A DNA stretch of 64,000 nt from contig CAZCME010000013.1 in the NCBI GenBank assembly GCA_964499705.1, positions 45,217 to 109,216 of the forward strand. Reading direction: 5' to 3'. The translations under genes were made by a program, and so were the position numbers. Within the stretch, counting starts at the first letter, position 1; every line of letters starts with the position of its first letter. The notes under the pieces are model-generated. The model saw only the letters and a list, made by a program, of their open reading frames with translations. It was not told where the DNA came from and did no database searches. Below, in pieces: positions 1 through 64,000 of the stretch. This DNA is from an uncultured bacterium (GTDB lineage Bacteria; UBA8481).

Positions 1-738
1 ACGATGTCGGCCCCTTCCTCGATATCCAGAGCGATCTCCTTCATGGCCTCGCGCGCGTTCCGGAAATCCATCTGGTAGGACTTCCGGTCGCCGAACTGCG
101 GAGGACTCTGCGCAGCGTCGCGGAACGGGCCGTAGAACGCGGAAGCGTATTTCGCGCTGTATCCCATGATGCCGGTGGTCGAATGGCCGGCGGAATCGAG
201 CCCGCGCCGGATCGCTCCGACGGTACCGTCCATCATGCCCGAGGGCGCGACGAAATCGGCGCCCGCTTTCGCATAGGCGACGGAGGCCTTGACGTAACCC
301 TCCACCGCGGCGTCGTTGTCGACCTCCTTCGACGCCGTGATCGGACCGCAATGTCCATGATCCGTGTACTCGCAGAGGCAGACATCGGCGAAGACGAACA
401 TCCCGGGCAGCTTCGTCTTCAAGGCGCGGATCGCCATCGGAACGATACCATCCTCCGCCCACCCGGCCGAACCGGACGCGTCCTTCCGGTCGGGAATACC
501 GAAGAGCATGACCGCCCGGAGGCCATACGAATAAAGTTCCTCCGCGTCCGCCAGGAAGGTATCGATGGAGAACTGTTGGATGCCCGGCATGGAGACGATC
601 GGCTGGCGAACGCCGCTGCCGAACCGGATGAAATAGGGATACACGAGGTGATCGGCCGTCAGGGACGATTCCGCGACCAGGTCCCGCAGCGCGGGCGTGG
701 TCCTCAGCCGCCGGGGGCGTTGTGTCAGATTCAGCATG
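1..738 (-). CDS. hemB: Porphobilinogen synthase (delta-aminolevulinic acid dehydratase), partial; 3' end beyond window start
   Basis: Minus-strand reading frame from ATG at 736-738 is open to coordinate 1 (not in the ORF track because no stop is inside the window). My translation: MLNLTQRPRRLRTTPALRDLVAES...VSMPGIQQFSIDTF...LFGIPDRKDASGSAGWAEDGIV...FADVCLCEYTDHGHCG..., the characteristic ALAD pattern. Confidence 0.85.
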
Positions 739-848
739 GGAGAAGGATACGGTCTGTCACCGGAGCGGACAAGGGACGTGTGAGGGAGTGAAGCAGGTGT
801 CACTTTCAACTTTTGTTCGGAGGCTCTCTCCTGTAAATTGGTTTTCTC

Positions 849-2198
849 ATGGAAACCACCTACCAGCAGATCAGGAAACGGGACGGCTCGATCGTGCCGT
901 TCACGCCCATCCGGATCACCAACGCGATCTACAGGGCGGCCATCGCCGTCGGTGGACGCGATCGAACAACCGCGGAAAGCCTGACCGGGAAAGTCGTCGC
1001 CTATCTCCGCAGCCGGCACGCGGACGATATCCCGGCCGTGGAGATGGTCCAGGATGCGATCGAGAAGGTTCTCATCGAGAACGGCCACGCGAAGACGTCG
1101 AAGGCGTTCATCCTCTATCGCGACGAGCGGACCCGCAAGCGGCAGGGACGGATCGGCGACATGGCCGGACCGAACCAGCAGGGCGAATGCATTCCGTGGA
1201 AGAAGATCTGGAACATCCTCAACTGGGCCGTCGATCACCGCGTCGCGACCGTCGGGCAGCTGAACGAGCGGATCCTGGACGGTTCCTTCTTCGATCTCGT
1301 CAAGGAAAGCGAGGAAGCGTATTCGCTCGACATCGCCCGCGCCGCCGACGCCATCCTGAAGCGGCGCCATGAAGTGCGCGTCGTCATCGTCGCCGGCCCT
1401 TCCTCCTCGGGCAAGACGACGACGACCATCAAGATCGCGGAACATCTCCGCAACGAGGGTTTCGAGTTCGTGCCGTTCCACGTCGACAATTACTTCTTCA
1501 ACCTGGAGGACCATCCCAAGGATGAGTTCGGTGACTACGACTACGAGACACCGCAGGCCCTCGACCTTCCGCTCATCAACGATCATCTGAAGCGATTACT
1601 CGCGGGCGAGGGAGTCGACGTGCCCTATTTCAACTTCATGTCCGGCAAGCGGGAGGGATCTCACGAGCATCTCAAGATCAACGATCAGCAGATTCTGCTC
1701 ATCGATTCCCTGCATGGCCTCTACGGAGCCATGACCGAGGGAATACCCGTGACGGCGAAGTTCCGGCTCTATATCGAGACGCTTCTGCAGATGCGCGGGA
1801 CCGACGGAACATTCATTCGATGGACGGATCTGCGGCTCATCCGCCGCATGGTCCGCGATTCCCGGTCGCGGAACATGACGCCGACGAAGACTCTGGAGCA
1901 CTGGCACTATGTGCGCCGGTCGGAACTGGAGCATATCTGTCCGTTCGTCACGACCGTCGATTACGTTGTGAACGGCGCCCTGCCGTACGAGCTCCCCATC
2001 TGGGCCGCGCGCATGAGGGATAACTTCCAGAAATGGGCGAAAGAATACGAGGGAAATCATCACAAGACCGACGCCTTCCGCCGCGCCACCCGCGTCGCCA
2101 ACATGCTCGAATCCATAACCCCCTGGACCGATGAAACGATCGTCCCGGAAAATGCCCTGATGCGCGAATTCATAGGCGGCTCGTCGTACAAATACTAG
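849..2198 (+). CDS. ATP-cone domain fused to uridine kinase/phosphoribulokinase-like P-loop kinase
   Basis: ORF 849..2198. N-terminus (QQIRKRDGSIVPF...ITNAIYRA...AFILYRDER) resembles an ATP-cone; central Walker A VVIVAGPSSSGKTTTT and downstream HVDNYFF / YDYETPQALDL resemble uridine kinase family proteins. Confidence 0.7.
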   Translation: METTYQQIRKRDGSIVPFTPIRITNAIYRAAIAVGGRDRTTAESLTGKVVAYLRSRHADDIPAVEMVQDAIEKVLIENGHAKTSKAFILYRDERTRKRQGRIGDMAGPNQQGECIPWKKIWNILNWAVDHRVATVGQLNERILDGSFFDLVKESEEAYSLDIARAADAILKRRHEVRVVIVAGPSSSGKTTTTIKIAEHLRNEGFEFVPFHVDNYFFNLEDHPKDEFGDYDYETPQALDLPLINDHLKRLLAGEGVDVPYFNFMSGKREGSHEHLKINDQQILLIDSLHGLYGAMTEGIPVTAKFRLYIETLLQMRGTDGTFIRWTDLRLIRRMVRDSRSRNMTPTKTLEHWHYVRRSELEHICPFVTTVDYVVNGALPYELPIWAARMRDNFQKWAKEYEGNHHKTDAFRRATRVANMLESITPWTDETIVPENALMREFIGGSSYKY

Positions 2199-2200
2199 GG

Positions 2201-2228
2201 GGGGACATTCTCCAACATTCCAACATTG
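2201..2228 (-). repeat. 28-bp REP-like repeat, copy 1 (reverse orientation of CAATGTTGGAATGTTGGAGAATGTCCCC)
   Basis: Exact GGGGACATTCTCCAACATTCCAACATTG immediately after the stop of the kinase-like gene; inverted partner lies 67 bp downstream. Confidence 0.8.
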
Positions 2229-2295
2229 GCAATATTGAAGTTCACAATCCTTCCATGGAACTTTCCTTCGCAAAAGCACGTAACTCCTTCTGACA

Positions 2296-2323
2296 CAATG
2301 TTGGAATGTTGGAGAATGTCCCC
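2296..2323 (+). repeat. 28-bp REP-like repeat, copy 2 (CAATGTTGGAATGTTGGAGAATGTCCCC)
   Basis: Exact reverse complement of copy 1; together they form an inverted doublet with a 67-bp spacer (2229..2295). Confidence 0.8.
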
Positions 2324-2433
2324 TGTCTCCACTTCGCGACAGTCTGTTCGGATTCCAACGACACTAAAACTTACATAAACCAAGTTTGACCCATTGAAAT
2401 TACACCATTTGCGCGAATCCCATCCATGGCACA

Positions 2434-2766
2434 ATGATTGCTCTTATGTCCTGCATGATGCTCAAACAGACCCTGGAGGGACATGACATGATTCTCAATC
2501 CACCGCTCGATTCCTTTTCGCACACGCACGCCTCGGACCATGCAGAACGCCAAAACCTGTATCGCGAGCTTCTGACCGTCACGTGCGGCATCGATCTGAT
2601 CGGCGTCATCCTCATCATCGCGGGGCTCGTGAAGTGGTCGTATTTTCCGAGCCCGCATCTTCTGGAGACGCTCTTTCTGGGAGCCTGCGTCTTCTTCTCG
2701 GCGGGGGTCGCGCTCTGGGCGCTGGGAAATCGAAATACGGAATTCGAAAAGCTCACAGAGGTTTGA
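2434..2766 (+). CDS. Hypothetical small membrane protein
   Basis: ORF 2434..2766 with a hydrophobic stretch (IDLIGVILIIAGLV...LGACVFFSAGVALWAL); no recognisable motif; start uncertain. Confidence 0.35.
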   Translation: MIALMSCMMLKQTLEGHDMILNPPLDSFSHTHASDHAERQNLYRELLTVTCGIDLIGVILIIAGLVKWSYFPSPHLLETLFLGACVFFSAGVALWALGNRNTEFEKLTEV

Positions 2767-2807
2767 ATCGCCGGGGGGCGGAGACGTTCTTCGCCTCCCG
2801 CGGTTCC

Positions 2808-3341
2808 TTAGCGCGGTACCATGATGAATGGCAGGTTGCGATAGCGTTCCTGCCAGTCTAGACCGTACCCCACGACGAACTTGTCCTCGATGACGAATCC
2901 CGTGTAGTCCACCTTGACGTCCGTCTTGCGGCGGCTCGGCTTGTCGAGAAGCGAGCAGATCCTGATGGATTCCGGATTTCGGACGGACAGGATCTGCTTC
3001 AGGTAAGACCATGTGAGGCCGGTATCGACCACGTCCTCGACCATGAGAAGATGCCTGTTCTCCAGCGGCACGACGATGTCCTTGATGATCCGGACAACGC
3101 CGGAGGATTTCGTGGAGATGCCATAGGACGAGACGGAAATGAAATCGATCTCGATGGGAAGATGAATTTCGCGGACGAGATCCGCGAGAAAAACCGAGGC
3201 GCCCCTCAAGATGCCGACGACGAGGAGATCCTTGCCGCGGTATTCCTGGGTGATCGTTTCTCCCAACCTCTTGACGGCACCCCTGATCTGATCCTCGGTG
3301 ATGAGGACTTCTCCGATGACGTCATCCGCCCAACTCACCAT
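2808..3341 (-). CDS. hpt: Hypoxanthine phosphoribosyltransferase
   Basis: ORF 2808..3500 trimmed to the internal Met at 3341 (MVSWADDVIGEVLITEDQI...). PRTase motif LLMVEDVVDTGLT and overall Hpt-like sequence; lies downstream of tilS as in many bacteria. Confidence 0.85.
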   Translation of the reverse strand: MVSWADDVIGEVLITEDQIRGAVKRLGETITQEYRGKDLLVVGILRGASVFLADLVREIHLPIEIDFISVSSYGISTKSSGVVRIIKDIVVPLENRHLLMVEDVVDTGLTWSYLKQILSVRNPESIRICSLLDKPSRRKTDVKVDYTGFVIEDKFVVGYGLDWQERYRNLPFIMVPR

Positions 3342-3423
3342 GTTTGTCGCCTCCAGGATTGAAGTATGGAGGATGAAGGGCGACGAAGACAATGCCTCTT
3401 TTCTTCCTTCCAACGTGACTTCA

Positions 3424-4866
3424 TCACGCCGCGTCCGGACTCTCCGACTCGACCGGAGCCCGCTCCACATCGATACGCAACACCCGCGTCGTCGTCTCAT
3501 GGATCCGGGTCCGCTCGTCCTGCTTCAGGCCGATGACCCAGAGGATTCCTTCCTCGTCGCACAGGATCGGCCAGCGGTCCCGTTCAAGGAGCGAAATCTT
3601 CTCGTCGATGAAGATATCGTGCAGCTTCTTGGATCCCTGCATGCCGAAGGGCCGGATGCGATCGCCCTCGCGGCGCGTCCGGACGACCAGTCCGCCGCGA
3701 ATCGCGGAGCGATCGAAGAAAGCCGAGTCGCGGAGCACGCCCTCGGAAACGACGCGGAGCGAGCGGGGGCGGAATTCCTTCACGCCCGGGCTGTGCGACG
3801 CAAGTGAACACGTCACACTCAGAGAAAGCGGCGCGATCCGCGTGAGACCGTTCTCCTCCACGGGGAATACACCTTTCACGAGCGGCGAGACCTCAGGTGG
3901 ATGACCGATGACGAACGTCCTGCGGAAACGGCCTTCGACGTAGGCGAATAATTCGCCGGCCACGCTGACGCGTTTTTCATCGGCAACGACCCCGGCGAGA
4001 AGTTCAAGGAGCTCATATCCCGGAGCGACGCCGAACTTGACGAGGACGAGCTGGAAGACCCTGGCCCGAAGCGCGGGATGCAATTGCCGCAGGGATTCCA
4101 GTTCCCGCTCCAGTCGGCCGCCCGCCTCCCGCCACTTCCCCAGCTCCTCCGCCGCATGCGCCTCCAGGTAATCGTCCTCCCCGCGGATGATCTCCGCGGT
4201 CCGGCAAAGCCCGTCGATCAACTGGGGATTGCCGTGCTCCATCAGGAACGGCAGCACCTGGTGGCGGATCCTGTTCCGGGCGAAGACGATTTCCGCGTTG
4301 GTCGGATCGTCTCGGTGCGACACGCCCTGCGCTTCCGCGTAGCGGATGATCTCCGCGCGGCGCACCGAGAGGAGCGGCCGGAGAATAAGGAGCCCTCCGG
4401 AATTCCGGACGGGCGGAATGCCGGCCAGGCCGCGGATTCCCGTTCCCCGCAGGAGGCGGAAGAGCACGGTCTCCGCCTGGTCATCGGCATGATGCGCGGT
4501 CACGACCGCATCGAGGGCAAGCTTCCGAGCGGCGCGCTCCAGAAAGGCATATCGCGCCTTCCGCGCCCATTCCTCCACGGATCCTTCCCGCGACTCGAGC
4601 GTTCTCTTCTCGGAATGAACTTCCAGGCCGCATTCCCGCGCCGCCTTCTCGACGAATTTCCTGTCTTCGTCGGATCCGGGCCGCAGGTCATGGTCGAAAT
4701 GGAGCACAACGGGGATGAACAAGGATCGGGAGGCGAGGCGCCGGACGACATGCAGGAGCGTCATCGAGTCGATGCCGCCGGAGACCGCCACGCCCAGGCG
4801 CGCCGGCTTTCCATCGGGCAGATGCTCCGCCAGAAACGCCTCCACGATCTCGACCATGCCCTTCAT
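3424..4866 (-). CDS. tilS: tRNA(Ile)-lysidine synthetase
   Basis: ORF 3424..4866; N-terminal PP-loop motif VAVSGGIDSM and HHADDQAETVLFRLLRG region typical of TilS. Confidence 0.85.
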   Translation of the reverse strand: MKGMVEIVEAFLAEHLPDGKPARLGVAVSGGIDSMTLLHVVRRLASRSLFIPVVLHFDHDLRPGSDEDRKFVEKAARECGLEVHSEKRTLESREGSVEEWARKARYAFLERAARKLALDAVVTAHHADDQAETVLFRLLRGTGIRGLAGIPPVRNSGGLLILRPLLSVRRAEIIRYAEAQGVSHRDDPTNAEIVFARNRIRHQVLPFLMEHGNPQLIDGLCRTAEIIRGEDDYLEAHAAEELGKWREAGGRLERELESLRQLHPALRARVFQLVLVKFGVAPGYELLELLAGVVADEKRVSVAGELFAYVEGRFRRTFVIGHPPEVSPLVKGVFPVEENGLTRIAPLSLSVTCSLASHSPGVKEFRPRSLRVVSEGVLRDSAFFDRSAIRGGLVVRTRREGDRIRPFGMQGSKKLHDIFIDEKISLLERDRWPILCDEEGILWVIGLKQDERTRIHETTTRVLRIDVERAPVESESPDAA

Positions 4867-4943
4867 CCCTGATGATCATATCACGTTCTTTATCGCTCCA
4901 AGTCAACATGGCGCGAGCGCGGAGAATCCCTATAATCGACCCG

Positions 4944-6185
4944 ATGAGACATCCCCTCGGCAATCTTCTCCTGACCCTCTTCTGTTTCACGCCGATGGTT
5001 CCCGCGCACGCGGCCGACACGGTCACCATCTCGCTCTGGCATTCCTTTCGCGGGCAGGAAGCGATGGCCCTGGAGACCGTCGTCGCCACCTTCAACGAGC
5101 AGCATGCCGACAGGCTTGTGACACGGCAGATCGACGGGCATCGCTTCAACGACATCGTCGAGGAGGCATTCCAGAAGAACGGCGGTCCCGACATCGTGGT
5201 CTGGGCGCACGACAAGGTCGGGCCGTGGGCGAACCGCGGCTTCATCCTGCCCCTCGACGATCTCGTCGACACCGATACGCTCGATCTCTACATCCCGAAC
5301 TGCCTCGATGCCGTCCGAAGTTCCGGACGGCTGTACGGCCTGCCCCTCTCCTTTGAAACGCTCATCCTCTATTACAACCGCAACCTTGTCTCCCGTCCTC
5401 CCGCAACCACCGATGAACTGATCGAGATCGCCCGCGGGATTTCCAATCCGGCGGAAAAACGGTACGGCCTTGTTTACGAACGCGGCAATTTCTACTTCCA
5501 CGCGATCTGGCTGCACGGCTTCGGAGGCCGCGTCTTCGACGAAGCGGGCCGGTTCGACGTCCGATCGCCCGCGATGATCCGCTCCCTGGAATTCGCGCGC
5601 GACCTGTCCGCGACGCACCGGATCATCCCGGACACCGTCGACTGGAATGTCGAGATCGACCTCTTCAATGCCGGTCGCGCCGGCATGCTCATCAGCGGCC
5701 CCTGGGCCTGGGGCAGTCTCGACTGGGACAGCGTTCCAGTCGGCATCGCGGCAATGCCCGTCGTCTCCGCGACGAACCGGTTCGCCGCGCCGTTTCTCGG
5801 AGTCAAAGGCTTCTACATCAATGCCAGGTCCGCGCATCCCCGATCCAGCCTGGCCGCGATGACGCACCTCACGTCCGCCTTCAGCGGATGCCTCATGAAC
5901 GTGATGGCCGGCTATCTCCCCGCGAACCGGTTCGCGTATGAATTCAACGCGCTCGCGGAGCATCCCATCACGGCGAAGTGCGAGGAGCAGGTCGATTCGA
6001 CGGTGCTGATGCCGTCGAGCCGGGAGATGGGGTATGTGTGGCAGGTGATGATCCACGACAATGCCACGAACCACCCGGGATGTCTTGACAGGATTTTCCT
6101 GGAAGGAGTATCCGCGGAAGACGCGGCGCAGGAAGCATGGAATCGCTACCAGGCGCTGGCGGAAGCCGATCAGCGCGGAAAGTGA
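4944..6185 (+). CDS. ABC transporter substrate-binding protein (family 1 solute-binding, sugar type), orphan
   Basis: ORF 4872..6185; start placed at Met 4944 giving a signal peptide MRHPLGNLLLTLFCFTPMVPAHAAD; mature part resembles MalE-type binding proteins. No permease or ATPase genes adjacent. Confidence 0.65.
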   Translation: MRHPLGNLLLTLFCFTPMVPAHAADTVTISLWHSFRGQEAMALETVVATFNEQHADRLVTRQIDGHRFNDIVEEAFQKNGGPDIVVWAHDKVGPWANRGFILPLDDLVDTDTLDLYIPNCLDAVRSSGRLYGLPLSFETLILYYNRNLVSRPPATTDELIEIARGISNPAEKRYGLVYERGNFYFHAIWLHGFGGRVFDEAGRFDVRSPAMIRSLEFARDLSATHRIIPDTVDWNVEIDLFNAGRAGMLISGPWAWGSLDWDSVPVGIAAMPVVSATNRFAAPFLGVKGFYINARSAHPRSSLAAMTHLTSAFSGCLMNVMAGYLPANRFAYEFNALAEHPITAKCEEQVDSTVLMPSSREMGYVWQVMIHDNATNHPGCLDRIFLEGVSAEDAAQEAWNRYQALAEADQRGK

Positions 6186-6366
6186 GCGCATTCGGGCGGG
6201 CGGAAAAAGAAAAACCCCCGGAAGCGAGCGTCGCTCCGAGGGTTTCCTTGTCCCGGAATCCTTGACCCTTTTCAGGGGGCGTTCCGATTCCGAGCTTTAA
6301 ACCTCTGTTCGATTTCAGCGACCTGCTTTACCTTTTAGAAGGGCGGCCGCAACCTGTCCGAACGCG

Positions 6367-6585
6367 TCAGGCTCCCTGCTGGACCGCGAACGCCTCCAGG
6401 AGATCGGTCTTCCTGAAGCGGCGATGTCCCATGCGGGAGAAACGGTAGCACTTCAGCCTGTTCGATGAAGTCATGCGCCGGATCGTCGCCTGGGAGACAC
6501 CAAGAAATTTGGCGGCCTCGTCAATGCCGATGAATCCGTCGCGACCGTCGCTGATCCTGGGGGAAACCTCTTGAACCTGTTCCAT
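6367..6585 (-). CDS. Helix-turn-helix DNA-binding protein (excisionase/MerR-like HTH)
   Basis: 72-aa ORF with AAKFLGVSQATIRRMTSSNRLKCYRFSRMGHRRFRKTDL, an excisionase-type HTH pattern. Confidence 0.6.
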   Translation of the reverse strand: MEQVQEVSPRISDGRDGFIGIDEAAKFLGVSQATIRRMTSSNRLKCYRFSRMGHRRFRKTDLLEAFAVQQGA

Positions 6586-6753
6586 CTTCCTTCTCCTTTA
6601 GCGTATGATCTATATCGATCCCGATTTCGCCGGAAGCGAAGGCGGGACGGAGTATTTCGAGCCGATGCTCTTGAGCGCCGGAGGACTCTTTCGAGCCCTT
6701 TCCAACCGCTCCATCAAAGTAATCGGTTGGCTATAGCCAGACTTTAATATTTA

Positions 6754-6963
6754 TTGTTAGATTTTTTACCGGGAGGCTATTTTTACAGGCATATGGAACA
6801 ACATGGTGAGAATCGGATGAGCGAAGATGAGAAAACCATCCTCAAGTTCGACTCCGGAGCGGGAGGATTCGAGTACATGATCATCATCCTCGTCGTTCTC
6901 GCCGTTTTCATGCTCCTGGCGGGCGGTTACTTCCTCTGGACGTGGCAGCCGCCGGGCACCTGA
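6754..6963 (+). CDS. Hypothetical small membrane protein
   Basis: ORF 6754..6963 with a single hydrophobic helix (MIIILVVLAVFMLLAGGYFLW); weak support. Confidence 0.3.
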   Translation: MLDFLPGGYFYRHMEQHGENRMSEDEKTILKFDSGAGGFEYMIIILVVLAVFMLLAGGYFLWTWQPPGT

Positions 6964-7359
6964 TCATTCATCGTACGAAACCGCGGTGTGATGGCTGTAT
7001 TCGCCTATATGCGGCGGAAGCGACCAGCCCCGGCATCGCGCGTGACAACGATAGCAGACGGCAAGCTGGGGGACACGGCGGTAGAGCAACCAGTCGATGA
7101 GAGCCGCGACGGGAAGAGAGAGGCCGTATGTGGACGGCACGAGACCGATCGCAACGAGCATGATGGCGCATCCCAAGGCGGTGTTGAAATCGCGCTGGAG
7201 GTAGAAGTGCGGGCAATCGCAGAGCGGGCAATGTTCGAATGAGAATTCCGCATCGGGCAGGCTGAATGTTTTTCCGCACGCGGAACATTTCAAATTGCCG
7301 TCCGTGACGCAGATCGATGCCTTGCAGCCCGGACAATGACCGTCGATCGAACGGCTCAA
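6964..7359 (-). CDS. Zinc-ribbon membrane protein, hypothetical
   Basis: ORF with CPGC...CSAC and CPLCDC...CYRCHARC cysteine pairs flanking a hydrophobic segment; overlaps the stop of the upstream membrane protein gene by 4 nt (7356..7359). Confidence 0.5.
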   Translation of the reverse strand: MSRSIDGHCPGCKASICVTDGNLKCSACGKTFSLPDAEFSFEHCPLCDCPHFYLQRDFNTALGCAIMLVAIGLVPSTYGLSLPVAALIDWLLYRRVPQLAVCYRCHARCRGWSLPPHIGEYSHHTAVSYDE

Positions 7360-8129
7360 AGCGCGAGCCCATACCGGATGAGATAGTACTTGTAGGCCAG
7401 CTCACCCATCAGCATCGAAATGAGAACGACGTACAGAAGACCCGTCGCGGACTGCGTTGATTCGATCTTCACGGTGCCGAGGACGAAGAAGCCGACGATG
7501 AGCGGGAAGACCGTGCCGAAGATGAGCGCAATCCAGAGCAGGAATCCTTCGTAGGTCTGGAGATATTCCGACATCGGGATGAGCATGTCGCCCTCGAACA
7601 CGACCGGCCTGAACGCAAAGGCGTAAGCGTCCCAGATGAGACGCAGAACGAGGAGCGCGACGAGAACTCTCGCTGCATTTCGGAGAGGCCGGATCGAGAG
7701 CTTCTGGACGCTCAGATACCAGTGCCCGAGAACGACGGCATAAATGGAAGCGCAGAGAAGGAGCCCGCCGAGAACGGATGCCAGGAAGGATCCCGCATCC
7801 ATGGGTCTCACGTGACGTTGAAACGCCACGAGAACAAGAAGTCCCGCCGTCGCCGGAACAATAAAGAGAGAATCGCGGATGATCTCCCTCTTCCACGAAA
7901 CAGCCGTCACGGCCAGTGCAAGGACCATCCAAATGCCGATGAGAATCTTTGTTTCCTCCGGAATGCCCTGGAACCAGAGAATGAGGAGGACCACTCCCGC
8001 CGGAACATAGGCCATGCCGATGTTGAACCGGTAGAAGTCGGGATCGACAACATCCTTCGTGTGGCAGAAGAAGAAGAGCGGGTAGAGCGCTCCGATCAGG
8101 ATGAAGTCGAGATAGAGAATGGAGGACAT
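7356..8129 (-). CDS. Polytopic membrane protein, hypothetical (last gene of the bc-complex operon)
   Basis: 257-aa ORF with multiple hydrophobic helices, directly downstream of the multihaem cytochrome c gene on the same strand. Confidence 0.55.
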   Translation of the reverse strand: MSSILYLDFILIGALYPLFFFCHTKDVVDPDFYRFNIGMAYVPAGVVLLILWFQGIPEETKILIGIWMVLALAVTAVSWKREIIRDSLFIVPATAGLLVLVAFQRHVRPMDAGSFLASVLGGLLLCASIYAVVLGHWYLSVQKLSIRPLRNAARVLVALLVLRLIWDAYAFAFRPVVFEGDMLIPMSEYLQTYEGFLLWIALIFGTVFPLIVGFFVLGTVKIESTQSATGLLYVVLISMLMGELAYKYYLIRYGLAL

Positions 8130-8163
8130 AGGAGAAGTATGAAGTATGAAATACTTCGTACTT

Positions 8164-11031
8164 CTATTGCGCCGTCACAAGGTAATCGCGAAGTGCCTGG
8201 AGCTGCTTTTCCTCGTCCGGCGTTCCGCCGTCGAGGTTGGCGGGCATCCGGACTCCGGGATAGAAGGCGGCCGGGTTGCGGATCCATTTAACGATCCAGT
8301 CCGCGCGGAGCCTCTTTCCGGCGAGCGCCAGGTCGGGAGCCCATGTGTTGGATCCGCTGAGCGGCGTCTTCGCGCCGATGATGTGGCACGTAGTCGCGCA
8401 TCCCAGGTCGTCGACCAGTTGTCGGCCTGCCGCGACTTCCGCGGAAGAGGGATCGGGATGGCGAAGTTCGCTGAGGATCATGGTCGGCGTTTCCACGGCG
8501 GCGAAATAGTAGACGAGCGTGTTCAGCTCCGCGTCCCTGAATCCGAACGACGGCATGCGTACATTCAGCCACGGCCGCGGTCTCGCCATCGCCGGATCAC
8601 GGATGAAGTCGTAGAGCCACTCCGCCCGGATCTTCTGGCCGGTGCTGATGAGATTCGGAGGATTGACGTTCGTGAGCCACGGAGCATCGAAAACATCCGA
8701 TTCGACGCCTTCGTATTTCATCACGGCTTCGCGTATAACGGGCCGGATCGAGCCGCCGCGTCCTTCGATGATATGGCAACCCTGGCAGTTGTATTCGCGG
8801 ACGAGCCGCTGGCCCTGTTCCACGACGAGGTTCTTCGGGGTTCTCGGGAACATCTTCTCCGCCTTCACGCTGGGCTTCACGAATCCGACGATGGCCGTCA
8901 CGACCGCGTCGATCTCGGTGTCGGAGAGATCGAAGTTCGGCATCCGGAGCTTATCCAGCGGCGCAAGAACCCGCTCACGGTCGAAGATCCTCGGCTCCTT
9001 CAGCTTCTGCGTGAACCAGTCGTAGTTGTTATGGCCGATGTCATGAATGTAGCCGAAATCGAGCTTGGAAACCGGCTTGGAACCTTCCTCCGTCAATTCG
9101 GTGCCGATCGGCATCGCGGTGTCGAATCCGGGGATCTCGTGGCAGCCGAAGCAGCCATACGTGCCTATCAGTTTCCGGCCGGTGAACTCGAGCTTCTGCG
9201 CCTGAGAACTCTTTTCGATCGTCTCTTTCGCCTGGGCGTTCGTCATGTTCTTCGCGAGAAACTCCAGCATGATTCCATTCAGGATCTTCTCATCGAGGGG
9301 AGGAATCTCCGTGTTGAACTCCTCGTTCCTGTTCTGCATCAGGTACGCCGTGACATCAGCCGCTTCCTGATCCGTCAGTCTCAGATCGGGCATCCTCGTA
9401 TTGGGCGAGAACGCATGAGGATTCCTGATCCAGTTGTAGACCCAGTCGGCGGAGGTCTTCGTCGCCAGTCCCGTCAGCTCCGGCCCCTGCATTCTCCGTA
9501 TCATGTCCGACGTCGTGTTCGTCCTTATGAAGGCCGATCGATCCTTGTCAAAGTGCGTCTTGTCTTCCTGCAGGTGGCATCCGTAGCAGCCAGTCGTCGC
9601 GAGGATCTTTTCGCCGCGGGCCGGATCGCCGGGCATCGCCATCGAAGCCATCGCATGCGTATCGCTGAACTGGAAGAGGTAGGCGACCATCGCGTGGATT
9701 TCCTGGCGGGATCGAGCCTTCTGTTCGTCGGAGCTGTTGTTCGACTGATCGAAGAACCGCGGCATCCACGTGTTATGGCGGAAGCTCTTCGGGTTCAGGA
9801 TCCACCGGTACGTCCAATCCTTGGACGTCTTCGCGGCGATCTTCCTCAGCGACGGGCCCGGCTTCGACCGGCCCAGGTAGCGGGAGATGTTATGGCAGCC
9901 GTAGCATCCGGCCTTCTCGATGACCTGGAGGCCCAGGTTCAGTTTCTCCGCGCCGCGCAGTTCCGTGGCGTGCGAATGACAGTTCAGGCATCCCGCTTCC
10001 GTGTACTTCGTCGGAAGCATCGGAGTCTCCCAATAGTGATAGAGATACCAGCCGTATTTCGCCTTCCATTCCTCTTCCTGCTCATGTGACGACGGCCTGT
10101 GAATCGACATCAGGAAGCTCGTGCCGCGTCCGCGGCCCAGGTGGCAGCTCGCGCAGCCGAACTCCTCGACCGGATGCGGGGAGGCGCTCGAAAGAAACAG
10201 ATCCAGCTTCGGATGCGTCTTGAAGGGCTGGGCATCTTCCGCGAATTCGGGCCTCATGAGGCCCTGGTGGCAGGTCTGGCACCGGTCGACGCTCGGGACG
10301 CGGAGAAAGTTCAGGTTGTCGGTGACGTCAGGAACGACGACTTGTTCGATCTTGTAGGACGGGTTGAGGAAATCGAGAAGCGGCATGTCGCGAATGGCGT
10401 TGCCGATCTTCGCGAGGAGGCTCATGTTCTCCGGATCCATGTTCGCCAGTTTCCTCTGGAGAACGGCGGCCTTCCTGGCCAGCGCGGCGGCGGAATCGTT
10501 CAGAGCGCGGATGGCGTCCTGCTTCTTCATCATCTCGGCGGAGGCGCTCTCCAGGTCCGTCGCGGCCTTCTCGTTCTTCAGGCGCAATGCTTCCATCTCG
10601 CCGAAGAGCTTGTCCATCTCCGCCTTCTGCTTCTGCCCCTCATGCCCGTGGCCGCGTTGGTTCTCGTAGCGATATTTCGCGGCTTCGTACTCCGATTTGC
10701 GGAACTGGTAATCCTGGTTCGCCTTGTCGCTGACGGCCTTCAATTCCGTGATGGTTTTCGCAAACTCCTGGCTCACCATCTTCCGGATTTCCAGGTCCGC
10801 CTCCACCTGAGCGACCGCGTCGACCGCGTTCTGCAGGTCGGCGCTGGAGAGGACATCGCGCGTCTTGGAGATATCGAGCTTCCTGAATTCGCGCTGAAAG
10901 TGTTTCCATTCGCGGTCGTAGTCGTCCACGAACATCCAGATGAACGTGGCGAACATGATGATGCTCGATATCGCGAAGACCCGGTTCACCCGGGACATCA
11001 CGTAATATCTCTGCTCGCCCTTCTCCGCCAC
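8164..11031 (-). CDS. Multihaem c-type cytochrome (about 8 haem-binding sites), bc-complex associated
   Basis: 955-aa ORF with CxxCH motifs CQTCH, CASCH, CLNCH, CYGCH (twice), CFGCH, CQGCH and one CxxxCH (CATTCH); N-terminal TM segment followed by a coiled-coil-like region. Confidence 0.8.
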   Translation of the reverse strand: MAEKGEQRYYVMSRVNRVFAISSIIMFATFIWMFVDDYDREWKHFQREFRKLDISKTRDVLSSADLQNAVDAVAQVEADLEIRKMVSQEFAKTITELKAVSDKANQDYQFRKSEYEAAKYRYENQRGHGHEGQKQKAEMDKLFGEMEALRLKNEKAATDLESASAEMMKKQDAIRALNDSAAALARKAAVLQRKLANMDPENMSLLAKIGNAIRDMPLLDFLNPSYKIEQVVVPDVTDNLNFLRVPSVDRCQTCHQGLMRPEFAEDAQPFKTHPKLDLFLSSASPHPVEEFGCASCHLGRGRGTSFLMSIHRPSSHEQEEEWKAKYGWYLYHYWETPMLPTKYTEAGCLNCHSHATELRGAEKLNLGLQVIEKAGCYGCHNISRYLGRSKPGPSLRKIAAKTSKDWTYRWILNPKSFRHNTWMPRFFDQSNNSSDEQKARSRQEIHAMVAYLFQFSDTHAMASMAMPGDPARGEKILATTGCYGCHLQEDKTHFDKDRSAFIRTNTTSDMIRRMQGPELTGLATKTSADWVYNWIRNPHAFSPNTRMPDLRLTDQEAADVTAYLMQNRNEEFNTEIPPLDEKILNGIMLEFLAKNMTNAQAKETIEKSSQAQKLEFTGRKLIGTYGCFGCHEIPGFDTAMPIGTELTEEGSKPVSKLDFGYIHDIGHNNYDWFTQKLKEPRIFDRERVLAPLDKLRMPNFDLSDTEIDAVVTAIVGFVKPSVKAEKMFPRTPKNLVVEQGQRLVREYNCQGCHIIEGRGGSIRPVIREAVMKYEGVESDVFDAPWLTNVNPPNLISTGQKIRAEWLYDFIRDPAMARPRPWLNVRMPSFGFRDAELNTLVYYFAAVETPTMILSELRHPDPSSAEVAAGRQLVDDLGCATTCHIIGAKTPLSGSNTWAPDLALAGKRLRADWIVKWIRNPAAFYPGVRMPANLDGGTPDEEKQLQALRDYLVTAQ

Positions 11032-11046
11032 GTTCCGTCTTCCTCT

Positions 11047-12162
11047 CTAAATGTTGAAGAAATACTCGGGGATCGCCACGAGGTATTTCAGGTTGAATGT
11101 CCAGCGCAGGTACATCTTGATCGGAATGAGGATCGCCCACAGGAGCATCACGATGAAGGTGCTGTAGCGGATCGGCCCCAGGCCGGCGTACATCTTCTTC
11201 AGCCAGGTCTTCGCCAGGAGAGGCGGCATCACCGCGAAATATCCTCCGACGAATAGAATGCCCCACATCTCCCGCAGGAGAATGTTCTTCGGCAATCCGA
11301 TGTTCAGGCCCTTCATGTAGATGTATTCGGACAGGTTGACGTTCGTCAGCGCTTCGAGCTTATGCAGGTCCCACGCCTCGAACGGGCCGAAGAAGTTCCA
11401 GTTCGGGCCGCGGAGAAATGTCCCGATGAAGATGAGGTAGACCCAGAGGATGAGCCAGCCGAACATGAAGAGCGAGATCGCAAGGCGCCGCTGCTTGTAG
11501 CTGTAATACCCGACGCCCTTTTCATTGTTGTCGATGAAGGGAATCGCGGCGATGCCTCCGAGGACAAGCGTCGGGAGGATGACGCCGGCGATCCAGGGAT
11601 CGAAATAGACGAGAAGCTCCTGGAGACCGAGGAAGTACCACGGGGCCTTGGCCGGATTGGGCGAGAGCGTCAAGTTCGCGGGTTCCTCCACGGGTGCCGG
11701 GAGATAGATCGACCAGACGATGAGAAACGCGGTGCAGAGAATAAGGGAGATGAACTCGATGTAGACGAGGTCCGGCCAGACAAGCACTTTATCCTTCGGA
11801 TCATGGATTTCGGTCGGCTTCATCCCGCTCGCGAGCTTCGCGTCGTTCTCCACGGCCTGCTTCATCGCGAGCCAGAGGAAGAAGTATGTCAGGAATGCGA
11901 GCCCCGCGATCGGCACGTTATCGGGCTTTGTCAGAATGAGGCTGCAGTTCTCGTCGGCCAGTCCAATGAGAAAGAAGAGCGTCATCAGGGCGAAGACCGT
12001 GACCGCGCCCTTGTTGGTCCAGAGGAACGGGATCTTCAGCCGTGCGTTCCACTTCTCGAACCAGTCGTTCGGCGGAAAGACGAAGAAGAGACCGCCCGCC
12101 AGGACTGTGAATGTAATGCGCGGGTCCGAGAGGAAGTTGACGAATTCCTTGAGGTAATGCAT
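11047..12162 (-). CDS. Cytochrome b C-terminal domain protein (subunit IV-like, split cytochrome b)
   Basis: 371-aa polytopic membrane ORF containing PWYFLGLQELL, which resembles the conserved PEWY region of cytochrome b C-terminal domains; start overlaps the stop of the cytochrome b N-terminal gene by 1 nt. Confidence 0.75.
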   Translation of the reverse strand: MHYLKEFVNFLSDPRITFTVLAGGLFFVFPPNDWFEKWNARLKIPFLWTNKGAVTVFALMTLFFLIGLADENCSLILTKPDNVPIAGLAFLTYFFLWLAMKQAVENDAKLASGMKPTEIHDPKDKVLVWPDLVYIEFISLILCTAFLIVWSIYLPAPVEEPANLTLSPNPAKAPWYFLGLQELLVYFDPWIAGVILPTLVLGGIAAIPFIDNNEKGVGYYSYKQRRLAISLFMFGWLILWVYLIFIGTFLRGPNWNFFGPFEAWDLHKLEALTNVNLSEYIYMKGLNIGLPKNILLREMWGILFVGGYFAVMPPLLAKTWLKKMYAGLGPIRYSTFIVMLLWAILIPIKMYLRWTFNLKYLVAIPEYFFNI

Positions 12163-12974
12163 CAGGTCGGCCCCGATATTCCGCCGTCCTTGCGGACGCG
12201 CCAGAAGTGCACCGCCATCATGATCATGATGACAAAGGGAAGACCGATGCAGTGGAGCACATAGAACCGCAGGAGCGTCGCTTCGCCGACGAACCTACCG
12301 CCGAGAAGCGCGAACCGGACGTCGGAACCCTGGTGGACGAAGTTGATGTCACCGAGCGCCAGGAACGCCGTTCCCGGGCCCTGCGCTCCCATGAACGGTG
12401 TCGCACCGCCCATGTTGGATCCGACCGTGATGGCCCAGATCGCGAGCTGATCCCACGGCAGGAGATAACCCGTGAAGGAGAGAAGCATGGTGAGAAGGAG
12501 GAGAACGACGCCGACGACCCAGTTGAATTCGCGCGGCGGTTTGTACGAACCGGTCATGAAGACACGGAACATATGGAGCCAGACGGTGATGACCATCAGG
12601 TGAGCGCCCCAGCGGTGAATCTCGCGCATGATCCCCAGCGGCACCTGTTCGCCCAGGTCGACGATGTCACCGTAGGCGTATTCGACGGTCGGGCGGTAAT
12701 AGAACATGAGGAGAATACCGGTGATGGTGAGGACGAGGAAGATGAAGAACGTGAGTCCTCCCATGCACCAGGTGTATTTCACCTTCACGGCGTGAGTCGG
12801 GAGCTGGACGGGATGGAGGTGCAGAAAGACGTTGTTCAAAACGACCATCATCCGGTCGCGCCGCGTGGAGGGCGGGCCGCCGCCCTGGCGAAAGAGCGAC
12901 CGCCAGATTGGCGAATCGGCGATATACTTCCACACATCCGCCGGAGTGATCATCTTCTTCTGTTCGTCAGCCAT
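12162..12974 (-). CDS. Cytochrome b N-terminal domain protein (b6-like)
   Basis: 270-aa ORF with haem-ligand-bearing helices ([31 protein letters not shown]) typical of cytochrome b/b6. Confidence 0.85.
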
Positions 12975-12994
12975 CGTTTACCTTCCTGTTGTCA

Positions 12995-13897
12995 TCAGAC
13001 GCGGAGATAGGACTCGGGATTTTCCCATTCGCCCTTCTCCTGCTGAAACTTTCTCGTCTTGTCCACGAAGATCTGCCCGTCGTCCGCCATGACAATCTTG
13101 TAGCGTTCGAGCGGACGGGGGGCCGGCCCCTCGAAGTTGATGCCCGTTCTGCGAAATCCGCTGCCATGGCACGGGCACTTGAATTTTCCTTCGCCGGCCA
13201 GCCAGTTCGGCGTGCATCCCAGGTGCGTGCAGACCGTGGAGAGCGCGAACATGTTGCTGCCATCGCGGACGATCCAGACGCCGTATTTCTCCTTCCAGCG
13301 CTCGGAGACACCGGCGTCGTATTCGTCGGGGAAACCGGCTTTGAACGATTGCGGCGGCTCGAAGAGGACATTCGGGAACATGAAGCGCTGCATCATCGCG
13401 AGCGAGCCGGCGGTCGCGGCGGAGAAGGCGAACCAGCCGACGGAGAGCGCGGATATGAACGCGCGGCGGTCGACGCCTTCACCGTCGGGCATGAGGGCGG
13501 CGACGGGAGTCTTCTTCGGATCGAATTCGATGGCGTGAGCTTTCCCATAAATCTGATCGCGAGCGATGACGACCTGGCCGGGACCGATCGAAGCGGGAAG
13601 ATATTCGAGCGGCTTGGCTTCAGCAGGTTTCGCAGCAGCCGCAGGAACCGGTTTTGCAGCGGCGACAGCGGGTTTGGCAGCGCCGGCTGTCGCGGGCGTT
13701 GCTGCGGTGGTTACGGGCTTGGCGGCGGGCGAGGAGGATGCCGCCGATACGGACGCGGCTTTTTCAATGACGGGCGCGGAGCCTGCGACGGGCGAGGCCT
13801 TAGGAGCCACTTTCACTGCGGGCTTCTGGACTGAGGCGGCGGCTTCTTTTTTTTCCGGCTCCACGGAAGGAGCCGACTCTCTGTTTGATTCCGTCAT
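12995..13897 (-). CDS. Rieske [2Fe-2S] protein of the bc-type complex
   Basis: C-terminal CTHLGC...CPCHGS Rieske boxes; twin-arginine/TM anchor DRRAFISALSVGWFAF. The ~135 N-terminal residues are Ala/Pro/Lys-rich low complexity; an alternative start at Met 13492 (MPDGEGVDRRAF...) would remove it. Confidence 0.8.
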   Translation of the reverse strand: MTESNRESAPSVEPEKKEAAASVQKPAVKVAPKASPVAGSAPVIEKAASVSAASSSPAAKPVTTAATPATAGAAKPAVAAAKPVPAAAAKPAEAKPLEYLPASIGPGQVVIARDQIYGKAHAIEFDPKKTPVAALMPDGEGVDRRAFISALSVGWFAFSAATAGSLAMMQRFMFPNVLFEPPQSFKAGFPDEYDAGVSERWKEKYGVWIVRDGSNMFALSTVCTHLGCTPNWLAGEGKFKCPCHGSGFRRTGINFEGPAPRPLERYKIVMADDGQIFVDKTRKFQQEKGEWENPESYLRV

Positions 13898-14017
13898 ACG
13901 TAGCTGGATACACCTTGCGCGACTGAATTTAAGCGTCGGGGATTGTAATCATCCCATGTGAGTTTAATCAAGTGAAAATCTACACACACTCCTTTAATTT
14001 CTCTCCTCATTCGTCCT

Positions 14018-14926
14018 TCACCTGCCGGATGCTTCCATCGCGGCATGGCGAACTTTCATGTTCGGATCCTCTTTCGCCAATCTAGCGGTGGCCGCCTGTA
14101 AATCCGTATCCTGCAGCCCTTTGGACACTTCGATCACGACCTTGATCGCCTCATTCACTTCCTCGGAGCTGACCTCGGGAAATTCAGAGTAATAGTTCCG
14201 ATCCAGCAATTTCAGGAGCTGATCTTTCCCGGAAGGGTCCTTCATTTTTGCCAGCGCGATAGCCGCATCCCATCGGATGTTCGGCTCCGCATCATTAAGG
14301 GCTCCGCGCAGCACCTCGATCGAGGAAGAGTCGCCGATATTCCCGAGAGCGATGATCGCATTCAGGCGAATCCTCCCGTCCGGATGCGCGCTCGCCGTCA
14401 TGAGCGGCGGCACGGCGCGCGGATCGCGGATCGTCCCGAGCGCATGAATGAGGGAAGGCTTATTCTCATCGGGATCTTTTCCCAGAGCCGCGATGAGCGG
14501 CTCCACAAATGCGATGTTGCCCGTTCTTCCCATCGCCAGAGCGAGGTATTGCCGGACACGATTGTCGTCATGTTCCGCGTGTTCGAAAGCCGCGATCATC
14601 TCCGCGACAAATCGTTCTTCCTTCGGAACCAGCTCGGAATTGGCGAGAATCCGCGACAGCTCGAACGCCGCCTGCCAACGTTTCGTGGCCGCGCCCGTCT
14701 TGATGTCGTTCAGGTAATCGTATGTGGTGTGCTGCTCCATGGTGATGATCCGCACGATGAGATAGATGAGCACTGCGAAGACGGCGATGAGAAAAGGGAC
14801 AACGAAGAAGGAATGCACGATGACGCGGAGCAGGGACGGTTTTTTTTCAGGAGACGCGTTCGCCTGAGGCAGACTGGCCTGGGACACGTCGGACGTCGGG
14901 GGACCGGATGAGTGGGAATTTTCCAT
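14018..14926 (-). CDS. HEAT/PBS-lyase-like repeat protein with N-terminal membrane anchor
   Basis: 302-aa ORF; TM helix near the N-terminus, then repeated alpha-helical units (LIAALGKDPDENKPSLIHALGTIRDPRAVPPLM..., AIIALGNIGDSSSIEVLRGALND...) of HEAT-like type. Confidence 0.6.
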   Translation of the reverse strand: MENSHSSGPPTSDVSQASLPQANASPEKKPSLLRVIVHSFFVVPFLIAVFAVLIYLIVRIITMEQHTTYDYLNDIKTGAATKRWQAAFELSRILANSELVPKEERFVAEMIAAFEHAEHDDNRVRQYLALAMGRTGNIAFVEPLIAALGKDPDENKPSLIHALGTIRDPRAVPPLMTASAHPDGRIRLNAIIALGNIGDSSSIEVLRGALNDAEPNIRWDAAIALAKMKDPSGKDQLLKLLDRNYYSEFPEVSSEEVNEAIKVVIEVSKGLQDTDLQAATARLAKEDPNMKVRHAAMEASGR

Positions 14927-15045
14927 CGATGTGATTGCGGATTAAAACGGCCTGCGCGGATCAAGTCAATGCTCATGAAAATCCTGCGAGAGTCAAATCG
15001 GGTCAAGAGCGCCGTGATAACTATCTCCCTGCCCCCGGGCAGGAA

Positions 15046-15492
15046 TCAGGCGGCGGGAATGTTCAGAGCAGGACCGCCGTCCTCGGGGAAATCAGCGCGG
15101 CGTGAATTGGCGTCGTAGAGCATCTCGTAGATCCGGTGTGTCATCGGATTGGCTCCCTGGTTCGCCGCGTTCTTGGCGTAATCGTCAAGCACCATGGAGC
15201 GGAACGTCTCCTCGGTGGTGCCGCCGTCGAGAAATCCCGTCCGTTGCACGGCCTTGTCCATCTCCTTGAACATCATGCCGAAGAGGATGGAAACGAACTC
15301 GGAAGCGGTCTCCTTCATCTTCACTTCCTGCGGCGTGGATGCGGATTCGAAGAGCTTCCTGGACTTGTCGATCGAGCGGATGACCTTCTGGCCGAATTCC
15401 GGAGCGGAATTCCGGAGGTTTTCGAGTTGCTGCTCGCGGGCACGGTCGGCGGTCATGTCGCCGACCTTCAGGAGGGAGCCAAGACCAATCAT
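15046..15492 (-). CDS. Flagellar rod-binding protein (FlgJ N-terminal domain-like)
   Basis: ORF 15046..15621 trimmed to Met 15492 to avoid overlap with flgI; ASEFVSILFGMMFKEMDKAV...GGTTEETFRSMVLDDYAKNAA resembles rod-binding domains. Start uncertain (Met 15456 also possible). Confidence 0.55.
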   Translation of the reverse strand: MIGLGSLLKVGDMTADRAREQQLENLRNSAPEFGQKVIRSIDKSRKLFESASTPQEVKMKETASEFVSILFGMMFKEMDKAVQRTGFLDGGTTEETFRSMVLDDYAKNAANQGANPMTHRIYEMLYDANSRRADFPEDGGPALNIPAA

Positions 15493-15577
15493 AAAGCCGG
15501 ACCGACGACCCCCACGGATGGGGGAACGGCCTTGGCCGGCAGTGCCGCGAGAGTCCAGGGATGGACGGAGCGGCACA

Positions 15578-16699
15578 TCAGATGAACTCCAGTTCCGCGT
15601 GCAGTGCTCCGGCGGAGGCAATCGCCTGCAGCACCGCGATGATGTCCTTCGGCGTGGCGCCGACGGCGTTCAAGGCGCGGACCAGCTCCCGGACATTCGT
15701 GCCCTCGGGAAGCGTCACCGTATTCTCCGGTTGCTCCTCGATCGTCTGCTCCGTGGCGGCCGTGGCTCCGCCGCCCGTGCCCGCATTCGCGGCGGTCGTA
15801 CTCTTGATCGAGAGCGACAATTCGCCGTGCGAGATCGCGACGGTGGAAATGCGGGCGTTCTCTCCGAAGACGATCGTACCCGTCCGCTCGTTGATGATGA
15901 TCTTCGCCACCGCGTCGGGCTGCAGAAGGATATCCTCGATCTTCGCGATGAAGGGGACGGGATTATCGCGATAGTTGGCCGGCAGGATGACTTTGACGCG
16001 CTCCGCGTTTTCAGCGCGCGCCAGGGGCGGACGAAAGGCCGCGTTGACCGCGTCCGCGAGGCGCGAGGCCGTCGCGAAATCGGGGCGCTTCAGGACCCAG
16101 GTGAGCGAACCGTCCGCGTCGATCATGTCGGATGCGATGGAATTTTCGACGATCGCGCCGTTCGGAATCCGCGCCGTCGTCTTGTGGCTCTCCGCCGTCC
16201 GCGCTCCGGCCGCCCCCGACGAGAGCGATGCGCCGCCGCCCAGGGAGATCTGGCCCTGCGCCACGGCGTAGACCTTGCCGTCGGCTCCGACGAGCGGAGT
16301 CTGGAGGAGCACTCCGCCTTCGAGACTCTCAGCGTCGCCGATGGAGGAGACCGTGATATCAAGCTTCTGGCCGGCGGAGATGAACGGAGGAACCTGCACC
16401 GTCACGATGACCGCCGCGAGATTTTTCGGATCGAGCGTCTGCTGATCGAGCCGGATGCCGAACTTGCCGAGCATCGCGAGGACGGACTGGATCGTGAAGC
16501 GCGAACGGGCCGAATCACCCGTGCCCCGAAGGCCGACGACGATGCCGTAGCCGACGAGCTGGTTCTCCCGGACACCCACGAGCTTGGCGACATCCTTGAT
16601 GCGAACCGCCGGAGCGGAAGAAGCGGAGATGCCAAGCGCCATGATGAGCGCTAGAGCGGTGCCGCGATGGGCGGCGTGCAGAATGCGTGAGAGGCTCAA
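15578..16699 (-). CDS. flgI: Flagellar P-ring protein
   Basis: 373-aa ORF with signal peptide and overall FlgI-like sequence (IKDVAKLVGVRENQLVGYGIVVGLRGTGD...LGGGAS...); start overlaps the flgH stop by 4 nt. Confidence 0.9.
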   Translation of the reverse strand: MSLSRILHAAHRGTALALIMALGISASSAPAVRIKDVAKLVGVRENQLVGYGIVVGLRGTGDSARSRFTIQSVLAMLGKFGIRLDQQTLDPKNLAAVIVTVQVPPFISAGQKLDITVSSIGDAESLEGGVLLQTPLVGADGKVYAVAQGQISLGGGASLSSGAAGARTAESHKTTARIPNGAIVENSIASDMIDADGSLTWVLKRPDFATASRLADAVNAAFRPPLARAENAERVKVILPANYRDNPVPFIAKIEDILLQPDAVAKIIINERTGTIVFGENARISTVAISHGELSLSIKSTTAANAGTGGGATAATEQTIEEQPENTVTLPEGTNVRELVRALNAVGATPKDIIAVLQAIASAGALHAELEFI

Positions 16700-17505
16700 A
16701 AGAAGATCCCCGTCACGAAGGCGAAGGCCTTTTCCAGGAAGCTGGGGCGCTCGTCGTTCGTATAGCGGAGCGTCCCGTTCACCTTGATCGAAGCGTTCGC
16801 GACGGCATTGGACGAGACGATGTTGCTCGCGGAGACGTCATCAGGACGGATGTGGCCCGTCAGTTCGATGAGCTGTTCCTCGGAGTTCACGCGCATGATC
16901 TTGCGGGCGATGACCTGGAGATTGCCGTTCGGAAGAACGTTCAGGACTTCCGCGGCGACCGTCGCCGTCAGGGACGTGCGGCGGTCGGACTGGTTATCGC
17001 TGGAGAGCTTGCCCTCGTAATCGAGATTGATGAACGGCACGAACCGGCCGAAGAGATTCTTCGTTCCGGCTCCGTTGCCCGTCGGAGCGACCGTGCCATC
17101 AGCAGTCACTTCCTTTTCGCGCTCCGTCTTCCACTGGTGATTGGCGTCCGTCGTCTCGTCGATCCGGATCGTGATGATGTCGCCGGTCTTGAAGGAACGC
17201 TTGCCGGCGTTGAAGAGCCCGCCGCCGTTGCCCTGCTGCCACAGCGACACGGCGGACGCCTGGAAAGTCAGTGCGACGACGAGGCTCATGCCCATGATGA
17301 CCTTGGCCGCCAGTCCCGGCCCCCGCTTGCGGCGACTGCGCTTTCGCTTCTGGGGTGTCGGGTTCGCGGAAACGGGACGCGCCGATGGCGCCACGCTCGG
17401 CTCGCTCTGAAGCGCGGGCGCCGAATCGCCGACGAACGCGATCGCGGGCTGCGAAAACAGATCGAGCTGCAAGGGTTCTGCGTTTGTTTCTTCGTTCCTG
17501 TTCAT
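16696..17505 (-). CDS. flgH: Flagellar L-ring lipoprotein
   Basis: 269-aa ORF; C-terminal region (GDIITIRIDETTDANHQ...VLPNGNLQVIARKIMRVNSEEQLIELTGHIRPDDVSASNIVSSNAVANASIKVNGTL) is FlgH-like. N-terminal start may be internal. Confidence 0.85.
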   Translation of the reverse strand: MNRNEETNAEPLQLDLFSQPAIAFVGDSAPALQSEPSVAPSARPVSANPTPQKRKRSRRKRGPGLAAKVIMGMSLVVALTFQASAVSLWQQGNGGGLFNAGKRSFKTGDIITIRIDETTDANHQWKTEREKEVTADGTVAPTGNGAGTKNLFGRFVPFINLDYEGKLSSDNQSDRRTSLTATVAAEVLNVLPNGNLQVIARKIMRVNSEEQLIELTGHIRPDDVSASNIVSSNAVANASIKVNGTLRYTNDERPSFLEKAFAFVTGIFF

Positions 17506-17532
17506 GGCCTCATCCTTTTTTTCATTGCCGAA

Positions 17533-18510
17533 CTATTCGATGCTGACTTCGCCCGCTCCCGTGATCCGTCCCGAAATGATCCTGTTCGACGAAACGTTCC
17601 GGACCTTGATGATCTTGCCGATTCCGCCCGGCTCGAAGGCTTCCCCGATGGACGTGATCTCGAGCCCGCGACCGCGCACGATCATCCGGATCCGGTCTCC
17701 GCGCTTGACGAGAGTCTCCTGCTCGATGACCGACGAAGTCACGACCACGCCCGGAAGGACCGGCCTCGTGAGGACTCGACCGACCGCGGCTTCCAGGCTG
17801 CCGACCGCATCGCGCGGCTGCTCGAAGAGGTCGCGCGTCTCGACGCCGAGATCCTCGGCCCGGAGAATCGCTCCGCGTTCCGCGCGCTTGAGAGCGACAA
17901 CGACGGCTCCCGGCCGCACGGCTTTCAGGGTGACATTCTCCTTCTGCACTTCATCTCCGACCGAAAGCTCGATCGTGACAAAGAACTGCCCTTCCATCCG
18001 CCTCGGTTTCGAAACGGACAGCTCGACGTCGCCGAGCGGCAACGCCGGGATCGAAGGAGCGCGAACGACCTCAATTCGCACGTCGGCCGGTGCCTGCTTC
18101 TTCAGTTCGGCGACGACGGCCTCCATGATCCATTCGGATGAAACGTTCTGCCCCTTGCGGGAGACGACGATCTGCTCCTCGCCGCGGAGCGTGATCTGCT
18201 GGGGAAGAAATCCCTCCTGCAGAAGCCGCATGCGGATGTGATCCGAGGAAACGACCCGGCTGCGTCCCGGCGGAGGAGCGAATCCGACCGAAAGCAATTC
18301 GAGACGCTTCGCCTCGTCGGCGTTGATGCCGGAGATCGCGCAGACGTCTCCGAGCGAGATGAACTTCCCGTCGACCTCGGCTCCGTGCATCGTGGCCGTC
18401 AGTGCCGTCGCCGGCGCGGCGCAGATGAGAAAGCTCGCCACGACGCGGCTCAGGAGGCTGGGACGGAAGAGTCCCAGCTCATGGACGATCACGCGAACGA
18501 GGCTGCTCAT
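17533..18510 (-). CDS. flgA: Flagellar basal-body P-ring formation protein FlgA (SAF domain)
   Basis: 325-aa ORF with signal peptide and C-terminal SAF-like region (GVVVTSSVIEQETLVKRGDRIRMIVRGRGLEITSIGEA...GKIIKVRNVSSNRIISGRITGAGEV). Confidence 0.75.
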   Translation of the reverse strand: MSSLVRVIVHELGLFRPSLLSRVVASFLICAAPATALTATMHGAEVDGKFISLGDVCAISGINADEAKRLELLSVGFAPPPGRSRVVSSDHIRMRLLQEGFLPQQITLRGEEQIVVSRKGQNVSSEWIMEAVVAELKKQAPADVRIEVVRAPSIPALPLGDVELSVSKPRRMEGQFFVTIELSVGDEVQKENVTLKAVRPGAVVVALKRAERGAILRAEDLGVETRDLFEQPRDAVGSLEAAVGRVLTRPVLPGVVVTSSVIEQETLVKRGDRIRMIVRGRGLEITSIGEAFEPGGIGKIIKVRNVSSNRIISGRITGAGEVSIE

Positions 18511-18543
18511 GAAACGCTCGATGCCATGGAAGAGGTCATCGGA

Positions 18544-19329
18544 TTACCGTTTCAGGCTGGACGCTGTCGAGAGGATCGAATCCTGGGTCTGGATCGACTT
18601 GGAATTAACCTCGTAGGCGCGCTGGGCGACGATAAGGTCGATGAGTTCCTCCGCGACGTTCACGTTGGAGATCTCGATGAATCCCTGGCGCAACGCGCCG
18701 GTGCCGTTCTGGCCGGGATTTCCGGTCAAGGGCGGACCCGAGGCCGCGGTTTCGCGGTACGTGTTGGTGCCGAGCGCCTGGAGACCGGCGGGATTGACGA
18801 AGTTGGTGAGCTGGATCGTTCCGACACCCTGAAGAGTGCCGTCCGCGAGCTGCTGCGTCACGATCCCCTGCTGGTTGATCTCGATGTTGACAGCGGTCGG
18901 ATCGACCTGGATCGCGGGCTGCAGAAGGAATCCGGAGTGCGTCACGATCTGACCCGTCGAGTCGCGCTCGAAGGAACCGTCGCGCGTGTAGGCGACCGAA
19001 CCGTCCGGAAGCTGGATCTGGAAGAAGCCGGAACCCTCGATGGCGATGTTGAACTGGTTCTCCGTCTGGCGGAAGGACCCCTGCGTGAAGATCCGCTCCG
19101 TGGAGACGATGCTCGTGCCGTGTCCGACCTGCACGCCGGAAGGAACCTGCGTGCCGACCGAAGACGGCGTGCCTGCGAGATGGACCGTCTGGTAGAGAAG
19201 ATCCTGGAAGTGCGCGCGGGCGCGCTTGAAGCCGGTCGTGTTGACGTTGGCAAGATTATTCGCGATGACGTCGGTGTTGAATTGCTGCGCGGCCAGGCCG
19301 GTCGCGGCCGTGTAGAGGGCTCGGGTCAT
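18544..19329 (-). CDS. flgG: Flagellar basal-body rod protein FlgG
   Basis: 261-aa ORF; N-terminal MTRALYTAATGLAAQQFNTDVIANNLANVNTTGFK and C-terminal LIDLIVAQRAYEVNSKSIQTQDSILSTA are rod-protein signatures; AAGGAG Shine-Dalgarno upstream. Confidence 0.9.
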   Translation of the reverse strand: MTRALYTAATGLAAQQFNTDVIANNLANVNTTGFKRARAHFQDLLYQTVHLAGTPSSVGTQVPSGVQVGHGTSIVSTERIFTQGSFRQTENQFNIAIEGSGFFQIQLPDGSVAYTRDGSFERDSTGQIVTHSGFLLQPAIQVDPTAVNIEINQQGIVTQQLADGTLQGVGTIQLTNFVNPAGLQALGTNTYRETAASGPPLTGNPGQNGTGALRQGFIEISNVNVAEELIDLIVAQRAYEVNSKSIQTQDSILSTASSLKR

Positions 19330-19414
19330 CTAAGGCTCCTTGGTACTGCGATCGCGGCGAATCGGTCGGTCATCGCCGCGCGGGCTTCTCCAAAGAGACC
19401 AGCCCGTAAGTTAT

Positions 19415-19440
19415 TTATCGACCTTTCCAAACTAAACTAA
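19415..19440 (-). promoter_or_regulatory. Candidate sigma-28 (FliA)-type promoter upstream of flgG
   Basis: Minus-strand sequence TTTAGTTT-N11-GTCGATAA resembles the TAAAGTTT-N11-GCCGATAA class; located ~85 nt upstream of the flgG ATG. Pattern match only. Confidence 0.3.
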
Positions 19441-19462
19441 AGGGAACATTTTCGAACAATTA

Positions 19463-20308
19463 TCAGCCGACCCGGCCGACGTCGTTGACGGCCTGACCGA
19501 GGAGCGTGTCATGGGTCTGGACAACCTTGGCGGAAGTCTCGTAGGCGCGCTGCGATTTGATGAGATCGATCATCTCGCGGACAAGATTGACATTGGATTG
19601 CTCGAGCATGCCGGTCCGGAGCTTGGTGCCGAAGAGAAGCTTCTGGGGAGGACCGGACTCGTCCGTGGCGCGAAAAAGGGTATACCCGACCTTTTCCAGG
19701 CCATGGACATTCTCGAAGGATACCAATCTCAGCGCGTCGGCCGTCACCGGATCCTGCCAGAGGTTGACGCCTTCTCCGGTGTAGGTCGGATTCGTGATGA
19801 TCCGACCGTCCGGTTCGAATCGGATATTGGAGGCGTCGACCTTCACGGGACCGTTTTCCCCGAGGACGAGGGCTCCAGCCTGCGTCGCGAGGTATCCTTC
19901 GGAATTGACGATGAAATTTCCGGCGCGCGTGTACATCTTGCCCTGGGGAGTCAGAACCTCGAAGAAACCATAGGATCGCGCCACGCCGGGGATGCCCTCG
20001 ATCGCCATATCGAAGAGATTCCCGGTGTTGATGGTAGCCGGAGAAACCTCGTGAGTGGTGACGATGTCGTCCACCTGGACGCCCGTTCCCACTCGTCCCA
20101 CCGGCGGAGTGAGATCGAATTCGCGCATCGGAGTCACGAGCTTTTCATCGTGCATCCTGTGGGCGAGCATGGACGGGAAATCGCGGTACACGACCGTATC
20201 CTGCTTGAAACCGACCGTGTTGCCGTTCGCGAGGTTGTTGGCGATGACTTCCATCTCCACGCCCCGCGCGATCATCGCCATCGCACCCGTATAAAGTCCT
20301 CGATCCAT
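19463..20308 (-). CDS. flgF: Flagellar basal-body rod protein (FlgF-like)
   Basis: 281-aa ORF; rod-protein N-terminal motif VIANNLANGNTVGFK and C-terminal MIDLIKSQRAYETSAKVVQTHDTLLGQAV. Confidence 0.85.
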   Translation of the reverse strand: MDRGLYTGAMAMIARGVEMEVIANNLANGNTVGFKQDTVVYRDFPSMLAHRMHDEKLVTPMREFDLTPPVGRVGTGVQVDDIVTTHEVSPATINTGNLFDMAIEGIPGVARSYGFFEVLTPQGKMYTRAGNFIVNSEGYLATQAGALVLGENGPVKVDASNIRFEPDGRIITNPTYTGEGVNLWQDPVTADALRLVSFENVHGLEKVGYTLFRATDESGPPQKLLFGTKLRTGMLEQSNVNLVREMIDLIKSQRAYETSAKVVQTHDTLLGQAVNDVGRVG

Positions 20309-20355
20309 GTTTCTCGAATATCGGGATAGATTTGATATAACATGACAAGAAAATT

Positions 20356-20961
20356 ATGACCATCCGTCCTCCCGCCTTCGAACGCCTCGTCGATGCCCTG
20401 TCGAGATTCCCCTCGATCGGCCCCAAGACTGCCGCGCGGATCGCGCTCTGGCTTTTGAACCAGCCGCCGGAAGCCAGCGAGCGGATCGCGCGGGCCATCA
20501 CGGAAGCGCGGCAGACAATCAGAAGATGCAGGATCTGTTTCCAGTACGCGGAGGACGAGCTGTGTCCGGTCTGCGCCGATCCGGCGCGGGACAAATCCAT
20601 TCTTTGCGTCGTGGAGGAAGCCGTGGACGTCTGGAGCTTTGAGCGGACCGGGCGATATCGAGGAACCTACCATGTCCTCGGCGGCGCGATTTCTCCATTG
20701 GACGGAATCGGTCCCGACGAGCTGACAGTCCAGGCTCTCTTGGAACGAGTCGCGGATCCCGCGCAGGGAATAGCGGAAGTCATTCTCGCGACCGATCCCG
20801 ACACGGAGGGCAACGCCACCGCGCTCTTCATCGCAGACCACCTGCCGCGGAGCCGCGTCAAGGTAAGCCGACTCGCGCACGGGCTGCCCGTGGGCGGCGA
20901 ACTAGCCTATTCCGACGATGCGACTCTGGCGGAAGCTCTGGCGGGTCGACGGATTTTATGA
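20356..20961 (+). CDS. recR: Recombination protein RecR
   Basis: 201-aa ORF with C4 zinc finger (CRICFQYAEDELCPVC) and Toprim-like region (LCVVEEAVDVWSFERTGRYRGTYHVLGG); divergent from flgF. Confidence 0.9.
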   Translation: MTIRPPAFERLVDALSRFPSIGPKTAARIALWLLNQPPEASERIARAITEARQTIRRCRICFQYAEDELCPVCADPARDKSILCVVEEAVDVWSFERTGRYRGTYHVLGGAISPLDGIGPDELTVQALLERVADPAQGIAEVILATDPDTEGNATALFIADHLPRSRVKVSRLAHGLPVGGELAYSDDATLAEALAGRRIL

Positions 20962-21142
20962 ATCGACACCGGAAGCGAAACTGGCGGACGCAAGGGCCTG
21001 CGCACTTCTCCCTGGGCCTCTGCACCGAGTGGGCTCGATCTCTTTCGTCCGCAATTTTCATGAGACGAGGAGACACGCGTCTTGTGCGCCGGTTTCACCT
21101 CATATAGGATCGATTCTCGTTCAGCAGGGAGGAAAAAGTAGA

Positions 21143-23584
21143 ATGAGAAACAACGCTTCATGTTCGACGTTCCGAATTCGATATTTATTTCTGTCAGGTT
21201 ACTTACTCGCCCTATTCGCAGCGAGTGATACATCCGCCGCCGCGCTGATCTTTCCGGATTCGCCAGGACCGGTTGCCGACAAGGTATTCGGGCAGCCGGG
21301 TTTCATAACCAACACCGCCGGAACATCTCTCGATCAGATGTCTGGCCCTTCTGATATTCTTTTCGACTCCGTCGGTCGGATGTACATTGCGGACCTGAAC
21401 AACGACCGTATTCTAATCTTCGCAAACCAAGACGATACAAGGGCCGATTTTGTGATAGGCGGGCCAATCAGTGGCGCGTTGCCAGGTCTTACCGGGGTTC
21501 CTTCTGGCGCGGGGGCCGATAGGCTGAATGCTCCAACGTTTCTCGCTCTCTTTGACGGCCCGGACACCTCCGTGTTGTTTGTATCCGAACAGTTGAACCA
21601 GAGGGTTCTCGGTTACATCTTAAGGCAACCTGGGTTTTCATTTCTCAGCGACACGCTGGCAGACTATGTCTTTGGGCAACCCACGTTTGATACAAACGTT
21701 ATTTCCAACAATGGCACAGGGGCCTCGTTACTTTCTGCCGTTGGACTTCGGAATCCGGCCGGACTTTCAATCCTGGATACTGGAGCTTCCACGATTTCGC
21801 TTTTCGTTGCGGATAGAACCAACTTGCGTGTTCTCCGGTATGACATCAATAAATCCCTTTTTGGTCTCCCCAATAGCAGCATGGATACAATTCCGGATGA
21901 GTTGTGGGGACAACCCGATTTTATGACTTCCGAACTAACTTTTGCCGTTTCGCGAGAAATCATTAGAGGGCCGCTCGGTGTAGCTTCAACGCCGGACAGG
22001 TTATTCATTGCCGCGGTACAGCCGAGGGTCGTAGTCGAATCTCTCACCGATCCCGACACTTCTTTTGACGGAGTTTATGGTCAGCCCGATTTTACATCTC
22101 AGACTGCCGGAAATGACACCACCTCGCTCGCTTCGCTTTTCTTATCGGTGGCGATAGGTCCAACAAAAAATGTATTAGCGATCATAGACAGGCAAAATCA
22201 TCGTATTCTACTGCACACCGATACTTCAGGCGCAGATATCATTCCCGATGATATTATCGGCGATACGAACTTCGTGGCACCCGTTCTTACCGGACCAAGC
22301 GCACAGTCGCTGCGTCTCCCAACCGCAGCTTATTTCCGATCCGACTCTGAAGTTTGGGTCACCGATTTCGGCAATAATCGCGCCCTGAGATTTGACCGCG
22401 GCTCCAACAACACGCCTGTTGGAAATAATGTGAACGTGACGGAATCGTTTGCAGTCCAAGGATTCCTGGTTACTGTGAAATTCGCATCAGTTTCGCAGGC
22501 GGGCAACACCGAGATCAGGTTACTCGACTCGATCCCACCGCTCGGAACAGATTTCCGCCTGACGAGCGATTCACTCTGTCCATCTTCCGATAATATGATC
22601 TTCCAGATCGGAACGACTGCGATCTTCACAACGGCTCAAGTGACGATCAATTTCAATGATAATGCCTGCCTGAAAAGCCTTTCGGTTCCCAATAAACTGA
22701 GCCTTGAGATGTTGCATTTTGACCTAATCCCGCCAGACCCGGACACCGTGACGTTCGGTAATGCTAATCCGGGAACAAATGAGATCAAAAGCATCGATCT
22801 CACCACGCTTTCGCCCTTTGTCGTCGCGGAGAAGATCTTTCGCGATCTCACACCGCCGACTATCACAATCGAAATCGAGAGCGGACATGTTTTTCATAAC
22901 TACGACGAGCCGGTTTTCAAGCCCAAGTCATTTGTGACGCTCAGCGCGACGGACAGCTCCGGAGTTTCCACGTTTGAGTGGCGGATCGATGATGGCGAAT
23001 TCCAAAGCTACTCCGAACCGTTCCAGATTGGCGAGAGCGTCGCGCGATCGAAGGGGGCGAATCCGAAGTCTGAAACGCACGTTCTGACAGCGCGAGCAAG
23101 CGACGTCTTCGGTAATACAGAGGAAACGCATCTCATATTCCGACTTGCGTCAAACGGACAACCGCGCGTTGATCGCAGCGTGCAGAACCTCACTATCCAA
23201 AGGGGAACTCTTCACATTTTCTCGATGCTCGAAAGCATTCAATTCGACCTCGGAGAGGAGATCGTTCTCACCATTGTATATGAGAATTCGCAGGATGTTT
23301 ACCGGCCTAACAATCCAAACCCGACGCCCGATGGAGGACAAACGATCGTCAGCATTTTAGATTCCCTTGGTCGCGAAGTCCATTCGCAAAGACGACACCC
23401 CGATCCTGATCCCGCGAAAGTCACGATCGGTATGGGCGAGAAATTAACCTACTCCTATTCCGTCATTTCGAAGATGTTTCCAAATGGTCTGCCTGCGGGT
23501 CGATACACCCTTGTGATTCAGTTCCGCGGCGAGTTTGCCGGACATCATGCATTCGAGGTAATGGACGATGACAGCGTCAAATAA
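21143..23584 (+). CDS. Secreted NHL-repeat beta-propeller protein with C-terminal beta-rich extension
   Basis: ORF 20918..23584 trimmed to Met 21143 (GGGAGG Shine-Dalgarno 10 nt upstream; signal peptide MRNNASCSTFRIRYLFLSGYLLALFAASDTSAAA). Repeated GQPGF/GQPTF/GQPDF and (A/S)DxxNxR(I/V)L motifs; gene is visibly lower in GC than its flanks. Confidence 0.75.
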   Translation: MRNNASCSTFRIRYLFLSGYLLALFAASDTSAAALIFPDSPGPVADKVFGQPGFITNTAGTSLDQMSGPSDILFDSVGRMYIADLNNDRILIFANQDDTRADFVIGGPISGALPGLTGVPSGAGADRLNAPTFLALFDGPDTSVLFVSEQLNQRVLGYILRQPGFSFLSDTLADYVFGQPTFDTNVISNNGTGASLLSAVGLRNPAGLSILDTGASTISLFVADRTNLRVLRYDINKSLFGLPNSSMDTIPDELWGQPDFMTSELTFAVSREIIRGPLGVASTPDRLFIAAVQPRVVVESLTDPDTSFDGVYGQPDFTSQTAGNDTTSLASLFLSVAIGPTKNVLAIIDRQNHRILLHTDTSGADIIPDDIIGDTNFVAPVLTGPSAQSLRLPTAAYFRSDSEVWVTDFGNNRALRFDRGSNNTPVGNNVNVTESFAVQGFLVTVKFASVSQAGNTEIRLLDSIPPLGTDFRLTSDSLCPSSDNMIFQIGTTAIFTTAQVTINFNDNACLKSLSVPNKLSLEMLHFDLIPPDPDTVTFGNANPGTNEIKSIDLTTLSPFVVAEKIFRDLTPPTITIEIESGHVFHNYDEPVFKPKSFVTLSATDSSGVSTFEWRIDDGEFQSYSEPFQIGESVARSKGANPKSETHVLTARASDVFGNTEETHLIFRLASNGQPRVDRSVQNLTIQRGTLHIFSMLESIQFDLGEEIVLTIVYENSQDVYRPNNPNPTPDGGQTIVSILDSLGREVHSQRRHPDPDPAKVTIGMGEKLTYSYSVISKMFPNGLPAGRYTLVIQFRGEFAGHHAFEVMDDDSVK

Positions 23585-23729
23585 TGGCAGTGAAACTTCT
23601 TACATAACAATTGCGGACCAGATAGATCCTGTATTATACTGGTTTCGGATAAAGGGCATCAGTCGTTACTGACCCTTATCCTTGTTCCAGGATTCCATTG
23701 ACTGTGAACAATATTGCATCGGAGCTGAA

Positions 23730-24788
23730 ATGAAGCGCGTCGAACCCGCCTTGGTCAACGTGAAATTCGCGAAATTCCCGACGCCAACTGCTGCCGTTCT
23801 TGAGCTGACGAACAGATGCAACGAACAATGCATTCACTGCATTCGCGAATCACCCGATCTACGATTCGACGACGAACTTGCGACCGCCGAATGGCTGAAG
23901 GTCGTTGATGATCTTGCGGACATCCGTACTTTTTCCGTATGTCTGACGGGTGGAGAGTGCACGATCCACCCCGGGTTCCTGGAAATCATCGACCGATGCC
24001 GAAGCCATCGCATTAATGTGTCGATAAAGACAAATGCACTTTCGTTGGCGCGAATCGCGCCGATGCTAGCGCGCAAGGGAGTCGGATTCATTGAAATCTC
24101 GCTGTACGGCGCGACACCGGAATCGCACGATCGGTGCACCCGGATTTCCGGTTCATTCCAGCGTCTCGTCGAGGGTGTCAAGGCGGCGAGAAAAAACGGT
24201 ATTCCAGTCTCCATGAACGCGATTGTCTTTCGATGGAATGCTCATGAGGCTCTTGCGATGCGCCGGCTTGGCCAGGAACTGGATTGCCCGATCAAACGCG
24301 ACTTCATGCTCTCGACCACCGATCTTGGCAGGCACCTCGATCTGGAATTGGTGACGTCTGCCCAGATTCGAGAAATCGAGTCGATCTGGCCCATGAACAC
24401 GCTGCCGGGCGCGCAGAACCGTCTTTCCCGGGTAAAAATCTGTACTCAGGGCATGAACACAGTCTGCGTAACCGCGCGTGGCGAAGTACTTTCATGCGTC
24501 ACGATCCGCAAGCCGCTCGGCAACGTCAGAAAAAATGGCCTCGCCGATACCTGGCTCACCACGACGGGAGGTCACAGCGGTGCAGCCCGGCGAGCGCATG
24601 ACGTGGACTACGGGAATTTCACTCGCTGCGAAGCGTGCAAGCATCTTCCGGTCTGCAGCGTCTGCCTGGGACAAAACTTCGCCGCCACCGGCAGCTTTTA
24701 CGAACCTCCCCTTGAAAGATGCTTTATTACCATGTCATTATTCGGTAACAAGGAAGGGATGGAAAATGGAAAGGAAGTCCATGCGTAA
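23730..24788 (+). CDS. Radical SAM enzyme with C-terminal SPASM/twitch-like cysteine cluster (putative peptide maturase)
   Basis: ORF 23682..24788 (TTG) trimmed to ATG 23730 with GGAG upstream. CNEQCIHC (Cx3Cx2C) radical SAM cluster near the N-terminus; C-terminal CEACKHLPVCSVC auxiliary-cluster motif. Confidence 0.8.
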   Translation: MKRVEPALVNVKFAKFPTPTAAVLELTNRCNEQCIHCIRESPDLRFDDELATAEWLKVVDDLADIRTFSVCLTGGECTIHPGFLEIIDRCRSHRINVSIKTNALSLARIAPMLARKGVGFIEISLYGATPESHDRCTRISGSFQRLVEGVKAARKNGIPVSMNAIVFRWNAHEALAMRRLGQELDCPIKRDFMLSTTDLGRHLDLELVTSAQIREIESIWPMNTLPGAQNRLSRVKICTQGMNTVCVTARGEVLSCVTIRKPLGNVRKNGLADTWLTTTGGHSGAARRAHDVDYGNFTRCEACKHLPVCSVCLGQNFAATGSFYEPPLERCFITMSLFGNKEGMENGKEVHA

Positions 24789-24996
24789 GTTATATGAAAA
24801 GCCGGAGCTGATCTGCTACAGCGGAATCAAGGTCGGAGTCTATTCCGTCTCCAACTCCAACGCCAATTGTCAGGCGGATTGCGCCGCCACTGTCTGTTCA
24901 TTTGTCGCGACAGCGTCGGCGGCTCCATGCGACACCTGCGATAACGACAATTCCCAGTGCGCTACCGGCCTGAATCCCGTGGTGGACTGCCTCTAA
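24766..24996 (+). CDS. Cys-rich small peptide, candidate RiPP precursor (76 aa, 8 Cys)
   Basis: ATG 24766 preceded by AAGGAAGGG about 8 nt upstream; overlaps the last 23 nt of the radical SAM gene in another frame. Sequence MERKSMRKLYEKPELICYSGIKVGVYSVSNSNANCQADCAATVCSFVATASAAPCDTCDNDNSQCATGLNPVVDCL. Confidence 0.5.
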   Translation: MERKSMRKLYEKPELICYSGIKVGVYSVSNSNANCQADCAATVCSFVATASAAPCDTCDNDNSQCATGLNPVVDCL

Positions 24997-25045
24997 TCCG
25001 GCGCGCTTTCTTGCGCCTTCCCCACGCCTCCGATAACATCCTCGA

Positions 25046-25705
25046 ATGCCCTACTACGTCAGCATCGGTGGACAGAATTACGGACCGGCCGAGCCGGACG
25101 AGCTCCAGAAATGGCACAAGGCGGGTTCCTTCAATCCCACTGACTTCGTATGGAATGAAGACGCCAACGAGTGGACCGAGGCGGCCCGGTTCGCGCCGCT
25201 GGCGCACCACTTCGATACGGCGGCGGCACCGGCCGTGGGCATCGAGGAGATCGACGAGCTTCCGCGCGAACAGAGCGCGCTTCAGCCGGCCGCGGGTCCC
25301 GAAACCGAAAGCTGGTGCGCGAACCATGAGACGAACAGAGCGACGGCGGTCTGCCCCCATTGCCGGAAATCCTTCTGCGCCCAATGCATGGTCTCGACGG
25401 GAGGAATCTCCGTCTGCATCGACTGCGTCAGCTCCGAAAAGGGCTCCGCGACTAAAAGTCCGAAGCGCACGGTCCTTCTGATCGGCGCCGTCATCGTCCT
25501 CATCGGCATCGCCGTCGGATCCTATCTCTTCTTCGCTCCGAAGCCCATCGAGCAGCCGGCCACGCCGGAGCTGATCGAACTGAAGCGAGGAGATGCGCCG
25601 GCCTCTCTGGCGGCGCCGGACAAGGCCGCCCCTCCCGCTGAAACTCCGGACACATCCGATTCGTCGGCCGGAGCCGTTGCTCCTTCAGATACTTCCACAC
25701 CATGA
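25046..25705 (+). CDS. DUF4339-like N-terminal domain / zinc-finger / single-pass membrane protein
   Basis: N-terminus MPYYVSIGGQNYGPAEPDELQKWHKAGSFNPTDFVWNEDANEWTEA; Cys/His cluster CANHETNRATAVCPHCRKSFCAQCMV...CIDC; TM helix VLLIGAVIVLIGIAVGSYLFF; Pro/Ala-rich C-terminus. Stop overlaps the glnD start (ATGA). Confidence 0.6.
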   Translation: MPYYVSIGGQNYGPAEPDELQKWHKAGSFNPTDFVWNEDANEWTEAARFAPLAHHFDTAAAPAVGIEEIDELPREQSALQPAAGPETESWCANHETNRATAVCPHCRKSFCAQCMVSTGGISVCIDCVSSEKGSATKSPKRTVLLIGAVIVLIGIAVGSYLFFAPKPIEQPATPELIELKRGDAPASLAAPDKAAPPAETPDTSDSSAGAVAPSDTSTP

Positions 25706-28020
25706 AAGGTTTCATCGCGCCGCTCATTCCTCCAAGCGAGCCCGAGGAGCTGGCACTCTGGGGCTCCAATCTCACGAAAGCTCTCACCGACCTGACGGAG
25801 AAGCTGACCTCGCCGGCCTTTGCCGAGCTCGATCCCGCGCGCGTCAGCGCATACGCCGTCGGCGGATACGGGCGCCGCGAGCTCGTTCCCTTCTCGGACG
25901 TCGACATTCTCTTCGTCGTGAAAAAGGACAAGGAAGTCGACCTCTCGAAGTCGATCTCCTTCCTATGGAGCCTGGGACTGAAACCGAGCGTCCTCATCCG
26001 GAATCTCGACAACCTGAAGGCCGCGGTCGCTGACGATCTGCTCTTCGCAACGACTCTCATCGACGCGCGGCACCTTTTCGGTTTCGAAGCGGAGCTCCTG
26101 TCCGGCCCGAAGACGTGGATCCGGTCGATCCGTCCGAAATTCGCGGAGGAGCACGAGAAGGAGAGAATGATCCGGCACCTGAAATATCTCGGCGCGGGCC
26201 ATCAGGAGCCCAACGTCCGGGATGGTCGCGGAGGCCTGCGCGATCTCCAGGATCGCCGGTGGATCGGCGCCATGGACAACTGGGAGAAACGCGACGAGGC
26301 GCTCTCCCCGGGGCAATGGGAGGATTACCGCAGGCTCCTCGCCGCCCGCGCGATCATCCACTGCGCGCTGGAGAAGCGCGAGGACCGGCTGCTGCTGGAA
26401 GAACAACAGACGATCAACGACTGGCTCGGATGGCCCATCGGAAAAAATTTCGCGAAGGAAACGCTCAGCACGATGAAACGCGTCGTCCGATCCTTCGATC
26501 CGGCGCCGCCCGACCCCGAATCCCGCGTCACCATCACGGAATTTCTGAACCGCATCGGAGCCGCAGACGAGAAGCCGCCGGCGACTTACCTGCGAAGGTG
26601 CGACGAAACAGGCGACCTGGGCCGACTCATCCCGGAATGGACGCGCATCGAATGCCTCACGAGGAACGATCCGATCCACCTCTTCACGCCCGAGGAACAT
26701 ACGCTCCGGGCCGTGGAACACCTGGATGCGATGCTCGCCGAAGGCCGCTTCCCGATCGACATCGCCGCCCTGAAGCGCCGCGATCTCCTGACGCTCGCGC
26801 TCCTCTTCCACGACATCGGCAAGGGATCCGGCAGGGACCACGAGGTGCGCGGACGGGAAATCGCGGAGGAGACGATGGAACGATGGGGTTATCCGCCGGG
26901 CGACATCGCGCTCGTCGCGTTCCTCGTGAACGAGCATCTGCTTCTCTCGTCGAACGCGTTCATGCGGGACGTTCACGATCCGAGCCTCATCCATGATGTC
27001 GCGAAGCGGATCGGCGACATCGAAAAGCTGACGATGCTCTATCTCCTAACGGTCGCCGACATCCGTGCCGTCAACGTGGAGTCGTTTTCGGAATGGAAAG
27101 CGAACCTCCTCAATACTCTGACGCGCCGCCTGTACCGCCAATGCCAGGCTTACCTCCCGACCGCCAAGCTCGCGGCGGACATACTCCGGCGTCGTCACGA
27201 GGCCGTGCTGCGACTCCCAGGGATGGGAGGAGTGTCGCGGGAGTCCACGGAGGGACGGAGCGACCCGCTCATGGCCAGCGATGCTCTCGACATGGACATC
27301 GAACGGCACTTCGCCAACATCGACGCGCGGTACGCCCTTGCTCATTCGCCCGAGCAGATCGCCAGCCACATCAAGCTGATCCCGAGATTGACGGCCGAGA
27401 AGACGGTGATCGAGCACCACTCCCATCCGGAAATGGGCTACACGGAAGTCCTGGTCATCACTCAGACCCATCACGGCCTCTTCGCCGAGATCGCCGGCAC
27501 CCTGTCCGCGAAGGGCTTCAATATTCTCGAAGCGGACATTTCCACCCGGACCGACGGCATCGCGATCGACTCCTTCAAGGTGAGCGACACATTCGATCCG
27601 GACCGCTGGAAATCCTTCGACCGTGACCTGATGCGCCTTCTTTCTAAGGAGATTTCGGCGGCGGCGCTGATCGCGGAACGCATGCCCTACGCCCGCCGGA
27701 ACGACCGCAAGGGGTCAGCGGCCGGCCGCAAGAAAACCGCGATCCTCATCGATAACCAGAGTTCCAAGACAAACACCGTCGTCGAGGTGATGGCGCCGGA
27801 CGAGATGGGCATTCTATACAGAATCGCCAAGACATTTCGTGATTGCGAGATAGGCATCAATTCGGCTATCGTATCGACAACATCGGATCAGGTAGTCGAC
27901 GTCTTCTACGTCACCACCCGGTCCGGAGAGAAGATCACGGACAAGACGGGCATGGAACGAATGGAATACCTGTTGCGCCAGATTATTTCGACCGAGAATT
28001 CAGGAGCCGCCATAGCATGA
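25702..28020 (+). CDS. glnD: [Protein-PII] uridylyltransferase/uridylyl-removing enzyme
   Basis: 772-aa ORF with nucleotidyltransferase motif (AVGGYGRRELVPFSDVDILFV), HD domain (LLFHDIGKG) and C-terminal ACT-like repeats. Confidence 0.85.
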   Translation: MKGFIAPLIPPSEPEELALWGSNLTKALTDLTEKLTSPAFAELDPARVSAYAVGGYGRRELVPFSDVDILFVVKKDKEVDLSKSISFLWSLGLKPSVLIRNLDNLKAAVADDLLFATTLIDARHLFGFEAELLSGPKTWIRSIRPKFAEEHEKERMIRHLKYLGAGHQEPNVRDGRGGLRDLQDRRWIGAMDNWEKRDEALSPGQWEDYRRLLAARAIIHCALEKREDRLLLEEQQTINDWLGWPIGKNFAKETLSTMKRVVRSFDPAPPDPESRVTITEFLNRIGAADEKPPATYLRRCDETGDLGRLIPEWTRIECLTRNDPIHLFTPEEHTLRAVEHLDAMLAEGRFPIDIAALKRRDLLTLALLFHDIGKGSGRDHEVRGREIAEETMERWGYPPGDIALVAFLVNEHLLLSSNAFMRDVHDPSLIHDVAKRIGDIEKLTMLYLLTVADIRAVNVESFSEWKANLLNTLTRRLYRQCQAYLPTAKLAADILRRRHEAVLRLPGMGGVSRESTEGRSDPLMASDALDMDIERHFANIDARYALAHSPEQIASHIKLIPRLTAEKTVIEHHSHPEMGYTEVLVITQTHHGLFAEIAGTLSAKGFNILEADISTRTDGIAIDSFKVSDTFDPDRWKSFDRDLMRLLSKEISAAALIAERMPYARRNDRKGSAAGRKKTAILIDNQSSKTNTVVEVMAPDEMGILYRIAKTFRDCEIGINSAIVSTTSDQVVDVFYVTTRSGEKITDKTGMERMEYLLRQIISTENSGAAIA

Positions 28021-28042
28021 TGATGAGACAGGGCCCCGCCCT

Positions 28043-28924
28043 GTGAAGGTCCATTTCTACGGTGTCCGAGGTTCCCTGCCGACACCCGGCCCCTCGACGG
28101 TAAAGTACGGGGGCAACACATCCTGCGTCGAGGTCAGCGTTCCTGAAAGCGACAACATCTTCATCATCGACGCCGGCACCGGGATCCGCGAGCTCGGCGG
28201 CAAGCTCGCTTCCAAGCGCGACAAGGTCATCAACCTCTTCATCTCCCATACGCACTGGGATCACATCCAGGGCTTTCCCTTCTTCGTGCCGATCTACATG
28301 CCCCATCACAAGGTCAAGGTCTTTGGCCCCACCAACGATTCGCTCGACCTCTCCCTGCACGACGTCCTCACAAAGCAGATGGACTACTCCGTCTTCCCCG
28401 TCCGCTACGGCGAGCTCCAGGCGACGCTCTCGTACACGGCCATGAAGAAGGAGACGCTGATGATCGGCGAAGTCGAAGTGACGGCGCGCCCCCTGAATCA
28501 TCCCGTCCTGACGCTCGGATATTCCATCGCTCACAAGGGAAAGAAGGTCGTGTATCAGTCGGATCACGAACCTTTCTACAATCTTTTTTCCGACGGCGCG
28601 GAGGAGGCGGATTCCTTTATCAACGAGTTGAACCAGGAGATCGTGGATTTCGCCGCCGGAGCGGATCTTCTGATCGCCGACGCGATGTACACGGCCGAGG
28701 AATACGACAAGCACCGCGGCTGGGGACACTCCTCCGTTCTGCACGTCCTCGACCGCGCCATCGCCGCCAAATGCCGGAAGCTCGCCATCTTCCATCATGA
28801 CCCCCTGCACAACGACGCGTTCATGGATAAGATCTACGAGGATCTCATGGCGGAAAAAGCCAGGCGGGATGCGGGCGACCTGGAAATCTTCATAGCGGCG
28901 GAAGGTCTCGAGATTACTCTTTGA
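28043..28924 (+). CDS. MBL-fold metallo-hydrolase
   Basis: 293-aa ORF with the metallo-beta-lactamase motif ISHTHWDHIQGFP and downstream His/Asp ligands. Confidence 0.75.
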   Translation: MKVHFYGVRGSLPTPGPSTVKYGGNTSCVEVSVPESDNIFIIDAGTGIRELGGKLASKRDKVINLFISHTHWDHIQGFPFFVPIYMPHHKVKVFGPTNDSLDLSLHDVLTKQMDYSVFPVRYGELQATLSYTAMKKETLMIGEVEVTARPLNHPVLTLGYSIAHKGKKVVYQSDHEPFYNLFSDGAEEADSFINELNQEIVDFAAGADLLIADAMYTAEEYDKHRGWGHSSVLHVLDRAIAAKCRKLAIFHHDPLHNDAFMDKIYEDLMAEKARRDAGDLEIFIAAEGLEITL

Positions 28925-29292
28925 CCGGGGGAGGGGACATGATCTTCACGAGCAGATTCTTCAAGGTCATCGCCGGCCTTGCGATCCTGTTCTCGGCGGC
29001 CTGTTCGGCGCAACCCACGGGAATCGACCTGGAGAAGCTGGATGATGCGTCGCGGCACGCCGTGCGGCGCGCGGTCGAGCTCGTCATGGAAGCGAAGAAT
29101 GTCCGGGCGGAGGACGTGGAGGTGCTCTCGGCGGAAGCGGTCGACTGGCCGGACTCCTCCCTCGGACTGCCGGAACCGGGGATGATGTATGCCCAGGTGA
29201 TCACTCCTGGCCATCGCGTCAGGCTGAAGGCGAAAACGGACGAGATCCTCGAAGTGCATACGTCCGGAACGAGAGCAATCCTGAAACACTGA
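28921..29292 (+). CDS. Hypothetical small secreted protein or lipoprotein
   Basis: 123-aa ORF; N-terminal hydrophobic segment ending in SAAC; start overlaps the upstream stop. Confidence 0.4.
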   Translation: MTGGGDMIFTSRFFKVIAGLAILFSAACSAQPTGIDLEKLDDASRHAVRRAVELVMEAKNVRAEDVEVLSAEAVDWPDSSLGLPEPGMMYAQVITPGHRVRLKAKTDEILEVHTSGTRAILKH

Positions 29293-29367
29293 TTTGTTTC
29301 AGCCGGAAAATGGATTTTCGCGAACTGAAATCGTAAATCCTCAATCCTTATGATACAGTTTCACCCC

Positions 29368-32055
29368 ATGTTGACCTCTTCCGACATCCGCGAGTCGTTC
29401 CTCGGCTTCTTCGAGAAAAAAGGCCACCGCCGCGTGCCGTCGTCGCCCCTGCTGCCCGCGGAGGATCCGACCCTTCTGTTCACGAACGCGGGCATGAACC
29501 AGTTCAAGCTCGTTTTCACCGGCCGCGAATCGCGCGACTACAACCGGGCGGCTTCCTCGCAGCGTTGCGTGCGTGCGGGCGGCAAGCATAACGACCTGGA
29601 GAATGTCGGATACACGGCTCGCCACCACACCTTCTTCGAAATGCTGGGCAATTTCTCCTTCGGGGATTACTTCAAGGAAGGCGCCATCTCCTTCGCTTAC
29701 GATCTCCTCGTTCGAGAATGGAAGATGGATCCGGCGCGGCTCCTCTTCACGGTCTTCTCCGGCGAAGGCGGAATCCCGGCCGACGACGAGGCGCGCTCGT
29801 TGTGGAAGAAGATCGCGGGAGTCGGAGACGACCGCGTGCTGGGGCTGGGGATGCAGGACAATTTCTGGGCGATGGGCGACACGGGGCCGTGCGGACCGTG
29901 TTCCGAGATCCATTACCACCTGGGCGACGACATCGCGTGCGCGGAAGAGTCGGCCGGACGAAAATGCAAAGGTGTCGCGTGCGATTGCGACCGCTGGATG
30001 GAGATCTGGAACCTTGTCTTCATGCAGTACGAGCGATCGGGCGAAGGCGTGCTGACTCCCCTGCCTGCTCCCTCGATCGACACGGGCATGGGACTGGAGC
30101 GCGTCACCGCGGTCCTGCAGGGTAAACGCTCCAACTACGATACCGATCTTTTCCAGCGGATCATCGCGGAGATCGGATCGCGCATGAACAGGACCTATGG
30201 TCAGGAGGAGACGACCGACGTCTCCCTCAGGGTCGTCGCGGATCACCTCCGCGCCGCCGCGTTTCTCATCGCGGACGGCATCTATCCCTCGAACGAAGGG
30301 CGGGGCTATGTGCTGCGGAGGATCATGCGCCGTATGATCCGGCATGTCCGACTGATGGGTTCGCACGAACCCGTGGCCTTCACGCTCGTGCCCGTTCTCG
30401 TCGAGCTGATGGGCCAGGCTCATCCCGTCCTGGAAGAACGCGCGGCGATCATCACGCAGGCGATCCGCCGCGAGGAGGAGACATTCCTCGTCACGCTCGA
30501 TCGGGGCCTGTTGCTCCTGGACGAAGCCATCGCATCCCTGAAGGAGAAGACGATCCCCGGCAGCATCGTCTTCAAGCTGTATGACACATACGGATTTCCT
30601 CCGGACCTGACCGCCCTTCTCGCGCGCGACCGGAATCTCGCGATCGACCAGCCGGGATTCGACGCGGAAATGGCGGCTCAGCGGGATCGTTCGAGAAAGG
30701 CTTCGAGCTTCGAAGCGGCGGCGGAGATCGACACGGATGTGGAGACGCCGACGGAGTTCGTGGGATACGAGGAGCTCCGCGCGGATGCGCGCGTCCTCAC
30801 GGTCTTTCCCGAGGCGAACGGGAAGCATTGCGTCGTCCTCGATCGTTCGCCTTTCTACGCCGAGTCCGGCGGCCAGGTCGGCGATCAAGGCCTCATTTCG
30901 GGCGGAACAGCCCGCTTCCAGGTGGAGGGAACCATCAAGAATTCCCGGGGTGTTTATTTCCACACGGGCGTATTCGAATCCGGAATGCTCGACGTGGGCG
31001 CCCTAGTCCGCGCGGAGGTCAATCGCGGTGCGCGCGTGGCGACGGAGCGCCATCATACGGGAACGCATCTGCTTCACGCCGCGCTTCACGAAGTGCTGGG
31101 AGATCACGTACGGCAGGCCGGGTCGCTCGTGACGCCCGACAGGCTGCGCTTCGACTTCGCTCATTTCCAGGCCATGACTCCGGAAGAAATCCGAAAGGTC
31201 GAAGAAATCGCGAACGCCGCCGTGCTCGCCGACCTGGATGTCACGAAGCGGGTCTACCCCATAGAGGAAGCGAAGAAGATGGGGGCGAAGATGTTCTTCG
31301 GGGACAAGTACGGGGAACTGGTCCGCGTCGTCTCGATCGAAGGGCGCAGCGATTACGGCGAGAGCTCTTCGGCCGCTCGGGAAGTTGCATCGCGAGAGTT
31401 CTGCGGCGGCACTCATGTCCGGCGGAGCGGCGAGATCGGGATCATCAGGATCCTCTCGGAGTCGGCCATCTCGGCGGGAGTCCGGCGCATGGAAGCCGTG
31501 GCCGGAACGAAAGCGCTGGAGCATGTCGTCCGCCACGAGGAGATACTGCACACGGTCGGAGCCAGGCTAACTTCGACCGTGGCTGAGCTGCCGGAGCGGC
31601 TGGAGCGGGTGCTCGACGAGAGGAAAAAGCTCCAGAAGGAACTGGCGCGAGCGCGCGCGGAAAAGGCGATGCGGGAGGCGGATGAAGCCGTGAAGGGATT
31701 TCAGGACCTCGGCGGCGTCCGGCTGGGCGCGGCCTTCATCGAGGACATCGATCGCACCGCCATGCGACTGGTCGGAGACAAGCTCTTGCAATCCATCGGC
31801 AGCGGCGTCATCATCGTCGGCAGCAATCCCGCCGATGACGAAGGCCGCAGGAAAGCCGCGCTCTGCGTCCTCGTCTCCAAAGATCGGACGAACATCGTCA
31901 AGGCGGGTGACATCGTCGCGCGGCTGGCGAAGATATGCGGCGGCGGCGGCGGGGGACGACCTGAGATTGCCGAAGCGGGCGGCAAGGATGCGGCGAAGGT
32001 GCCCGAGGCGATCGATGCCGCGGCCGGAATCGTAAAGGAGCTGATGAAAGCATGA
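29368..32055 (+). CDS. alaS: Alanine--tRNA ligase
   Basis: ORF 29350..32055 trimmed to Met 29368 (MLTSSDIRESFLGFFEKKGH...); class II aaRS motifs and AlaS editing/C-terminal regions (HHTGTHLLH). Confidence 0.9.
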   Translation: MLTSSDIRESFLGFFEKKGHRRVPSSPLLPAEDPTLLFTNAGMNQFKLVFTGRESRDYNRAASSQRCVRAGGKHNDLENVGYTARHHTFFEMLGNFSFGDYFKEGAISFAYDLLVREWKMDPARLLFTVFSGEGGIPADDEARSLWKKIAGVGDDRVLGLGMQDNFWAMGDTGPCGPCSEIHYHLGDDIACAEESAGRKCKGVACDCDRWMEIWNLVFMQYERSGEGVLTPLPAPSIDTGMGLERVTAVLQGKRSNYDTDLFQRIIAEIGSRMNRTYGQEETTDVSLRVVADHLRAAAFLIADGIYPSNEGRGYVLRRIMRRMIRHVRLMGSHEPVAFTLVPVLVELMGQAHPVLEERAAIITQAIRREEETFLVTLDRGLLLLDEAIASLKEKTIPGSIVFKLYDTYGFPPDLTALLARDRNLAIDQPGFDAEMAAQRDRSRKASSFEAAAEIDTDVETPTEFVGYEELRADARVLTVFPEANGKHCVVLDRSPFYAESGGQVGDQGLISGGTARFQVEGTIKNSRGVYFHTGVFESGMLDVGALVRAEVNRGARVATERHHTGTHLLHAALHEVLGDHVRQAGSLVTPDRLRFDFAHFQAMTPEEIRKVEEIANAAVLADLDVTKRVYPIEEAKKMGAKMFFGDKYGELVRVVSIEGRSDYGESSSAAREVASREFCGGTHVRRSGEIGIIRILSESAISAGVRRMEAVAGTKALEHVVRHEEILHTVGARLTSTVAELPERLERVLDERKKLQKELARARAEKAMREADEAVKGFQDLGGVRLGAAFIEDIDRTAMRLVGDKLLQSIGSGVIIVGSNPADDEGRRKAALCVLVSKDRTNIVKAGDIVARLAKICGGGGGGRPEIAEAGGKDAAKVPEAIDAAAGIVKELMKA

Positions 32056-32225
32056 AGCAGAAAAGGAAGTCGGGAGAGACCACGGACGAAATGGAACAGG
32101 CGGAACTCGCGACCCTGGCTCCGGAGCTGGCGGCGAACGACAAGAGCGAAGAGAAAGCCTGGGGCATCAAGACCGACAAGGCGGCCTACAGCCGCCAGCG
32201 CATCGACATACCCGACCGCTGGTAA
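32052..32225 (+). CDS. Hypothetical 57-aa hydrophilic small protein
   Basis: ATG at 32052 overlaps the alaS stop (ATGA); my translation MKQKRKSGETTDEMEQAELATLAPELAANDKSEEKAWGIKTDKAAYSRQRIDIPDRW with genome-like GC-rich third positions. Below the ORF-track length cut-off. Confidence 0.25.
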   Translation: MKQKRKSGETTDEMEQAELATLAPELAANDKSEEKAWGIKTDKAAYSRQRIDIPDRW

Positions 32226-32241
32226 TTTCCGCTTCATCCCT

Positions 32242-32649
32242 TTGAGCAAGCCCTCGACCGTCCTCGCCGTCGACGCCGGCACGGTCCGGATCGGCTTGGC
32301 GATTTCCGACGAGACCGGCACGTTTGCATTTCCCCTCGAAGTCATCCCCGCAAAAAATGCGATTGCGCGAATCAAGGCGCTCTGCGAGGAGCGCACGGTG
32401 ACGCAGGTGATCGTGGGACTGCCGCTGACGATGAAGGGAGACATCGGCCCCGAAGCCGCGCGTGTGGAGAAGTTCATCCGGAAACTTCAGCGCGCTCTTC
32501 AACCCCTGCCCGTGACCGCCGTCGATGAACGGCTCAGTTCACTCGTGGCGGACCGTATTCTCGAATCCGGCAAGGGACACCCAAAGCGCGACGCCGTGGC
32601 GGCGGCGGTGATACTGGAGAGCTATCTGAAGACGATCAATGACAAATGA
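32242..32649 (+). CDS. ruvX: Putative pre-16S rRNA nuclease / Holliday junction resolvase-like protein (RuvX/YqgF)
   Basis: 135-aa ORF (TTG start in track) with VLAVDAGTVRIGLAISD... and VIVGLPLTMKGDIGPEA; canonical position downstream of alaS. Confidence 0.8.
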   Translation: MSKPSTVLAVDAGTVRIGLAISDETGTFAFPLEVIPAKNAIARIKALCEERTVTQVIVGLPLTMKGDIGPEAARVEKFIRKLQRALQPLPVTAVDERLSSLVADRILESGKGHPKRDAVAAAVILESYLKTINDK

Positions 32650-32719
32650 CGAATGAACAACGACTGATGAACAATTCCTGATTGTTCATCAGTCGTTGTT
32701 CATTCGTCATTTGTCATTG
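32637..32719. terminator. Perfect 39-bp inverted repeat with 5-nt loop; candidate bidirectional terminator
   Basis: Arms 32637..32675 and 32681..32719 are exact reverse complements (loop TCCTG). The arms contain the last codons and stops of convergent ruvX and asnB, so both proteins end in NDK. Confidence 0.5.
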
Positions 32720-34617
32720 GAACCCTGGTCCGCAAACTGACGGTGCCATAGCTCCAGCATCAGAAGCGCCCAGAGACGGAAGGCATTATTGCGGCGACCG
32801 GCCTTGTGGTCATCAATGAGGCGTTCGATGACTTCGCGCTTGAAGTAGCCGCGCGCGAGGGAACCCGAGTCCAGGAGGATCTCGCGAATATATCCGTGCA
32901 GCTCGCCCTGGAACCAATGCGAAAGCGGAACGCTGAAGCCCATCTTTCTTCGATAGAGAATCTCATACGGCAATATTCCGTGATGCGCTTCCTTCAAAAT
33001 TTTCTTCGACGAGAACGCTCCGACTTTCCACGTCCGCGGCAGGGAAGCGGCGAACTCCATGATCGACGTGTCGAGGAGAGGCGATCGGGTTTCGAGCGAG
33101 ACGGCCATGGAGGCGACATCGACCTTCACGAGAAGCGTATCCGGCAGGTACATGAGCGTATCGGAACGGAGAACGCGGTCGACGAGATCGGCCTTGCGGG
33201 GATTGTCCCAGCCGTCGGTCATGAGACGGAGGAGATAATCGTCGGCGGAGTGGTTGCCGAGCCGGGCGCGAAATTCGTCGGAGTACATCTGTTGCCGCGC
33301 CTCGGCGTCGAAGTATGCGAAGATGCTGAGATTGAACTTGTCCGGAGTGCATTGCGAGGCTCGCGCGAAGCGGCGGATCTTCCTCGCGAGCGATCGGTTT
33401 TGCACTCCCTCGGGAAGCCATGACGTCGCTTTTTCCGTGAGCGAGCGTATGCCGGAGGTCGTGAGGCTGGAATAAAGCCCGTGCATGAGGAGCGCGCGGT
33501 AGCGCTCGTAGCCACCGAAGTATTCGTCTCCCCCGTCGCCGTTCAACGCCACCGTGACGCGCTGGCGCGTCATGCGGCTGACGTAGTAGGTCGGCAGGGC
33601 GGACGAGTCGGCGTAGGGCTGGTCGTAGTGCCAGACGAGCTTCGGCAGGATCTCCATGGCGTCCGGTTCGACGATGAATTCCTCGTGCTGCGTGCCAAAC
33701 TTCTCCGCGACCATCCGGGCATACTGGGTCTCGTTGAAATCCCTGTTCGGAAATCCGATGGAAAACGTTTTGACCGGCGCGGAGGATACTTCCGCCATGG
33801 CGGAAACCACCGCCGAGGAATCGACGCCTCCGGAAAGAAACGCGCCGAGCGGAACGTCGGATATGAGCCGGGCTTTTGTGGCGTCGACGATCAATTCGCG
33901 TAGCCTGATTTTCGCGTCGTCGTACGAGAGATCGGTCTTCCGGACCCAATCCGCCTGCCAGTAGGTTTCGATCTTTGCGCTTTCGCCTGTCCAGACGAGT
34001 CGCGAAGCGGGAGGCAGGCGATGCACGCCATTGAAGATGGTTTTCGTTCCCGGAATCGACTGATATGTAAGATACAGATCGATCGACTCCGGATCGATTT
34101 CGCGCGGGCAGTTCGGAAGCGTCAGGAGCGCCTTGATCTCCGACGCGAAGTAGATCCCCTCGGCGTCCTCGAACCAGTACACCGGTTTTTTGCCCGCGCG
34201 ATCGCGCGCGATGAGGAGCGAGCGATCCCGCGTGTTCCAGATCGCGAACGCGAACATGCCCCTCAGTTTTTCCGGAACGCGCGCGCCGAGTTCCTCATAG
34301 AGATGAACGATCGCCTCCGTGTCGGAATGCGTCCGAAATCGATGACCCCTGGATTCCAGATCCGGCCGCAGCTCGAGAAAGTTGTATACCTCCCCGTTGA
34401 ACGTGATCCAGACCGATTCGTCCTCGTTGGACAAGGGTTGCCTGCCGCCCTCGAGATCGATGATGGAGAGCCGGCGATGTCCAAGCCCACAGCCTTCCAG
34501 CGCGACGTGCCCTTCCCCGTCGGGACCGCGATGGACCAGCGTATCGGTCATACGTTTGAGAACGGAAACGTCGGGCTTGCGCCCATCTCGATAAACAATT
34601 CCAGCTATGCCGCACAT
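32707..34617 (-). CDS. asnB: Asparagine synthase (glutamine-hydrolysing)
   Basis: ORF 32707..34647 trimmed to Met 34617 so the protein begins MCGIAGIV (catalytic Cys2); PP-loop SGGVDSS; the upstream 10 codons of the track ORF are encoded by a repeat copy. Confidence 0.85.
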   Translation of the reverse strand: MCGIAGIVYRDGRKPDVSVLKRMTDTLVHRGPDGEGHVALEGCGLGHRRLSIIDLEGGRQPLSNEDESVWITFNGEVYNFLELRPDLESRGHRFRTHSDTEAIVHLYEELGARVPEKLRGMFAFAIWNTRDRSLLIARDRAGKKPVYWFEDAEGIYFASEIKALLTLPNCPREIDPESIDLYLTYQSIPGTKTIFNGVHRLPPASRLVWTGESAKIETYWQADWVRKTDLSYDDAKIRLRELIVDATKARLISDVPLGAFLSGGVDSSAVVSAMAEVSSAPVKTFSIGFPNRDFNETQYARMVAEKFGTQHEEFIVEPDAMEILPKLVWHYDQPYADSSALPTYYVSRMTRQRVTVALNGDGGDEYFGGYERYRALLMHGLYSSLTTSGIRSLTEKATSWLPEGVQNRSLARKIRRFARASQCTPDKFNLSIFAYFDAEARQQMYSDEFRARLGNHSADDYLLRLMTDGWDNPRKADLVDRVLRSDTLMYLPDTLLVKVDVASMAVSLETRSPLLDTSIMEFAASLPRTWKVGAFSSKKILKEAHHGILPYEILYRRKMGFSVPLSHWFQGELHGYIREILLDSGSLARGYFKREVIERLIDDHKAGRRNNAFRLWALLMLELWHRQFADQGSNDK

Positions 34618-34629
34618 GGGGGAAGAATA

Positions 34630-34657
34630 GGGGACATTCTCCAACATTCCAACATTG
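34630..34657 (-). repeat. 28-bp REP-like repeat, copy 3
   Basis: Exact GGGGACATTCTCCAACATTCCAACATTG; on the minus strand it ends 12 nt upstream of the asnB ATG. Confidence 0.8.
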
Positions 34658-34826
34658 AGGATGAAGGAGTTATGGAATTCATTCCTAAAGGAATCATGAA
34701 AAGTTCATCATCATCTCGCGGGAAAATGCATCTGGGATATTTTTCAAGGCTGGAATCGCTGAAAATAGGGTCCAACACGCGAATGCGTCTGAGTTTTCAT
34801 CGTTTCAACCCCGATAAAATCCAGAC

Positions 34827-35849
34827 CTAAACGACTAACTCCTGCTGCGTCAATGTTGGAATGTTGGAGAATGTCCCCCTGATTGCTTCGGCAAGGGCTC
34901 CTTTGCGCCTGTCTTTTCGCATGCGAGAAACGATCATCGAATAATAACCATTCGGGTGGCGATCGCCGTCCTCATGCTGGATACGGTCGTAGGTCCAGCG
35001 GGCCAGCTCATGCGCAATGTAGATCGTGAGTTCGCGGTGCATCGCCTCGATCGACGACCATGCCTGGCGGCGCATTTCGGATGTGGCCATGACGAACCGG
35101 TCGGCCATCTGCTGAAGATCGCTCCAGGACCACGACACGGCGTCGCGGTCCATCGTGCGTCGCTTTCTGGTTTCTTCGAACCGCTGACGGCGTTCCGTCT
35201 GGAGTTCGATACGCTTTCGAAATAGATGCGAGCTCATGAAACGGCCGTTATGGCCCTCGCGAAACAGTGTTTCGTTGGATTCTGCGTTGAGTTCATTGAA
35301 CCATCTGTCCAATACGCCCAACTGTTTAACATGATCGAAGGAGGAGATGTTCTTTCCGAAGAGTTGCTCGGCGAGCAGATGCCGGTCGACGCGATTTCTC
35401 TGGGTTCCCATGCCCAGCATTTCCCGCGCACTGCACCAAGGATAAAGAAGCGGATCGCGTACGAAACCGGCACGGACTGGATTGAGGATGATGTAGGCGA
35501 CGACGGTTTCAAAGTAGGACTCCGTCTCGATGACGAGCGACTTCGATCTGCCCTGGAAGAGGTGGCCGGTCCGGTCGTGGCGTCGGTTGAGTTCCTGAGA
35601 GGCGCGCGTCAAAAATCGCCGCAGGAATTCCGAAATGTCGCCGCCGGGCGTTCGAAGGCAGAAATGAAAATGATTCGGCATGAGACAATAGGCATACGTG
35701 ACGACGCGAAACATCTTTGCCGACTCGAAATAGAGATCGAGAAATCGACGGTAATCGGACTCGTGCTGGAAGAACGGGTGCTTGTCGACGAAGCGATTGA
35801 GGACGTGGTAGACGGCGTCCTTGTAGGCGATGCGTGGACCTCTGGACAT
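34827..35849 (-). CDS. IS200-like Y1 (HUH) transposase, REP-associated tyrosine transposase (RAYT)-like
   Basis: 340-aa ORF; HUH motif CLMPNHFHFCL and tyrosine motif VAYIILNPVRAGFV align by eye with the PEHMHCIW and YIYINPVK regions of E. coli RayT; N-terminal AVYHVLNR. C-terminal codons read through a repeat copy. Confidence 0.75.
   Translation of the reverse strand: MSRGPRIAYKDAVYHVLNRFVDKHPFFQHESDYRRFLDLYFESAKMFRVVTYAYCLMPNHFHFCLRTPGGDISEFLRRFLTRASQELNRRHDRTGHLFQGRSKSLVIETESYFETVVAYIILNPVRAGFVRDPLLYPWCSAREMLGMGTQRNRVDRHLLAEQLFGKNISSFDHVKQLGVLDRWFNELNAESNETLFREGHNGRFMSSHLFRKRIELQTERRQRFEETRKRRTMDRDAVSWSWSDLQQMADRFVMATSEMRRQAWSSIEAMHRELTIYIAHELARWTYDRIQHEDGDRHPNGYYSMIVSRMRKDRRKGALAEAIRGTFSNIPTLTQQELVV
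34851..34878 (+). repeat. 28-bp REP-like repeat, copy 4
   Basis: Exact CAATGTTGGAATGTTGGAGAATGTCCCC; inverted partner of copy 3 with a 193-bp spacer; lies inside the last ~17 codons of the transposase ORF. Confidence 0.8.
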
Positions 35850-35860
35850 GGCGATGTCTC

Positions 35861-36202
35861 CTATCGGCTTGCGGTGCGGTCGAAATAGTCGCGGACGATG
35901 TTACGGAAGCGTGTGGATCGATGAGGAAGTTCGGCGAGCCATCGCATGTATGTCGGGTCGCGCCGGCTGATCTCCTCGAGCGACCGGCCGCGATGCTTGC
36001 CGAACGCGATTCGATGCGACCTGCCGTGGGGAATCAAACCGGATCGCTTCCGTTCGAAGTTATCGCTGCAGGCGGCTGAATAGACCTCGTCGGCCTTCCG
36101 GAAGGCTTCGTCTTCCGATAGGCCGATACTTCTGAAAATTCCGAATGCACAGGCGCGATCCTGCTCCGGGCTGGTCACTTTCCGCCGATCCTGTTTCGCC
36201 AT
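35861..36202 (-). CDS. Small protein with exodeoxyribonuclease X C-terminal-like (DUF3820-like) motif
   Basis: ORF 35861..36373 trimmed to Met 36202 (MAKQDRRKVTSP...); IAFGKHRGRSLEEISRRDPTYMRWLAEL resembles the FGKYKG...DP.YL.WL motif of that family (recalled, not searched). Confidence 0.45.
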   Translation of the reverse strand: MAKQDRRKVTSPEQDRACAFGIFRSIGLSEDEAFRKADEVYSAACSDNFERKRSGLIPHGRSHRIAFGKHRGRSLEEISRRDPTYMRWLAELPHRSTRFRNIVRDYFDRTASR

Positions 36203-36286
36203 TGTGGTCTCCTTTCGTGATTGAGTGTCATACAGAGCAGAAGTTGTGCCGGCAGAAGTGCTTATTTTCCAGCAAGAGCATATCCG

Positions 36287-36332
36287 GAAAAGTGTCGAAT
36301 CCTGGACACATGTCCAGAATTCGACACTTTTC
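36287..36332. promoter_or_regulatory. 46-bp imperfect dyad symmetry, candidate operator
   Basis: GAAAAGTGTCGAAT-CCTGGACA-CA-TGTCCAGA-ATTCGACACTTTTC; 14-bp outer arms perfect, inner arms 7 of 8; located ~85 bp upstream of the small gene preceding the transposase. Confidence 0.3.
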
Positions 36333-36551
36333 ACGCACAGGATTCTCAGGATCAACAGGATGAAAACCGGCAAATCATATATTTTGAACGTTCATCCTAT
36401 CCTGTGGATCCTGCTCAATATTGAAGCGAAAATAATATTTGCAGTGGCTATAGAGCTCGGGTATTGACTACGGGGACAGATATTTCTTGGATTGGAGCGC
36501 AGCCAGGATTTTGACTGCCGGCTGCAAAAATGTGTTCTATGATGAAAATGG

Positions 36552-37496
36552 ATGAAAATGGGCCGTCCAATCACTTTTCAGTTGTTGATTGGATCTATTC
36601 TTTTACTTTTTGCCGACGAAGGTCCCGCCGGAATCTGCCTTCTCTATTTCAGTCAGAACATCGCTACTTTTGGTCGAATTGCGTTTCATTCACGATCCAG
36701 ACGAATGATCGCGCTCGGCCTCATTCTTATTTTGGTTCAGATATTTTTTTGCATGAAACTTTTCTTTGCTCTCACGCTAGACACATTCGAGTTGCTTCTT
36801 CGCAACAACTTTATTCCTGCCGTTTTCGTTTTCTTCCTCGAAGGTGCGACAGTCGATGAGGCAATGGCGAAGCGCGCCGGCTTTTGGATCTTTCTAATTA
36901 ACTGGGCGATTCTCTCGGCCGGTATGATTGCGTTTGCTCGACTAAAAGCTGAGCACCACCTTCAATTCGCTATCATTGCGTTGGTAGCTCTCTGCAAAGG
37001 ACTGTCGCAACTGGCGCCAACATTGCGTGAAAACCGCAAGCGAACTCCGTTTGGGCACGCGGCATACGGGGTACTCGTTCTGATAATGCTATTCGGTTTC
37101 TATCACACAATTGGAAGCGAGCGTCCATCTGTTGATTACGCGGGCGCGCTTGAACGTGCATTAACGACAGGCGATTCAGAACAAGCGATTGCGCTTTTGC
37201 AATTAACCAATCCTTCCGGGCAAATCGTGGTCGCCCACCAGGTCGACGGCACACCTGCAATCGAGCTCGCGCTGCAATCTCAGTTGCCGCAGGTTCGCAA
37301 AGCGGCAATTAGAACGTATGAGGTCTGGATGATCAACGCCGTCGATCGGGATCCATCCGATCGTGATGACCTTGAACGTCGCTACAAATCTCACATGACC
37401 CCGCTACTGTCCGATCCTGTATCAAGAATTCAAGAACTGGCGAGGGAAGCATATGAAAATCCAAAAGGCTATTCGGGATGGAGAAGCCCGTTCTAA
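36552..37496 (+). CDS. Hypothetical membrane protein with C-terminal helical-repeat region
   Basis: 314-aa ORF in an AT-richer stretch; several hydrophobic helices then a soluble C-terminal part (ALLQLTNPSGQIVVAHQVDGTPAIELALQSQLPQVRKAAIRTYEV); start uncertain. Confidence 0.45.
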   Translation: MKMGRPITFQLLIGSILLLFADEGPAGICLLYFSQNIATFGRIAFHSRSRRMIALGLILILVQIFFCMKLFFALTLDTFELLLRNNFIPAVFVFFLEGATVDEAMAKRAGFWIFLINWAILSAGMIAFARLKAEHHLQFAIIALVALCKGLSQLAPTLRENRKRTPFGHAAYGVLVLIMLFGFYHTIGSERPSVDYAGALERALTTGDSEQAIALLQLTNPSGQIVVAHQVDGTPAIELALQSQLPQVRKAAIRTYEVWMINAVDRDPSDRDDLERRYKSHMTPLLSDPVSRIQELAREAYENPKGYSGWRSPF

Positions 37497-37627
37497 TTTT
37501 CGTGACTGTGAAAGGAGATATTCTCTACATTCCTACATTTAAATAAATGAGTTGCAGAAGCGTCATTCCGGCGAATACAAAATTTGCATTTGCTCTGAAC
37601 AACTGCCTTCTCTAACTCCATCATCCT

Positions 37628-37655
37628 CAATGTTGGAATGTTGGAGAATGTCCCC
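37628..37655 (+). repeat. 28-bp REP-like repeat, copy 5
   Basis: Exact CAATGTTGGAATGTTGGAGAATGTCCCC ending 14 nt upstream of the STAS gene ATG. Confidence 0.8.
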
Positions 37656-37669
37656 CTATACTCCCTCTC

Positions 37670-38035
37670 ATGGAATTCGATCGCATACCGGGGGACACCG
37701 TCACTCGCTTCATTCTCTCAGGCTCCATGGAGACGGGGCGGTTCGAGCGGTTTCGCTTCGAGGCCAAGGATGCCGTCATCCCGCAGTCGCCCCACCTGAT
37801 GCTCGATGTGTCCGGCGTCGACTTCATCGATTCGTGCGGGATCGGGACGATGATCGAGCTCTTCAAGCACACGAAACTCCACGGCGGGGAGCTCATCATC
37901 GCGGGAATGCAGGAGCACCTCGTCAAGCTCTTCCAGATGCTGAAGCTCGATACGTTCTTCACCATGGTGCCCGACTTATCCGCCGGAGAAGCTCTGCTGG
38001 CGAAGATTCGCCGCAGGGATCAGGGCGTGTCATGA
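37670..38035 (+). CDS. STAS-domain protein (anti-sigma-factor antagonist-like)
   Basis: 121-aa ORF; LMLDVSGVDFIDSCGIGTMIELFKHTKLHGGELIIAGMQEHLVKLFQMLKLDTFF is a SpoIIAA/STAS pattern. Confidence 0.75.
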   Translation: MEFDRIPGDTVTRFILSGSMETGRFERFRFEAKDAVIPQSPHLMLDVSGVDFIDSCGIGTMIELFKHTKLHGGELIIAGMQEHLVKLFQMLKLDTFFTMVPDLSAGEALLAKIRRRDQGVS

Positions 38036-39477
38036 CGCCGGAGAACGACAAGGCTCCGGCGGAATCGGTTTTGCCCGGGTCCGCGTCCCCGAAAACCGCT
38101 CAGCTCGAATCGATCTTCTCCCAGCTCGACAAGATCCAGAAGCAGGTTTCACTGACGAGGCACGAGCGGCCGATGACGGAGATGTTCTTCGAAGTGCGCG
38201 AGCGGAAGTCGGTCCTCTTCGCCAACATATCCCGCGCCGTTCTGAAAAGCCTTTCCAGCCACGATCGTATGATGACAATGATCCGCAGCTCCATGTCGCG
38301 GGAGGAAAAATCGCGCGAATTGAAGGCGAGTTCCGCGGTCATTCTTCAGGATGTACTCTCCGCACTGGCAGCATCGCTGACGACGCGCGAGAAGGAACTC
38401 GTCCTCCTGGAGATCATCGACGAGGTCCTCGGCCTGGGCCCCATCGAGCAGCTGATCCGGGACCGGGAGATCGGGGAGATCATGATCAACGGGCCGGACT
38501 TCATTTTCATCGAGCGGCGCGGCAAGATCGAGCTTACTCCGCTGAAATTCCAGGATACCGAGCACCTCATGAAGACGGTGGAGAAGATCCTCTCGCCGGT
38601 GGGCCGCCGCGTGAACGAGTCGACTCCCTGTGTCGACGCGCGCCTGGCGGACGGCTCGCGCGTCCACGTCGCCATCGCTCCGGTCGCCCTGAACGGCCCT
38701 CTCGTGACGATCCGGAAATTCCCGGAGCGCGCATTGACGCTCGACGACTTGATCGACGCGGGCACGCTCTCTCCGGCCATGGCGGATTTCCTGAAATGCT
38801 GCGTGGAAGGACAGTTGAATATTCTCGTGTCCGGAGGAACCGGCAGCGGAAAAACCACGCTCTTGAATGTGCTCGGCATGTTCATCCCGAGCGGAGAGCG
38901 GATCGTCGTCATCGAGGATTCGGCGGAACTGCAGATCCACCGGATGCACGTCAACGTCGCGCGACTGGAATCCAAGCTGGCCAACATGGAAGGGCGGGGC
39001 GAGATCCCGATCCGCGAATTATTGAGGAACGCGCTCAGGATGCGGCCAGACAGGATCGTCATCGGCGAGGTACGCGGAGGCGAAGCGTTCGAGATGCTGC
39101 AGGCGATGAACACCGGGCATGACGGCTCTCTTTCCACGGCGCACGCGAATTCGCCGATGGACATGATCCACAGGCTGGAAGGGATGTGCCTGATGGCGGG
39201 GCTCGACCTTCCGATTCCTGTCATCCGGCGGATGATCGCGGGAGGCCTCAACCTCATCATCCAACAGAACCGCCTGAAGGATGGAACTCGCCGAATGGTG
39301 GAAATCTCCGAGGTTGCCGGCATGGAGGACGGTCACGTCAAACTCCAGTCGCTCTGGAAATTCCGTTCGACCGGAACCGACGCGCGGGGAAGAATCGCGG
39401 GAGCGTTCGATCGATCGGCTCACCAGCCCAAGTGTCTCGACAAGCTCGTCTCGGCGGCGACGGAACTGAACCTGTAG
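38032..39477 (+). CDS. CpaF/TadA/VirB11-family secretion ATPase, orphan
   Basis: ATG 38032 overlaps the STAS stop (ATGA); Walker A VSGGTGSGKTTLLN, Walker B/Asp box IVVIEDSAEL, His box GHDGSLSTAHANS. The upstream 160 codons of track ORF 37552..39477 are out-of-frame read-through. Confidence 0.8.
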   Translation: MTPENDKAPAESVLPGSASPKTAQLESIFSQLDKIQKQVSLTRHERPMTEMFFEVRERKSVLFANISRAVLKSLSSHDRMMTMIRSSMSREEKSRELKASSAVILQDVLSALAASLTTREKELVLLEIIDEVLGLGPIEQLIRDREIGEIMINGPDFIFIERRGKIELTPLKFQDTEHLMKTVEKILSPVGRRVNESTPCVDARLADGSRVHVAIAPVALNGPLVTIRKFPERALTLDDLIDAGTLSPAMADFLKCCVEGQLNILVSGGTGSGKTTLLNVLGMFIPSGERIVVIEDSAELQIHRMHVNVARLESKLANMEGRGEIPIRELLRNALRMRPDRIVIGEVRGGEAFEMLQAMNTGHDGSLSTAHANSPMDMIHRLEGMCLMAGLDLPIPVIRRMIAGGLNLIIQQNRLKDGTRRMVEISEVAGMEDGHVKLQSLWKFRSTGTDARGRIAGAFDRSAHQPKCLDKLVSAATELNL

Positions 39478-39535
39478 TTCCCGGTCATGGCTCATCATTT
39501 CCCGTCGTCAATTCCGCGAAAGCGGGACTGACGAA

Positions 39536-40237
39536 TTATTCCATCAGGTTGTACTTCACGATGTGCCGGAACGCGGCGACGCCGTCTTTCCACGTGATCT
39601 TCTTGCCTTCGTCGTAAGTCCGGCCGAAGTAGGAGATCGGGATTTCGAAGATCCGGGCTCGCGCTTTCGCCACCTTGGCGGTCAGTTCGGGCTCAATGCC
39701 GAAACGGTTTTCCTTCAGGTTCAAACTCTTCAAAAGCGGCGCGCGGAACGCCTTGTAGCCGGTCTCCATGTCGGTAAGGTTGATGTTCGAGAATGCGTTC
39801 GACATGAGCGTCAGGAACATGTTACCGAGATAATGCCAGAAGTACAGGACACGGTGGGGACCTCCGAGAAAGCGCGAGCCGTACACGACGTCGGCGTCGT
39901 TGTTGAGAATGGGAGCGATGAGCGCGGCAATGTCCTTGGGATCGTATTCGAGATCGGCGTCCTGGATGACGATGATATCGCCCGACGCCAGGGCGATGCC
40001 TTCGCGAAGGGCCGCCCCTTTCCCGCGGTTGACGGGGCAGTATTTCGTCACGAGTTTCGCGACCGGATGCGCTTCCGTGTATTCGCGGATCCGGTCCGGA
40101 GTGCCGTCCTGCGACGCATCGTCGACGATGATGATCTCGGTGTCGTCCGCTCCAGTCTTGACCGCGCGGACCCGATCGAGGATCGTATGAATCGTATCGT
40201 GCTCGTTGTAAACGGGTATGACGATGGAAAGTTTCAT
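39536..40237 (-). CDS. Family 2 glycosyltransferase (Dpm1-like)
   Basis: ORF 39536..40273 trimmed to Met 40237 (MKLSIVIPVYNE...); IIVDDASQDGT and VIQDADLEYDP motifs. Confidence 0.8.
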   Translation of the reverse strand: MKLSIVIPVYNEHDTIHTILDRVRAVKTGADDTEIIIVDDASQDGTPDRIREYTEAHPVAKLVTKYCPVNRGKGAALREGIALASGDIIVIQDADLEYDPKDIAALIAPILNNDADVVYGSRFLGGPHRVLYFWHYLGNMFLTLMSNAFSNINLTDMETGYKAFRAPLLKSLNLKENRFGIEPELTAKVAKARARIFEIPISYFGRTYDEGKKITWKDGVAAFRHIVKYNLME

Positions 40238-40247
40238 GGCCATGCTC

Positions 40248-41003
40248 CTAGATCGATCCATTCGCCGGCGCAAAATGCCGGTCCGTCGCCACCCCGATGC
40301 GATGCATCGAGAAGCGTAAAAGGCGCCACAAGATGTTGAGGCCGTATTTCACGGAGCGTTGGAAATTGATCTGCGACGCTTCGTCGAAATAGCGCGTCTC
40401 GATGGGGATCTCGACGAAACGCATTCCCGCCTGGATGCCCTGCAGGATGATCTCCGTGTCGAATATGAAGTCGTCGGAATTTTCGTCCATGCGGATCGCC
40501 TCGAGATATTTCCGCGTGTACGCGCGGAACCCGGAGTGGATCTCCGTCAGGTACACGCAACACGTGATGTTGAAGATCGCGGTCAGGGCGACATTCGCGA
40601 CGAATTTCCACTTCGGCATGCCTCCCTCGTTGAAGCGGCCACCCAGCATGCGGGAACCGAACGCGGCGTCGGCGCGACCTTCCTTCAAGGGAGCCAGCAG
40701 ATCGGGGATCATGCGGGGATCATACTGGTGGTCGGGATGGACCATCACGACGATGTCGGCGCCGCGATCCAGCGCGGTCCGGTAACACGTCTTCTGATTC
40801 CCTCCATAGCCGCGGTTTCTGGGATGGACCGTCACTTCGATTCCCAGGGATCGGGCCTTCTCCACGGTCTTGTCCCGCGAAGCGTCGTCGACACAGAGCA
40901 CATGATCAAAGTGGCCCTGCGGTAGGTCGTGGTACGTGCGCTCGATCGTCTTCTCCGCGTTGTACGCGGGCATCACGATCCAGACAACCGGGTTCCTGTC
41001 CAT
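40248..41003 (-). CDS. Family 2 glycosyltransferase
   Basis: 251-aa ORF with VWIVMPAYNAEKTI, LCVDDASRD and VVMVHPDHQYDP motifs. Confidence 0.8.
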   Translation of the reverse strand: MDRNPVVWIVMPAYNAEKTIERTYHDLPQGHFDHVLCVDDASRDKTVEKARSLGIEVTVHPRNRGYGGNQKTCYRTALDRGADIVVMVHPDHQYDPRMIPDLLAPLKEGRADAAFGSRMLGGRFNEGGMPKWKFVANVALTAIFNITCCVYLTEIHSGFRAYTRKYLEAIRMDENSDDFIFDTEIILQGIQAGMRFVEIPIETRYFDEASQINFQRSVKYGLNILWRLLRFSMHRIGVATDRHFAPANGSI

Positions 41004-41012
41004 TCAGGAAAT

Positions 41013-42509
41013 CTAGCGACTCGGCGACTTCGGAGCAAGGGGGACGAGATCGGGGGGCAGGGACTTGTACACGACGAAAAGAATGCGACTGTCGAGATCG
41101 TGGGAGGCGAAGTCAATATTCCTGGCTACAAGGAGCCGTTCCCAATTTCTCGTGTTCGCGTCATCCGGCAATAAGACCGCGGGGCGCTCCGCACGCCGCA
41201 ACTGTTCCGTCCACACAGGACGTCGGTCACTGGAATTGGGAGGCATTGTCGCGGACACGGGGATCCGCCCCAGCAGGCGAAATCCGATCGGATAACCGAG
41301 ATCGTAGTCCGCATACAACCCGTCCGCGCCCGCCCGTAGGATGATGTCCGCGGCGCGGCCGACAACGGGATGGGGGGCGAACGCGGCAATCATGCGGACA
41401 TCCGCATACAACGAGACCACGACGAGCGGAATCAGAACGCAGCGCGCGCCGTACTTGCCGAAAGCCTGAACGGCGACGACGAGCGCGATCGCTACCGTGG
41501 TCCACTGGCGATCGCGCGTCAGATTACCCGCAAGATTGAATAGAAGCAGCGCGACGAGGAAGGAAAGAACAAGGATGCCCCATTCGCTCCCCTGCCTGTG
41601 AAGGAGAACGCCGCCCCAGACAGCCAGTCCCAGAAGGATAACGGCTCCAGCGAGACCTCCGCAGGGCGAGAACAGATTCGACAGCCCCAGCATCGTCTCC
41701 ATGATCCACTGAGGCACCTGGCCGACGCGGCCCATCATCGCGTCCCACAGATTCGACTGGGCCGTCGCGTCCAGCGATCGCCCTCCCAAGCGCCGGAATG
41801 TGGCGCCCGGAGCGATGGAGAGATTATATATCCAGAACGGCAGGCTCCCCGCCATGAAGCCCGCGCACATCGACAAGCAACCCTTCACGTGGAGGGAGCG
41901 CTTCCAGAGGAGAAGCACAAGACCTGAAATAAGAAAGGGCAGGCCAAGCCAGAGGATCATGAAAGACGCTCCCATTAGAAAGCCCGCGGCCAGGAAATCG
42001 CGCGAGCGAAGGGAGCGGGAAGCCGCGATGCACATGATCCAGATGGCGAAACCCAGGCAATACGTCTCGGGATAGCCTCCGTGGGCTGTTGTCGAGAGCA
42101 AGAACATGGTGGGAAGCGAAGCCGCCATCGCCATGGCGGCCAGGTAGGAATTGAAAGTATCGAACGCGCGACGCAGTGACAAGAACACAAGGGGAGCCAG
42201 CACGGCGTCATAGAGGAGCGTAGGCAGACGAAAAGAGAAGGGGCTCGGTCCATACCAGGCCATGAACGGTATGCTCAGGTAGGAAATGAGCGCCGACGCA
42301 TAATGCGCGCCCCAGCAATAGAGGGGATATTCCTCCCCTCGCGCGATCGCGAATGCCATGAGACCGAATACGCTTTCGTCTCCGGACAATTCGCTGCGGG
42401 AAATGAGCGGCAGGCGGAGTAGAATCGCGAACGCTCCGGTCACCAGGGCGGGAAACATCAGATTGGAGGATGGATCACGCGCGGTTTCGGGAGAAGGAGA
42501 AGCGCTCAC
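41013..42509 (-). CDS. Polytopic membrane glycosyltransferase-like protein (ArnT/PMT-like)
   Basis: 498-aa ORF, about 12 hydrophobic helices, located with the two GT2 genes; family assignment by architecture only. Confidence 0.5.
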   Translation of the reverse strand: MSASPSPETARDPSSNLMFPALVTGAFAILLRLPLISRSELSGDESVFGLMAFAIARGEEYPLYCWGAHYASALISYLSIPFMAWYGPSPFSFRLPTLLYDAVLAPLVFLSLRRAFDTFNSYLAAMAMAASLPTMFLLSTTAHGGYPETYCLGFAIWIMCIAASRSLRSRDFLAAGFLMGASFMILWLGLPFLISGLVLLLWKRSLHVKGCLSMCAGFMAGSLPFWIYNLSIAPGATFRRLGGRSLDATAQSNLWDAMMGRVGQVPQWIMETMLGLSNLFSPCGGLAGAVILLGLAVWGGVLLHRQGSEWGILVLSFLVALLLFNLAGNLTRDRQWTTVAIALVVAVQAFGKYGARCVLIPLVVVSLYADVRMIAAFAPHPVVGRAADIILRAGADGLYADYDLGYPIGFRLLGRIPVSATMPPNSSDRRPVWTEQLRRAERPAVLLPDDANTRNWERLLVARNIDFASHDLDSRILFVVYKSLPPDLVPLAPKSPSR

Positions 42510-42590
42510 GCGCCGATAATACAGTGTCAGGCCGCCTCATTGCCATATTCAATGTGGTCATGTGACGGCCCGGCATCGTAGAATGCCGGC

Positions 42591-44138
42591 ATGAAATGGA
42601 ACAGCTACGATTTCGTTCTCTCCGCTGACGCCCAGTGGAACGGCGCGAGCCAGGATTATATCCGCGACCTCCGGGAGTATCGCCGCGCCGATCTGAAGAG
42701 CGAATACCAGACGATCGTCTCTCCGGAACTGCATCGACTGTTGCCTCGACGGGCCGGACGAACGTTCGAGTCGGCCGACCAGAGCACATGCGTCCGGGTC
42801 AGGGCGATCGACCAGCGGATCGGATTCCCGGCGGAGTTCTTCCAGTGCATGCTCCAGAAGCCCCAGCACTACGTCGACTACCACAGCCGGCATCCGGCAT
42901 TCATGAGCCTCGTGCGGAACAATCACGCGAAGCTGAACGAAATCCTGGACGCGGGATTCCGCGCCTATTACGCGCGCGGCGTCTCTCCCGATCATGCGAT
43001 CTACGACGAGATCGACCGGCTCTTCCGCAGTGAAGACGCGGAAATGCGCGGGATGCTGAAGGGATACCTCACGCAGAAGCCGCAGCGCGCGATCTTCCTC
43101 ATCGACGTGGAGTCGGCACCGGCATCGCTGCCGTGGCTGGAGCCCGTCTACCAGACGATCAAGCACCACCTGCTGAACTGGGGGATCGACCACATCGCGG
43201 TCCTGACCGGAAAAGGTTATCACTTTGTTACGCAGGTTCCGCTGTATGCGGAACGCGGCATCCACGACGGCAAGGCGCATCTGAACTATGCAATGCTGAA
43301 CCTCATGGCGCGCGGCGGTCCCGTCAAACCCGAGACGCTCGACGGGCTCGTGTCCGTCCGCTGGGGCAGCCGTAAGCAGTCTCCGACGCCCCTCCTGTCG
43401 CAACGCTCCTACCAGGGCATGTGGAAGCTGCAGCAGTTTTTTCTCGTCAACATCGCCGACGACATCCGGCGCCAGCTCTCTCGCGCGAGGATGAATCCGT
43501 GGGTCAACTTCAGCGACACGGAGAAGGAGACCGTCATCCTGGACACGACGAGCATGCTGCGGCAGGTGGAGATGGGCGTCTTCGGCAGCGTCGGAAGCCT
43601 GTACAACAAGAAGAGAAATCCGCCGAAGGTCCGGATCATCCGCAGCCGGAACGGGCACGAATTCTTCCGGAACGACCTGAACTGGATGCTCTCCACGCGA
43701 ACCGATCTCGGCGCCGTGAAGCACCACCTCGTCCACACCGGTGGCCGCATCCCCGACGGCTCGCGTGGCATCGAGAACATGATCCACGGGTATGATTCCA
43801 GCCGGATGAAACGCGAACTGCACGACCCCTGCGACCGACCGCTCTCGCCGGAATGGATCTCCGAGATCTTTCAGTCGAACTACCGCATCATCTGGCAGCG
43901 GTGCCCGGAGATCCTCTCCCACATCGAGCACGCCCAGCCGAATTTCCTGAATCCGTCATGTCTCTCTTATGTCTATCGCCGCCTGGCCGCGCGCGGATTC
44001 TCCGTGCCGGAGATGATGACGATCACGAAGGCGGTGTACTGCGATCCGGCCAAGAACGTTCAGATCGACGGCAAGTATTCAAAGGACGAATGGTGCCGGT
44101 GGCCCGAGCTGCTGCTGGGAGAGTGGTTCAAGGGGTAG
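42591..44138 (+). CDS. Hypothetical protein, 515 aa, no recognisable domain
   Basis: Long ORF with genome-typical codon usage and non-repetitive composition; several His-rich segments (WGIDHIAVLTGKGYHF, HHLVHTGGRIPDG) but no motif I can assign. Confidence 0.55.
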   Translation: MKWNSYDFVLSADAQWNGASQDYIRDLREYRRADLKSEYQTIVSPELHRLLPRRAGRTFESADQSTCVRVRAIDQRIGFPAEFFQCMLQKPQHYVDYHSRHPAFMSLVRNNHAKLNEILDAGFRAYYARGVSPDHAIYDEIDRLFRSEDAEMRGMLKGYLTQKPQRAIFLIDVESAPASLPWLEPVYQTIKHHLLNWGIDHIAVLTGKGYHFVTQVPLYAERGIHDGKAHLNYAMLNLMARGGPVKPETLDGLVSVRWGSRKQSPTPLLSQRSYQGMWKLQQFFLVNIADDIRRQLSRARMNPWVNFSDTEKETVILDTTSMLRQVEMGVFGSVGSLYNKKRNPPKVRIIRSRNGHEFFRNDLNWMLSTRTDLGAVKHHLVHTGGRIPDGSRGIENMIHGYDSSRMKRELHDPCDRPLSPEWISEIFQSNYRIIWQRCPEILSHIEHAQPNFLNPSCLSYVYRRLAARGFSVPEMMTITKAVYCDPAKNVQIDGKYSKDEWCRWPELLLGEWFKG

Positions 44139-45037
44139 TGCTCACCACGATCACGTTCAGCTCCCGCGACCGGGAGACGGTTCAGGACCTGGACGAACGC
44201 TTCCATCGATCCGATGCCTGCGACCCCTGGGTCAAATCCTTCTTTATCCACGCTTATCGCGATCTCTTCGACGACATCAGGAGCGTCGCGCCGGCGGTCG
44301 CCGTGCCGTACAACTGCGGAACGCTCATCGCCGCTCCCAACGGCAAGCTCGTCGGCATCGACCTGACGCTTCTGGAGAATTATTACGGCGGTCGCGACTG
44401 GAATGTGCCGGGCTGGCTGTACGATCTCATCTCCGACCGTCTCGACGTCCTCATCGTCTCGCACGGGCACTGGGATCATTGCTGGGTGGAACTCATCTGG
44501 AGCATGATCCGGAAGGGCAAGACCGTGATCGTGCCGGAGGGAATCCGCACCTGCGCGCCCAAGTTCCTGCCGCAGGGGTGTCGCGGTGTAGCGGACGACG
44601 CGCGCTTCTGGTGGAACGGGCTCCATTTCGCCTTTCACCACAACAGGCACGTGTACGACGGCGGACGCGGCATGAATGTCCTGACGACGCGCATCTGGGA
44701 CGGCCGGAACGTCTACCTGCACACATCTGATGCGGACCCCACCGACGAGGAGCGATTCCGCTGGCACGATCCTCATCCTGTCGATGTGCTCCTCTTCAAG
44801 TTCGGCGGCGTCTCCCCCTTCGTCTCCGACTACGACGCCCTGGTCCGGACCGTGGACCTGATCTCCCCCCGAAAGCTCCTGCTGCCCATTCACCTGAACG
44901 AATTCGGCCATCGGGGCACGGGAGCCGCTCTGCCGTATGGGCACACGTATGACGTCTTCGAGAGGTATCGCGCGGAGGGTCGGCTCGGGTCGAGGCGGTA
45001 TGCCGTCCTCTTCGGGAACAGGATAGTCCGTCTGTAG
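44138..45037 (+). CDS. MBL-fold metallo-hydrolase-like protein
   Basis: Reading frame of ORF 43853..45037; contains VLIVSHGHWDHCW (HxHxDH) before the first internal ATG, so the start must be the GTG at 44138 overlapping the upstream stop (AAGGGG just 5'). Start uncertain. Confidence 0.5.
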   Translation: MLTTITFSSRDRETVQDLDERFHRSDACDPWVKSFFIHAYRDLFDDIRSVAPAVAVPYNCGTLIAAPNGKLVGIDLTLLENYYGGRDWNVPGWLYDLISDRLDVLIVSHGHWDHCWVELIWSMIRKGKTVIVPEGIRTCAPKFLPQGCRGVADDARFWWNGLHFAFHHNRHVYDGGRGMNVLTTRIWDGRNVYLHTSDADPTDEERFRWHDPHPVDVLLFKFGGVSPFVSDYDALVRTVDLISPRKLLLPIHLNEFGHRGTGAALPYGHTYDVFERYRAEGRLGSRRYAVLFGNRIVRL

Positions 45038-45040
45038 GGA

Positions 45041-45069
45041 GGGGAAATTCTATGTTGGAGAATGTCCCC
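45041..45069 (+). repeat. Degenerate hairpin copy of the 28-bp repeat family, copy 6
   Basis: GGGGAAATTCT-ATGTTGG-AGAATGTCCCC: the right half matches the family consensus (ATGTTGGAGAATGTCCCC), the left arm is its near-complement. Confidence 0.6.
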
Positions 45070-45283
45070 TTGACGCTGCGGCTTTCTCTTCGATATAGTT
45101 TCTCCTGAAGGATCCCTGATCCTTCCAAGCAGAGGCACCCGCCTCTCACCTCGCAGCCTGCCGCTGTTTCCGGCGCGGACTTGCGCGACCGAGGTTTTCG
45201 TGTTTTGCCTGTGACGACGTGTGTCCAGGGGGCGGGTATCCAAGGATCGGCCGGACAGCGCAGTTGAACAAGGAGACCGCGGA

Positions 45284-45796
45284 ATCAGCAAAGGAAAGCT
45301 CAGAATCAACGAGGACATCAACGTTCGCGAAGTGAGGCTGATCGGGGAAAATTCCGAGCAGCTCGGAATCGTCAGCAAGGAAGAGGCTCTGGCAAAGGCT
45401 CGCGCCGCCGGCCTCGATCTCTGCGAAATCGCAGCGAATGCGAAGCCGCCCGTCTGCAAGCTCATGGATTTCGGGAAATACAAGTACGAAATGCAGAAGA
45501 AGCTGAAGGAAGCGCGGAAGAAGCAGAAGGTGATCCACGTCAAGGAAGTCAAGCTCTCCCCCAAGATCAACGAACACGACTACCTCAACAAGTACAACGC
45601 GGTGGAACGGTTCATATCCGAGGGAGACAAGGTGAAGGTGACGATGGTATTTCGAGGCCGCGAGGGAGCACATCCCGAGTTCGGCGCGAAGATCATCAAC
45701 AGGCTGGTCGAACAGATCAAGACAACGGCTCAGATCGACCGCATGCCCAAGCAGGAAGGCAACCAACTCTCGGTGATCCTCTCCCCGATGCCCTAG
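45284..45796 (+). CDS. infC: Translation initiation factor IF-3, probable non-AUG (AUC) start
   Basis: ORF 45221..45796 (GTG in track) is IF-3-like (KLRINEDINVREVRLIGENSEQLGIV...PPVCKLMDFGKYKYE...). A strong AAGGAG at 45270..45275 sits 8 nt before an in-frame ATC at 45284; no Shine-Dalgarno precedes the GTG. Confidence 0.75.
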   Translation: MSKGKLRINEDINVREVRLIGENSEQLGIVSKEEALAKARAAGLDLCEIAANAKPPVCKLMDFGKYKYEMQKKLKEARKKQKVIHVKEVKLSPKINEHDYLNKYNAVERFISEGDKVKVTMVFRGREGAHPEFGAKIINRLVEQIKTTAQIDRMPKQEGNQLSVILSPMP

Positions 45797-45857
45797 GCTC
45801 GGATGAAGGCATCGCCCGGGAACCGGCGCTGCCTTGTGGAAGAGGAGAAAGAAGAGT

Positions 45858-46049
45858 ATGCCCAAATTGAAATCGCACAGCGGAGCCAAGAAGAGGTTCC
45901 GCGTCACCGCGAGCGGGAAAGTCACCAGCAAGAAGGCCGGCCGGAAGCACAACCTTTCCCATAAAGCCCGGAACCGCATGCGCAAATTGAGGACCGGACT
46001 TGTTCTGGCGCCCGTCGAGACGAAAAAGGTTCTCGGCGTTCTGAAATAA
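45858..46049 (+). CDS. rpmI: 50S ribosomal protein L35
   Basis: ORF 45834..46049 trimmed to Met 45858: MPKLKSHSGAKKRFRVTASGKV... Confidence 0.9.
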   Translation: MPKLKSHSGAKKRFRVTASGKVTSKKAGRKHNLSHKARNRMRKLRTGLVLAPVETKKVLGVLK

Positions 46050-46061
46050 GGAGACACTACA

Positions 46062-46451
46062 ATGCCAAGAGCCAAGGGCGCTTCATCGCGCCAGAAGAGA
46101 CACAAGATATTCAAACTCGCGGAAGGAATGCGCGGAGGCCGGTCGAAGCTGTACAAGACGGCCAAGGAATCGGTCATTCGAGCGCTCTCGTTCTCATACC
46201 GCGACCGCAAGACGAAGAAGCGCGAGTACCGCGCTCTCTGGATCGCCCGCATCAACGCAGCGACCCGCAACTCCGGAATGAGCTACAGCCGCTTCATCGA
46301 CGGGCTTAAAAAAGCCGGCGTCGATATCAACCGCAAGATGCTTTCCGAGCTGGCGGTCAACAGTCCGGACGCGATGAACAACCTCATCGAGATCGCCCGT
46401 TCGCAGCAGGCAGCGGAGAATCCGGTCGCGACTTCTGCACAGCAGGGATAG
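46062..46451 (+). CDS. rplT: 50S ribosomal protein L20
   Basis: MPRAKGASSRQKRHKIFKLAEG...YRDRKTKKREYRALWIARINAA is L20-like. Confidence 0.9.
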   Translation: MPRAKGASSRQKRHKIFKLAEGMRGGRSKLYKTAKESVIRALSFSYRDRKTKKREYRALWIARINAATRNSGMSYSRFIDGLKKAGVDINRKMLSELAVNSPDAMNNLIEIARSQQAAENPVATSAQQG

Positions 46452-46499
46452 AGGCGGAACCATTTCCACCTGGCGTACCGGAGCCGGGATCACACGCGC

Positions 46500-47603
46500 A
46501 TGAATGAGCGGTTGCGCGCGCTCCGGGACGAAGCGCTCGGCCGGATCGAGGCGGCATCGGCCGCGGAGCTGGAGAACCTGCGCGTCAGCTATCTGGGCCG
46601 CAAGAGCGAGCTGAAGTCCCTCTTGAAGACGCTCGGGTCCCTCTCCCCGGAAGAACGCCCCGCGTTCGGAGCCGCCGTCAACGCGGCGGTGCGGGAGATC
46701 GAGGGGCGGATCGAGGCGCGCCTGGAGCAGCTCTCCACGACCTCGAGCGGGCCGCTCATCGATTTCACGCGCCCCGGGTTCGCGCGTCGCCAGGGACTTC
46801 CGCACCCCATTATTTCCACGATCGAACAGATCACTCAAATCTTCGTCCGGCTCGGATACGGCGTCGCCGACGGACCCGACATCGAGGATGACGCGCACAA
46901 TTTCCGCGACCTGAATTTCCCTCCGGATCATCCCGCGCGCGACGCTCAGGATACATTTTTCGTCAAGCGACATCCGATCGGCGACAATCCCCTGCTGCTC
47001 CGCACGCATACCTCGCCTGTCCAGATCCGCGTCATGGAGGCGATGACTCCTCCCCTGTCCATCATCATCCCGGGCCGGACCTACCGCGCGGATGCCCAGG
47101 ACGCGACGCACTCCCCGATCTTCCACCAGGTCGAAGGGCTCGTCGTCGGATACCACATCTCGATGGCCGATCTGAAGGGGACGCTGGAACATTTCGCGCA
47201 GGAATTCTTCGGCCCGAAATTCCACGTCCGGTTCCGGCCGTCGTTCTTTCCCTTCACCGAACCGTCCGCCGAAGTCGATGTCTCCTGCGTCGCCTGTCGC
47301 GGCGACGGTCGTTCCGTTCCTCCCTGGACGTCCCCGGCGTCTCCCGCGCACGCGGGAGCGGGCGCCTCATGCCGCGTCTGCCGGGGCACCGGTTGGCTGG
47401 AAATTCTCGGCGCGGGCATGGTGGATCAGAACGTCTTCGAAGCGGTCTGCGCCAGGCGCGGCGACCGCGTCTACGACCCTGAAAAAATCTCCGGATTCGC
47501 CTTCGGAATGGGAGTGGAACGCGTGACGATGCTCCGCCACGGCGTCGACGACCTGCGGCTCTTCTTCGAAAACGATCCGCGATTTCTCGCGATGCTGGCA
47601 TGA
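46500..47603 (+). CDS. pheS: Phenylalanine--tRNA ligase alpha subunit
   Basis: Class II aaRS motifs (FRPSFFPFTEPSAEVDV, GFAFGMGVERVTMLRHGVDDLR); carries an extended double-CxxC insertion between them. Confidence 0.9.
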   Translation: MNERLRALRDEALGRIEAASAAELENLRVSYLGRKSELKSLLKTLGSLSPEERPAFGAAVNAAVREIEGRIEARLEQLSTTSSGPLIDFTRPGFARRQGLPHPIISTIEQITQIFVRLGYGVADGPDIEDDAHNFRDLNFPPDHPARDAQDTFFVKRHPIGDNPLLLRTHTSPVQIRVMEAMTPPLSIIIPGRTYRADAQDATHSPIFHQVEGLVVGYHISMADLKGTLEHFAQEFFGPKFHVRFRPSFFPFTEPSAEVDVSCVACRGDGRSVPPWTSPASPAHAGAGASCRVCRGTGWLEILGAGMVDQNVFEAVCARRGDRVYDPEKISGFAFGMGVERVTMLRHGVDDLRLFFENDPRFLAMLA

Positions 47604-47613
47604 GCGATCCGCG

Positions 47614-49650
47614 ATGAGAATTCTCCGTTCGTGGCTGTCGGAATTCGTCGACCTCGACAGCATCCATGATGACGACACGCTCGCGGCGCTCTTTTCCCGC
47701 GCGGGCATCGAGGTGGCGGCGCGCATGCCCTCGGAAACCGGCACGATCTTCGAGGTCGAGGTGACGGCCAACCGACCGGACCTGCTCTGCCACAGGGGCG
47801 TCGCCCGGGAACTGGCCGCGCTGATGGAGACTCCGATGAAGCCGTCGACGGCCGGAGCCGAACTCGATTCCGGAGGCACCTATCCGATCCAGATTCTCGC
47901 TCCCCAGTGTTCCCGTTACAGCGGCGTCGTCCTGAGAAACATCACGGTGACGGAGGCGCCGTCGTGGATGGCCGATCGGATCAGCGCCATGGATCTGAAA
48001 CCGATCTCCAACGTCGTCGACGCCACCAACTACGCGCTCTTCGAGCTGAATCATCCGCTGCACGCCTTCGATCTCGACAAGCTCGACGGCGAGATCCAGG
48101 TCCGCCACGCGCGCGACGGAGAACGGATCGCTCTCCTCGACGGAACCGACCGGCTCCTGACGCGCGACGACCTCGTGATCGCGGATTCGAGGCGCGCCGT
48201 CGCCCTCGCGGGCGTGATGGGCGGCGCGGACACGGCCGTGACGACGGAGACGAAGAATCTCCTCCTGGAGGCCGCCTGGTTCGATCCGGCCGCCGTCCGG
48301 AAGACCGCGCGACGGCTCGGCATCTCCACCGATTCGTCGTATCGCTTCGAGCGCGGCGCCGATCCGGAGGGAACGATCCCCGCGTTGAAACTGCTCGTCT
48401 CGCTCATCCAGAACACGGCCGGAGGCGAGATCGAGCATGGCGTCCACGATGTCCGTCGCGAGCCGGTGCAGGCGCGATTCGCCGCGATGCGGCCCGGAAG
48501 AATCCGGGACATGCTCGGCCATGACGTGGAGCGATGGGAAGGCAAGCTCAACGCCATCGGCGTCACCGTCGCCGGCGGCCAGGCCATCCTGCCTTCATGG
48601 CGTCCCGATCTCTCGCGGGAAATCGATCTCATCGAGGAACTCGCGCGCCTCGACGGATACGACAAGATCCGAGCGACGCTCCCGTTTCGCGCGGGGCGCA
48701 CGCGCGATTTCCATTACGAGCATGCCGATGCGTCGCGGTATCGCTCCCTGAAGGAATCCATCGCCGATTTCGCGACCGCGCAGGGATTCGATCGATGCCT
48801 CAATTTTTCCTTCGATCGCCCCGAAGGAGGCGACGTCGAGCTTCTCAATCCCATCAACGCCGAAGAATCCGTGCTCCGCGGCTCGCTCCTGCCGTCCCTC
48901 CTCCGGACCGCCGGACTTCGCGCCGACCGCGCGGGCGAGAATTCCGCGTTTCTTTTCGAGATGGACAAGATCTTCAGAAACGGGGATGCGGCGCCCGAGG
49001 AGCGGGATTGCGCCGCGTTCCTTTTGTCCGGCCGCGCGGAGGATCGCCGCTATGACGGCCGTGCGGCCGACGAGATCACGATCGATCATCTGCTCGGAAT
49101 CCTCCGCGCTCTCTCGAACACGCTCCGGGTGCGGATCGAATATCGCCCTGGAAATTCCGACGGTCTCTTCCAGGCTCGATTCGCCGGAGCCCTGTTCCAG
49201 ACGTTCGCCGCGATTCTCGCGAACGATGCTCCCTGCGGAATCGCGGGAGAAATCCGGTCGAACGGAGGAGCGAAAGTCTACGGCGCGGAGCTCGATCTGT
49301 ATGCGCTGCACGGGATCGTCGCGGAGTTCGCGCCACCGCGCTACGAGCCACTGCCCCGCTATCCGGGTTCTACGAGGGATCTGGCTTTCTGGATCGCTTC
49401 CGACACGCTTGTCGGTTCCCTCGTGGATGCCGCGCGCGCGGCCGGAGTGGATATCCTGGAGAGTTGCGAGATATTCGACGTCTTCACGGCGAAGGCCGCC
49501 GCCGGCGCGGTCCCGAGGAAATCGGTCGCGCTCCGGCTGAGCTTCCGTTCGAAAGACCGGACGCTGACGGAGGAGGAAGTGGCGGAGGGCACGCGTCGGA
49601 TCAAGGAGAGGATCTGCGCCGCATGCGGCGGGGAGCTTCGCGCGTCATGA
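47614..49650 (+). CDS. pheT: Phenylalanine--tRNA ligase beta subunit (short form)
   Basis: 678-aa ORF with B3/4 and B5-like regions and C-terminal FDVF...RLSFRSKDRTLTEEEV anticodon-binding-like end; directly follows pheS. Confidence 0.85.
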   Translation: MRILRSWLSEFVDLDSIHDDDTLAALFSRAGIEVAARMPSETGTIFEVEVTANRPDLLCHRGVARELAALMETPMKPSTAGAELDSGGTYPIQILAPQCSRYSGVVLRNITVTEAPSWMADRISAMDLKPISNVVDATNYALFELNHPLHAFDLDKLDGEIQVRHARDGERIALLDGTDRLLTRDDLVIADSRRAVALAGVMGGADTAVTTETKNLLLEAAWFDPAAVRKTARRLGISTDSSYRFERGADPEGTIPALKLLVSLIQNTAGGEIEHGVHDVRREPVQARFAAMRPGRIRDMLGHDVERWEGKLNAIGVTVAGGQAILPSWRPDLSREIDLIEELARLDGYDKIRATLPFRAGRTRDFHYEHADASRYRSLKESIADFATAQGFDRCLNFSFDRPEGGDVELLNPINAEESVLRGSLLPSLLRTAGLRADRAGENSAFLFEMDKIFRNGDAAPEERDCAAFLLSGRAEDRRYDGRAADEITIDHLLGILRALSNTLRVRIEYRPGNSDGLFQARFAGALFQTFAAILANDAPCGIAGEIRSNGGAKVYGAELDLYALHGIVAEFAPPRYEPLPRYPGSTRDLAFWIASDTLVGSLVDAARAAGVDILESCEIFDVFTAKAAAGAVPRKSVALRLSFRSKDRTLTEEEVAEGTRRIKERICAACGGELRAS

Positions 49651-49889
49651 GCGTTGTGAATCTCGACGATCTCGAGAATGCCGTGGAGCGTCTGATCGGC
49701 GCGCTCGTCGCGGAACGGTCGCGGAAGAAGGAACTGATGATCCGGCTCGCGGAGCAGGAAGCGCGCCTGGAGAAGGAACCGTTCGAGGTCGAGACGCTGC
49801 GGAAGGAAAACGCCCGCCTGAAGCGGAACTGCTCGATCGCGGCGGAGAAGATCGAGGAGCTCCTCGCCAAAATGGATACGCCCACATGA
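49647..49889 (+). CDS. Small coiled-coil protein (ZapB-like), hypothetical
   Basis: ATG 49647 overlaps the pheT stop; 80-aa heptad-rich MSVVNLDDLENAVERLIGALVAERSRKKELMIRLAEQEARLEKEPFEVETLRKENARLKRN...; the longer track ORF 49464..49889 is out of frame upstream. Confidence 0.45.
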   Translation: MSVVNLDDLENAVERLIGALVAERSRKKELMIRLAEQEARLEKEPFEVETLRKENARLKRNCSIAAEKIEELLAKMDTPT

Positions 49890-50167
49890 AGCAGACGGTC
49901 CATGTCATGGGGCAGAACGTGACGGTCAACACCGCCTCCACCGATCCCGTCTATGCTCACGATGTGGCTCAGCACGTGAACCAGGTCTCCGCTCGTATTG
50001 CGGCCCAGCTTCCGAAGATCTCCCGGGAGATGCTCGCCATCATGACCGCGATGGAAATATCGGATGAACTCTTCCGGCAGACATCCAGCGCCCTTCCGGA
50101 AGGCCGCCGGCCGAAGGCGCGGATCGAGACCCTCCTGAAGCGGATCAACGACGCGATAGGAAACTGA
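49886..50167 (+). CDS. zapA: Cell division protein ZapA
   Basis: 93-aa ORF; VHVMGQNVTVNTASTDPVYAHDVAQHVNQ...MLAIMTAMEISDELF fits the ZapA pattern; start overlaps the upstream stop. Confidence 0.65.
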   Translation: MKQTVHVMGQNVTVNTASTDPVYAHDVAQHVNQVSARIAAQLPKISREMLAIMTAMEISDELFRQTSSALPEGRRPKARIETLLKRINDAIGN

Positions 50168-50225
50168 TCTCTTCGGTTGCTAACCCCTTGACCATCACGC
50201 GCCGGATGATTACGCTCGCGGCAGG

Positions 50226-51605
50226 ATGAATCATTCGGGCCGATCGCTTCTCCTTCTCTTCCTCCTGATCCTCTTCTCCTCCTGTACCCCCACAAGGCTC
50301 GCTGTCACTTCGACGCCGACCGGCGCCGTGGAAATCGACGGTCGCGAGCGAGGCATGACTCCTGTCACCATCGAAACCGAGTCGGGCCGGACGCACGACA
50401 TCGTCGTTTCGGCGGCGGGATACGAGAACTGGCGTTCCCGCGTCCGCGTCGAGCGGGACCAGGAAGTTCATGCGATCCTGACGCGCACACCTCCGCCCGT
50501 GACCGTCAAGGAAACCGTCGAAGTGCCGACCGCGTCCCGGACAAGGCTCGCGGTCTTCGTCGAACCGGACGGGGGCGAGGTCTGGGTCGATGGAAAGAGT
50601 CGCGGCATGGCCCGGGCCGACCGGCCTGTCGAGGTCGTGTACACGACGAATCCGACGCTGGCCGACGTGGTCGTGACGCGCGAGGGCTTCCGGAAATGGA
50701 CGCGGTCCGTGGATCTCGAATCGGGCCGCGAGAACCGCGTCATCATCCGCATGGAACCGCTCGCGGCCTGGTACACGTTCACCTCCGACGCGGAGATGCT
50801 CCGCAACACCGTCAGCCAGGTCGTATCCTCCACGGCGAACCTGCCATCCCTCGACCGATCTTCGAAAATCGCCGTGCTCTCCATCGCTCACGGCGAAGGC
50901 TCCGACGAGCCGCTGCAATCGCTCCTCGACGACGCCTTCATAACCACGCTCGCCCAGGCGGGATTTTCTCCGGCGGAAAACGACGACCACATGCTGGTGC
51001 AGCTGGCGCATTCCGCTTCCGGAGATTCCATCCCCATCAACGTGATCACGGACAACAAGGGCCCTGACCGGCCGTTCGTTTACGACGCGGAAATCGCGAC
51101 GAAGAGAACCGAGCGCGCGGTGGACGCCCTCCCGGTCACGATCACATCGAGCGTGAGAACGACAACCGAGGATGACGACGTGACGACGGAATCGACGACG
51201 ATCCGGACGGAAACGGTGATGAAGGAGCGGACGCGGCAGATTCCCATCACGGCTTACATTCCCACGGCCGACCAGTTCCTGGCGTATCGCGTCCTGGATT
51301 GCGGGATCTCCAAGACGCCGATCGAGGAGGGAGAAGCGCGCGAGGAGAACATGCTGTATCGCCGCGCCGAATTGCGCGTTCACCTGCGCGTCATCAACGC
51401 CAAGACAGGGATCATCACGTGGGCCGGATTCCTGACCGGGAGAACCGCGGATGAAATTCCCGTGCGCGTCAGCATGGACCTGGCGAATCCGCCGAACCGC
51501 ATGTATGCCGATCCGCTTCCGGACTCGTGGCAGAAATTGCGTCACCCTCCGTCCCGAAGGGTGAACATGGATGTACCGGCCGTCGTCTCCCCCACGCCGC
51601 GCTGA
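50226..51605 (+). CDS. PEGA-domain lipoprotein, paralog 1
   Basis: Signal/lipobox-like N-terminus (LLLLFLLILFSSCTPTRLA) then two PEGA-like beta modules (AVEIDGRERGMTPVT..., EVWVDGKSRGMAR...) and a C-terminal domain sharing blocks with the downstream paralog (KGPDRPFVYDA). Confidence 0.6.
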   Translation: MNHSGRSLLLLFLLILFSSCTPTRLAVTSTPTGAVEIDGRERGMTPVTIETESGRTHDIVVSAAGYENWRSRVRVERDQEVHAILTRTPPPVTVKETVEVPTASRTRLAVFVEPDGGEVWVDGKSRGMARADRPVEVVYTTNPTLADVVVTREGFRKWTRSVDLESGRENRVIIRMEPLAAWYTFTSDAEMLRNTVSQVVSSTANLPSLDRSSKIAVLSIAHGEGSDEPLQSLLDDAFITTLAQAGFSPAENDDHMLVQLAHSASGDSIPINVITDNKGPDRPFVYDAEIATKRTERAVDALPVTITSSVRTTTEDDDVTTESTTIRTETVMKERTRQIPITAYIPTADQFLAYRVLDCGISKTPIEEGEAREENMLYRRAELRVHLRVINAKTGIITWAGFLTGRTADEIPVRVSMDLANPPNRMYADPLPDSWQKLRHPPSRRVNMDVPAVVSPTPR

Positions 51606-51612
51606 ACTTTCT

Positions 51613-53151
51613 TTGAAAGTACTGCATCGCTCTCTTCCGGCACTTCTTCTTCTCGCGGCGTCATGCACTCCCACGCAACTCGCGATCTACTCCCGGCCGG
51701 GCGGAGCGGAGGTTTACATCGACGACAGGCTGTATGCGCGGACGGTGAACGAAGCGACGCCCGTGACGCTGGAAGTGCGGAGCGGAAAATATGGAGTGAG
51801 CATTCTGAAGGACGGGTATCACCCCTGGGCGCGGACCGTGGACGCCAAGCCCTACTCCGTCACTCCCGTCCTGGCCGACCTGGTCCCGATCGAACCCATC
51901 CGGACCTATGTGCCGATCGGGGCCGTCGAGATCCGCATTCATCCGGCGGGAGCGCGCGCCTGGCTAGACGGACAACTCCTGTCACAGCTACCGGAGAACG
52001 CGGGAGAACCCTTCATCATCGAGGGGTTGACGCCGGAGGCGCACGTCCTCCGGGTCGAACGGCAGGGATACGAGTCGGAGGAAACCCGGTTTGAAATCTT
52101 CTCGCAGCTCGTTTCGAACGTCACCCTGAGGCTGGAGCCTTTGAAGCCGTACTATGTCTACCCTTCGAACGACGATCTCCTGAGGAACGCGGCGGTACGC
52201 GCGCTTCGGGGAATCGCTCATCTGCCCGGGATGCGTTCCACGAAGACGATCGGCCTTGTGAGCCTTGACGGGGAAGCGGACGAACTGGACGGGCTCCGGC
52301 CGCTCGTGGAGGACGTGATGATCGCGGAGCTCGCCCGCAACGGCCGGGGCGTGGTCGAAAGGGAGAATCATCTCCTCGTGCGCCTCGCGCAGGAATCGGC
52401 GCGTTCCGATTCCTTCTCGCTCGAAGTGCTCACGAAGCACGGCGGGCCCGACCGGCCGTTCCTGTATGACGCGCGCCTCAAGTCAGCCGCGGACGCGATC
52501 GCGATGCTGGCGACGGACACGGCGGGGCGGGCGCGGCAGATCATCGTCCGCAATCGCGTCGAAGAACCGCTCGCGCATCTGAAGACCGCGGACCAGATCA
52601 TCGGCTATCGCATCGTGGAACGTTCGCTGCGATCCGATCCGATCGACGATCCCGGCTCGCCCGAGCCGATGATCCGGCGCGAAGCGATCATCCGCCTCTT
52701 CATCCGCTTCCTCGACGCGAAAACCGGAATTGTGCAATGGGCGGAACGTTTCGAGGCGTCAGTCGCGGACCGTGTGCCGCAGCGTGTGTACCGCTGGCTC
52801 GAGCATCCGCCCTCGCGCACGTACGCCTACGAGATGAAGCAGAAGCCCGGAAGGGACGCGCGCGAATCCCGGGATACCGCGGCGGCATCGCCCCCGATCG
52901 AATATTTCACCGAGGACGACCTGGGCGGCATCGGCGACCAGGATATCCTCTTCTGGTACTGGCGGAACATGGGCGAAGCCTATCTCCGTGCCGGCCGCTT
53001 CGGCGACGCCGCGCGCCACCTGCGGGAGGCCGTGGCGATCCGGCCGCTGGACTACGAATCAAGGATGCTCTACGCCGAATCGCTCCTGAAGAACGGTCAA
53101 TTGAACGAGGCGGGCCGTGAATACATCCAGGCCATGCGACGCATGGAATGA
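51613..53151 (+). CDS. PEGA-domain lipoprotein, paralog 2, with C-terminal TPR-like tail
   Basis: Track ORF 51571..53151 overlaps paralog 1; in-frame TTG at 51613 gives lipoprotein N-terminus LKVLHRSLPALLLLAASCTPTQLA. Shares CTPT(R/Q)LA, PEGA modules and HGGPDRPFLYDA with paralog 1. Confidence 0.6.
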   Translation: MKVLHRSLPALLLLAASCTPTQLAIYSRPGGAEVYIDDRLYARTVNEATPVTLEVRSGKYGVSILKDGYHPWARTVDAKPYSVTPVLADLVPIEPIRTYVPIGAVEIRIHPAGARAWLDGQLLSQLPENAGEPFIIEGLTPEAHVLRVERQGYESEETRFEIFSQLVSNVTLRLEPLKPYYVYPSNDDLLRNAAVRALRGIAHLPGMRSTKTIGLVSLDGEADELDGLRPLVEDVMIAELARNGRGVVERENHLLVRLAQESARSDSFSLEVLTKHGGPDRPFLYDARLKSAADAIAMLATDTAGRARQIIVRNRVEEPLAHLKTADQIIGYRIVERSLRSDPIDDPGSPEPMIRREAIIRLFIRFLDAKTGIVQWAERFEASVADRVPQRVYRWLEHPPSRTYAYEMKQKPGRDARESRDTAAASPPIEYFTEDDLGGIGDQDILFWYWRNMGEAYLRAGRFGDAARHLREAVAIRPLDYESRMLYAESLLKNGQLNEAGREYIQAMRRME

Positions 53152-53162
53152 AATCCACGCAA

Positions 53163-53194
53163 CCAAATCCCAAATCCCAAATCCCGAATCCCAA
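53163..53194. repeat. Tandem heptanucleotide repeat (CCAAATC, ~4.5 copies, one variant)
   Basis: CCAAATC CCAAATC CCAAATC CCGAATC CCAA in the intergenic region; an inverted complement TTGGGATTTGGATT occurs at 53267..53280 abutting the HD-GYP gene start. Confidence 0.7.
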
Positions 53195-53257
53195 CTTCTC
53201 CATACGGAAGCGGAAACGGGCCGGGCAATCTTCCTGCCTTGATGGTCGGAAACGGAA

Positions 53258-54427
53258 ATGTGTATTTTGGGATTTGGATTAATGTACACAGTCGAAGTGC
53301 GCGACGCGAAGGCGGGCATGACGCTCTCGCGGCCGGTCTTCACCCGGAACGGAAACCTGCTCCTCGATGCCGGCACCCGCCTCTCCGATCATACCCTCGA
53401 CCTGCTCGATCTCTGGGGCATCTTCGACATCCAGGTCGATTCGATCGACTCGCCTTCCGGTCACGCGCCCGCTCCCCGGCAGAAGAAAAAGTTCGATCCT
53501 GTGAAGCGCGAGGCCGAGAAGAAGCGAGTGGAGGATGTGGGCGGCTGGGTGCGCGATGAGATCGAGGGTCTCATGAAGCAGATGAATTCCGGGGGAAGGG
53601 ACATCGACATGGAGCGGCTCAAGGGAGTCGCGGAGTCGATCGTGGAGGAATCCATGAAGGACAACGAGCTGATGGTCTCCCTGACGACGCTCATGGACTT
53701 CGACAGCTATCTCTTCTCGCACGCCGTCCACGTCTCGATTCTCTCCGTCGTGATCGGCATCGCGATGGGCCTCACGCAGAAGGAAATCCAATCGCTGGCC
53801 ATCGGAGGAGCGCTCATCGATCTCGGAATGCTTAAGGTGGACCGGAAAATATGGGATAAGGACGGCGTCCTGTCGGAAGCCGAGTTCAACTTCGTGAAAC
53901 AGCATCCGCTCCTGGGATTGAAGGACGCCGAGCCGCACTGCCGGGGCGATGTGGCTTCTCTCCGGATCATCGCGGAGCATCACGAGCGGCTGGACGGATC
54001 GGGCTATCCCCGGAAGCTGCGGGACAAGGCGATTCATCCTCTGGCGAAGATCGTCGCCGTCTGCGACATCTATGACGCGATGCAGCAGCCCCGCGCCTAC
54101 AGGAAGAAGTGGCTCCCCTACCAGGTCATGGGCCATCTGCTCGTCTCGTCCACGGAGACCCTGGACGCGCAGGTTGTGAAGACTTTTCTCCGCACGATGT
54201 CCGCGTATCCCATCGGATCGTTCGTGAAGATGGATACCGGCCAGGTCGGCGTCGTCGTCTCCTCCAATCCCGCCAGCCCGATCCGACCTGTCGTGAAGCT
54301 CTTCCTGCTGGCTTCGGGAGAGACCATGGAGAAGCCGGAATTCGCGGATCTTTCCGCCGATAAGAGATTCATCATCGGACCGATCGATCCCCGCCAGATC
54401 CACGTCAAACCCTTCGATGTTTTCTAA
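53258..54427 (+). CDS. HD-GYP domain phosphodiesterase (c-di-GMP-type)
   Basis: HD motif (HAVHVS) and EHHERLDGSGYPRKL GYP signature. Alternative start at Met 53282 (MYTVEVRD...) would place the inverted heptamer segment in the 5' leader. Confidence 0.8.
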   Translation: MCILGFGLMYTVEVRDAKAGMTLSRPVFTRNGNLLLDAGTRLSDHTLDLLDLWGIFDIQVDSIDSPSGHAPAPRQKKKFDPVKREAEKKRVEDVGGWVRDEIEGLMKQMNSGGRDIDMERLKGVAESIVEESMKDNELMVSLTTLMDFDSYLFSHAVHVSILSVVIGIAMGLTQKEIQSLAIGGALIDLGMLKVDRKIWDKDGVLSEAEFNFVKQHPLLGLKDAEPHCRGDVASLRIIAEHHERLDGSGYPRKLRDKAIHPLAKIVAVCDIYDAMQQPRAYRKKWLPYQVMGHLLVSSTETLDAQVVKTFLRTMSAYPIGSFVKMDTGQVGVVVSSNPASPIRPVVKLFLLASGETMEKPEFADLSADKRFIIGPIDPRQIHVKPFDVF

Positions 54428-54439
54428 AGCGACGACGGG

Positions 54440-55966
54440 ATGAATTCTCATTCCGGGATCGCGCGGTGCCGGACCGCGGTCCTGTCCGGGATAGACGCTC
54501 TTCCGGTGGATGTGGAAGTGGATATCGGGCGCGGATTGCCGGGCCTCAAGTGCGTCGGGTTGCCGGGCGCCAGCGTGAAGGAATCGGAGGAGCGGGTCAA
54601 ATCGGCGATCCGGAAATCGGGCTTCGACTGGACGAGGAAGCGGATCACGGTCAATCTCGCGCCCGCCGACCTGCGAAAGGAAGGCTCCGGTCTCGACCTC
54701 CCCATCGCCCTCGGAATTCTCGCCGCTTCCGGAGCGCTGCCTCACGAAGCGCTGGAAGGATGGATGGTCCTCGGGGAATTATCGCTGGACGGCCAGCTCC
54801 GCCCGGTCCGCGGCGCCTTGAATTTCGCGATGCTGGCCCGCCGCTCGGGCGTCAGGCGATTGCTGGTTCCGCAGGAAAATGTCGCGGAAGCCTCGCTCTG
54901 CCATGACGTGGATGTCCACTCCGCGCGGAATCTTGCTGAAGCGGCTGCGCTGTTGCCGGCCCCCGGTGCTGTTCCACCTCGTGCGCCCGCGTCGGCGATT
55001 CCGGAAAGCGACCTGGACTTCGCGGATGTCCGCGGACTTTCGACACCGCGCCGGGCCGCGCTTGTCGCCGCGGCGGGCGGCCACAATATTCTCATGATCG
55101 GGCCGCCCGGTTCCGGGAAGACGATGATCGCGCGACGCTTTCCGACGATCCTGCCGGCGCTGGAATTCGACGACGCCCTGGAGATGCTCCGGATCCATTC
55201 CGCGGTCGGCCTGACCCTGAACGGCACGCTCCCGTCGATTCCTCCATTCCGCGCCCCCCACCATACGACCTCCGCGGTCGGCATGATCGGCGGCGGCCAT
55301 CCGATGCGGCCCGGCGAAGTGTCGCTGGCGCACCGTGGCATTCTCTTCCTGGACGAGCTGCCGGAATTCCGCCGCGATCTCCTGGAGTCGCTGCGTCAGC
55401 CGATCGAGGACGGGCACGTCACGGTGACGCGTGCGTCGGGATCGGCGAATTTCCCCGCGAAGTTCATGCTCGTCGCCGCCATGAATCCCTGCCCCTGCGG
55501 CCAGCTCGGCTCGGACATCCCGTGCGAATGCGCGCCGTCGCAAGTCGGCAAGTACATGCGCCGCATCTCCGGTCCGCTCCTGGACCGCATCGATATCCAC
55601 CTGGAGGTTCCGCGCCGGCCGTACCGCGAGACATCCGCGAACGCGCCCGGCGAAACATCCGCTTCGCTGCGGCAGCGGGTGACCGAGGCGAGAACGCGCC
55701 AGAATCTGAGATATGCGAAGGCTCGATATCGCACCAACGCGCAGGTTTCCGCGAAGGCGTTTCGGCAGTCCTTCGAAGCGGAGGAGGCCGCGCACGAACT
55801 GCTGCGGGAATCGGTCGACGGGCTCGGATTGTCCGCGCGCGCCGCGGAGAAGGTGGAGCGCCTGGCGCGGACCGTCGCGGACCTGGCGGGGCGGGACCTG
55901 GTCACGGAAGACGATGTCGCCGAAGCGGTCGGCTACAGGACGCTCGACAGGCGTTGCCGCGCATGA
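54440..55966 (+). CDS. comM: YifB/ComM-family Mg-chelatase-like AAA+ ATPase
   Basis: N-terminal Lon-protease-like domain, Walker A MIGPPGSGKTMIA, Walker B ILFLDELPEF, and Cys cluster NPCPCGQLGSDIPCEC typical of the family. Confidence 0.85.
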   Translation: MNSHSGIARCRTAVLSGIDALPVDVEVDIGRGLPGLKCVGLPGASVKESEERVKSAIRKSGFDWTRKRITVNLAPADLRKEGSGLDLPIALGILAASGALPHEALEGWMVLGELSLDGQLRPVRGALNFAMLARRSGVRRLLVPQENVAEASLCHDVDVHSARNLAEAAALLPAPGAVPPRAPASAIPESDLDFADVRGLSTPRRAALVAAAGGHNILMIGPPGSGKTMIARRFPTILPALEFDDALEMLRIHSAVGLTLNGTLPSIPPFRAPHHTTSAVGMIGGGHPMRPGEVSLAHRGILFLDELPEFRRDLLESLRQPIEDGHVTVTRASGSANFPAKFMLVAAMNPCPCGQLGSDIPCECAPSQVGKYMRRISGPLLDRIDIHLEVPRRPYRETSANAPGETSASLRQRVTEARTRQNLRYAKARYRTNAQVSAKAFRQSFEAEEAAHELLRESVDGLGLSARAAEKVERLARTVADLAGRDLVTEDDVAEAVGYRTLDRRCRA

Positions 55967-57933
55967 AGAAGGAGGATATTCGAAACCAGCTGCGAGGATT
56001 GCAGGCTCTGCAGGGGCTCGCGCCGTCGTTCCTCGACGAGATCGCGGAACTGGGGGTGGAAAGAACATACGCGCGCGATTCGATCGTCATATCCGAAGGG
56101 CAGGTCGTGGAACATTTCTTCGTGATACTCGGAGGACGGCTGCTGGCTCACTATGGCGACAAGGTTGTTTCGCACATGGAGCGAGGCGACACGTTCGGCC
56201 AGCTGAGCCTGATGGCGGAAGTGCCGTCGCTCGTCACCGTGAAGGTGCGGCACGACGCGCGGCTCCTGCACGTTCCGCGCAATCTCTTCCGGAAAGCGCT
56301 GGCATCGAGCCCGGAGTTCGCGGCGCAGATCTTCAAGGGTTCCGCCGCGCGCCTCGCGACGATCAACCAGGAGACGAGGACGCGCCAGCCCGTCATCGTC
56401 GCCGTGCATTCGGCGCCCGCGGGAGTCGGCAAGACGAAGTTCGCCATCAACCTGGCGTGCGCCATGGCCGCGGAAAATGCCGGCCGCGTGCTTCTTGTCG
56501 ATGTCGCCACGGAGAAAAAGCGCTTCATCGACATCTTCGGTTTCGGAGGATCTCTGCCTCTTGTCGATCTGCGGGACATCGAGACATCGAGCCGGGACGC
56601 GGTGCGGGAAAAAACGCGAAAGCACGATGCCGGGTTCGAGATACTCCGCCTGGCCCATCGCGGGAGCTCCGCGAGCGCGGACCAGACGCGCGAGGACGAG
56701 GCGGTCGCGCCGCTGCTTTCATCGCTGTCCCGGACATTCCATTACATCGTGACCGATCTGCCTCCGGTCATGGACGCGACCGTCTGGAAATTCCTGACGC
56801 ACGCCGATACCGCGATCATCCTGACGTCGGCCGAGCCGGTCCATCTCGCGCAAACAGCCAATCTCCTCGGAAAGCTGCCCGGCAAGGCCAGGGTCCTTGT
56901 GACGCGGGCCACGACCGAGCTCGAAGCCAAACGAGAAACGATCGACACCGCGCTCGGACAGCGCGTGGACGAATTCCTCGAGGAGCTCCCGGAAGGCGAT
57001 GAAATCGCTTTCATCTCCCGCCCGGGATCCCGCTACGCCTCGGCGGTACGCCGCCTCGCTCGCGGCATCCTCGGCCGGCTCGTGGGCCTGGCGCTCTCCG
57101 GAGGCGCCGCGAGAGGGATGGCTCACATCGGCGTCCTGAAGGTGCTGGAAGAGGAAGGCATCCGGCCCGATATCATCGCCGGAACTTCGATGGGGGCCCT
57201 GATCGGCGGGATGTGGGCGTCCGGGAGCAACGCGGCCGTATTGGAAAGGATCGCGCGGAGGATCCGACGGAGCGAGTTCTTCAGCATCTTCGACCTGGCC
57301 CTGCCGCCTTCGTCAGGGCTCCTTCGCGGCACCAAGGTCGATCACTTCATCCGCGGCGTCTTCGGCCAGAAGCGCTTCTGCGACCTTCTGATTCCGCTCC
57401 GGGTCATCGCCACCGACATCGACACGGGAGATCACGTCGTCTTCGATCACGGTTCCGTGGCCGACGCCGTCCGGTCTTCCGTGGCCATCCCCGGAATCCT
57501 GAAGCCGAACATCGTCGACGGCAGGCGCCTGACGGACGGCGCCGTCATCGCTCCCGTTCCCGTCGATACGCTGCGGGAGGCGGGCGTGTCCCGGATCATC
57601 GCCGTCAACGCGATTCCCACCGCCGAATGCTTCCGCGATTACAGCCGTTCGGCGATCCAGCCCGCGGCGGGACGGAGCGATTTTCTCGCGCGCCTCTTCC
57701 ATTTCAGCACCCGCGACGTGCCAAGCCTTCTCGATATCATCGTCCGCTCGAACCAGTTCATGGAGGCGGCGATCGCGGAACATTCCTGCCAGGGCGCCTC
57801 GGTCATCATCCGCCCGTGGCTCCCGGAACTGCACTGGATGGATTTCGACTCCGCGCCGCGCTTCATCGAGTCCGGCGTCAAGGCCGCCAGGGAGGCGATG
57901 CCGGAGATCAGGGAGATGATGAATGGGGGATAA
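55963..57933 (+). CDS. Three-domain fusion: cNMP-binding domain / ParA-MinD-like P-loop domain / patatin-like phospholipase
   Basis: ATG 55963 overlaps the comM stop (ATGA); the upstream part of track ORF 55522..57933 is out of frame. cNMP-binding (ISEGQVVEHFFVILGGRL...GDTFGQLSLM); P-loop AVHSAPAGVGKTKFAINLA with Walker B IVTDLPP; patatin motifs SGGAARG, GTSMG, TDGAV. Confidence 0.75.
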   Translation: MKKEDIRNQLRGLQALQGLAPSFLDEIAELGVERTYARDSIVISEGQVVEHFFVILGGRLLAHYGDKVVSHMERGDTFGQLSLMAEVPSLVTVKVRHDARLLHVPRNLFRKALASSPEFAAQIFKGSAARLATINQETRTRQPVIVAVHSAPAGVGKTKFAINLACAMAAENAGRVLLVDVATEKKRFIDIFGFGGSLPLVDLRDIETSSRDAVREKTRKHDAGFEILRLAHRGSSASADQTREDEAVAPLLSSLSRTFHYIVTDLPPVMDATVWKFLTHADTAIILTSAEPVHLAQTANLLGKLPGKARVLVTRATTELEAKRETIDTALGQRVDEFLEELPEGDEIAFISRPGSRYASAVRRLARGILGRLVGLALSGGAARGMAHIGVLKVLEEEGIRPDIIAGTSMGALIGGMWASGSNAAVLERIARRIRRSEFFSIFDLALPPSSGLLRGTKVDHFIRGVFGQKRFCDLLIPLRVIATDIDTGDHVVFDHGSVADAVRSSVAIPGILKPNIVDGRRLTDGAVIAPVPVDTLREAGVSRIIAVNAIPTAECFRDYSRSAIQPAAGRSDFLARLFHFSTRDVPSLLDIIVRSNQFMEAAIAEHSCQGASVIIRPWLPELHWMDFDSAPRFIESGVKAAREAMPEIREMMNGG

Positions 57934-58018
57934 ATACGAAGACACGAAGTTTGATATTCAACACAATTCTTTTGCTTTTCTCTTCGCGTCCTGGTGTCTT
58001 CGTGGTTAAATCCCACTC

Positions 58019-59506
58019 ATGATCTCCAACTGGAGCCGATTCACGGCGTGGCCGGCGCGCGAAATGAAGCGCCTCCAGGACCGGCTCCTCGTGGATTTCC
58101 TTCGCGAAGACCTCGTCCCGTTTTCCTCCTACTACGCGAAGCTTTTCGACGAGCAGGATATCGACGTGGATGAGATCAACGCGGTGTCCGACCTCGCGGG
58201 TCTTCCCTTCACGACGAAGTCGGATCTCATCGCGGCATTGGACGAAGATCCGCTCGCCTTCGTCCTCCGGCCGACCGCGGACCTGATCCGGGCTCACTGG
58301 CCCCTTGCGAGAAAGTTACCGCTCCTGGCGCGGAAGCTCTTCAAGGGCGAAGCCGATGTGAAGCGCGTCCTGGAGAAGGAATACCTGCCGATCTTCATGA
58401 CGGCAACGACGGGACGCGCGGCGAAACCCGTGTCGTTTCTTTACACGCGAGCGGACATGTATCGACTTCGCACGGCGGGGCGTCGCACCGCTGATGTCAT
58501 TGGCCTGACATCCGCGGATCGCTGCATCAACCTCTTCCCTTATGCTCCGCATCTCGCCTTCTGGCAGGTCGCCTTCGCGGGTTTCGAATCGGGCATCTTC
58601 ATGCTCTCCACGGGCGGCGGGAAGACCATCGGCACGGCGGGAAATATCCGCGCGATGGAAAAAGTGAAGCCCACGTGCCTCCTCGGCGTCCCGAGCTACG
58701 TGTATCACATCCTCCGATGCGCGGAGAAGGAAGGATTGAAGCTGTCGTCGATCAACACGATCGTGCTGGGCGCCGAAAAGGTGCCGCCCGGCCTGAAGGA
58801 ACGTCTCTCCGACCTGGTCGTTCGCCTGGGAGGAAAGCCGCCGCGCGTCGTGGGGACATATGGATTCACCGAAGCCAAGATGGCGTGGTCGGAATGCGAT
58901 GGCGGCACCCAGGGCAGGGAAAGTTCCGGTTACCATCTCTATCCCGACATGGAAATCATCGAGATCGTCGAACCGGAAACAGGCCGCGTCGTCGGCGAAG
59001 GCGAAAGCGGCGAGATCGTCTACACGTCGCTCGATGGGCGCGGCACGGCCGTGCTGCGGTATCGAACGGGAGACTACTGCGAGGGCGGAATCACGTATGG
59101 CCCGTGTCCTCATTGCGGCAAGACCCTTCCCCGTCTCTCCTCGAACATCACGCGTCTTTCGAACGTGAAGGATGTCAGCCTCACCAAGGTCAAGGGCACG
59201 CTCGTCGATCTGAATCACATCGCCTCGCTCCTGTCGGACGCAAGCGAGATCGAGGAGTGGCAGCTTGAGATATCGAAACTGAATGACGATCCGTCCGAGG
59301 TGGACGTCATGACGCTCTCCTTCACGCCCGTCGCGGGAGCGCGGATCGAGCCGAAGGAAATCTCCCGCAGGATCTTTGACGCCACGGAAGTGGCCTTGAA
59401 CAAGGTCGAAGTCCTGGCGCTTCCGGAGATGGTCGCGAAGCTGGGGCTCGAAACCGAATTGAAGGAGAAACGAATCATCGACCGCAGAGCGGAAGCGAAG
59501 AAGTAG
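58019..59506 (+). CDS. Phenylacetate-CoA ligase-like adenylate-forming enzyme (PaaK / F390 synthetase family)
   Basis: 495-aa ORF; N-terminal LAGLPFTTKSDL motif, TTGRAAKPV (AMP-binding P-loop-like), and C-terminal domain typical of PaaK-like ligases. Confidence 0.7.
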   Translation: MISNWSRFTAWPAREMKRLQDRLLVDFLREDLVPFSSYYAKLFDEQDIDVDEINAVSDLAGLPFTTKSDLIAALDEDPLAFVLRPTADLIRAHWPLARKLPLLARKLFKGEADVKRVLEKEYLPIFMTATTGRAAKPVSFLYTRADMYRLRTAGRRTADVIGLTSADRCINLFPYAPHLAFWQVAFAGFESGIFMLSTGGGKTIGTAGNIRAMEKVKPTCLLGVPSYVYHILRCAEKEGLKLSSINTIVLGAEKVPPGLKERLSDLVVRLGGKPPRVVGTYGFTEAKMAWSECDGGTQGRESSGYHLYPDMEIIEIVEPETGRVVGEGESGEIVYTSLDGRGTAVLRYRTGDYCEGGITYGPCPHCGKTLPRLSSNITRLSNVKDVSLTKVKGTLVDLNHIASLLSDASEIEEWQLEISKLNDDPSEVDVMTLSFTPVAGARIEPKEISRRIFDATEVALNKVEVLALPEMVAKLGLETELKEKRIIDRRAEAKK

Positions 59507-59523
59507 GAACTACGCGGCTTCCT

Positions 59524-60057
59524 TCAAATTCCGCCCTCTTCGACCCGATCGAGCTTCTGAACGGTTCCATCCGGAGCCGAAATCTCGAAAGGAAACCAGA
59601 GATCGCGCGAGTCGTCGTCCATGCGACACGAGAGCTCCTCGATTCCGCCCCCGACATCCGTGACGCGAATTTTCACATCGGCATCGAGATCCTTCGACGG
59701 ACCGGGAGCCCAGTATCGGACGGCGACGCGCCAGGAACCTGTTTCGCGGGCCGGAACGAAGCGGAGTTCCTCGTCGCCGGAGAGTCCGGAGACACGCTCG
59801 GTCGCGGCGGTTTTTTTCGCGAGCACGCGCACGTTGGAATCGCCGGATGATGCGGCCATCTGCCAGAGCTCGACATCGAGGTCGGCATCATTATCCCAGG
59901 AGAGCCGGATCAGTACTCCCTGCTGTTGCGGCTCGCCACAACCCAGGATGGTCGCCGCGACAAAAAGCGCGGTAGCCAGAACCTTGACGAAGCCGGCGTG
60001 CCCGCGTACGATTTCAGAGGAAATGAATTTGTCCGGCCGCATCATCCCGGCCATCAT
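59524..60057 (-). CDS. Hypothetical lipoprotein
   Basis: 177-aa ORF; lipobox-like LFVAATILGCGEP; rest hydrophilic, no motif. Confidence 0.5.
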   Translation of the reverse strand: MMAGMMRPDKFISSEIVRGHAGFVKVLATALFVAATILGCGEPQQQGVLIRLSWDNDADLDVELWQMAASSGDSNVRVLAKKTAATERVSGLSGDEELRFVPARETGSWRVAVRYWAPGPSKDLDADVKIRVTDVGGGIEELSCRMDDDSRDLWFPFEISAPDGTVQKLDRVEEGGI

Positions 60058-60092
60058 ATTCCAAAACCGGTTATCTGATATTCGAATTCACC

Positions 60093-60165
60093 GGGCGCGT
60101 AACTCAGCGGCTAGAGTGCCACCTTCACACGGTGGAAGTCGCAGGTTCAATCCCTGCCGCGCCCA
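60093..60165 (+). tRNA. tRNA-Val (anticodon CAC)
   Basis: 73-nt cloverleaf folded by hand: acceptor GGGCGCG/CGCGCCC, D-stem ACTC/GAGT, anticodon stem CCACC/GGTGG with loop TTCACAC (anticodon CAC), T-stem GCAGG/CCTGC with loop TTCAATC, discriminator A; CCA not encoded. Confidence 0.85.
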
Positions 60166-60266
60166 GGATCAGCGGCTGCCATCCATCAGCGGGAGGAAAT
60201 TCGTGTGAATCGGAAGCGCGAAGATTTTTCAGAATATCGGCCCATCGCTCGCGACTTCATGGTGCC

Positions 60267-60791
60267 ATGACGACCACCCCCATCAACAATCTCGCTGCCG
60301 TCCCCTTCCTGGCGCTCCTGGACGACAACGAATGCCGGGCTCTGGGAGCGCGCCTGCAATCCAAATCCTATCAAGCCGGCGAGGAAATATTCGCGCAGGG
60401 GCAGCCGGGGGATTCGTTCTACATCGTGAAAAGCGGTCGCGTGAAGATCTTCATCGAGAGCGGGGACGGAGAAGAGATCGTCTTGACGGAGAGCAAGGCG
60501 GGCGACGCGTTCGGCGAAATCTCGCTCTTCGACGGAGGTCCGCGCACCGCCACCGCCGTCGCCGCATCGCAGGCCGAATTGCTCTGGCTCGATCGAGGAC
60601 GCCTCCTCGATTTTCTCTCCGACTTCCCGCATGCCGCGCTCGACCTCATGGCGTTCATGGGTCGCAGGCTTCGCGAGACGGACGAATTGCTCCGCGTCAT
60701 CATCGCCCGCAAGCCCGAGAGCAAGGCGGCCGAAGAAAACTCCACCTTCGATCAGATCTCCAGGAGCATCAGGAAGTTCCTGTCGGCCTGA
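60267..60791 (+). CDS. Stand-alone cyclic-nucleotide-binding domain protein (Crp-like effector domain, no obvious HTH)
   Basis: ORF 60132..60791 trimmed to Met 60267 (MTTTPINNLAAVPFLALL...); motifs GDSFYIVKSGRVKIF and AGDAFGEISLFDGGPRTATAVA; C-terminus too short for a Crp-type DNA-binding domain. Confidence 0.7.
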   Translation: MTTTPINNLAAVPFLALLDDNECRALGARLQSKSYQAGEEIFAQGQPGDSFYIVKSGRVKIFIESGDGEEIVLTESKAGDAFGEISLFDGGPRTATAVAASQAELLWLDRGRLLDFLSDFPHAALDLMAFMGRRLRETDELLRVIIARKPESKAAEENSTFDQISRSIRKFLSA

Positions 60792-60838
60792 TGCGCGCCA
60801 TGGACGAAGCCGCGGCCGTGCGATAACCTCCGTCGCGG

Positions 60839-63800
60839 ATGGCCTCCAAGGGAACCAAGGGTAAGGAAGCGAAAAAGAGCTCCGCCGCGTCCAAGCGCCT
60901 GCGTGCTCTTCTGTGGGGTTTCCTCATCGGCATCCTCGTCTGCGCTTTCACGCTGGCCGTCGGTACGACGAATTTCGCGAAGAAGACGGAGCTGATCACG
61001 CTCGATCTCCGCTATCGCCAGAGGCCTCCCGTACGTTTTCATCCCGATGTCGGATATATCGACTTCGACGACTCTTCCATCGCGCTCTTCGGCCGCTGGG
61101 TCTGGCCGCGACACCGGATGGTGGCGCTCGTTCGAACGCTCGATCGATACGACGCGCGCGCGGCCGGATACGACGTCTTCTTCACGGAAAAAAACGACGT
61201 TGTCCTGGCCACGGACCGGCTCGCGAGAGAATCCTCCGACACGGGCACCGCGCCTCCTCCCGTGGAGAAGGTCACGGCGGCCTTCCGGGACTACGACATG
61301 GAATTCGAGGAGGCGATCCGCGACGCGGGCAACATGTATCTGGGCCAGTTCATGCCTCAGCCCGACGCGGAAATGGCCGCGGGAAGCCCGACGGAGAGAC
61401 GGGCCAAGATCCAGAACTACATCGACTCCCAGTTCATGCCCACGCGCACGCCGGATCAACTGGCGGCGCTCGTGGTGGCCGAGCAATTCGCCGTCGACGC
61501 CGATTCCGCGATGGACGAGCATCTCTACAAGGCCATCGGCATCACGACGGTGCTGCCCGAACTCTCTCTCGCCGCGGCGGGCGTGGGCTACGCCCAGATC
61601 ATCGAGGATCTCGATCCCGCCGTCCGACTGTATCCCCTCTTCATGTATTTCAACCGAAAGGCCTACCCTTCCATCGCCGTCGTCATGCTCTGCCGGCTCC
61701 TCGATGTGCCGGTGCAGAACATCCGCATCGTGCCGGGCGAGTTCATCGAGTTCCCGAACGCGCTGACCGAGCCTCCGGACCAGTCGGTGCTCGCCGATCC
61801 GGAACACCCCGTCCGGAAGGAAGCGCCCCGCGGGACGATTCGCATCCCCGTGGATCAGCATGGCCAGATGCTCGTCAACTGGGCGGGCTCCTTCATGGAA
61901 CGGGGCCTCCATATATCTTTTCGCAGCATATCAGCCTTCCATGCGCTCGCGCGCTCCAAGGAGATCGCCGGGCGCTACGCCCCCGTGCCCGACTCCTATG
62001 CGCCACTCCGTGACGAAATCTGGACGGCCATCAGCGAGGACAAGCTGGTGACGGACGAGGAAGGCAGGAGACTAGCCGAGGAGATCGCTCTGGCTCACGT
62101 CGTGGAGCCGATGCTGGACGCGGGCGTTTCGCCGGTGGACGCATGGACGACGGTGACATCGGGCCCGGAGCCCATCTGCCCGCCCGAGCCGAACTTGAAG
62201 GACGTCATCACCGCGCTCGACGTCGCTCATCGCGCCCGGGACGGGCAGGACACGACCAGCCCCCTCGGCGAAACCTGGAATCGGGAGATCAGCCGCAACA
62301 TCGCCTTCTTCGCGAAACGCGATCGCCTCCAGGAAGTATCGCCTCTTTATTTTCCACGGCCCTCCTCCGCCATGTGGGACGGAGAGATGAAGGAATTCTC
62401 GCCGGTCGACCTGGAAAACAAGATGCTCATGATCGGACTGACCGGGATCGGCACGATCGATCTGAACCCGATGCCATTCGAGCGCGCCTGTCCGATGGTG
62501 GCGCTGCACACCAACGCCCTGAACACGATTCTCACGAAGCAGTTCCTCCAGTTCCCCGAAAAATCCGACCGTTACATCGCCGTGCTCATCCTGGGGCTGG
62601 GCGCGTCCCTTCTCTGCGCTTTCCTCTCGCCCTCGCAGGCCTTCCTGCTCTGCCTCGCCATGGGAGGCGGCTACACATGGCAGGTCTGGTCCTACTGGCG
62701 CAACGACGGCCGCTGGGTCCCGCTCGTGGAGCCGCTCCTTGCGCTTTCGCTCACCTACGTCATCCACGTCGTCATCGAATTCATCCGCGCGCTCCGCGCC
62801 AAGCAGCAGATCCGCGGCCTCTTCTCGACGATGGTCTCCCCGAACGTCCTGAAGCTCATGGAGCAGAATCCGGACAAGTTCTCCCTGACCGGCGAACGAA
62901 AGCCCGGCACGATGTTCTTCTCCGGGATCGAGGGATTCGGCAAGGTGACGCAGGGTGTCGCTCCGGAGGATCTCTCCGCGATCCTCGGCATGTATCTCAC
63001 GCCGACGAGCGAGATCATCATGGATTACGACGGTTACATCGACAAGTACGAGGGCCATATCATCATGGCCGATTTCGGAGTTCCGCTGGACGATCCGGGC
63101 CACCCGTGGAAGTGCTGCTACTCCGCGATCGAGCAGCAGCAGGATATCGAGGCCTTCCGCGTCTTCGTCGCGGCGCGCTACGGCGAGGACGTCACGGTCG
63201 CCATGGGAATCAACAGCGGTTACGTCTCCGCGGGGAACATGGGCTCGGAGAAAAAAATGCAGTACACTGTGATGGGCGACGCCGTGAACGTGTCGGCCCG
63301 GTTCCGTCCCGCGAACATCATCTACAACACGGGAGTCATCACCGGCGAAGCCACGGAACCGCTCATTCGCGACACGGTCGAGCTCCGCATGCTCGACAAG
63401 CTCCTCCTGAAAGGCAAGACCAAGCCCACGACCATCTATGAAGTGATGGGGTGGAAGGAAGAGAGCTATCTGAAGACGAAGGCGGGAAAACCCGTGCCGC
63501 CGTCGCTCTTTGTCCGCTGGCGAACCTGCCCGCCGGAGAAGGTCTTCGGATATATCCTCTTCTGGCGCAGGCGTGAAAAGGACCACGGAGTCGCTCTCTG
63601 CGGCGAGATCGCGGCGTTCTTCGAATCGGTGGTCCCGATCGCGGAAGAGATCATGATCCACTCCGCGACGCTCTCCATCAGCTCCCTGGATGCCGCCATC
63701 AACCGCGTCGAGGACGCCGTCAGGAGCATCGCTCCGGAATCCTGGTCCACGCCGGATGTTCCGCCGCGACAGGAAGGCGATCCGACATGGATGCAGAAGC

Positions 63801-64000
63801 TCCATCACTGGGCCATCCGCGTGGAGGCGATGGACAAGGTGCTGCACGACGCGCATCACCGCGGAGCCACCTCGCCGGACGGCGTGCCCGCGGTCGTGGA
63901 GCTTTTGATGCAGACCGTCTCTCTCGCCGGCAAGATCCAGCGGCTCCGCGAAAACCTGCCCAGGCAGTCCCGGCTCGGCATCGCCTCCATCAACCGCGCG
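60839..64000 (+). CDS. CHASE2 sensor domain-containing class III adenylate/guanylate cyclase, partial (3' end beyond window)
   Basis: Frame open from ATG 60839 to the window end (no such ORF in the track, consistent with no stop in the window). My translation: MASKGTKGK..., CHASE2-like ITLDLRYRQRPP...YIDFDDSSIALFGRWVWPRHRMVALVRTLDRYDARAAGYDVFF, TM helices, then cyclase domain MFFSGIEGFGKV...MADFGVPLDDPGH...YTVMGDAVNVSARF. Confidence 0.75.
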   Translation, partial: MASKGTKGKEAKKSSAASKRLRALLWGFLIGILVCAFTLAVGTTNFAKKTELITLDLRYRQRPPVRFHPDVGYIDFDDSSIALFGRWVWPRHRMVALVRTLDRYDARAAGYDVFFTEKNDVVLATDRLARESSDTGTAPPPVEKVTAAFRDYDMEFEEAIRDAGNMYLGQFMPQPDAEMAAGSPTERRAKIQNYIDSQFMPTRTPDQLAALVVAEQFAVDADSAMDEHLYKAIGITTVLPELSLAAAGVGYAQIIEDLDPAVRLYPLFMYFNRKAYPSIAVVMLCRLLDVPVQNIRIVPGEFIEFPNALTEPPDQSVLADPEHPVRKEAPRGTIRIPVDQHGQMLVNWAGSFMERGLHISFRSISAFHALARSKEIAGRYAPVPDSYAPLRDEIWTAISEDKLVTDEEGRRLAEEIALAHVVEPMLDAGVSPVDAWTTVTSGPEPICPPEPNLKDVITALDVAHRARDGQDTTSPLGETWNREISRNIAFFAKRDRLQEVSPLYFPRPSSAMWDGEMKEFSPVDLENKMLMIGLTGIGTIDLNPMPFERACPMVALHTNALNTILTKQFLQFPEKSDRYIAVLILGLGASLLCAFLSPSQAFLLCLAMGGGYTWQVWSYWRNDGRWVPLVEPLLALSLTYVIHVVIEFIRALRAKQQIRGLFSTMVSPNVLKLMEQNPDKFSLTGERKPGTMFFSGIEGFGKVTQGVAPEDLSAILGMYLTPTSEIIMDYDGYIDKYEGHIIMADFGVPLDDPGHPWKCCYSAIEQQQDIEAFRVFVAARYGEDVTVAMGINSGYVSAGNMGSEKKMQYTVMGDAVNVSARFRPANIIYNTGVITGEATEPLIRDTVELRMLDKLLLKGKTKPTTIYEVMGWKEESYLKTKAGKPVPPSLFVRWRTCPPEKVFGYILFWRRREKDHGVALCGEIAAFFESVVPIAEEIMIHSATLSISSLDAAINRVEDAVRSIAPESWSTPDVPPRQEGDPTWMQKLHHWAIRVEAMDKVLHDAHHRGATSPDGVPAVVELLMQTVSLAGKIQRLRENLPRQSRLGIASINRA

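Follow-up and report, generated by a model that had tools for sequence, protein, structure and literature searches.

Radical SAM/SPASM enzymes are among the main sources of new chemistry for cross-linking peptides. Among the ranthipeptides, CteA carries a Cys-x4-Thr link. The SCIFF pair is found lineage-wide with seemingly vertical inheritance, usually without a dedicated protease or exporter, and the physiological role of the clostridial SCIFF peptides is still poorly understood. QhpC of quinohaemoprotein amine dehydrogenase carries Cys-Asp/Glu thioethers and is modified by QhpD. PqqA and MftA are short peptides in which only the reacting residues are conserved. PapB joins Cys to Asp within CX3D motifs and also accepts CXnD spacings with n = 0-6 (PMC9413430). 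Discrete lasso-type RREs recognise the leader motif [Y/W]xxPx[L/V/I/F/A] (PMC13381572). Genome mining mostly finds enzymes of this kind by a fused or adjacent RRE, e.g., in a compendium of ~15,000 proteins (PMC10288494).

We analysed a 64-kb stretch of DNA (the window) in which a radical SAM/SPASM gene overlaps the gene for a Cys-rich peptide. We consider it likely, from sequence comparisons, that the two form an uncharacterised and as yet unnamed two-gene RiPP module in which the enzyme cross-links the ribosomal peptide. The cross-links would probably be Cys thioethers. A sequence-only reading of this DNA had proposed a candidate uncharacterised RiPP module here, and the proposal stands; none of the computational tests gave a result that refutes it. 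The features are as follows.

23730..24788, forward strand: radical SAM/SPASM enzyme gene, predicted peptide maturase, 352 aa (ORF, Pfam and orthologues)
23817..23840, forward strand: C30-x3-C34-x2-C37 (CNEQCIHC), SAM-cleaving [4Fe-4S] cluster motif (read from the sequence)
24441..24722, forward strand: SPASM region, residues 238-331 (C238, G251-x4-C256, C300-x2-C303-x5-C309-x2-C312, C331)
24750..24777, forward strand: putative purine-rich Shine-Dalgarno-like sequences (read from the sequence)
24781..24788, forward strand: start/stop overlap ATGCGTAA, 8 nt, peptide start codon over enzyme stop codon
24781..24996, forward strand: predicted precursor peptide gene, 71 aa (NCBI MEK8023246.1, 'hypothetical protein'; family alignments A1, A2 and A5)
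24793..24810, forward strand: leader motif Y5-E-K-P8-E-L10 (YxxPxL; alignment A5)
24844..24993, forward strand: predicted modified region, residues 22-71 (alignments A2 and A5)

The enzyme ORF runs from ATG 23730 (MKRVEP...) to TAA 24786-24788 and is NCBI MEK8023245.1, 'radical SAM protein'. Its start is consistent with the N-termini of homologues (MKRVEP or MNR) and with the NCBI call. Pfam matched Radical_SAM (PF04055; E = 8e-22, 78.6 bits against a gathering score of 29.5) and, at residues 238-303, SPASM (PF13186; E = 7e-5, 23.4 bits against 21.5). The radical SAM core begins at ~residue 24, and no domain N-terminal to it was found by Pfam or in the AlphaFold2 model of the enzyme (pLDDT 81, pTM 0.82). 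Thirteen orthologues were found, with identities of 47-75%.

Both Cys motifs named in the sequence-only reading are present. The Cx3Cx2C cluster (C30, C34 and C37) is invariant in enzyme alignments of 16 and of 14 homologues, and the C-terminal CxxCx5CxxC auxiliary motif, C300 to C312, reads CEACKHLPVCSVC. An architecture of the SPASM/twitch type had also been assigned. The SPASM part is borne out and complete, but there is no twitch domain. Seven SPASM Cys (C238, C256, C300, C303, C309, C312 and C331) are invariant in alignment A4, with C312 nearly so in A3, and they give the signature C...Gx4C...CX2CX5CX2-3C...C. From this standard seven-Cys signature, the enzyme would be expected to hold two auxiliary [4Fe-4S] clusters.

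The peptide gene begins before the enzyme gene ends. It had been described as a 76-aa ORF starting 23 nt before the end of the enzyme stop codon, behind a good Shine-Dalgarno sequence. That ORF is present from an in-frame ATG at 24766, and the Shine-Dalgarno-like AAGGAAGGGA (24750-24759) does lie 6 nt upstream. However, homologues and the NCBI call favour a start at ATG 24781, which gives a 71-aa product (MRKLYEKPEL...) and shortens the overlap to 8 nt. In homologues, Met sits four residues before the invariant Tyr (three in a few, e.g., MKLYKKP), and we prefer 24781 over 24766 because it fits this position. A second Shine-Dalgarno-like sequence, AGGAAG (24772-24777), lies 3 nt before ATG 24781. 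The peptide most likely starts there, and translational coupling of enzyme and peptide through the overlap is likely.

We found that the position of the peptide gene is conserved. A homologous peptide is encoded at the same place in loci L001-L009, L012 and L014 (10 distinct loci, enzymes 46-75% identical); conservation of the pair had been suggested as a check, and the peptide was there at every orthologous locus examined. It overlaps or abuts the enzyme stop codon in 10/10 distinct loci, in four different genomic contexts. The overlap is 4-17 nt in 8/10 (L001, 8; L003, 14; L005, 4; L006, 4; L007, 17; L008 and L012, 8; L009, 4). The start in L002 is ambiguous, giving an overlap of 20 or 50 nt, and L014 has a 2-nt gap instead. 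A precursor downstream of its maturase and overlapping it had been called atypical. The arrangement is confirmed, but in this family it is the rule. Further peptide matches and further enzyme matches fell on contigs of equal size.

The peptide is also under selection as a protein. In 36/36 pairs of peptide genes, pN (0.19-0.50) was well below pS (0.42-0.89), which indicates purifying selection. The gene has been kept across a large shift in genomic G+C content, from the window (60% GC) to the AT-rich L012, and was predicted independently by the NCBI, JGI, ENA and Logan gene callers. Judged by its conservation, the small ORF is a real gene and not a chance frame.

The 20 homologous peptides share 10 invariant positions. 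The N-terminal part had been described simply as a charged leader. A leader does appear to be present, but it is more than charged: YxxPxL is invariant in 20/20 family members (alignment A5) and fits the RRE-binding motif [Y/W]xxPx[L/V/I/F/A] with the same spacing. Beyond it, S22, C30, C34, C39 and C53 are invariant and N25, A28, D33 and C60 nearly so, and C50, D54, T44 and D69-C70 are conserved inside the subfamily of the window's peptide (A2 and A5). Family peptides are 70-90 aa long, carry 7-8 Cys over ~50 residues and end in ...DCL or ...GDC; the window peptide ends in ...VVDCL. The boundary between leader (~residues 1-21) and core, and the residues modified, are predictions from these alignments. 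No known peptide family matched the small ORF (Pfam; 0 NCBIfam families at E <= 1, so no SCIFF TIGR03973).

We suggest the following mechanism. Translation of the 71-aa peptide would be coupled to that of the enzyme by the start/stop overlap. The peptide's leader (~residues 1-21, including the invariant YxxPxL, Tyr13 and Gly19) would dock it on the enzyme directly or on an RRE encoded elsewhere. The SAM-cleaving [4Fe-4S] cluster would then initiate H-atom abstraction in the Cys/Ser/Asn/Asp/Thr-rich region (~residues 22-71), and the presence of seven rather than eight SPASM Cys would leave one auxiliary cluster free for the substrate thiolate. The most likely products would be intramolecular bridges from Cys sulfur to carbon, with the invariant Cys30, Cys34 and Cys39 and later Cys as donors and nearby conserved polar residues as acceptors. 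Candidate pairs are C30-x2-D33, C39-x4-T44 and C50-x3-D54, all ranthipeptide-like patterns. Given the tolerance of PapB for CXnD, thioethers could plausibly form at the conserved C-x2-D and C-x3-D spacings. We infer the enzyme-substrate relationship itself, the thioether chemistry with its pairing, and the fate of the product, whether export or an intracellular role. Catalytic-site proximity profiling is, in principle, a way to tell sacti-forming enzymes from ranthi-forming ones (PMC10288494).

The genes that usually accompany such a pair were looked for. None of the three (RRE/PqqD, leader protease or exporter) turned up in the 64-kb window, where 34 ORFs were scanned with Pfam, or in the ~6 kb around the pair in the syntenic loci. 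The sequence-only reading had seen neither a protease nor an exporter next to the pair, and this holds for the entire window. Two divergent members are accompanied by an ABC transporter: in L009 and L014 an ABC ATPase gene lies directly 3' of the peptide, and L014 also has a PF16949 membrane protein. PF05402 was absent from the window ORFs and from the gene tables of L001-L008. A tblastn search of the window with the PqqD protein of L010 gave no match, and searches for a concealed RRE or ScmC and for another copy of peptide or enzyme gave nothing below E = 0.8. The window enzyme has neither the fused nor the neighbouring RRE of sactipeptide and ranthipeptide maturases. The lack of an RRE, protease or exporter in the window and the syntenic loci counts against our reading, as it leaves no nearby candidate for recognising and removing the leader.

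Other genes were sought in the same DNA. The window contains no HprK kinase, no second rSAM gene, no ScmC or ScmD (PqqD), no pqq genes and no haem or sugar pathway genes. No terminator-like site separates the peptide gene from the one that follows it, and there is no Rfam match at E <= 1 in 20000-26000, so no regulatory RNA was seen around the module. A link to lasso peptides through the AsnB homologue at 32707-34647 was rejected. This protein is a true asparagine synthase or an XrtA-type amidotransferase (asparagine synthase model, 487 bits against a cut-off of 267; lasso cyclase model, 265 against 525).

The family is small. It has 9 representatives among 1.84 billion proteins and occurs in 2/100,044 GTDB species, both Hydrogenedentota. 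The peptide gene occurs in several lineages of that phylum, and as seen so far the enzyme-peptide pair is found almost only in this uncultured phylum. To our knowledge, the candidate phylum Hydrogenedentota has no member in culture, and hardly any natural products are known from it. Our literature searches returned no paper tying Hydrogenedentes to radical SAM and RiPP, none of relevance for Hydrogenedent* and ranthipeptide, and no paper on SynChlorMet.

The pair sits in a conserved housekeeping setting: flgF/G, recR, then rSAM, peptide, a GYF gene and glnD. Its inheritance seems to have been vertical, as is rarely the case for gene clusters of the antibiotic type, and this is a point against our reading. 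In L003, L007, L009 and L014 the neighbouring genes differ. A ScmC/HprK-like gene and two tandem rSAM genes are present in L003/L004, and ScmC-like, PqqD and rSAM genes in L015. Upstream rSAM paralogues in the two-enzyme loci L002 and L003 had seemed to be without the conserved N-terminal 22-residue extension, and its absence there would have hinted that it binds the leader. We rejected this, as their in-frame upstream sequence encodes N-x-x-F-x-R-x-PTP too; the short gene calls are start-codon artefacts. A distant relative of the enzyme (30% identity) lies in L010, in a cassette of ScmC/HprK-like, PqqD and rSAM genes with three tandem peptides whose leaders read Y-x-R-P-x-[IV]. Through this cassette, leader-dependent modification of peptides is connected with the wider clade of the enzyme.

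A bolder form of the two-gene reading combines several of these points. The pair would be near-specific to Hydrogenedentota and vertically inherited, the RRE-less enzyme would read YxxPxL directly, and the product would have an undescribed cross-link pattern over ~50 residues with 7-8 Cys. Its role would be physiological (signalling, or metal/redox, possibly tied to nitrogen sensing by the co-transcribed GYF/glnD genes) and not that of a classical secreted antibiotic. We put this forward only tentatively, as a possible but rather doubtful extension.

Our results might also be read in other ways. The Cys could be metal ligands or disulfide partners, and the enzyme could instead catalyse a C-C cross-link or an epimerisation. 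A disulfide-rich mini-protein with its own fold was considered and rejected: AlphaFold2 gave the peptide a pLDDT of 41 and no confident autonomous fold, although this prediction comes from a shallow alignment and is weak evidence. The lack of a predicted fold is as expected of a precursor.

Alternatively, the Cys-rich peptide might be a cross-linked small protein that is kept inside the cell, as a subunit or in a structural or metal-binding role, and not a leader-cleaved secreted product. QhpC would be the precedent, and the conserved Cys-Asp pairs are like its Cys-Asp/Glu thioethers. Synteny with core genes, the spread of the gene across several Hydrogenedentota lineages and the lack of a protease or exporter at subfamily A loci would all suit such a protein. 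However, no partner dehydrogenase or structural gene recurs beside the pair, whose neighbours vary as described above, the leader motif is of the RRE type typical of precursors, AlphaFold2 finds no peptide fold, and L009 and L014 have their ABC transporter genes 3' of the peptide. We regard this explanation as unlikely.

Profile searches, which had been proposed as a check on the enzyme, placed it in no described family. No NCBIfam cut-off was reached among the best 25 of 63 matches. The top match was ScmE, at 106 bits (105.9) against a cut-off of 400, followed by others equally far below theirs: AhbD (105 against 500), MftC (92, or 92.4, against 265) and PqqE (84, or 83.9, against 381), with NirJ2 (98 bits) and AhbC (94 bits) also among the top matches. 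The SCIFF maturase (TIGR03974) was absent from these best 25. Among them only MftC aligned over nearly its full length (enzyme residues 19-331, profile 11-331); matches of the AhbD/NirJ2/AhbC type are mostly confined to the radical SAM core, residues ~24-216. With MftC the best full-length match and AhbD/NirJ among the top partial scores, sequence alone cannot fix the enzyme's chemistry.

Comparison with solved structures pointed to peptide substrates. The nearest proteins by sequence profile were SkfB (1.6e-34) and PqqE (1.8e-30), both peptide-modifying, and CteB matched with E = 1.4e-11. The top structural matches by Foldseek were, in order, PqqE, BlsE and SkfB. An anSME structure sequence matched residues 30-129 only (E = 3.7e-8), anSME was absent from the best 25 of 63 NCBIfam matches, and the 64-kb window has no sulfatase gene. 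By these comparisons, the enzyme is outside the anSME clade and any clade with a known non-peptide substrate.

The MftC alignment and the PqqE structural match could mean that the product is a cofactor or small molecule derived from the peptide (PQQ- or mycofactocin-like), with one or two residues modified and the rest of the peptide discarded. The enzyme is without a fused RRE, as are PqqE and MftC, and the housekeeping, vertically inherited setting with no exporter in the window would fit. In contrast, the MftC and PqqE profile scores are far under cut-off, no PqqD/MftB-type chaperone or other pathway gene lies nearby, and two members have ABC transporters beside them. The peptide itself also differs. 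PqqA and MftA are short, whereas here conservation and 7-8 Cys are spread across ~50 residues of a 70-90-aa peptide, and its C-terminus (...DCL or ...GDC) has no Val-Tyr or Glu...Tyr motif. A cofactor pathway is therefore quite improbable.

It is very improbable that the enzyme acts on a non-peptide substrate, a tetrapyrrole as for AhbD/NirJ or a sugar as for BlsE, with the small ORF an unrelated Cys-rich operon neighbour. The AhbD, NirJ2 and AhbC scores and the second-place structural match to BlsE would be in its favour, but the matches are far under cut-off (105 against 500 and similar) and mostly to the radical SAM core, haem and sugar pathway genes are absent nearby, and a peptide at the enzyme stop codon in 10/10 loci and four contexts is difficult to account for if the two genes are not functionally linked. 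That the ORF is an unexpressed chance frame in a GC-rich genome, where high-GC DNA yields many spurious ORFs (dozens in this region) and this one matches no known family, is effectively refuted by conservation: 20 homologues, 10 invariant positions, pN far below pS in every pair, retention in AT-rich L012, a conserved position at the enzyme stop codon and prediction by independent gene callers leave it almost no probability.

The proposed two-gene RiPP module is a compact system that is testable in E. coli. Because the family has an RRE-type leader but no RRE nearby, it would escape RRE-based mining, and it could show whether a YxxPxL leader is recognisable with no PqqD-like domain involved. 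If the chemistry proved to be ordinary Cys-Asp/Thr thioethers, this would be one more ranthipeptide family, useful but unsurprising.

The pair resembles several described systems in part. The invariant Y-x-x-P-x-L shares its spacing with the RRE-bound YxxP motif of lasso and LPP leaders (PMC13381572); unlike lasso loci, the window has no RRE (B1), B2 protease or lasso cyclase. The SynChlorMet cassette (ScmC/ScmD/ScmE/ScmF, TIGR04248-04251) contributes the enzyme's top match, and ScmC-like genes occur in L003/L004, L010 and L015, but at 106 against 400 bits (ScmF, 57 against 400), and with ScmC, ScmD (PqqD) and the second rSAM missing from the window, the pair is no member. Like PqqE/PqqA and MftC/MftA, it has a short SPASM enzyme without a fused RRE, and its operon includes a gene for a small peptide as presumed substrate; unlike them, it has no PqqD/MftB or other pathway genes in the window, and its peptide is much longer, Cys-rich and without a reacting C-terminal motif.

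Among sactipeptide maturases, SkfB is the best solved-structure profile match, the StsB, SkfB and AlbA models were matched, and Cys would again be the donors. However, the scores are far below cut-off (StsB, 74 against 625 bits; SkfB, 66 against 300; AlbA, 57 against 850). SkfB, AlbA and StsB carry an N-terminal RRE of ~100 aa, and their alignments to the window enzyme begin at ~their residue 100. The window peptide also lacks the sactipeptide hairpin layout, with N-terminal Cys and C-terminal acceptors.

Ranthipeptides (SCIFF/thermocellin CteA/CteB; freyrasin PapA/PapB) differ in that neither the window peptide nor the enzyme (best 25 of 63 matches) reaches a SCIFF- or ranthipeptide-type NCBIfam model. 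The window enzyme also lacks an N-terminal RRE, the precursor is downstream and overlapping, the leader is YxxPxL, and the thioethers here are only predicted. Like them, the pair combines a radical SAM/SPASM maturase with a Cys-rich ribosomal peptide. The C39-x4-T44-type spacing resembles the Cys-x4-Thr link of CteA, and the Cys-x(2-4)-Asp/Thr spacings resemble the CX3D motifs of PapA (PMC9413430). As with SCIFF, the pair is lineage-wide and apparently vertical, with no protease or exporter in the window. In Hydrogenedentota it may be the equivalent of the clostridial SCIFF peptides.

The radical SAM (rSAM)/SPASM enzyme and the small Cys-rich peptide are encoded by overlapping genes, both read from the sequence:

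23730-24788, + strand: radical SAM/SPASM enzyme, an ORF of 352 codons from the ATG at 23730 to the TAA at 24786-24788
ending 24994-24996 (TAA), + strand: small Cys-rich peptide, an ORF in a frame other than that of the enzyme

The enzyme is identical to a 352-aa protein in NCBI (MEK8023245.1, [quoted passage not shown]), and this exact match confirms the start codon at 23730. The sequence-only reading had begun the peptide at ATG 24766 (76 aa). That ATG is real and is preceded by AAGGAAGGGA at a spacing of 6 nt. However, a second in-frame ATG, at 24781, gives 71 aa and is the NCBI gene call (MEK8023246.1, "hypothetical protein"). We prefer 24781 because Met stands four residues before an invariant Tyr in the homologous peptides (MRKQY, MTRPY, MLKVY), or three residues in a few (e.g., MKLYKKP). 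With this start, the peptide start codon overlaps the enzyme stop codon by 8 nt (ATGCGTAA). Public annotation gives the pair nothing more than these two names, and we found no literature on the enzyme-peptide family.

We found that the peptide gene accompanies the enzyme gene in relatives. Searching 5.8 billion proteins with the enzyme gave 13 orthologue clusters at 47-75% identity, followed by a sharp drop (next matches ≤31%). We fetched DNA around ten of the 13 clusters and from two GTDB genomes. Ten loci are distinct (L001-L003, L005-L009, L012 and L014; L004 duplicates L003, and L013 duplicates L009). All ten encode a homologous peptide of 70-91 aa directly 3' of the enzyme gene, including L008, where the original annotation had missed it. 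The peptide start overlaps the enzyme stop codon by 4-17 nt in 8/10 loci; the start is ambiguous in L002, and in L014 the two genes are separated by 2 nt. Two tandem paralogous rSAM/SPASM genes lie 5' of the peptide in L002 (4946-7065) and L003 (1424-3414)/L004. The short N-termini called for the upstream paralogues of L002 and L003 are start-codon artefacts.

The peptide is under selection for its amino acid sequence. In 36/36 pairs of peptide genes (Nei-Gojobori), non-synonymous proportions (0.19-0.50) were low against synonymous ones (0.42-0.89, mostly saturated), and the amino acid sequence is kept from the window (60% GC) to an AT-rich relative (L012). Together these results exclude a chance ORF.

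The family is rare. A profile search built from eight peptides gave 16 family members, and an exhaustive HMMER search with the 16-sequence profile gave 9 matches (E ≤ 0.001) among 1.84 billion cluster representatives. The enzyme was present in 2 of 100,044 GTDB species (one genome each), both Candidatus Hydrogenedentes/Hydrogenedentota MAGs, and the NCBI records for the window pair and for a second peptide (P0066) are likewise Hydrogenedentota. As far as can be seen, the pair is confined to this uncultured phylum; L003/L004, L007 and L014 carry no taxonomy. Six loci (the window, L001 in part, L002, L005, L006 and L008/L012) share the order flgF/flgG, recR, rSAM, peptide, GYF-domain gene, glnD and MBL-fold gene, which suggests vertical inheritance of the pair within a housekeeping region. 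The neighbours differ in L003/L004, L007, L009 and L014, which leaves the peptide with its enzyme (or enzymes) as the sole constant unit.

The enzyme falls in no curated family. The two Cys motifs picked out from the sequence alone, Cx3Cx2C and C-terminal CxxCx5CxxC, are present as C30-x3-C34-x2-C37 (CNEQCIHC) and C300-x2-C303-x5-C309-x2-C312, and Pfam matched both Radical_SAM (78.6 bits, E = 8e-22) and SPASM (23.4 bits; threshold 21.5). None of the best 25 of 63 NCBIfam matches reached its cut-off; the best scores (cut-offs in parentheses) were ScmE 106 (400), AhbD 105 (500), NirJ2 98 (500) and MftC 92 (265), followed by PqqE 84 (381), StsB 74 (625) and SkfB 66 (300). When PDB sequences were searched with a profile of 16 enzyme homologues, SkfB (1.6e-34) and PqqE (1.8e-30) came out on top and CteB reached 1.4e-11; the anaerobic sulfatase maturase (anSME) matched residues 30-129 alone (E = 3.7e-8). 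The AlphaFold2 model (pLDDT 81, pTM 0.82) has the standard partial TIM barrel and SPASM fold. Its best Foldseek matches are a mixture (PqqE, BlsE, SkfB, MoaA and anSME) at TM ~0.6, and structure therefore cannot tell the chemistries apart.

In an alignment of 14 enzyme orthologues, exactly seven cysteines besides the radical SAM triad are invariant: C238, C256 (preceded by G251-x4), C300, C303, C309, C312 and C331. Judged from the alignment, these seven constitute the full SPASM signature, which implies a pair of auxiliary clusters. With seven ligands shared between two [4Fe-4S] clusters, one iron would stay open. CteB binds a substrate Cys by such an open-iron arrangement, and the enzyme here may do the same. 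The radical SAM core starts at approximately residue 24 (Pfam, AlphaFold2 model), leaving no space for a fused RiPP recognition element (RRE).

The peptide matched no Pfam or NCBIfam family. AlphaFold2 gave no fold (pLDDT 41; shallow alignment), and no signal-peptide-like hydrophobic stretch could be read at the N-terminus. In an alignment of 20 peptides, Y5, P8, L10, Y13, G19, S22, C30, C34, C39 and C53 are invariant and N25, A28, D33 and C60 nearly so. The N-terminal Y-x-x-P-x-L has spacing identical to that of the [Y/W]xxPx[L/V/I/F/A] leader motif bound by discrete lasso-type RREs (PMC13381572). The alignment splits into subfamilies A (the window's type) and B (peptides P0058 and P0066-P0068), common as far as C39 (SPSNxxAxC-[SL]-C-D-C-A) and different beyond. 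Subfamily A reads ...C-Q-A/V-D-C-A-A-x-x-C-x-L/F-V-A-T-(4-5)-P-C-D-x-C-D-...-C-G-x-G-L-x-P-x-x-D-C.

Conservation of a long Cys-rich peptide over its whole length is at odds with a PQQ- or mycofactocin-like cofactor pathway, although the closest enzymes of full length and the housekeeping setting would agree with such a pathway. It is possible that the peptide is a cross-linked protein subunit like QhpC, but the pair is without a constant partner gene. Action on a non-peptide substrate, as in AhbD, NirJ or BlsE, is opposed by the weakness of these matches and by a peptide gene invariably tied to the enzyme. We consider it likely that the enzyme modifies the overlapping peptide. If it does, the chances that the chemistry is thioether formation are even or slightly better.

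Relatives have more genes. Around P0016, a 30% identical enzyme (L010/L011), the order is ScmC/HprK-like, PqqD, rSAM/SPASM and three tandem peptides (L010 3633-6957). The L010 PqqD scores 54 bits on the lasso_PqqD (lasso-type chaperone) model, and the peptides (76-83 aa) have Y-x-R-P-x-[IV] leaders, a conserved EQTSLACNAT block and a VVLS C-terminus. This cassette is RiPP-like, without a name. ScmC and PqqD are also upstream of P0017 (27% identity; L015), and in L003/L004 an HprK-related/ScmC-like gene is transcribed away from the rSAM pair. The two loci of subfamily B (L009 2591-3349 and L014 2285-4710; peptides P0066 and P0068) have a DrrA-like ABC ATPase gene directly 3' of the peptide; in L014 a 557-aa PF16949 membrane protein follows the ATPase and a class I methyltransferase gene is 5' of the rSAM gene. 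Judged from these relatives, the wider clade is clearly one of leader-dependent peptide modification, and export of the product appears to occur in some members. In the window's subfamily, only the two genes are left.

The initial remark that no protease or exporter is adjacent holds throughout the 64-kb window; in the subfamily B loci, the ABC ATPase is beside the pair. Pfam scans of 34 ORFs of the window, NCBIfam scans of 10, and tblastn with PqqD and ScmC proteins of a related locus found no RRE/PqqD, peptidase, ABC exporter or HprK-like kinase; the gene tables of L001-L008 are likewise without PqqD. The genes around the pair are of the housekeeping kind (tilS, hpt, a cytochrome bc-type cluster, flagellar rod genes, recR, glnD, alaS, ruvX, asnB, pheT, zapA).

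The gene 3' of the peptide (25046-25705, + strand) is the same in all syntenic Hydrogenedentota loci. Its product combines a GYF_2 domain with a B-box-like zinc ribbon and a transmembrane segment, and the gene runs 4 nt into the start of glnD. The interval after the peptide gene contains no terminator-like site, and the four genes (rSAM, peptide, GYF, glnD) may therefore be transcribed as a single operon. Proline-rich peptides are ligands of GYF domains; any connection with the KPEL leader of the peptide is purely speculative. Between recR and the rSAM gene is an 888-aa ORF (20918-23584, + strand) with an NHL repeat and an OmpL47-type beta-barrel domain. It overlaps the recR end, and its true start is therefore probably downstream of 20918. 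It has this position in the window only; in the other syntenic loci the rSAM gene directly follows recR, and L002 carries a homologue of 808 aa on the other strand, 3' of the peptide gene. At 21000-25000, over the NHL/OmpL47-like, rSAM and peptide genes, G+C goes down to 0.50-0.56 (~0.62 either side), and GC3 is 0.55 (NHL) and 0.62 (rSAM) versus 0.75-0.84 in neighbouring genes. An old horizontal transfer or poor codon adaptation could account for the dip.

Elsewhere in the window, an asparagine synthase homologue (32707-34647, - strand; TIGR01536 487, cut-off 267) best matches the XrtA/PEP-CTERM amidotransferase model (617 vs 817); a lasso cyclase was ruled out (265 vs 525). A 340-aa ORF (34827-35849, - strand) with an IS200-like Y1 transposase domain (PF01797, E = 2.4e-9) within its first 120 residues may be a domesticated or REP-associated transposase. 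Two unusual domain fusions are cNMP-binding + ParA-like ATPase + patatin phospholipase (803 aa; 55522-57933, + strand) and ATP-cone + uridine-kinase-like (449 aa; 849-2198, + strand). A cluster at 8164-13897 (- strand) encodes a 955-aa multihaem cytochrome c, a b-type cytochrome membrane protein, cytochrome b and a Rieske protein.

We propose that the peptide would be translated coupled to the enzyme and docked through its YxxPxL leader, with either the enzyme or an RRE from another locus as the docking site. PqqE and MftC, the nearest full-length relatives, both rely on trans-acting chaperones. The enzyme would then form a 5'-deoxyadenosyl radical and take an H atom from an acceptor residue, which would bond to the sulfur of a Cys bound by an auxiliary cluster. 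From conservation, candidate donor-acceptor pairs are C30-x2-D33 (Asn in two members), C39-x4-T44 and C50-x3-D54. CteB cross-links a Cys with the Thr at a distance of four residues, at the Thr gamma-carbon. In CX3D motifs, PapB joins the Asp beta-carbon to Cys, and it also works on CXnD with n = 0-6 (PMC9413430).

The module is a solid, testable lead, one among many uncharacterised radical SAM RiPP families. By analogy, it would behave like a sactipeptide/ranthipeptide system, as guessed from the peptide sequence, or a SCIFF-type one, and it belonged to none of the specific known families for which membership was tested. Four features depart from the usual architecture: the precursor gene follows and overlaps that of the enzyme; the leader is of the RRE type, with an RRE neither fused to the enzyme nor encoded nearby; the pair sits in core-genome synteny; and its occurrence is so far limited to one uncultured phylum.

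Follow-up and report, generated by a model that had tools for sequence, protein, structure and literature searches.

The convergent genes ruvX and asnB of a Candidatus Hydrogenedentota MAG from groundwater (Hainich H51) end in a perfect palindrome of 83 nt which, judged by its sequence, is an inverted pair of nAATGAC heptanucleotide arrays of the intergenic heptameric simple-sequence repeat class. The reading favored here, at a probability of about 0.55, is that of a lineage-specific inverted heptad pair that arose by slippage and by the copying of one arm and that forms a probable 3'-end hairpin shared by both genes. The palindrome is an extreme case within a known, poorly understood kind of heptamer repeat. 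Positions are those of the window, the whole 64-kb stretch of DNA that was analyzed.

The left arm (32637..32675, plus strand) consists of the units CAATGAC, AAATGAC, GAATGAA, CAACGAC, and TGATGAA followed by a partial CAAT, or about 5.5 heptads. An asymmetric 5-nt loop, TCCTG (32676..32680), separates it from the right arm (32681..32719, minus strand), which is its exact reverse complement and carries the same nAATGAC array on the sense strand of asnB. The perfect 39-bp palindrome with a 5-nt loop described in the initial annotation was recovered as such: the arms are complementary at 39 of 39 positions (100 %), and a 40th pair could be added in the RNA stem through a U-G wobble. It is the sole perfect stem of at least 12 bp with a loop of at most 10 nt in the window, and the longest perfect stem in the approximately 930 kb examined. 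Across 100 shuffles, no arm-like match was obtained with up to three mismatches allowed. The RNA has a minimum free energy of −68.3 kcal/mol (z = −12.3), a stability attained by 0 of 200 shuffled sequences, and the DNA hairpin one of −47.1 kcal/mol (z = −14.6). The G+C content of the arms is 36 % against 60 % for the window. A search of Rfam 15 returned no family that reached its gathering threshold (best score 46.8 bits; gathering score 90); the sub-threshold matches were to miRNA-precursor hairpin models, a generic signal of long hairpins. The palindrome is genuine. Two further independent assemblies (L001 and L002) contain the identical 83 nt, which makes three in total. L002, a strain variant, differs by 13 SNPs over 3.9 kb. 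Five of these are no farther than 54 nt from the palindrome, which itself contains none; with 0.27 SNPs expected in 83 nt at 0.33 % divergence, this zero is uninformative on conservation. The number of heptads does not differ among the three assemblies, which represent two strains.

The names of the two genes were borne out by Pfam. The ruvX gene (32242..32649, plus strand; 135 aa) matches RuvX with an E value of 3.6e-35, the domain ending at residue 130, and the left arm covers the gene from the third base of codon 132 through the N-D-K codons (133-135) to the TGA stop codon (32647-32649). The gene for the glutamine-hydrolyzing asparagine synthase AsnB (32707..34647, minus strand; 646 aa as called) matches Asn_synthase and GATase; the Asn_synthase profile has been fully matched by residue 636, and the N-D-K codons and the stop codon (32707-32709) are located in the right arm. 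Both genes finish with AAT GAC AAA TGA, and the earlier claim that both proteins end in NDK, encoded within the arms, could be verified from the ORF coordinates. The two stop codons are 57 nt apart, an interval filled by the palindrome, and the overlap with each gene amounts to its last four codons, stop included.

This shared terminus is a property of the repeat. A TGA occurs every 7 nt in the heptad array, and no frame stays open on either strand; because 7 equals 1 modulo 3, the TGA triplets of successive units fall in successive frames. A canonical array reads nAA-TGA, AAT-GAC-nAA-TGA, or ATG-ACn-AAT-GAC-nAA-TGA in its three frames. Since TGA recurs in every frame, an ORF entering the array must stop at most five codons in, with a suffix of M-T-N-D-x as its end. 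The NDK end is shared because both genes enter the array in the second register and meet AAA. The common C-terminus is dictated by the sequence of the repeat rather than by selection acting on the proteins, and the array provides both stop codons with neither conserved domain truncated.

As a feature of orthologs, the NDK ends did not survive comparison, being absent from the relatives of both proteins. RuvX homologs (at most 58 % identity) carry unconserved tails of 3-30 residues past a conserved ...YL, none of them ending in NDK. The AsnB orthologs (88 %, 77 %, and 76 % identity, and lower) terminate 2-8 residues past LWHR(Q/E)(F/I)(V/L)(D/E), with ends such as ...FVDGTRS (88 %), ...ILEGPAGI (77 %), and ...FVDG, and NDK occurs in none. 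A PDB search with the AsnB C-terminus gave no matches. In the last ten asnB codons, the two strains differ by three SNPs, all of which are nonsynonymous (QFADQGS versus QFVDRSS), which indicates that the asnB tail is unconstrained. What the palindrome replaced is confined to unconserved final residues and, in either gene, the stop codon. Downstream of asnB in the relatives at 88 % and 77 % identity, the heptad palindrome is absent; nucleotide homology to the window ends there approximately 12 nt before the arm, and one of the two has a 10-bp G+C-rich hairpin over its asnB stop codon. Because the ortholog ends differ and these close asnB relatives are devoid of the palindrome, it is regarded as a recent, lineage-specific acquisition.

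An empty site was sought on both sides. For RuvX, the nearest relatives are just 55-58 % identical, and synteny is lost directly after ruvX, where the downstream genes differ. For AsnB, the 3' flanks of the 88 % and 77 % relatives are without the palindrome but have different neighbor genes, so that the site is not a clean one. A resemblance between the inner arm and the flank of the 88 % relative (L335) lacked significance (56 of 1000 shuffles).

Two observations concern the gene models at this locus. The asnB ORF is called from 34647, and its Met11 is at 34617. The catalytic N-terminal Cys of AsnB must come right after the initiator Met. Because of this, and because all orthologs begin with MCGI, the true start is probably Met11 (34617), which would make the called ORF 10 codons too long; the surplus codons (34617-34647) read through a copy of the REP-B repeat described below. 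Between alaS and ruvX, a 57-aa ORF (32052-32225, plus strand) without a Pfam hit has counterparts of 53-62 aa at a like position in all three of the relatives examined (L003, L005, and L006) and may encode a conserved small protein.

TRF detected a period of 7 on both arms, and phased pattern matches recurred in 7-nt steps. The five full units, which are followed by a partial one, deviate from AATGAC by 0, 0, 1, 1, and 2 mismatches, the outer three being canonical or nearly so and the inner ones degenerate (1-2 mismatches). The outer 19-mer of the arm, CAATGACAAATGACGAATG, was scanned against species-representative genomes (596 Gb, two strands), in which it has at least 119 exact loci versus about 4 expected by chance. 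Nearly all of the loci listed are nAATGAC arrays, and the taxa among them are Nostoc, Calothrix, Chroococcidiopsis, Coleofasciculus, Verrucomicrobia, Planctomycetes, Acidobacteria, Chloroflexi (Anaerolineales), Bacteroidota, NC10, WOR-3, Burkholderiales, and others. At many of the listed loci, the arrays are inverted, with a loop or a small G+C-rich hairpin at the center (e.g., L022, L025, L037, L057, and L090). In viral contigs, the generic pattern AATGACnAATGACnAATGAC was found at no fewer than 120 loci, against 41, 25, and 12 for three composition-matched control heptads. Heptad arrays are common overall, and AATGAC is among the commonest. The inner part of the arm behaved differently: two inner 20-mers had no matches in the species-representative genomes and three in metagenomes, which did not extend past the seed, and two inner-arm 18-mers gave nothing but chance matches in viral contigs. 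A blastn search against plasmids yielded no matches.

Properties of the class were derived from 866 kb of sequence around the listed matches, with an array defined as three or more units. This set contained 198 arrays, most often 3-5 units long, of which 167 were intergenic. The density per kb of gap was 1.43 for co-directional, 1.51 for convergent, and 0.79 for divergent gene pairs; all intergenic types were occupied, and the orientation of the arrays relative to the genes was only mildly biased. The stop codon of 19 of 90 same-sense upstream ORFs was supplied by the array. An inverted partner within 150 nt was seen for 41 % of the arrays versus the approximately 3 % predicted from array density, an excess of about 12-fold. 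Positions 1-6 of the heptad are conserved at 94-99 % and position 7 is free, figures that are partly circular, the arrays having been defined by at most one mismatch. Other perfect stems built of heptads measure 38, 33, 31, 31, 30, and 29 bp and occur in Planctomycetes, Acidobacteria, Nostocaceae, and Ignavibacteriae. Inverted pairs outside this locus are for the most part imperfect, which makes the perfect one described here unusual.

In a Tepidisphaeraceae MAG (SPRUCE 308), near-identical composite heptad palindromes, made up of CCGAAAT, CGAATGA, and AATGACn, are found on three contigs (L031; L094:3978-4118; L128:1045-1157 and 6137-6228). Three betaproteobacterial MAGs (L036, L039, and L050) contain a similar composite of the form AATGAC...TTCGCTTCGC...GTCATT. 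Heptad hairpins act as dispersed repeat families in some lineages.

The STRR heptanucleotides of cyanobacteria, reportedly described by Mazel et al. in 1990, are said to include STRR2, TT(G/T)GTCA. This sequence is the reverse complement of AATGAC(C/A) and so amounts to the heptad of the ruvX-asnB palindrome. Many of the listed CAATGACAAATGACGAATG matches are arrays in Nostoc, Calothrix, Chroococcidiopsis, and Coleofasciculus. Unlike STRR, which are described as long, homogeneous, direct arrays of heterocystous cyanobacteria, the array at ruvX-asnB is short and heterogeneous, forms a perfect inverted hairpin, and is not cyanobacterial. Calothrix heptanucleotide repeats are also cited in PMC4692102. 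The G-rich heptamers of Xanthomonas and Nostoc (GGGAATC and GGGGAYT) have a modal length of approximately 4 units, and their function has not been established; the GGGAATC repeats of Xanthomonas are 89-93 % intergenic and for the most part transcribed, their distance to the preceding ORF averages 28 nt, and 70-75 convergent inverted pairs are counted in each genome (Rehm et al. 2015, PMC4692102). The palindrome resembles these in being composed of intergenic period-7 arrays near an ORF end, arranged as a convergent inverted pair able to form a stem-loop. It differs from them in its A+T-rich unit, nAATGAC, which has no G-quadruplex potential, in its presence in the phylum Hydrogenedentota, and in having arms that are perfect over 39 bp with a 5-nt loop and that overlap two stop codons. 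The TAACTGA repeats of Beggiatoaceae, Cyanobacteria, and Bacteroidetes contain stops in all frames and overlap ORFs by at most 18 nt (MacGregor 2015, PMC4679880). Stops in three forward frames, an ORF overlap of a few codons, and a patchy cross-phylum spread are shared with the heptamer studied here, whereas the TAACTGA repeats occur as 169 direct sets versus 1 indirect repeat, are mostly located just upstream of starts, and have no predicted structure (PMC4679880). For none of these heptamer classes (STRR, Xanthomonas, TAACTGA) is a function established.

The preferred account of a slipped and copied inverted pair comprises two steps. Replication slippage would have built the heptad array; at the level of the class, in viral contigs sampled without bias at the spacer base, that base is common to adjacent units in 70 % of cases versus 26 % expected, and such sharing far above expectation points to slippage duplication. 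An inverted duplication, or a template switch across the hairpin, would then have perfected the stem by using one arm, together with its degenerate units, as the template for the other, recently and in this lineage only. Since the degenerate inner units are identical as well, one arm must derive from the other by copying, and independent slippage cannot account for the pair. Template switching across a quasi-palindrome (Ripley-type correction) is the standard mechanism. Symmetry-maintaining gene conversion, one of three readings offered in the initial annotation, is therefore the best fit of the three, the arms being identical down to their degenerate inner units. Another, an insertion or recombination scar, finds no counterpart in the data: a target-site duplication is absent, and the inner arm is unmatched in public collections. 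Other copies of the arm, which had been thought worth looking for in the genome, are absent at up to 8 mismatches in 39 within approximately 76 kb (the 64-kb window plus 12 kb of flanks), and there is no second nAATGAC array elsewhere in the window.

The remaining reading, a bidirectional terminator, stands in part: a hairpin at both 3' ends is plausible, and a canonical terminator is not what is found, the stem having 36 % G+C, no U-tract, and no call in the intrinsic-terminator scan. The palindrome is flanked by GGAACCC and, on the other strand, by ATCGTCT, and the absence of a U-tract together with the A+T-rich stem explains why the scan did not call it. Canonical terminators around the locus numbered 7 versus 8.3 expected, so no enrichment was apparent. 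The palindrome is probably a shared RNA 3'-end hairpin of ruvX and asnB. The same 39-bp hairpin would form at the 3' end of the transcript of either gene; it would most likely halt or pause RNA polymerase arriving from either side and could also shield the 3' end from exonucleases or offer a site to RNase III; as an outcome, two convergent genes with stops 57 nt apart would be insulated from each other. Such a role is suggested by the position of the palindrome, by its very stable stem, and by two other stop-adjacent heptad hairpins in the genome, one of them U-tailed; it has a precedent in the Xanthomonas heptamers, which lie close to upstream ORFs and are mostly transcribed (PMC4692102).

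The first of these other pairs is a (CCAAATC)x4.6 array (53163-53194, plus strand) that begins 12 nt after a stop codon and has a 2-unit partner approximately 70 nt downstream (~53266-53280; MFE −41.2, z −2.2). The second, (AAGGATG)3 ... (TCATaCT)3TCATCCT, is situated about 5 kb past the window end (L334:12835-12905; −32 kcal/mol, z = −5.4); it starts 3 nt after a stop codon and is followed by the U-rich tail UUAUUUUCU, and it resembles an intrinsic terminator. Approximately 76 kb thus contain three inverted heptad pairs with three different units, all at most 12 nt from a stop codon. As the other pairs are made of unrelated heptads, it is the architecture that recurs in this genome and not the sequence. 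In the relative L335, inverted short tandem repeats with a period of 8-9 (CGCCAAGA...; L335:636-665 and 763-787) were noticed around a stretch of approximately 100 nt upstream of asnB, which suggests that inverted tandem-repeat pairs of varied period are a habit of this lineage.

The main rival is the same inverted heptad pair without any function, a tolerated by-product of slippage and template switching rendered harmless by its stops in all frames; it is thought unlikely, although it is the strongest of the alternatives. Because the orientation bias of the class is weak and all intergenic types are occupied, with mild avoidance of divergent gaps, a neutral repeat fits as well as a functional one. 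Control heptads are also frequent as arrays (12-41 loci, AATGAC having at least 120), the heptamers of Xanthomonas and Nostoc could not be assigned a function (PMC4692102), and the close asnB relatives do without the palindrome. Of the approximately 6 junctions between convergent genes in the window, just 2 have a strong hairpin; such junctions can therefore do without one. Against a functionless repeat stand the three inverted pairs at most 12 nt from stop codons in approximately 76 kb, one with a terminator-like U-tail, the roughly 12-fold excess of inverted pairing over expectation, and the consideration that a 39-bp RNA stem in two mRNAs is unlikely to be without effect.

A broader and distinctly less probable reading takes inverted nAATGAC arrays as such to be a functional or self-propagating element of more than 10 bacterial phyla and many viral contigs. 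They would be either a recognition array for a conserved nucleic-acid-binding protein or a hairpin that grows by alternating slippage and template-switch 'correction' and seeds new transcript ends, the copy at ruvX-asnB being freshly born and having captured the stops of both genes.

Improbable is a protein-binding array of 5+5 inverted heptads, recognized as double-stranded DNA or as single strands like the iterons of ribbon-helix-helix-type proteins, or a cruciform site. The omega repressor of plasmid pSM19035 binds WATCACW heptad arrays, both direct and inverted, which speaks for such a role, as do the resemblance of a conserved hexamer plus one variable base to a recognition motif and the finding that AATGAC is 3-10 times commoner than the composition-matched control heptads (at least 120 loci). 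The conservation of the hexamer is, however, partly circular, since arrays were defined by at most one mismatch, no candidate binding protein is encoded nearby, and the other inverted pairs in the genome use unrelated heptads.

No greater probability is given to a nonautonomous mobile palindrome of the REPIN or MITE type, inserted between the genes and mobilized by a Y1 (RAYT-like) transposase whose gene lies at a distance of 2 kb. The Y1/IS200-like gene in question (Y1_Tnp in Pfam; 34827-35849, minus strand; 340 aa) has homologs named 'REP element-mobilizing transposase RayT' by JGI, and no paralogous Y1 genes above 55 % identity were found. The window also contains a true dispersed REP-like family, REP-B (GGGGACATTCTCCAACATTCCAACATTG), with five exact 28-nt copies in 64 kb. 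REP-B copies are located at 2201-2228 (+), 2296-2323 (−), 34630-34677 (+), 34836-34878 (−), 37515-37540 (+, degenerate), and 37608-37655 (−), and a collapsed mini-hairpin at 45040-45069. They occur in inverted doublets with spacers of 7 to approximately 190 nt, two of the doublets being located between convergent genes; the 2201/2296 doublet has a folding energy of −59 kcal/mol (z = −8.2). The Y1 gene is bracketed by inverted REP-B copies (34630-34677 and 37608-37655; 48 nt, 94 %), and its last codons are encoded by the 34836-34878 copy. Together, the Y1 gene and REP-B look like a RAYT-REPIN system in Hydrogenedentota. The ruvX-asnB palindrome resembles REP/REPIN elements, which often lie at gene 3' ends, in being an intergenic inverted doublet with a long hairpin in a window that also holds a RAYT-like gene and REP-B, and the dispersed, near-identical composite heptad palindromes of one Tepidisphaeraceae MAG would be in keeping with mobility. 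It is, however, single-copy in the sampled genome, with no second arm at up to 8 of 39 mismatches in approximately 76 kb, it is composed of period-7 units unrelated to REP-B, and REP-B is what flanks the transposase gene. Its inner 20-mers lack a true match in the genome, metagenome, and viral collections, and the flanks (...ACGAT|...|GGAAC) contain no direct repeat, i.e., no target-site duplication. A tie between the palindrome and the RAYT-like transposase was consequently rejected, REP-B being the partner of the transposase. Two features of the window may be mentioned beside these repeats. Gene calls in the strain assembly L331 differ from those in L330 and L332 right after a REP-B doublet (window position ~2330 onward); either the region is rearranged or, perhaps, the assembly broke at the repeat. 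At 36287-36332, upstream of a gene whose product has an ExoX-like C-terminal motif, a near-perfect 22-bp palindrome (GAAAAGTGTCGAATCCTGGACA / TGTCCAGAATTCGACACTTTTC; 95 %, 2-nt spacer) may be an operator.

Very improbable is a dedicated bidirectional terminator of the canonical intrinsic kind, without any relation to repeats. Like Rho-independent terminators of this type, the very stable hairpin is centered exactly between convergent stops 57 nt apart and can be read from both strands; unlike them, it lacks a G+C-rich stem and A/U tracts on either strand, has stops inside a stem that at 39 bp is three to four times longer, and escaped the terminator scan, while its heptad periodicity and cross-phylum matches point to a repeat origin. 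An assembly artefact, for instance a hairpin chimera favored by the low contig coverage (cov 3-5), is scarcely credible: the palindrome is located mid-contig, and its sequence agrees among three independent assemblies, one of them a strain variant with nearby SNPs, with unique sequence to its left and right.

In the part of the literature that was covered, no description was found of nAATGAC arrays outside cyanobacteria or paired as hairpins. Among long simple repeats, heptamers are those that bacteria contain in greatest excess, and they are without an accepted function; their over-representation was reported by Mrazek (2007), as summarized in PMC4679880 and PMC4692102. The heptad nAATGAC, which in reverse complement corresponds to STRR2 of cyanobacteria, is found far beyond that phylum, and its arrays are paired into hairpins approximately 12 times above chance. 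In annotation, such arrays are to be expected to end ORFs or, on the GTCATTn strand, to extend them spuriously. The coincidence of two NDK ends at ruvX-asnB is a simple consequence of a TGA-bearing period-7 repeat. A testable idea is that heptad hairpins may serve as generic, easily evolved transcript 3' ends where canonical terminators are absent.

Follow-up and report, generated by a model that had tools for sequence, protein, structure and literature searches.

The locus lies in a window of 64 kb (the whole stretch of DNA that was analysed), in which a long inverted repeat doublet (doublet B) is placed between the start of the asnB gene and the 3' end of a transposase gene, both on the minus strand. 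Further copies of the same repeat were found elsewhere in the window. The features referred to below are the following:

2198-2324, doublet A; arms 2201-2228 (+) and 2281-2323 (-), spacer of about 52 nt
32707-34617 (-), asnB (glutamine-hydrolysing asparagine synthase), start MCGIAG at 34617
34630-34672 (+), left arm of doublet B, GGGGACATTCTCCAACATTCCAACATTGAGGATGAAGGAGTTA; tip at 34630, A at 34629
34673-34835, spacer of doublet B, 163 nt; 44-47% G+C against about 60% in the flanks
34836-34878 (-), right arm of doublet B; tip at 34878; read as transposase codons 323-337
34827-35849 (-), Y1 (HUH) tyrosine transposase of the TIRYT type, 340 aa
37613-37655 (-), solo copy C; 42/43 nt identical to the left arm of doublet B
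37633-37662 (+), promoter-like hybrid site; a weak match, to the consensus only
45041-45069, mini-doublet, 29 nt with two repeat tips: GGGGAAATTCT, loop atgttgg, AGAATGTCCCC

The repeat unit and its copies in the window

A sequence-only reading of this DNA had described an inverted repeat doublet at 34630-34878, and its presence was confirmed. Each of the two arms (34630-34672 and 34836-34878) has a length of 43 nt; they are 91% complementary and 163 nt apart, and the 193-nt spacer given in that reading is the correct distance between the invariant 28-nt cores. This core, GGGGACATTCTCCAACATTCCAACATTG, occurred five times in the window and was absent from 100 shuffles. A search with the 29-mer core, in which one mismatch at most was allowed, gave five matches, at positions 2201 (+), 2323 (-), 34630 (+), 34878 (-) and 37655 (-). 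The sequence was identical, with no indels at doublet B, in three public assemblies made independently for the same groundwater population, which indicates that the doublet is not an assembly artefact.

In the 43-nt unit, a tip (A-GGGGACA) is followed by a tandem pair of 8-nt direct repeats (CCAACATT twice) and by an inner GGAGTTA box, which in one relative is located just 5' of the transposase start codon. An A stands before every tip and lengthens the inverted repeat by a single base; the G runs are preceded by ATA, CA, TA, ACA and CTA. At four intergenic sites, the window carries the family as two full dimers, a mini-dimer and a solo copy. The spacers of the dimers measure 163, about 52 and 7 nt and are unrelated, while the cores are 100% identical; the spacer of doublet B has no similarity to anything else within the window.

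Doublet A begins at the TAG stop codon of an ATP-cone/PRK gene (849-2198) and is situated between convergent genes. The solo copy C is found 1.8 kb from the transposase ATG, in the upstream orientation relative to that gene, and its tip is located 14 nt before the start codon of a STAS gene at 37670. The mini-doublet constitutes a sixth, truncated copy with an 11-bp stem that includes one mismatch; it lies upstream of infC, 3 nt past the TAG stop codon of the preceding gene. Three of the repeat sites begin no more than 3 nt from the stop codon of the upstream gene. Doublet A is flanked by ..ACTA and TGTC.., and doublet B by ..AATA and (C)TGAT... The right flanks of A and B being TG and not TA, a TA-duplicating (IS630-like) MITE was rejected as a candidate. 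No direct repeat indicative of a target-site duplication was visible in the flanks of the repeat copies, which fits an element of the Y1 type and not one of the DDE type.

Four repeat sites were thus counted in about 76 kb, and no further copies were detected in the 12 kb beyond the window ends. Exact 22-mers of the repeat were absent from the public genome, metagenome and viral contig collections that were scanned. No presence/absence polymorphism was observed, the assemblies of the same population (L084-L090) being identical at all sites; an apparent indel near 53051 turned out to be an N-run in a scaffold. An empty site for doublet A was sought among 80 metagenomic relatives of the ATP-cone/PRK gene, none of which was syntenic with hpt, and no such site was found; neither comparison gave evidence of mobility.

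Gene starts next to the repeat

The ATG of asnB (34615-34617, minus strand) is located 12 nt from the left-arm tip of doublet B, as had been claimed in the sequence-only reading. The longest asnB ORF spans positions 32707-34647, and the additional segment (34618-34647) begins at an ATG inside the repeat and adds the peptide MLENVPYSSP. Class II amidotransferases need a Cys as the first residue after removal of the Met. Since the extension would destroy this N-terminal catalytic Cys, and the product contains GATase_6/7 and Asn_synthase domains, the earlier opinion that it is spurious was borne out. The public gene call for asnB uses the 646-aa form.

Attention had also been drawn to a 52-codon ORF in the spacer, with the same first codons as the STAS gene. 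The detail is accurate: the ORF (34672-34830, plus strand) starts with ATGGAATTC, like the STAS gene at 37670, and this start lies 2 nt after an AAGGAG motif. The significance attached to it was not supported, as the ORF is not called by the public gene caller and lacks homologues in the 83 related loci. Two other candidates for passengers that travel with TIRYT genes (the ExoX-like_C gene and a 312-aa ORF) did not give any tblastn match in these 83 loci either, and the 173-aa neighbour in L001 is unrelated. The sequence ATGGAATTC was observed three times in the window versus 0.83 expected, and three occurrences were reached in 5 of 100 shuffles. In doublet B it is found on the inner side of the repeat and at the STAS gene on the outer side; therefore, these are not homologous positions. 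Both the 52-codon ORF and the MEF start that it shares with the STAS gene seem to be due to chance, and the ORF is probably non-coding.

The transposase and the repeats of its homologues

Residues 11-120 of the 340-aa transposase match Y1_Tnp (PF01797) with an E value of 2.4e-9, and the protein contains the HUH motif (H60-F-H62) and a Tyr at the catalytic position (Tyr119). The family alignment of 23 homologues shows no variation at N59, H60, F61, H62 and Y119. Among the NCBIfam models, the best match is that of the REP-associated tyrosine transposase (REP_Tyr_transpos, NF047646), with 69.3 bits over residues 6-139 of 340 (the curated cut-off is 80 bits), and homologues of the protein are labelled "REP element-mobilizing transposase RayT" by JGI. 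A Candidatus Hydrogenedentota MAG encodes a protein identical to the transposase. The C-terminal region of the transposase appears to resemble domain IV of DnaA, and residues about 242-297 align with the PF08299 (Bac_DnaA_C) segment of homologue P0070. The Pfam model Bac_DnaA_C did not match the transposase directly and matched one of the 23 subfamily members at E 0.04, so that the subfamily, whose members are about 330 aa long and share the motif FVD[RK]HPFF, is connected to this domain only indirectly, via more distant homologues.

On its upstream side, an ExoX-like_C gene ends 11 nt before the transposase ATG, and in the window there is no repeat directly upstream of this ATG. The gene is enclosed by a single inverted pair, copy C (37655) and the left arm of doublet B (34630), which are 3 kb apart and have two unrelated genes inside. 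Neither a second copy of the transposase nor a pseudogene was detected in the window, where the tail encoded by the repeat matches only itself.

A different arrangement was observed in the homologues. Tight flanking inverted repeats were present at 62 of the approximately 77 assessable homologous loci of other organisms (75 from genomes, plus L001 and L003 from metagenomes). The close relatives are all bracketed except L004, the bracket of L008 being present though missed by the script. Among the 62 bracketed loci, 50 have tips that match the relaxed motif GGGWSR, and 26 have the exact motif GGGGWSAS. In L003, whose protein is 52% identical to that of the window, the arms are located at 9947-9993 and 11013-11059 (GGGGGACAGTCTGCAAATTTGCAACATT..AAGGAGTTAGAC), and the repeat is identical to the window unit at 31 of 43 positions in an ungapped comparison counted manually, position by position. 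Repeats built in this way, with a GGGG-W-CA tip and, behind it, two direct repeats that have a period of 8 nt, were found in L005, L006, L007, L008, L009 and L010. The tips of L003 (GGGGACAG) and L008 (GGGGACAC) match GGGGWSAS at 8/8 positions, and that of the window (GGGGACAT) at 7/8. Across the window and the relatives, the inverted repeat ends measure 28-47 nt. For one subfamily, a clear repeat architecture emerges from the comparison, with the GGGG-W-CA tip and two 8-nt direct repeats, the sequence of the latter changing with the protein, and it provides a concrete substrate for a first biochemical test of a TIRYT.

These loci also bear on the 3' end of the window gene. Its last 17 codons and the stop codon come from doublet B, in agreement with the roughly 17 codons proposed earlier: the ORF ends ...RGTFSNIPTLTQQELVV (C-terminal peptide ...GTFSNIPTLTQQELVV), with 15 codons in the right arm and the last two codons plus the stop in the spacer. 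The arm is in the upstream (left) repeat orientation relative to the gene, and its outer tip is fused to the gene. The idea that the repeat may supply 3' coding sequence holds insofar as the tail is read from the dimer; however, the tail is not conserved, and an overlap at the 3' end is common in the family, the downstream repeat covering the end of the transposase gene at 24 of the 62 loci. After the conserved ...ALAEAI, the tails of the family are unconserved and comprise about 6-23 residues, and the orthologues do not share the C-terminus of the window protein; the observation that the sequence-only reading had named as refuting it was thus not made. This overlap is a consequence of the compact architecture of the element and not a special coding contribution.

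Origin of the doublets

The TIRYT/TIRtron class was defined with the tip motif GGGGWSAS, and its repeat families occur as singles, dimers and groups, with repeats that overlap gene ends; no TIRYT has been biochemically shown to bind, cleave or move its repeats (Di Nocera et al. 2013, PMC3733652). Most TIRYTs belong to subclass 2.1, which is characterized by a C-terminal Bac_DnaA_C/HTH region and the lack of REPs (Quentin et al. 2018, PMC6006769). The system studied here shares with TIRtrons a RAYT-like protein of the Y1/HUH type, the C-terminal region of which is possibly DnaA_C/HTH-like, the long non-palindromic terminal inverted repeats with a tip of the GGGGWSAS type, which may overlap the 3' end of the gene, and the dispersal of the repeats as singles, dimers and groups, and the canonical tight bracket is present in close homologues. 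Unlike in a canonical TIRtron, the window gene lacks an adjacent upstream repeat, and a dimer arm, in the "left-end" orientation, is what is fused to its 3' end; further differences are the 7/8 tip, the host, a Candidatus Hydrogenedentota MAG, and the indirect connection of the subfamily to Bac_DnaA_C. The catalytic domain (PF01797, HUH plus Tyr) is the same as in the IS200/IS605 elements IS608 and ISDra2, and single-strand chemistry is presumed.

Elements of the IS200/IS605 family have no terminal inverted repeats; the subterminal hairpins of their left end differ from those of the right end, and insertion takes place 3' of a specific tetra- or pentanucleotide. In contrast, the ends of the window element and of its relatives are inverted repeats. 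Because homologous repeats bracket the gene in the relatives and because of the match to the published TIRYT/TIRtron class, the doublets are interpreted as non-autonomous terminal-repeat dimers, and doublet B as a small, non-coding relic of a mobile element. As judged from the sequence comparison, the repeat is probably the terminal inverted repeat of the neighbouring transposase itself, a point missed in the sequence-only reading, as were the dimeric nature of the doublet and the commonness of the 3'-end overlap. We estimate at roughly 80% the probability that doublet B is a non-autonomous dimer of a TIRtron terminal repeat, derived from a 43-nt unit spread through intergenic DNA, with the coding overlaps as by-products. 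The neighbouring transposase presumably moves the doublets, and their overlap with coding sequence is mostly incidental. The element class is already known, and the Hydrogenedentota example is an addition to this little-studied class.

One alternative is that the copies are kept mainly as host cis-elements, that is, as hairpin terminators, insulators or stabilisers, as promoter or leader of asnB and the STAS gene, and as the last codons of the transposase; a supply of leader and coding sequence to the neighbouring genes had been proposed in the sequence-only reading. The hairpins are indeed very stable: compared with shuffles, z values of -6.7 and -9.3 were obtained for doublet B folded as RNA, and of -8.2 and -4.0 for doublet A and the mini-doublet, respectively, folded as DNA. 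Position is also in favour of this alternative, given that three sites begin no further than 3 nt from the stop codon of the preceding gene, that the transposase tail is read from the arm, and that the asnB and STAS start codons have no Shine-Dalgarno sequence and are preceded by repeat tips at 12 and 14 nt. At the STAS gene, the hybrid site consists of TTGGAA inside copy C and, after 18 nt, TATACT across the tip and the flank, ending 7 nt before the ATG; on the asnB side, TTGGAA-17-TATTCT, read from the sequence, ends 6 nt before the ATG. However, the scans revealed neither a promoter nor a terminator-like U tract in or beside doublets A and B, and the single promoter match at copy C is within the chance expectation of 0.6 per region. 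The Rfam search (the whole window at the gathering threshold plus a permissive scan of the locus) gave nothing relevant. Moreover, identical cores with unrelated spacers point to recent spread and not to selection on structure, and with the extension asnB would lose its N-terminal catalytic Cys. Host cis-elements are therefore an improbable main explanation of the copies, and this alternative is compatible with the TIRtron origin as a secondary effect, not as a replacement.

It is very unlikely that the system is a classical REP/REPIN-RAYT one, in which the unit would be a REP, the doublet a REPIN and the gene a domesticated single-copy RAYT. The resemblance to such systems (Bertels & Rainey 2011; Nunvar et al. 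2010) comprises a single Y1/RAYT-like gene, with homologues that JGI calls RayT, several inverted doublets scattered in intergenic DNA, which form long hairpins without target duplication, and a doublet directly flanking the gene, as REPINs flank RAYTs (PMC3116915, PMC5581495). The single-unit folding test led to the rejection of the REP interpretation. The DNA folds of the single 51-nt units reached -4.6, -1.2 and -5.9 kcal/mol (z -0.57, +0.94 and -1.65), no better than shuffles, and since single units do not fold on their own, the repeats are not REPs. In addition, the unit is not a palindrome and has no GTAG tag, a GTAG being found only near the mini-copy, 3 nt off, where it belongs to the stop-codon context of the upstream gene. 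The spacers are heterogeneous (7 to 163 nt), and the protein, at 69 bits versus the NCBIfam RAYT cut-off of 80, is twice as long as RAYTs, with a C-terminal extension of roughly 200 aa that these lack. The tight brackets of the relatives give them the appearance of mobile, IS-like and not domesticated units.

That the doublets are ordinary MITEs of a DDE insertion sequence located elsewhere in the genome, beside a tyrosine transposase by chance, is hardly credible: they do resemble RUP, NEMIS/Correia and ERIC in their small size (125-249 bp), 43-nt terminal inverted repeats, lack of coding capacity, intergenic position near gene ends, G+C content lower than that of the flanks and strong hairpins if transcribed, but they lack a target-site duplication, the window contains neither a further transposase fragment nor a DDE gene with such ends, their ends match a tyrosine (HUH) transposase unit, and homologous repeats bracket orthologous Y1 genes in several organisms, which chance adjacency cannot explain.

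Under the preferred interpretation, that of TIRtron terminal-repeat dimers, the element would be an IS-like unit consisting of a RAYT-related Y1/HUH gene (TIRYT) bracketed by long inverted repeats with tips of the GGGGWSAS type. The 43-nt unit would have spread through intergenic DNA as non-autonomous dimers and one solo copy, and the dimer at 34630-34878, one of these copies, immediately adjoins the 3' end of the only TIRYT gene, whose unconserved tail and stop codon are now read from it. By analogy with TnpA of IS608 and TnpA-REP of E. coli, the dimer may fold as a long hairpin in single-stranded DNA, with its tips brought together; the putative C-terminal helix-turn-helix region would recognise the tandem 8-nt repeats, the Y1 domain would cut and rejoin single-stranded DNA at the tips, and the dimer would be excised and re-inserted without target-site duplication.

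A bolder version of the TIRtron interpretation appears unlikely to us. According to it, the TIRYT gene of this candidate-phylum genome lost its tight end repeats and became a resident single-copy gene that services repeat dimers in trans, a REPIN-RAYT-like partnership based on non-palindromic units outside Proteobacteria; besides, the outward repeat ends (TTGGAA as -35 box, with a TAT.CT tip box) would act as hybrid promoters giving nearly leaderless asnB and STAS transcripts.

The significance of the repeat lies mostly in annotation, where it shows the transposase and the repeat family to be one system. The ATGs inside the repeat extend ORF calls outwards, and the compact architecture lays the repeat over the 3' end of the transposase gene. 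In this way, the repeat explains the mis-called asnB start, several spurious ORFs that begin at these ATGs, and the odd C-terminus of the transposase.

The repeat family in the window

The inverted repeat between asnB and the transposase gene (dimer B, 34630-34878) is formed by two 43-nt arms (34630-34672 and 34836-34878) with 91% complementarity and a spacing of 163 nt, the outermost 28-29 nt of each arm being invariant (GGGGACATTCTCCAACATTCCAACATTG). Searching the 64-kb window with up to one mismatch allowed gave five copies of the core GGGGACATTCTCCAACATTCCAACATTG, located at 2201(+), 2323(-), 34630(+), 34878(-) and 37655(-), and 100 dinucleotide-preserving shuffles gave none (0/100). A more sensitive scan detected a sixth site, a mini-palindrome in which an 11-nt tip (GGGGAAATTCT) faces an inverted 18-nt tip segment across a 7-nt loop.

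Repeat copies in the window
2198-2324: dimer A, ~125 bp
34630-34878: dimer B, 249 bp
37613-37655: solo copy C, upstream of the STAS gene, 42/43 nt the same as the left arm of B
45041-45069: mini-dimer, 29 nt

In assemblies made independently from the same groundwater population, the dimer B region was reproduced free of indels. A short contig of a replicate sample agrees with the window up to 2784 and then departs from it (L087 2992-3509 against the window from 2785 onward), just downstream of dimer A; it is a strain variant or else chimeric.

Single 51-nt units folded no better than shuffles (z -0.57, +0.94 and -1.65), whereas the dimers clearly did (z -8.2 for A, -4.0 for the mini-dimer, and -6.7 and -9.3 for B as RNA). 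Long hairpins can therefore be formed by the dimers, but not by single units. Since single units do not fold in this way and no GTAG tag was found at the repeat units, their identity as REPs was rejected and they are terminal inverted repeats. The doublets are therefore repeat dimers and not strict REPINs, although they function similarly in outline.

The transposase and the repeats around its homologues

The transposase ORF (34827-35849, minus strand, 340 aa) is identical in sequence to a recorded protein of a Candidatus Hydrogenedentota MAG, and its top NCBIfam model was the REP-associated tyrosine transposase, with 69 bits vs a cut-off of 80. Residues 11-120 match Pfam Y1_Tnp (IS200-like); the HUH histidines H60 and H62 and Tyr119 are invariant among 22 homologues of equal length (36-56% identity); and Pfam Bac_DnaA_C, present in distant homologues aligned over nearly the full length, lies opposite residues ~242-297. 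The protein is therefore a Y1/HUH enzyme, predicted to carry a fused HTH region resembling DnaA domain IV.

The DNA surrounding transposase homologues was fetched and the flanking inverted repeats were compared with the window unit. At locus L003, whose protein is 52% identical, the gene (10001-10987) lies inside 47-nt inverted repeats (9947-9993 and 11013-11059). These repeats (GGGGGACAGTCTGCAAATTTGCAACATT...AAGGAGTTAGAC) align ungapped with the window unit, with 31/43 bases identical when counted position by position. The identities cover the tip, tandem motif and inner GGAGTTA box, the last of which is located in L003 8-13 nt upstream of the transposase ATG. Brackets as tight as this one were observed at L001/L002, L005, L006, L007, L008, L009 and L010. 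The aligned repeats follow a common plan, a tip GGGG-W-CA and then two direct repeats of 8-nt period, the sequence of which varies from protein to protein.

Direct repeats in three loci
Window: CCAACATT, twice
L008: GACACA..GACACA
L005: CTACTTT.CTACTTT

Of ~77 related loci that could be assessed, 75 in genomes plus L001 and L003 in metagenomes, 62 had a flanking inverted repeat, with a GGGWSR tip in 50/62 and the exact GGGGWSAS in 26/62. These comparisons tie the repeat family to the TIRYT gene, both physically and in evolution. Such units have been described as TIRtrons and their RAYT-like tyrosine transposases as TIRYTs; the long inverted repeats on either side of the gene are unrelated to REPs and in many cases share GGGGWSAS. 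The repeat families are moderately abundant and "organized as REPs in dimers or clusters"; the repeats may overlap the 5' or 3' end of the gene (Di Nocera et al. 2013, PMC3733652). Of 26 TIRYTs, 20 were placed by Quentin et al. 2018 (PMC6006769) in subclass 2.1, a group with Bac_DnaA_C or HTH domains at the C-terminus and without REPs in the vicinity. The window feature belongs to this known TIRtron/TIRYT class, and its host and repeat sequence are new. A DDE-type MITE is unlikely, because no target-site duplication was found flanking the window repeats and because Y1 genes of several unrelated organisms lie between homologous repeats.

Two nested terminal-repeat copies are located on each side of the transposase gene in L008 (3872-3940 and 4982-5043), so grouped repeats are also present in other subfamily members. 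In L009 the inner part of the terminal repeat (3842-3860) reads TTATCCACA GAG TTATCCA, giving one DnaA box that fits the consensus perfectly and another that is partial, in a family whose C-terminal region resembles DnaA domain IV. A short 224-aa Y1 transposase of a Planctomycetota MAG (L083) has a terminal repeat (521-541) with the tip GGGGACATTCT, which equals the window tip over 11 nt, and with an unrelated inner part.

Gene ends at dimer B

No repeat is present beside the ATG of the window transposase gene, on whose upstream side two ORFs are located.

35861-36202, minus strand: ExoX-like_C gene, 113 aa, PF20600 motif, ending 11 nt before the transposase start codon
36558-37496, plus strand: orphan ORF, 312 aa, membrane-like, no match in Pfam or NCBIfam

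Given the 11-nt separation, the ExoX-like_C and transposase genes look co-transcribed. The closest copy in "upstream" orientation is C, 1.8 kb from the transposase gene and past a low-GC stretch (36200-37650; 0.43-0.55 vs ~0.60) that contains the orphan ORF and could be foreign DNA. In 83 other loci, TIRYT genes were not accompanied by either ORF. At the 3' end, the left arm of B is oriented as expected for a downstream repeat, and the right arm touches the gene in the "wrong" orientation, its outer tip adjoining codon 323. This is most economically read as a repeat dimer that now occupies the place where the tail, stop and downstream repeat of the gene itself once stood, after insertion and/or recombination between repeat copies.

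The sequence-only reading had suggested that the repeat may supply 3' coding sequence or 5' leader elements to neighbouring genes. The last 17 codons of the transposase do lie inside dimer B; however, the downstream repeat runs over the last codons or stop of the gene in 24/62 related loci, and conservation in the family alignment stops at ...ALAEAI (residue 322), the tails beyond (~6-23 residues) not being shared among orthologues. With conservation ending at residue 322, the tail swap is unlikely to have a functional effect. In L001, GGGACATTCCTCACACAACCC (2255-2279) encodes the tail of P0002, the closest homologue (...QGTFLTQP); this sequence resembles the window tip in the same position and orientation. 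This locus today uses another terminal repeat (GGGTCACACCCC...), and the tip-like tail may be a relic of an earlier arrangement.

On the asnB side, the 12-nt gap between the tip and the MCGIAG start was correctly placed, and the MLENVPYSSP extension of the longest ORF is indeed spurious, since the repeat read outward encodes an ATG start (ATG TTG GAG AAT GTC CCC) and an ORF finder may begin at MLENVP. This start arises at asnB and again at 37638, and public gene calls give asnB as the 646-aa form. Class II amidotransferases require Cys as first residue; hence, from established knowledge and the detected domains, asnB truly starts with MCGIAG at 34617. Annotation correction, together with the well-defined repeat architecture, is the main practical value of the dimer B finding. 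Spurious long ORFs also start in or cross copy C (37552-39477 and 37638-37799; ...MLECWRMSP..., MLENVP...), overlapping, in different frames, the genuine genes for the STAS protein and the secretion ATPase.

The 52-codon spacer ORF exists, with its start only 2 nt beyond an AAGGAG motif, but it is absent from the public gene calls and no homologue was found in related loci. The start that it was said to share with the STAS gene, ATGGAATTC, was found at both 34672 and 37670, but on the inner side of the repeat in the first case and on the outer side in the second; the window has three occurrences vs 0.83 expected, and at least three occurrences were reached in 5/100 shuffles, so the sharing is regarded as chance. 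Overall, the earlier observation was confirmed and its interpretation partly supported.

Proposed mechanism and neighbouring elements

On the model of IS608 TnpA and E. coli TnpA-REP (PMC3479197, with general background), the Y1 domain would cut and rejoin single-stranded DNA at the A/GGGG tips, with a 5'-phosphotyrosine as intermediate. The HTH region at the C-terminus may recognise both 8-nt direct repeats, which would explain why the repeat sequence changes with the protein at fixed positions. The dimer would fold in single-stranded DNA, bringing the two tips together for excision and re-insertion. The well-defined repeat architecture offers a substrate for the biochemical test of a TIRYT.

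Secondary host effects (hairpins at gene ends, an outward -35-like TTGGAA) are possible but unsupported: promoter and terminator scans of the repeat sites gave results at chance level. TTGGAA-18-TATACT terminates 7 nt before the STAS ATG, and the counterpart before asnB was under the promoter-scan threshold.

A perfect inverted repeat with 38-nt arms and a 5-nt loop (32638-32718) is located between the convergent ruvX and asnB genes, each arm giving the final codons (...NDK + stop) of one of them. It occurs once in the window, is AT-rich with an internal periodicity of ~7 nt, and could act as a terminator in both directions or represent some other small element.
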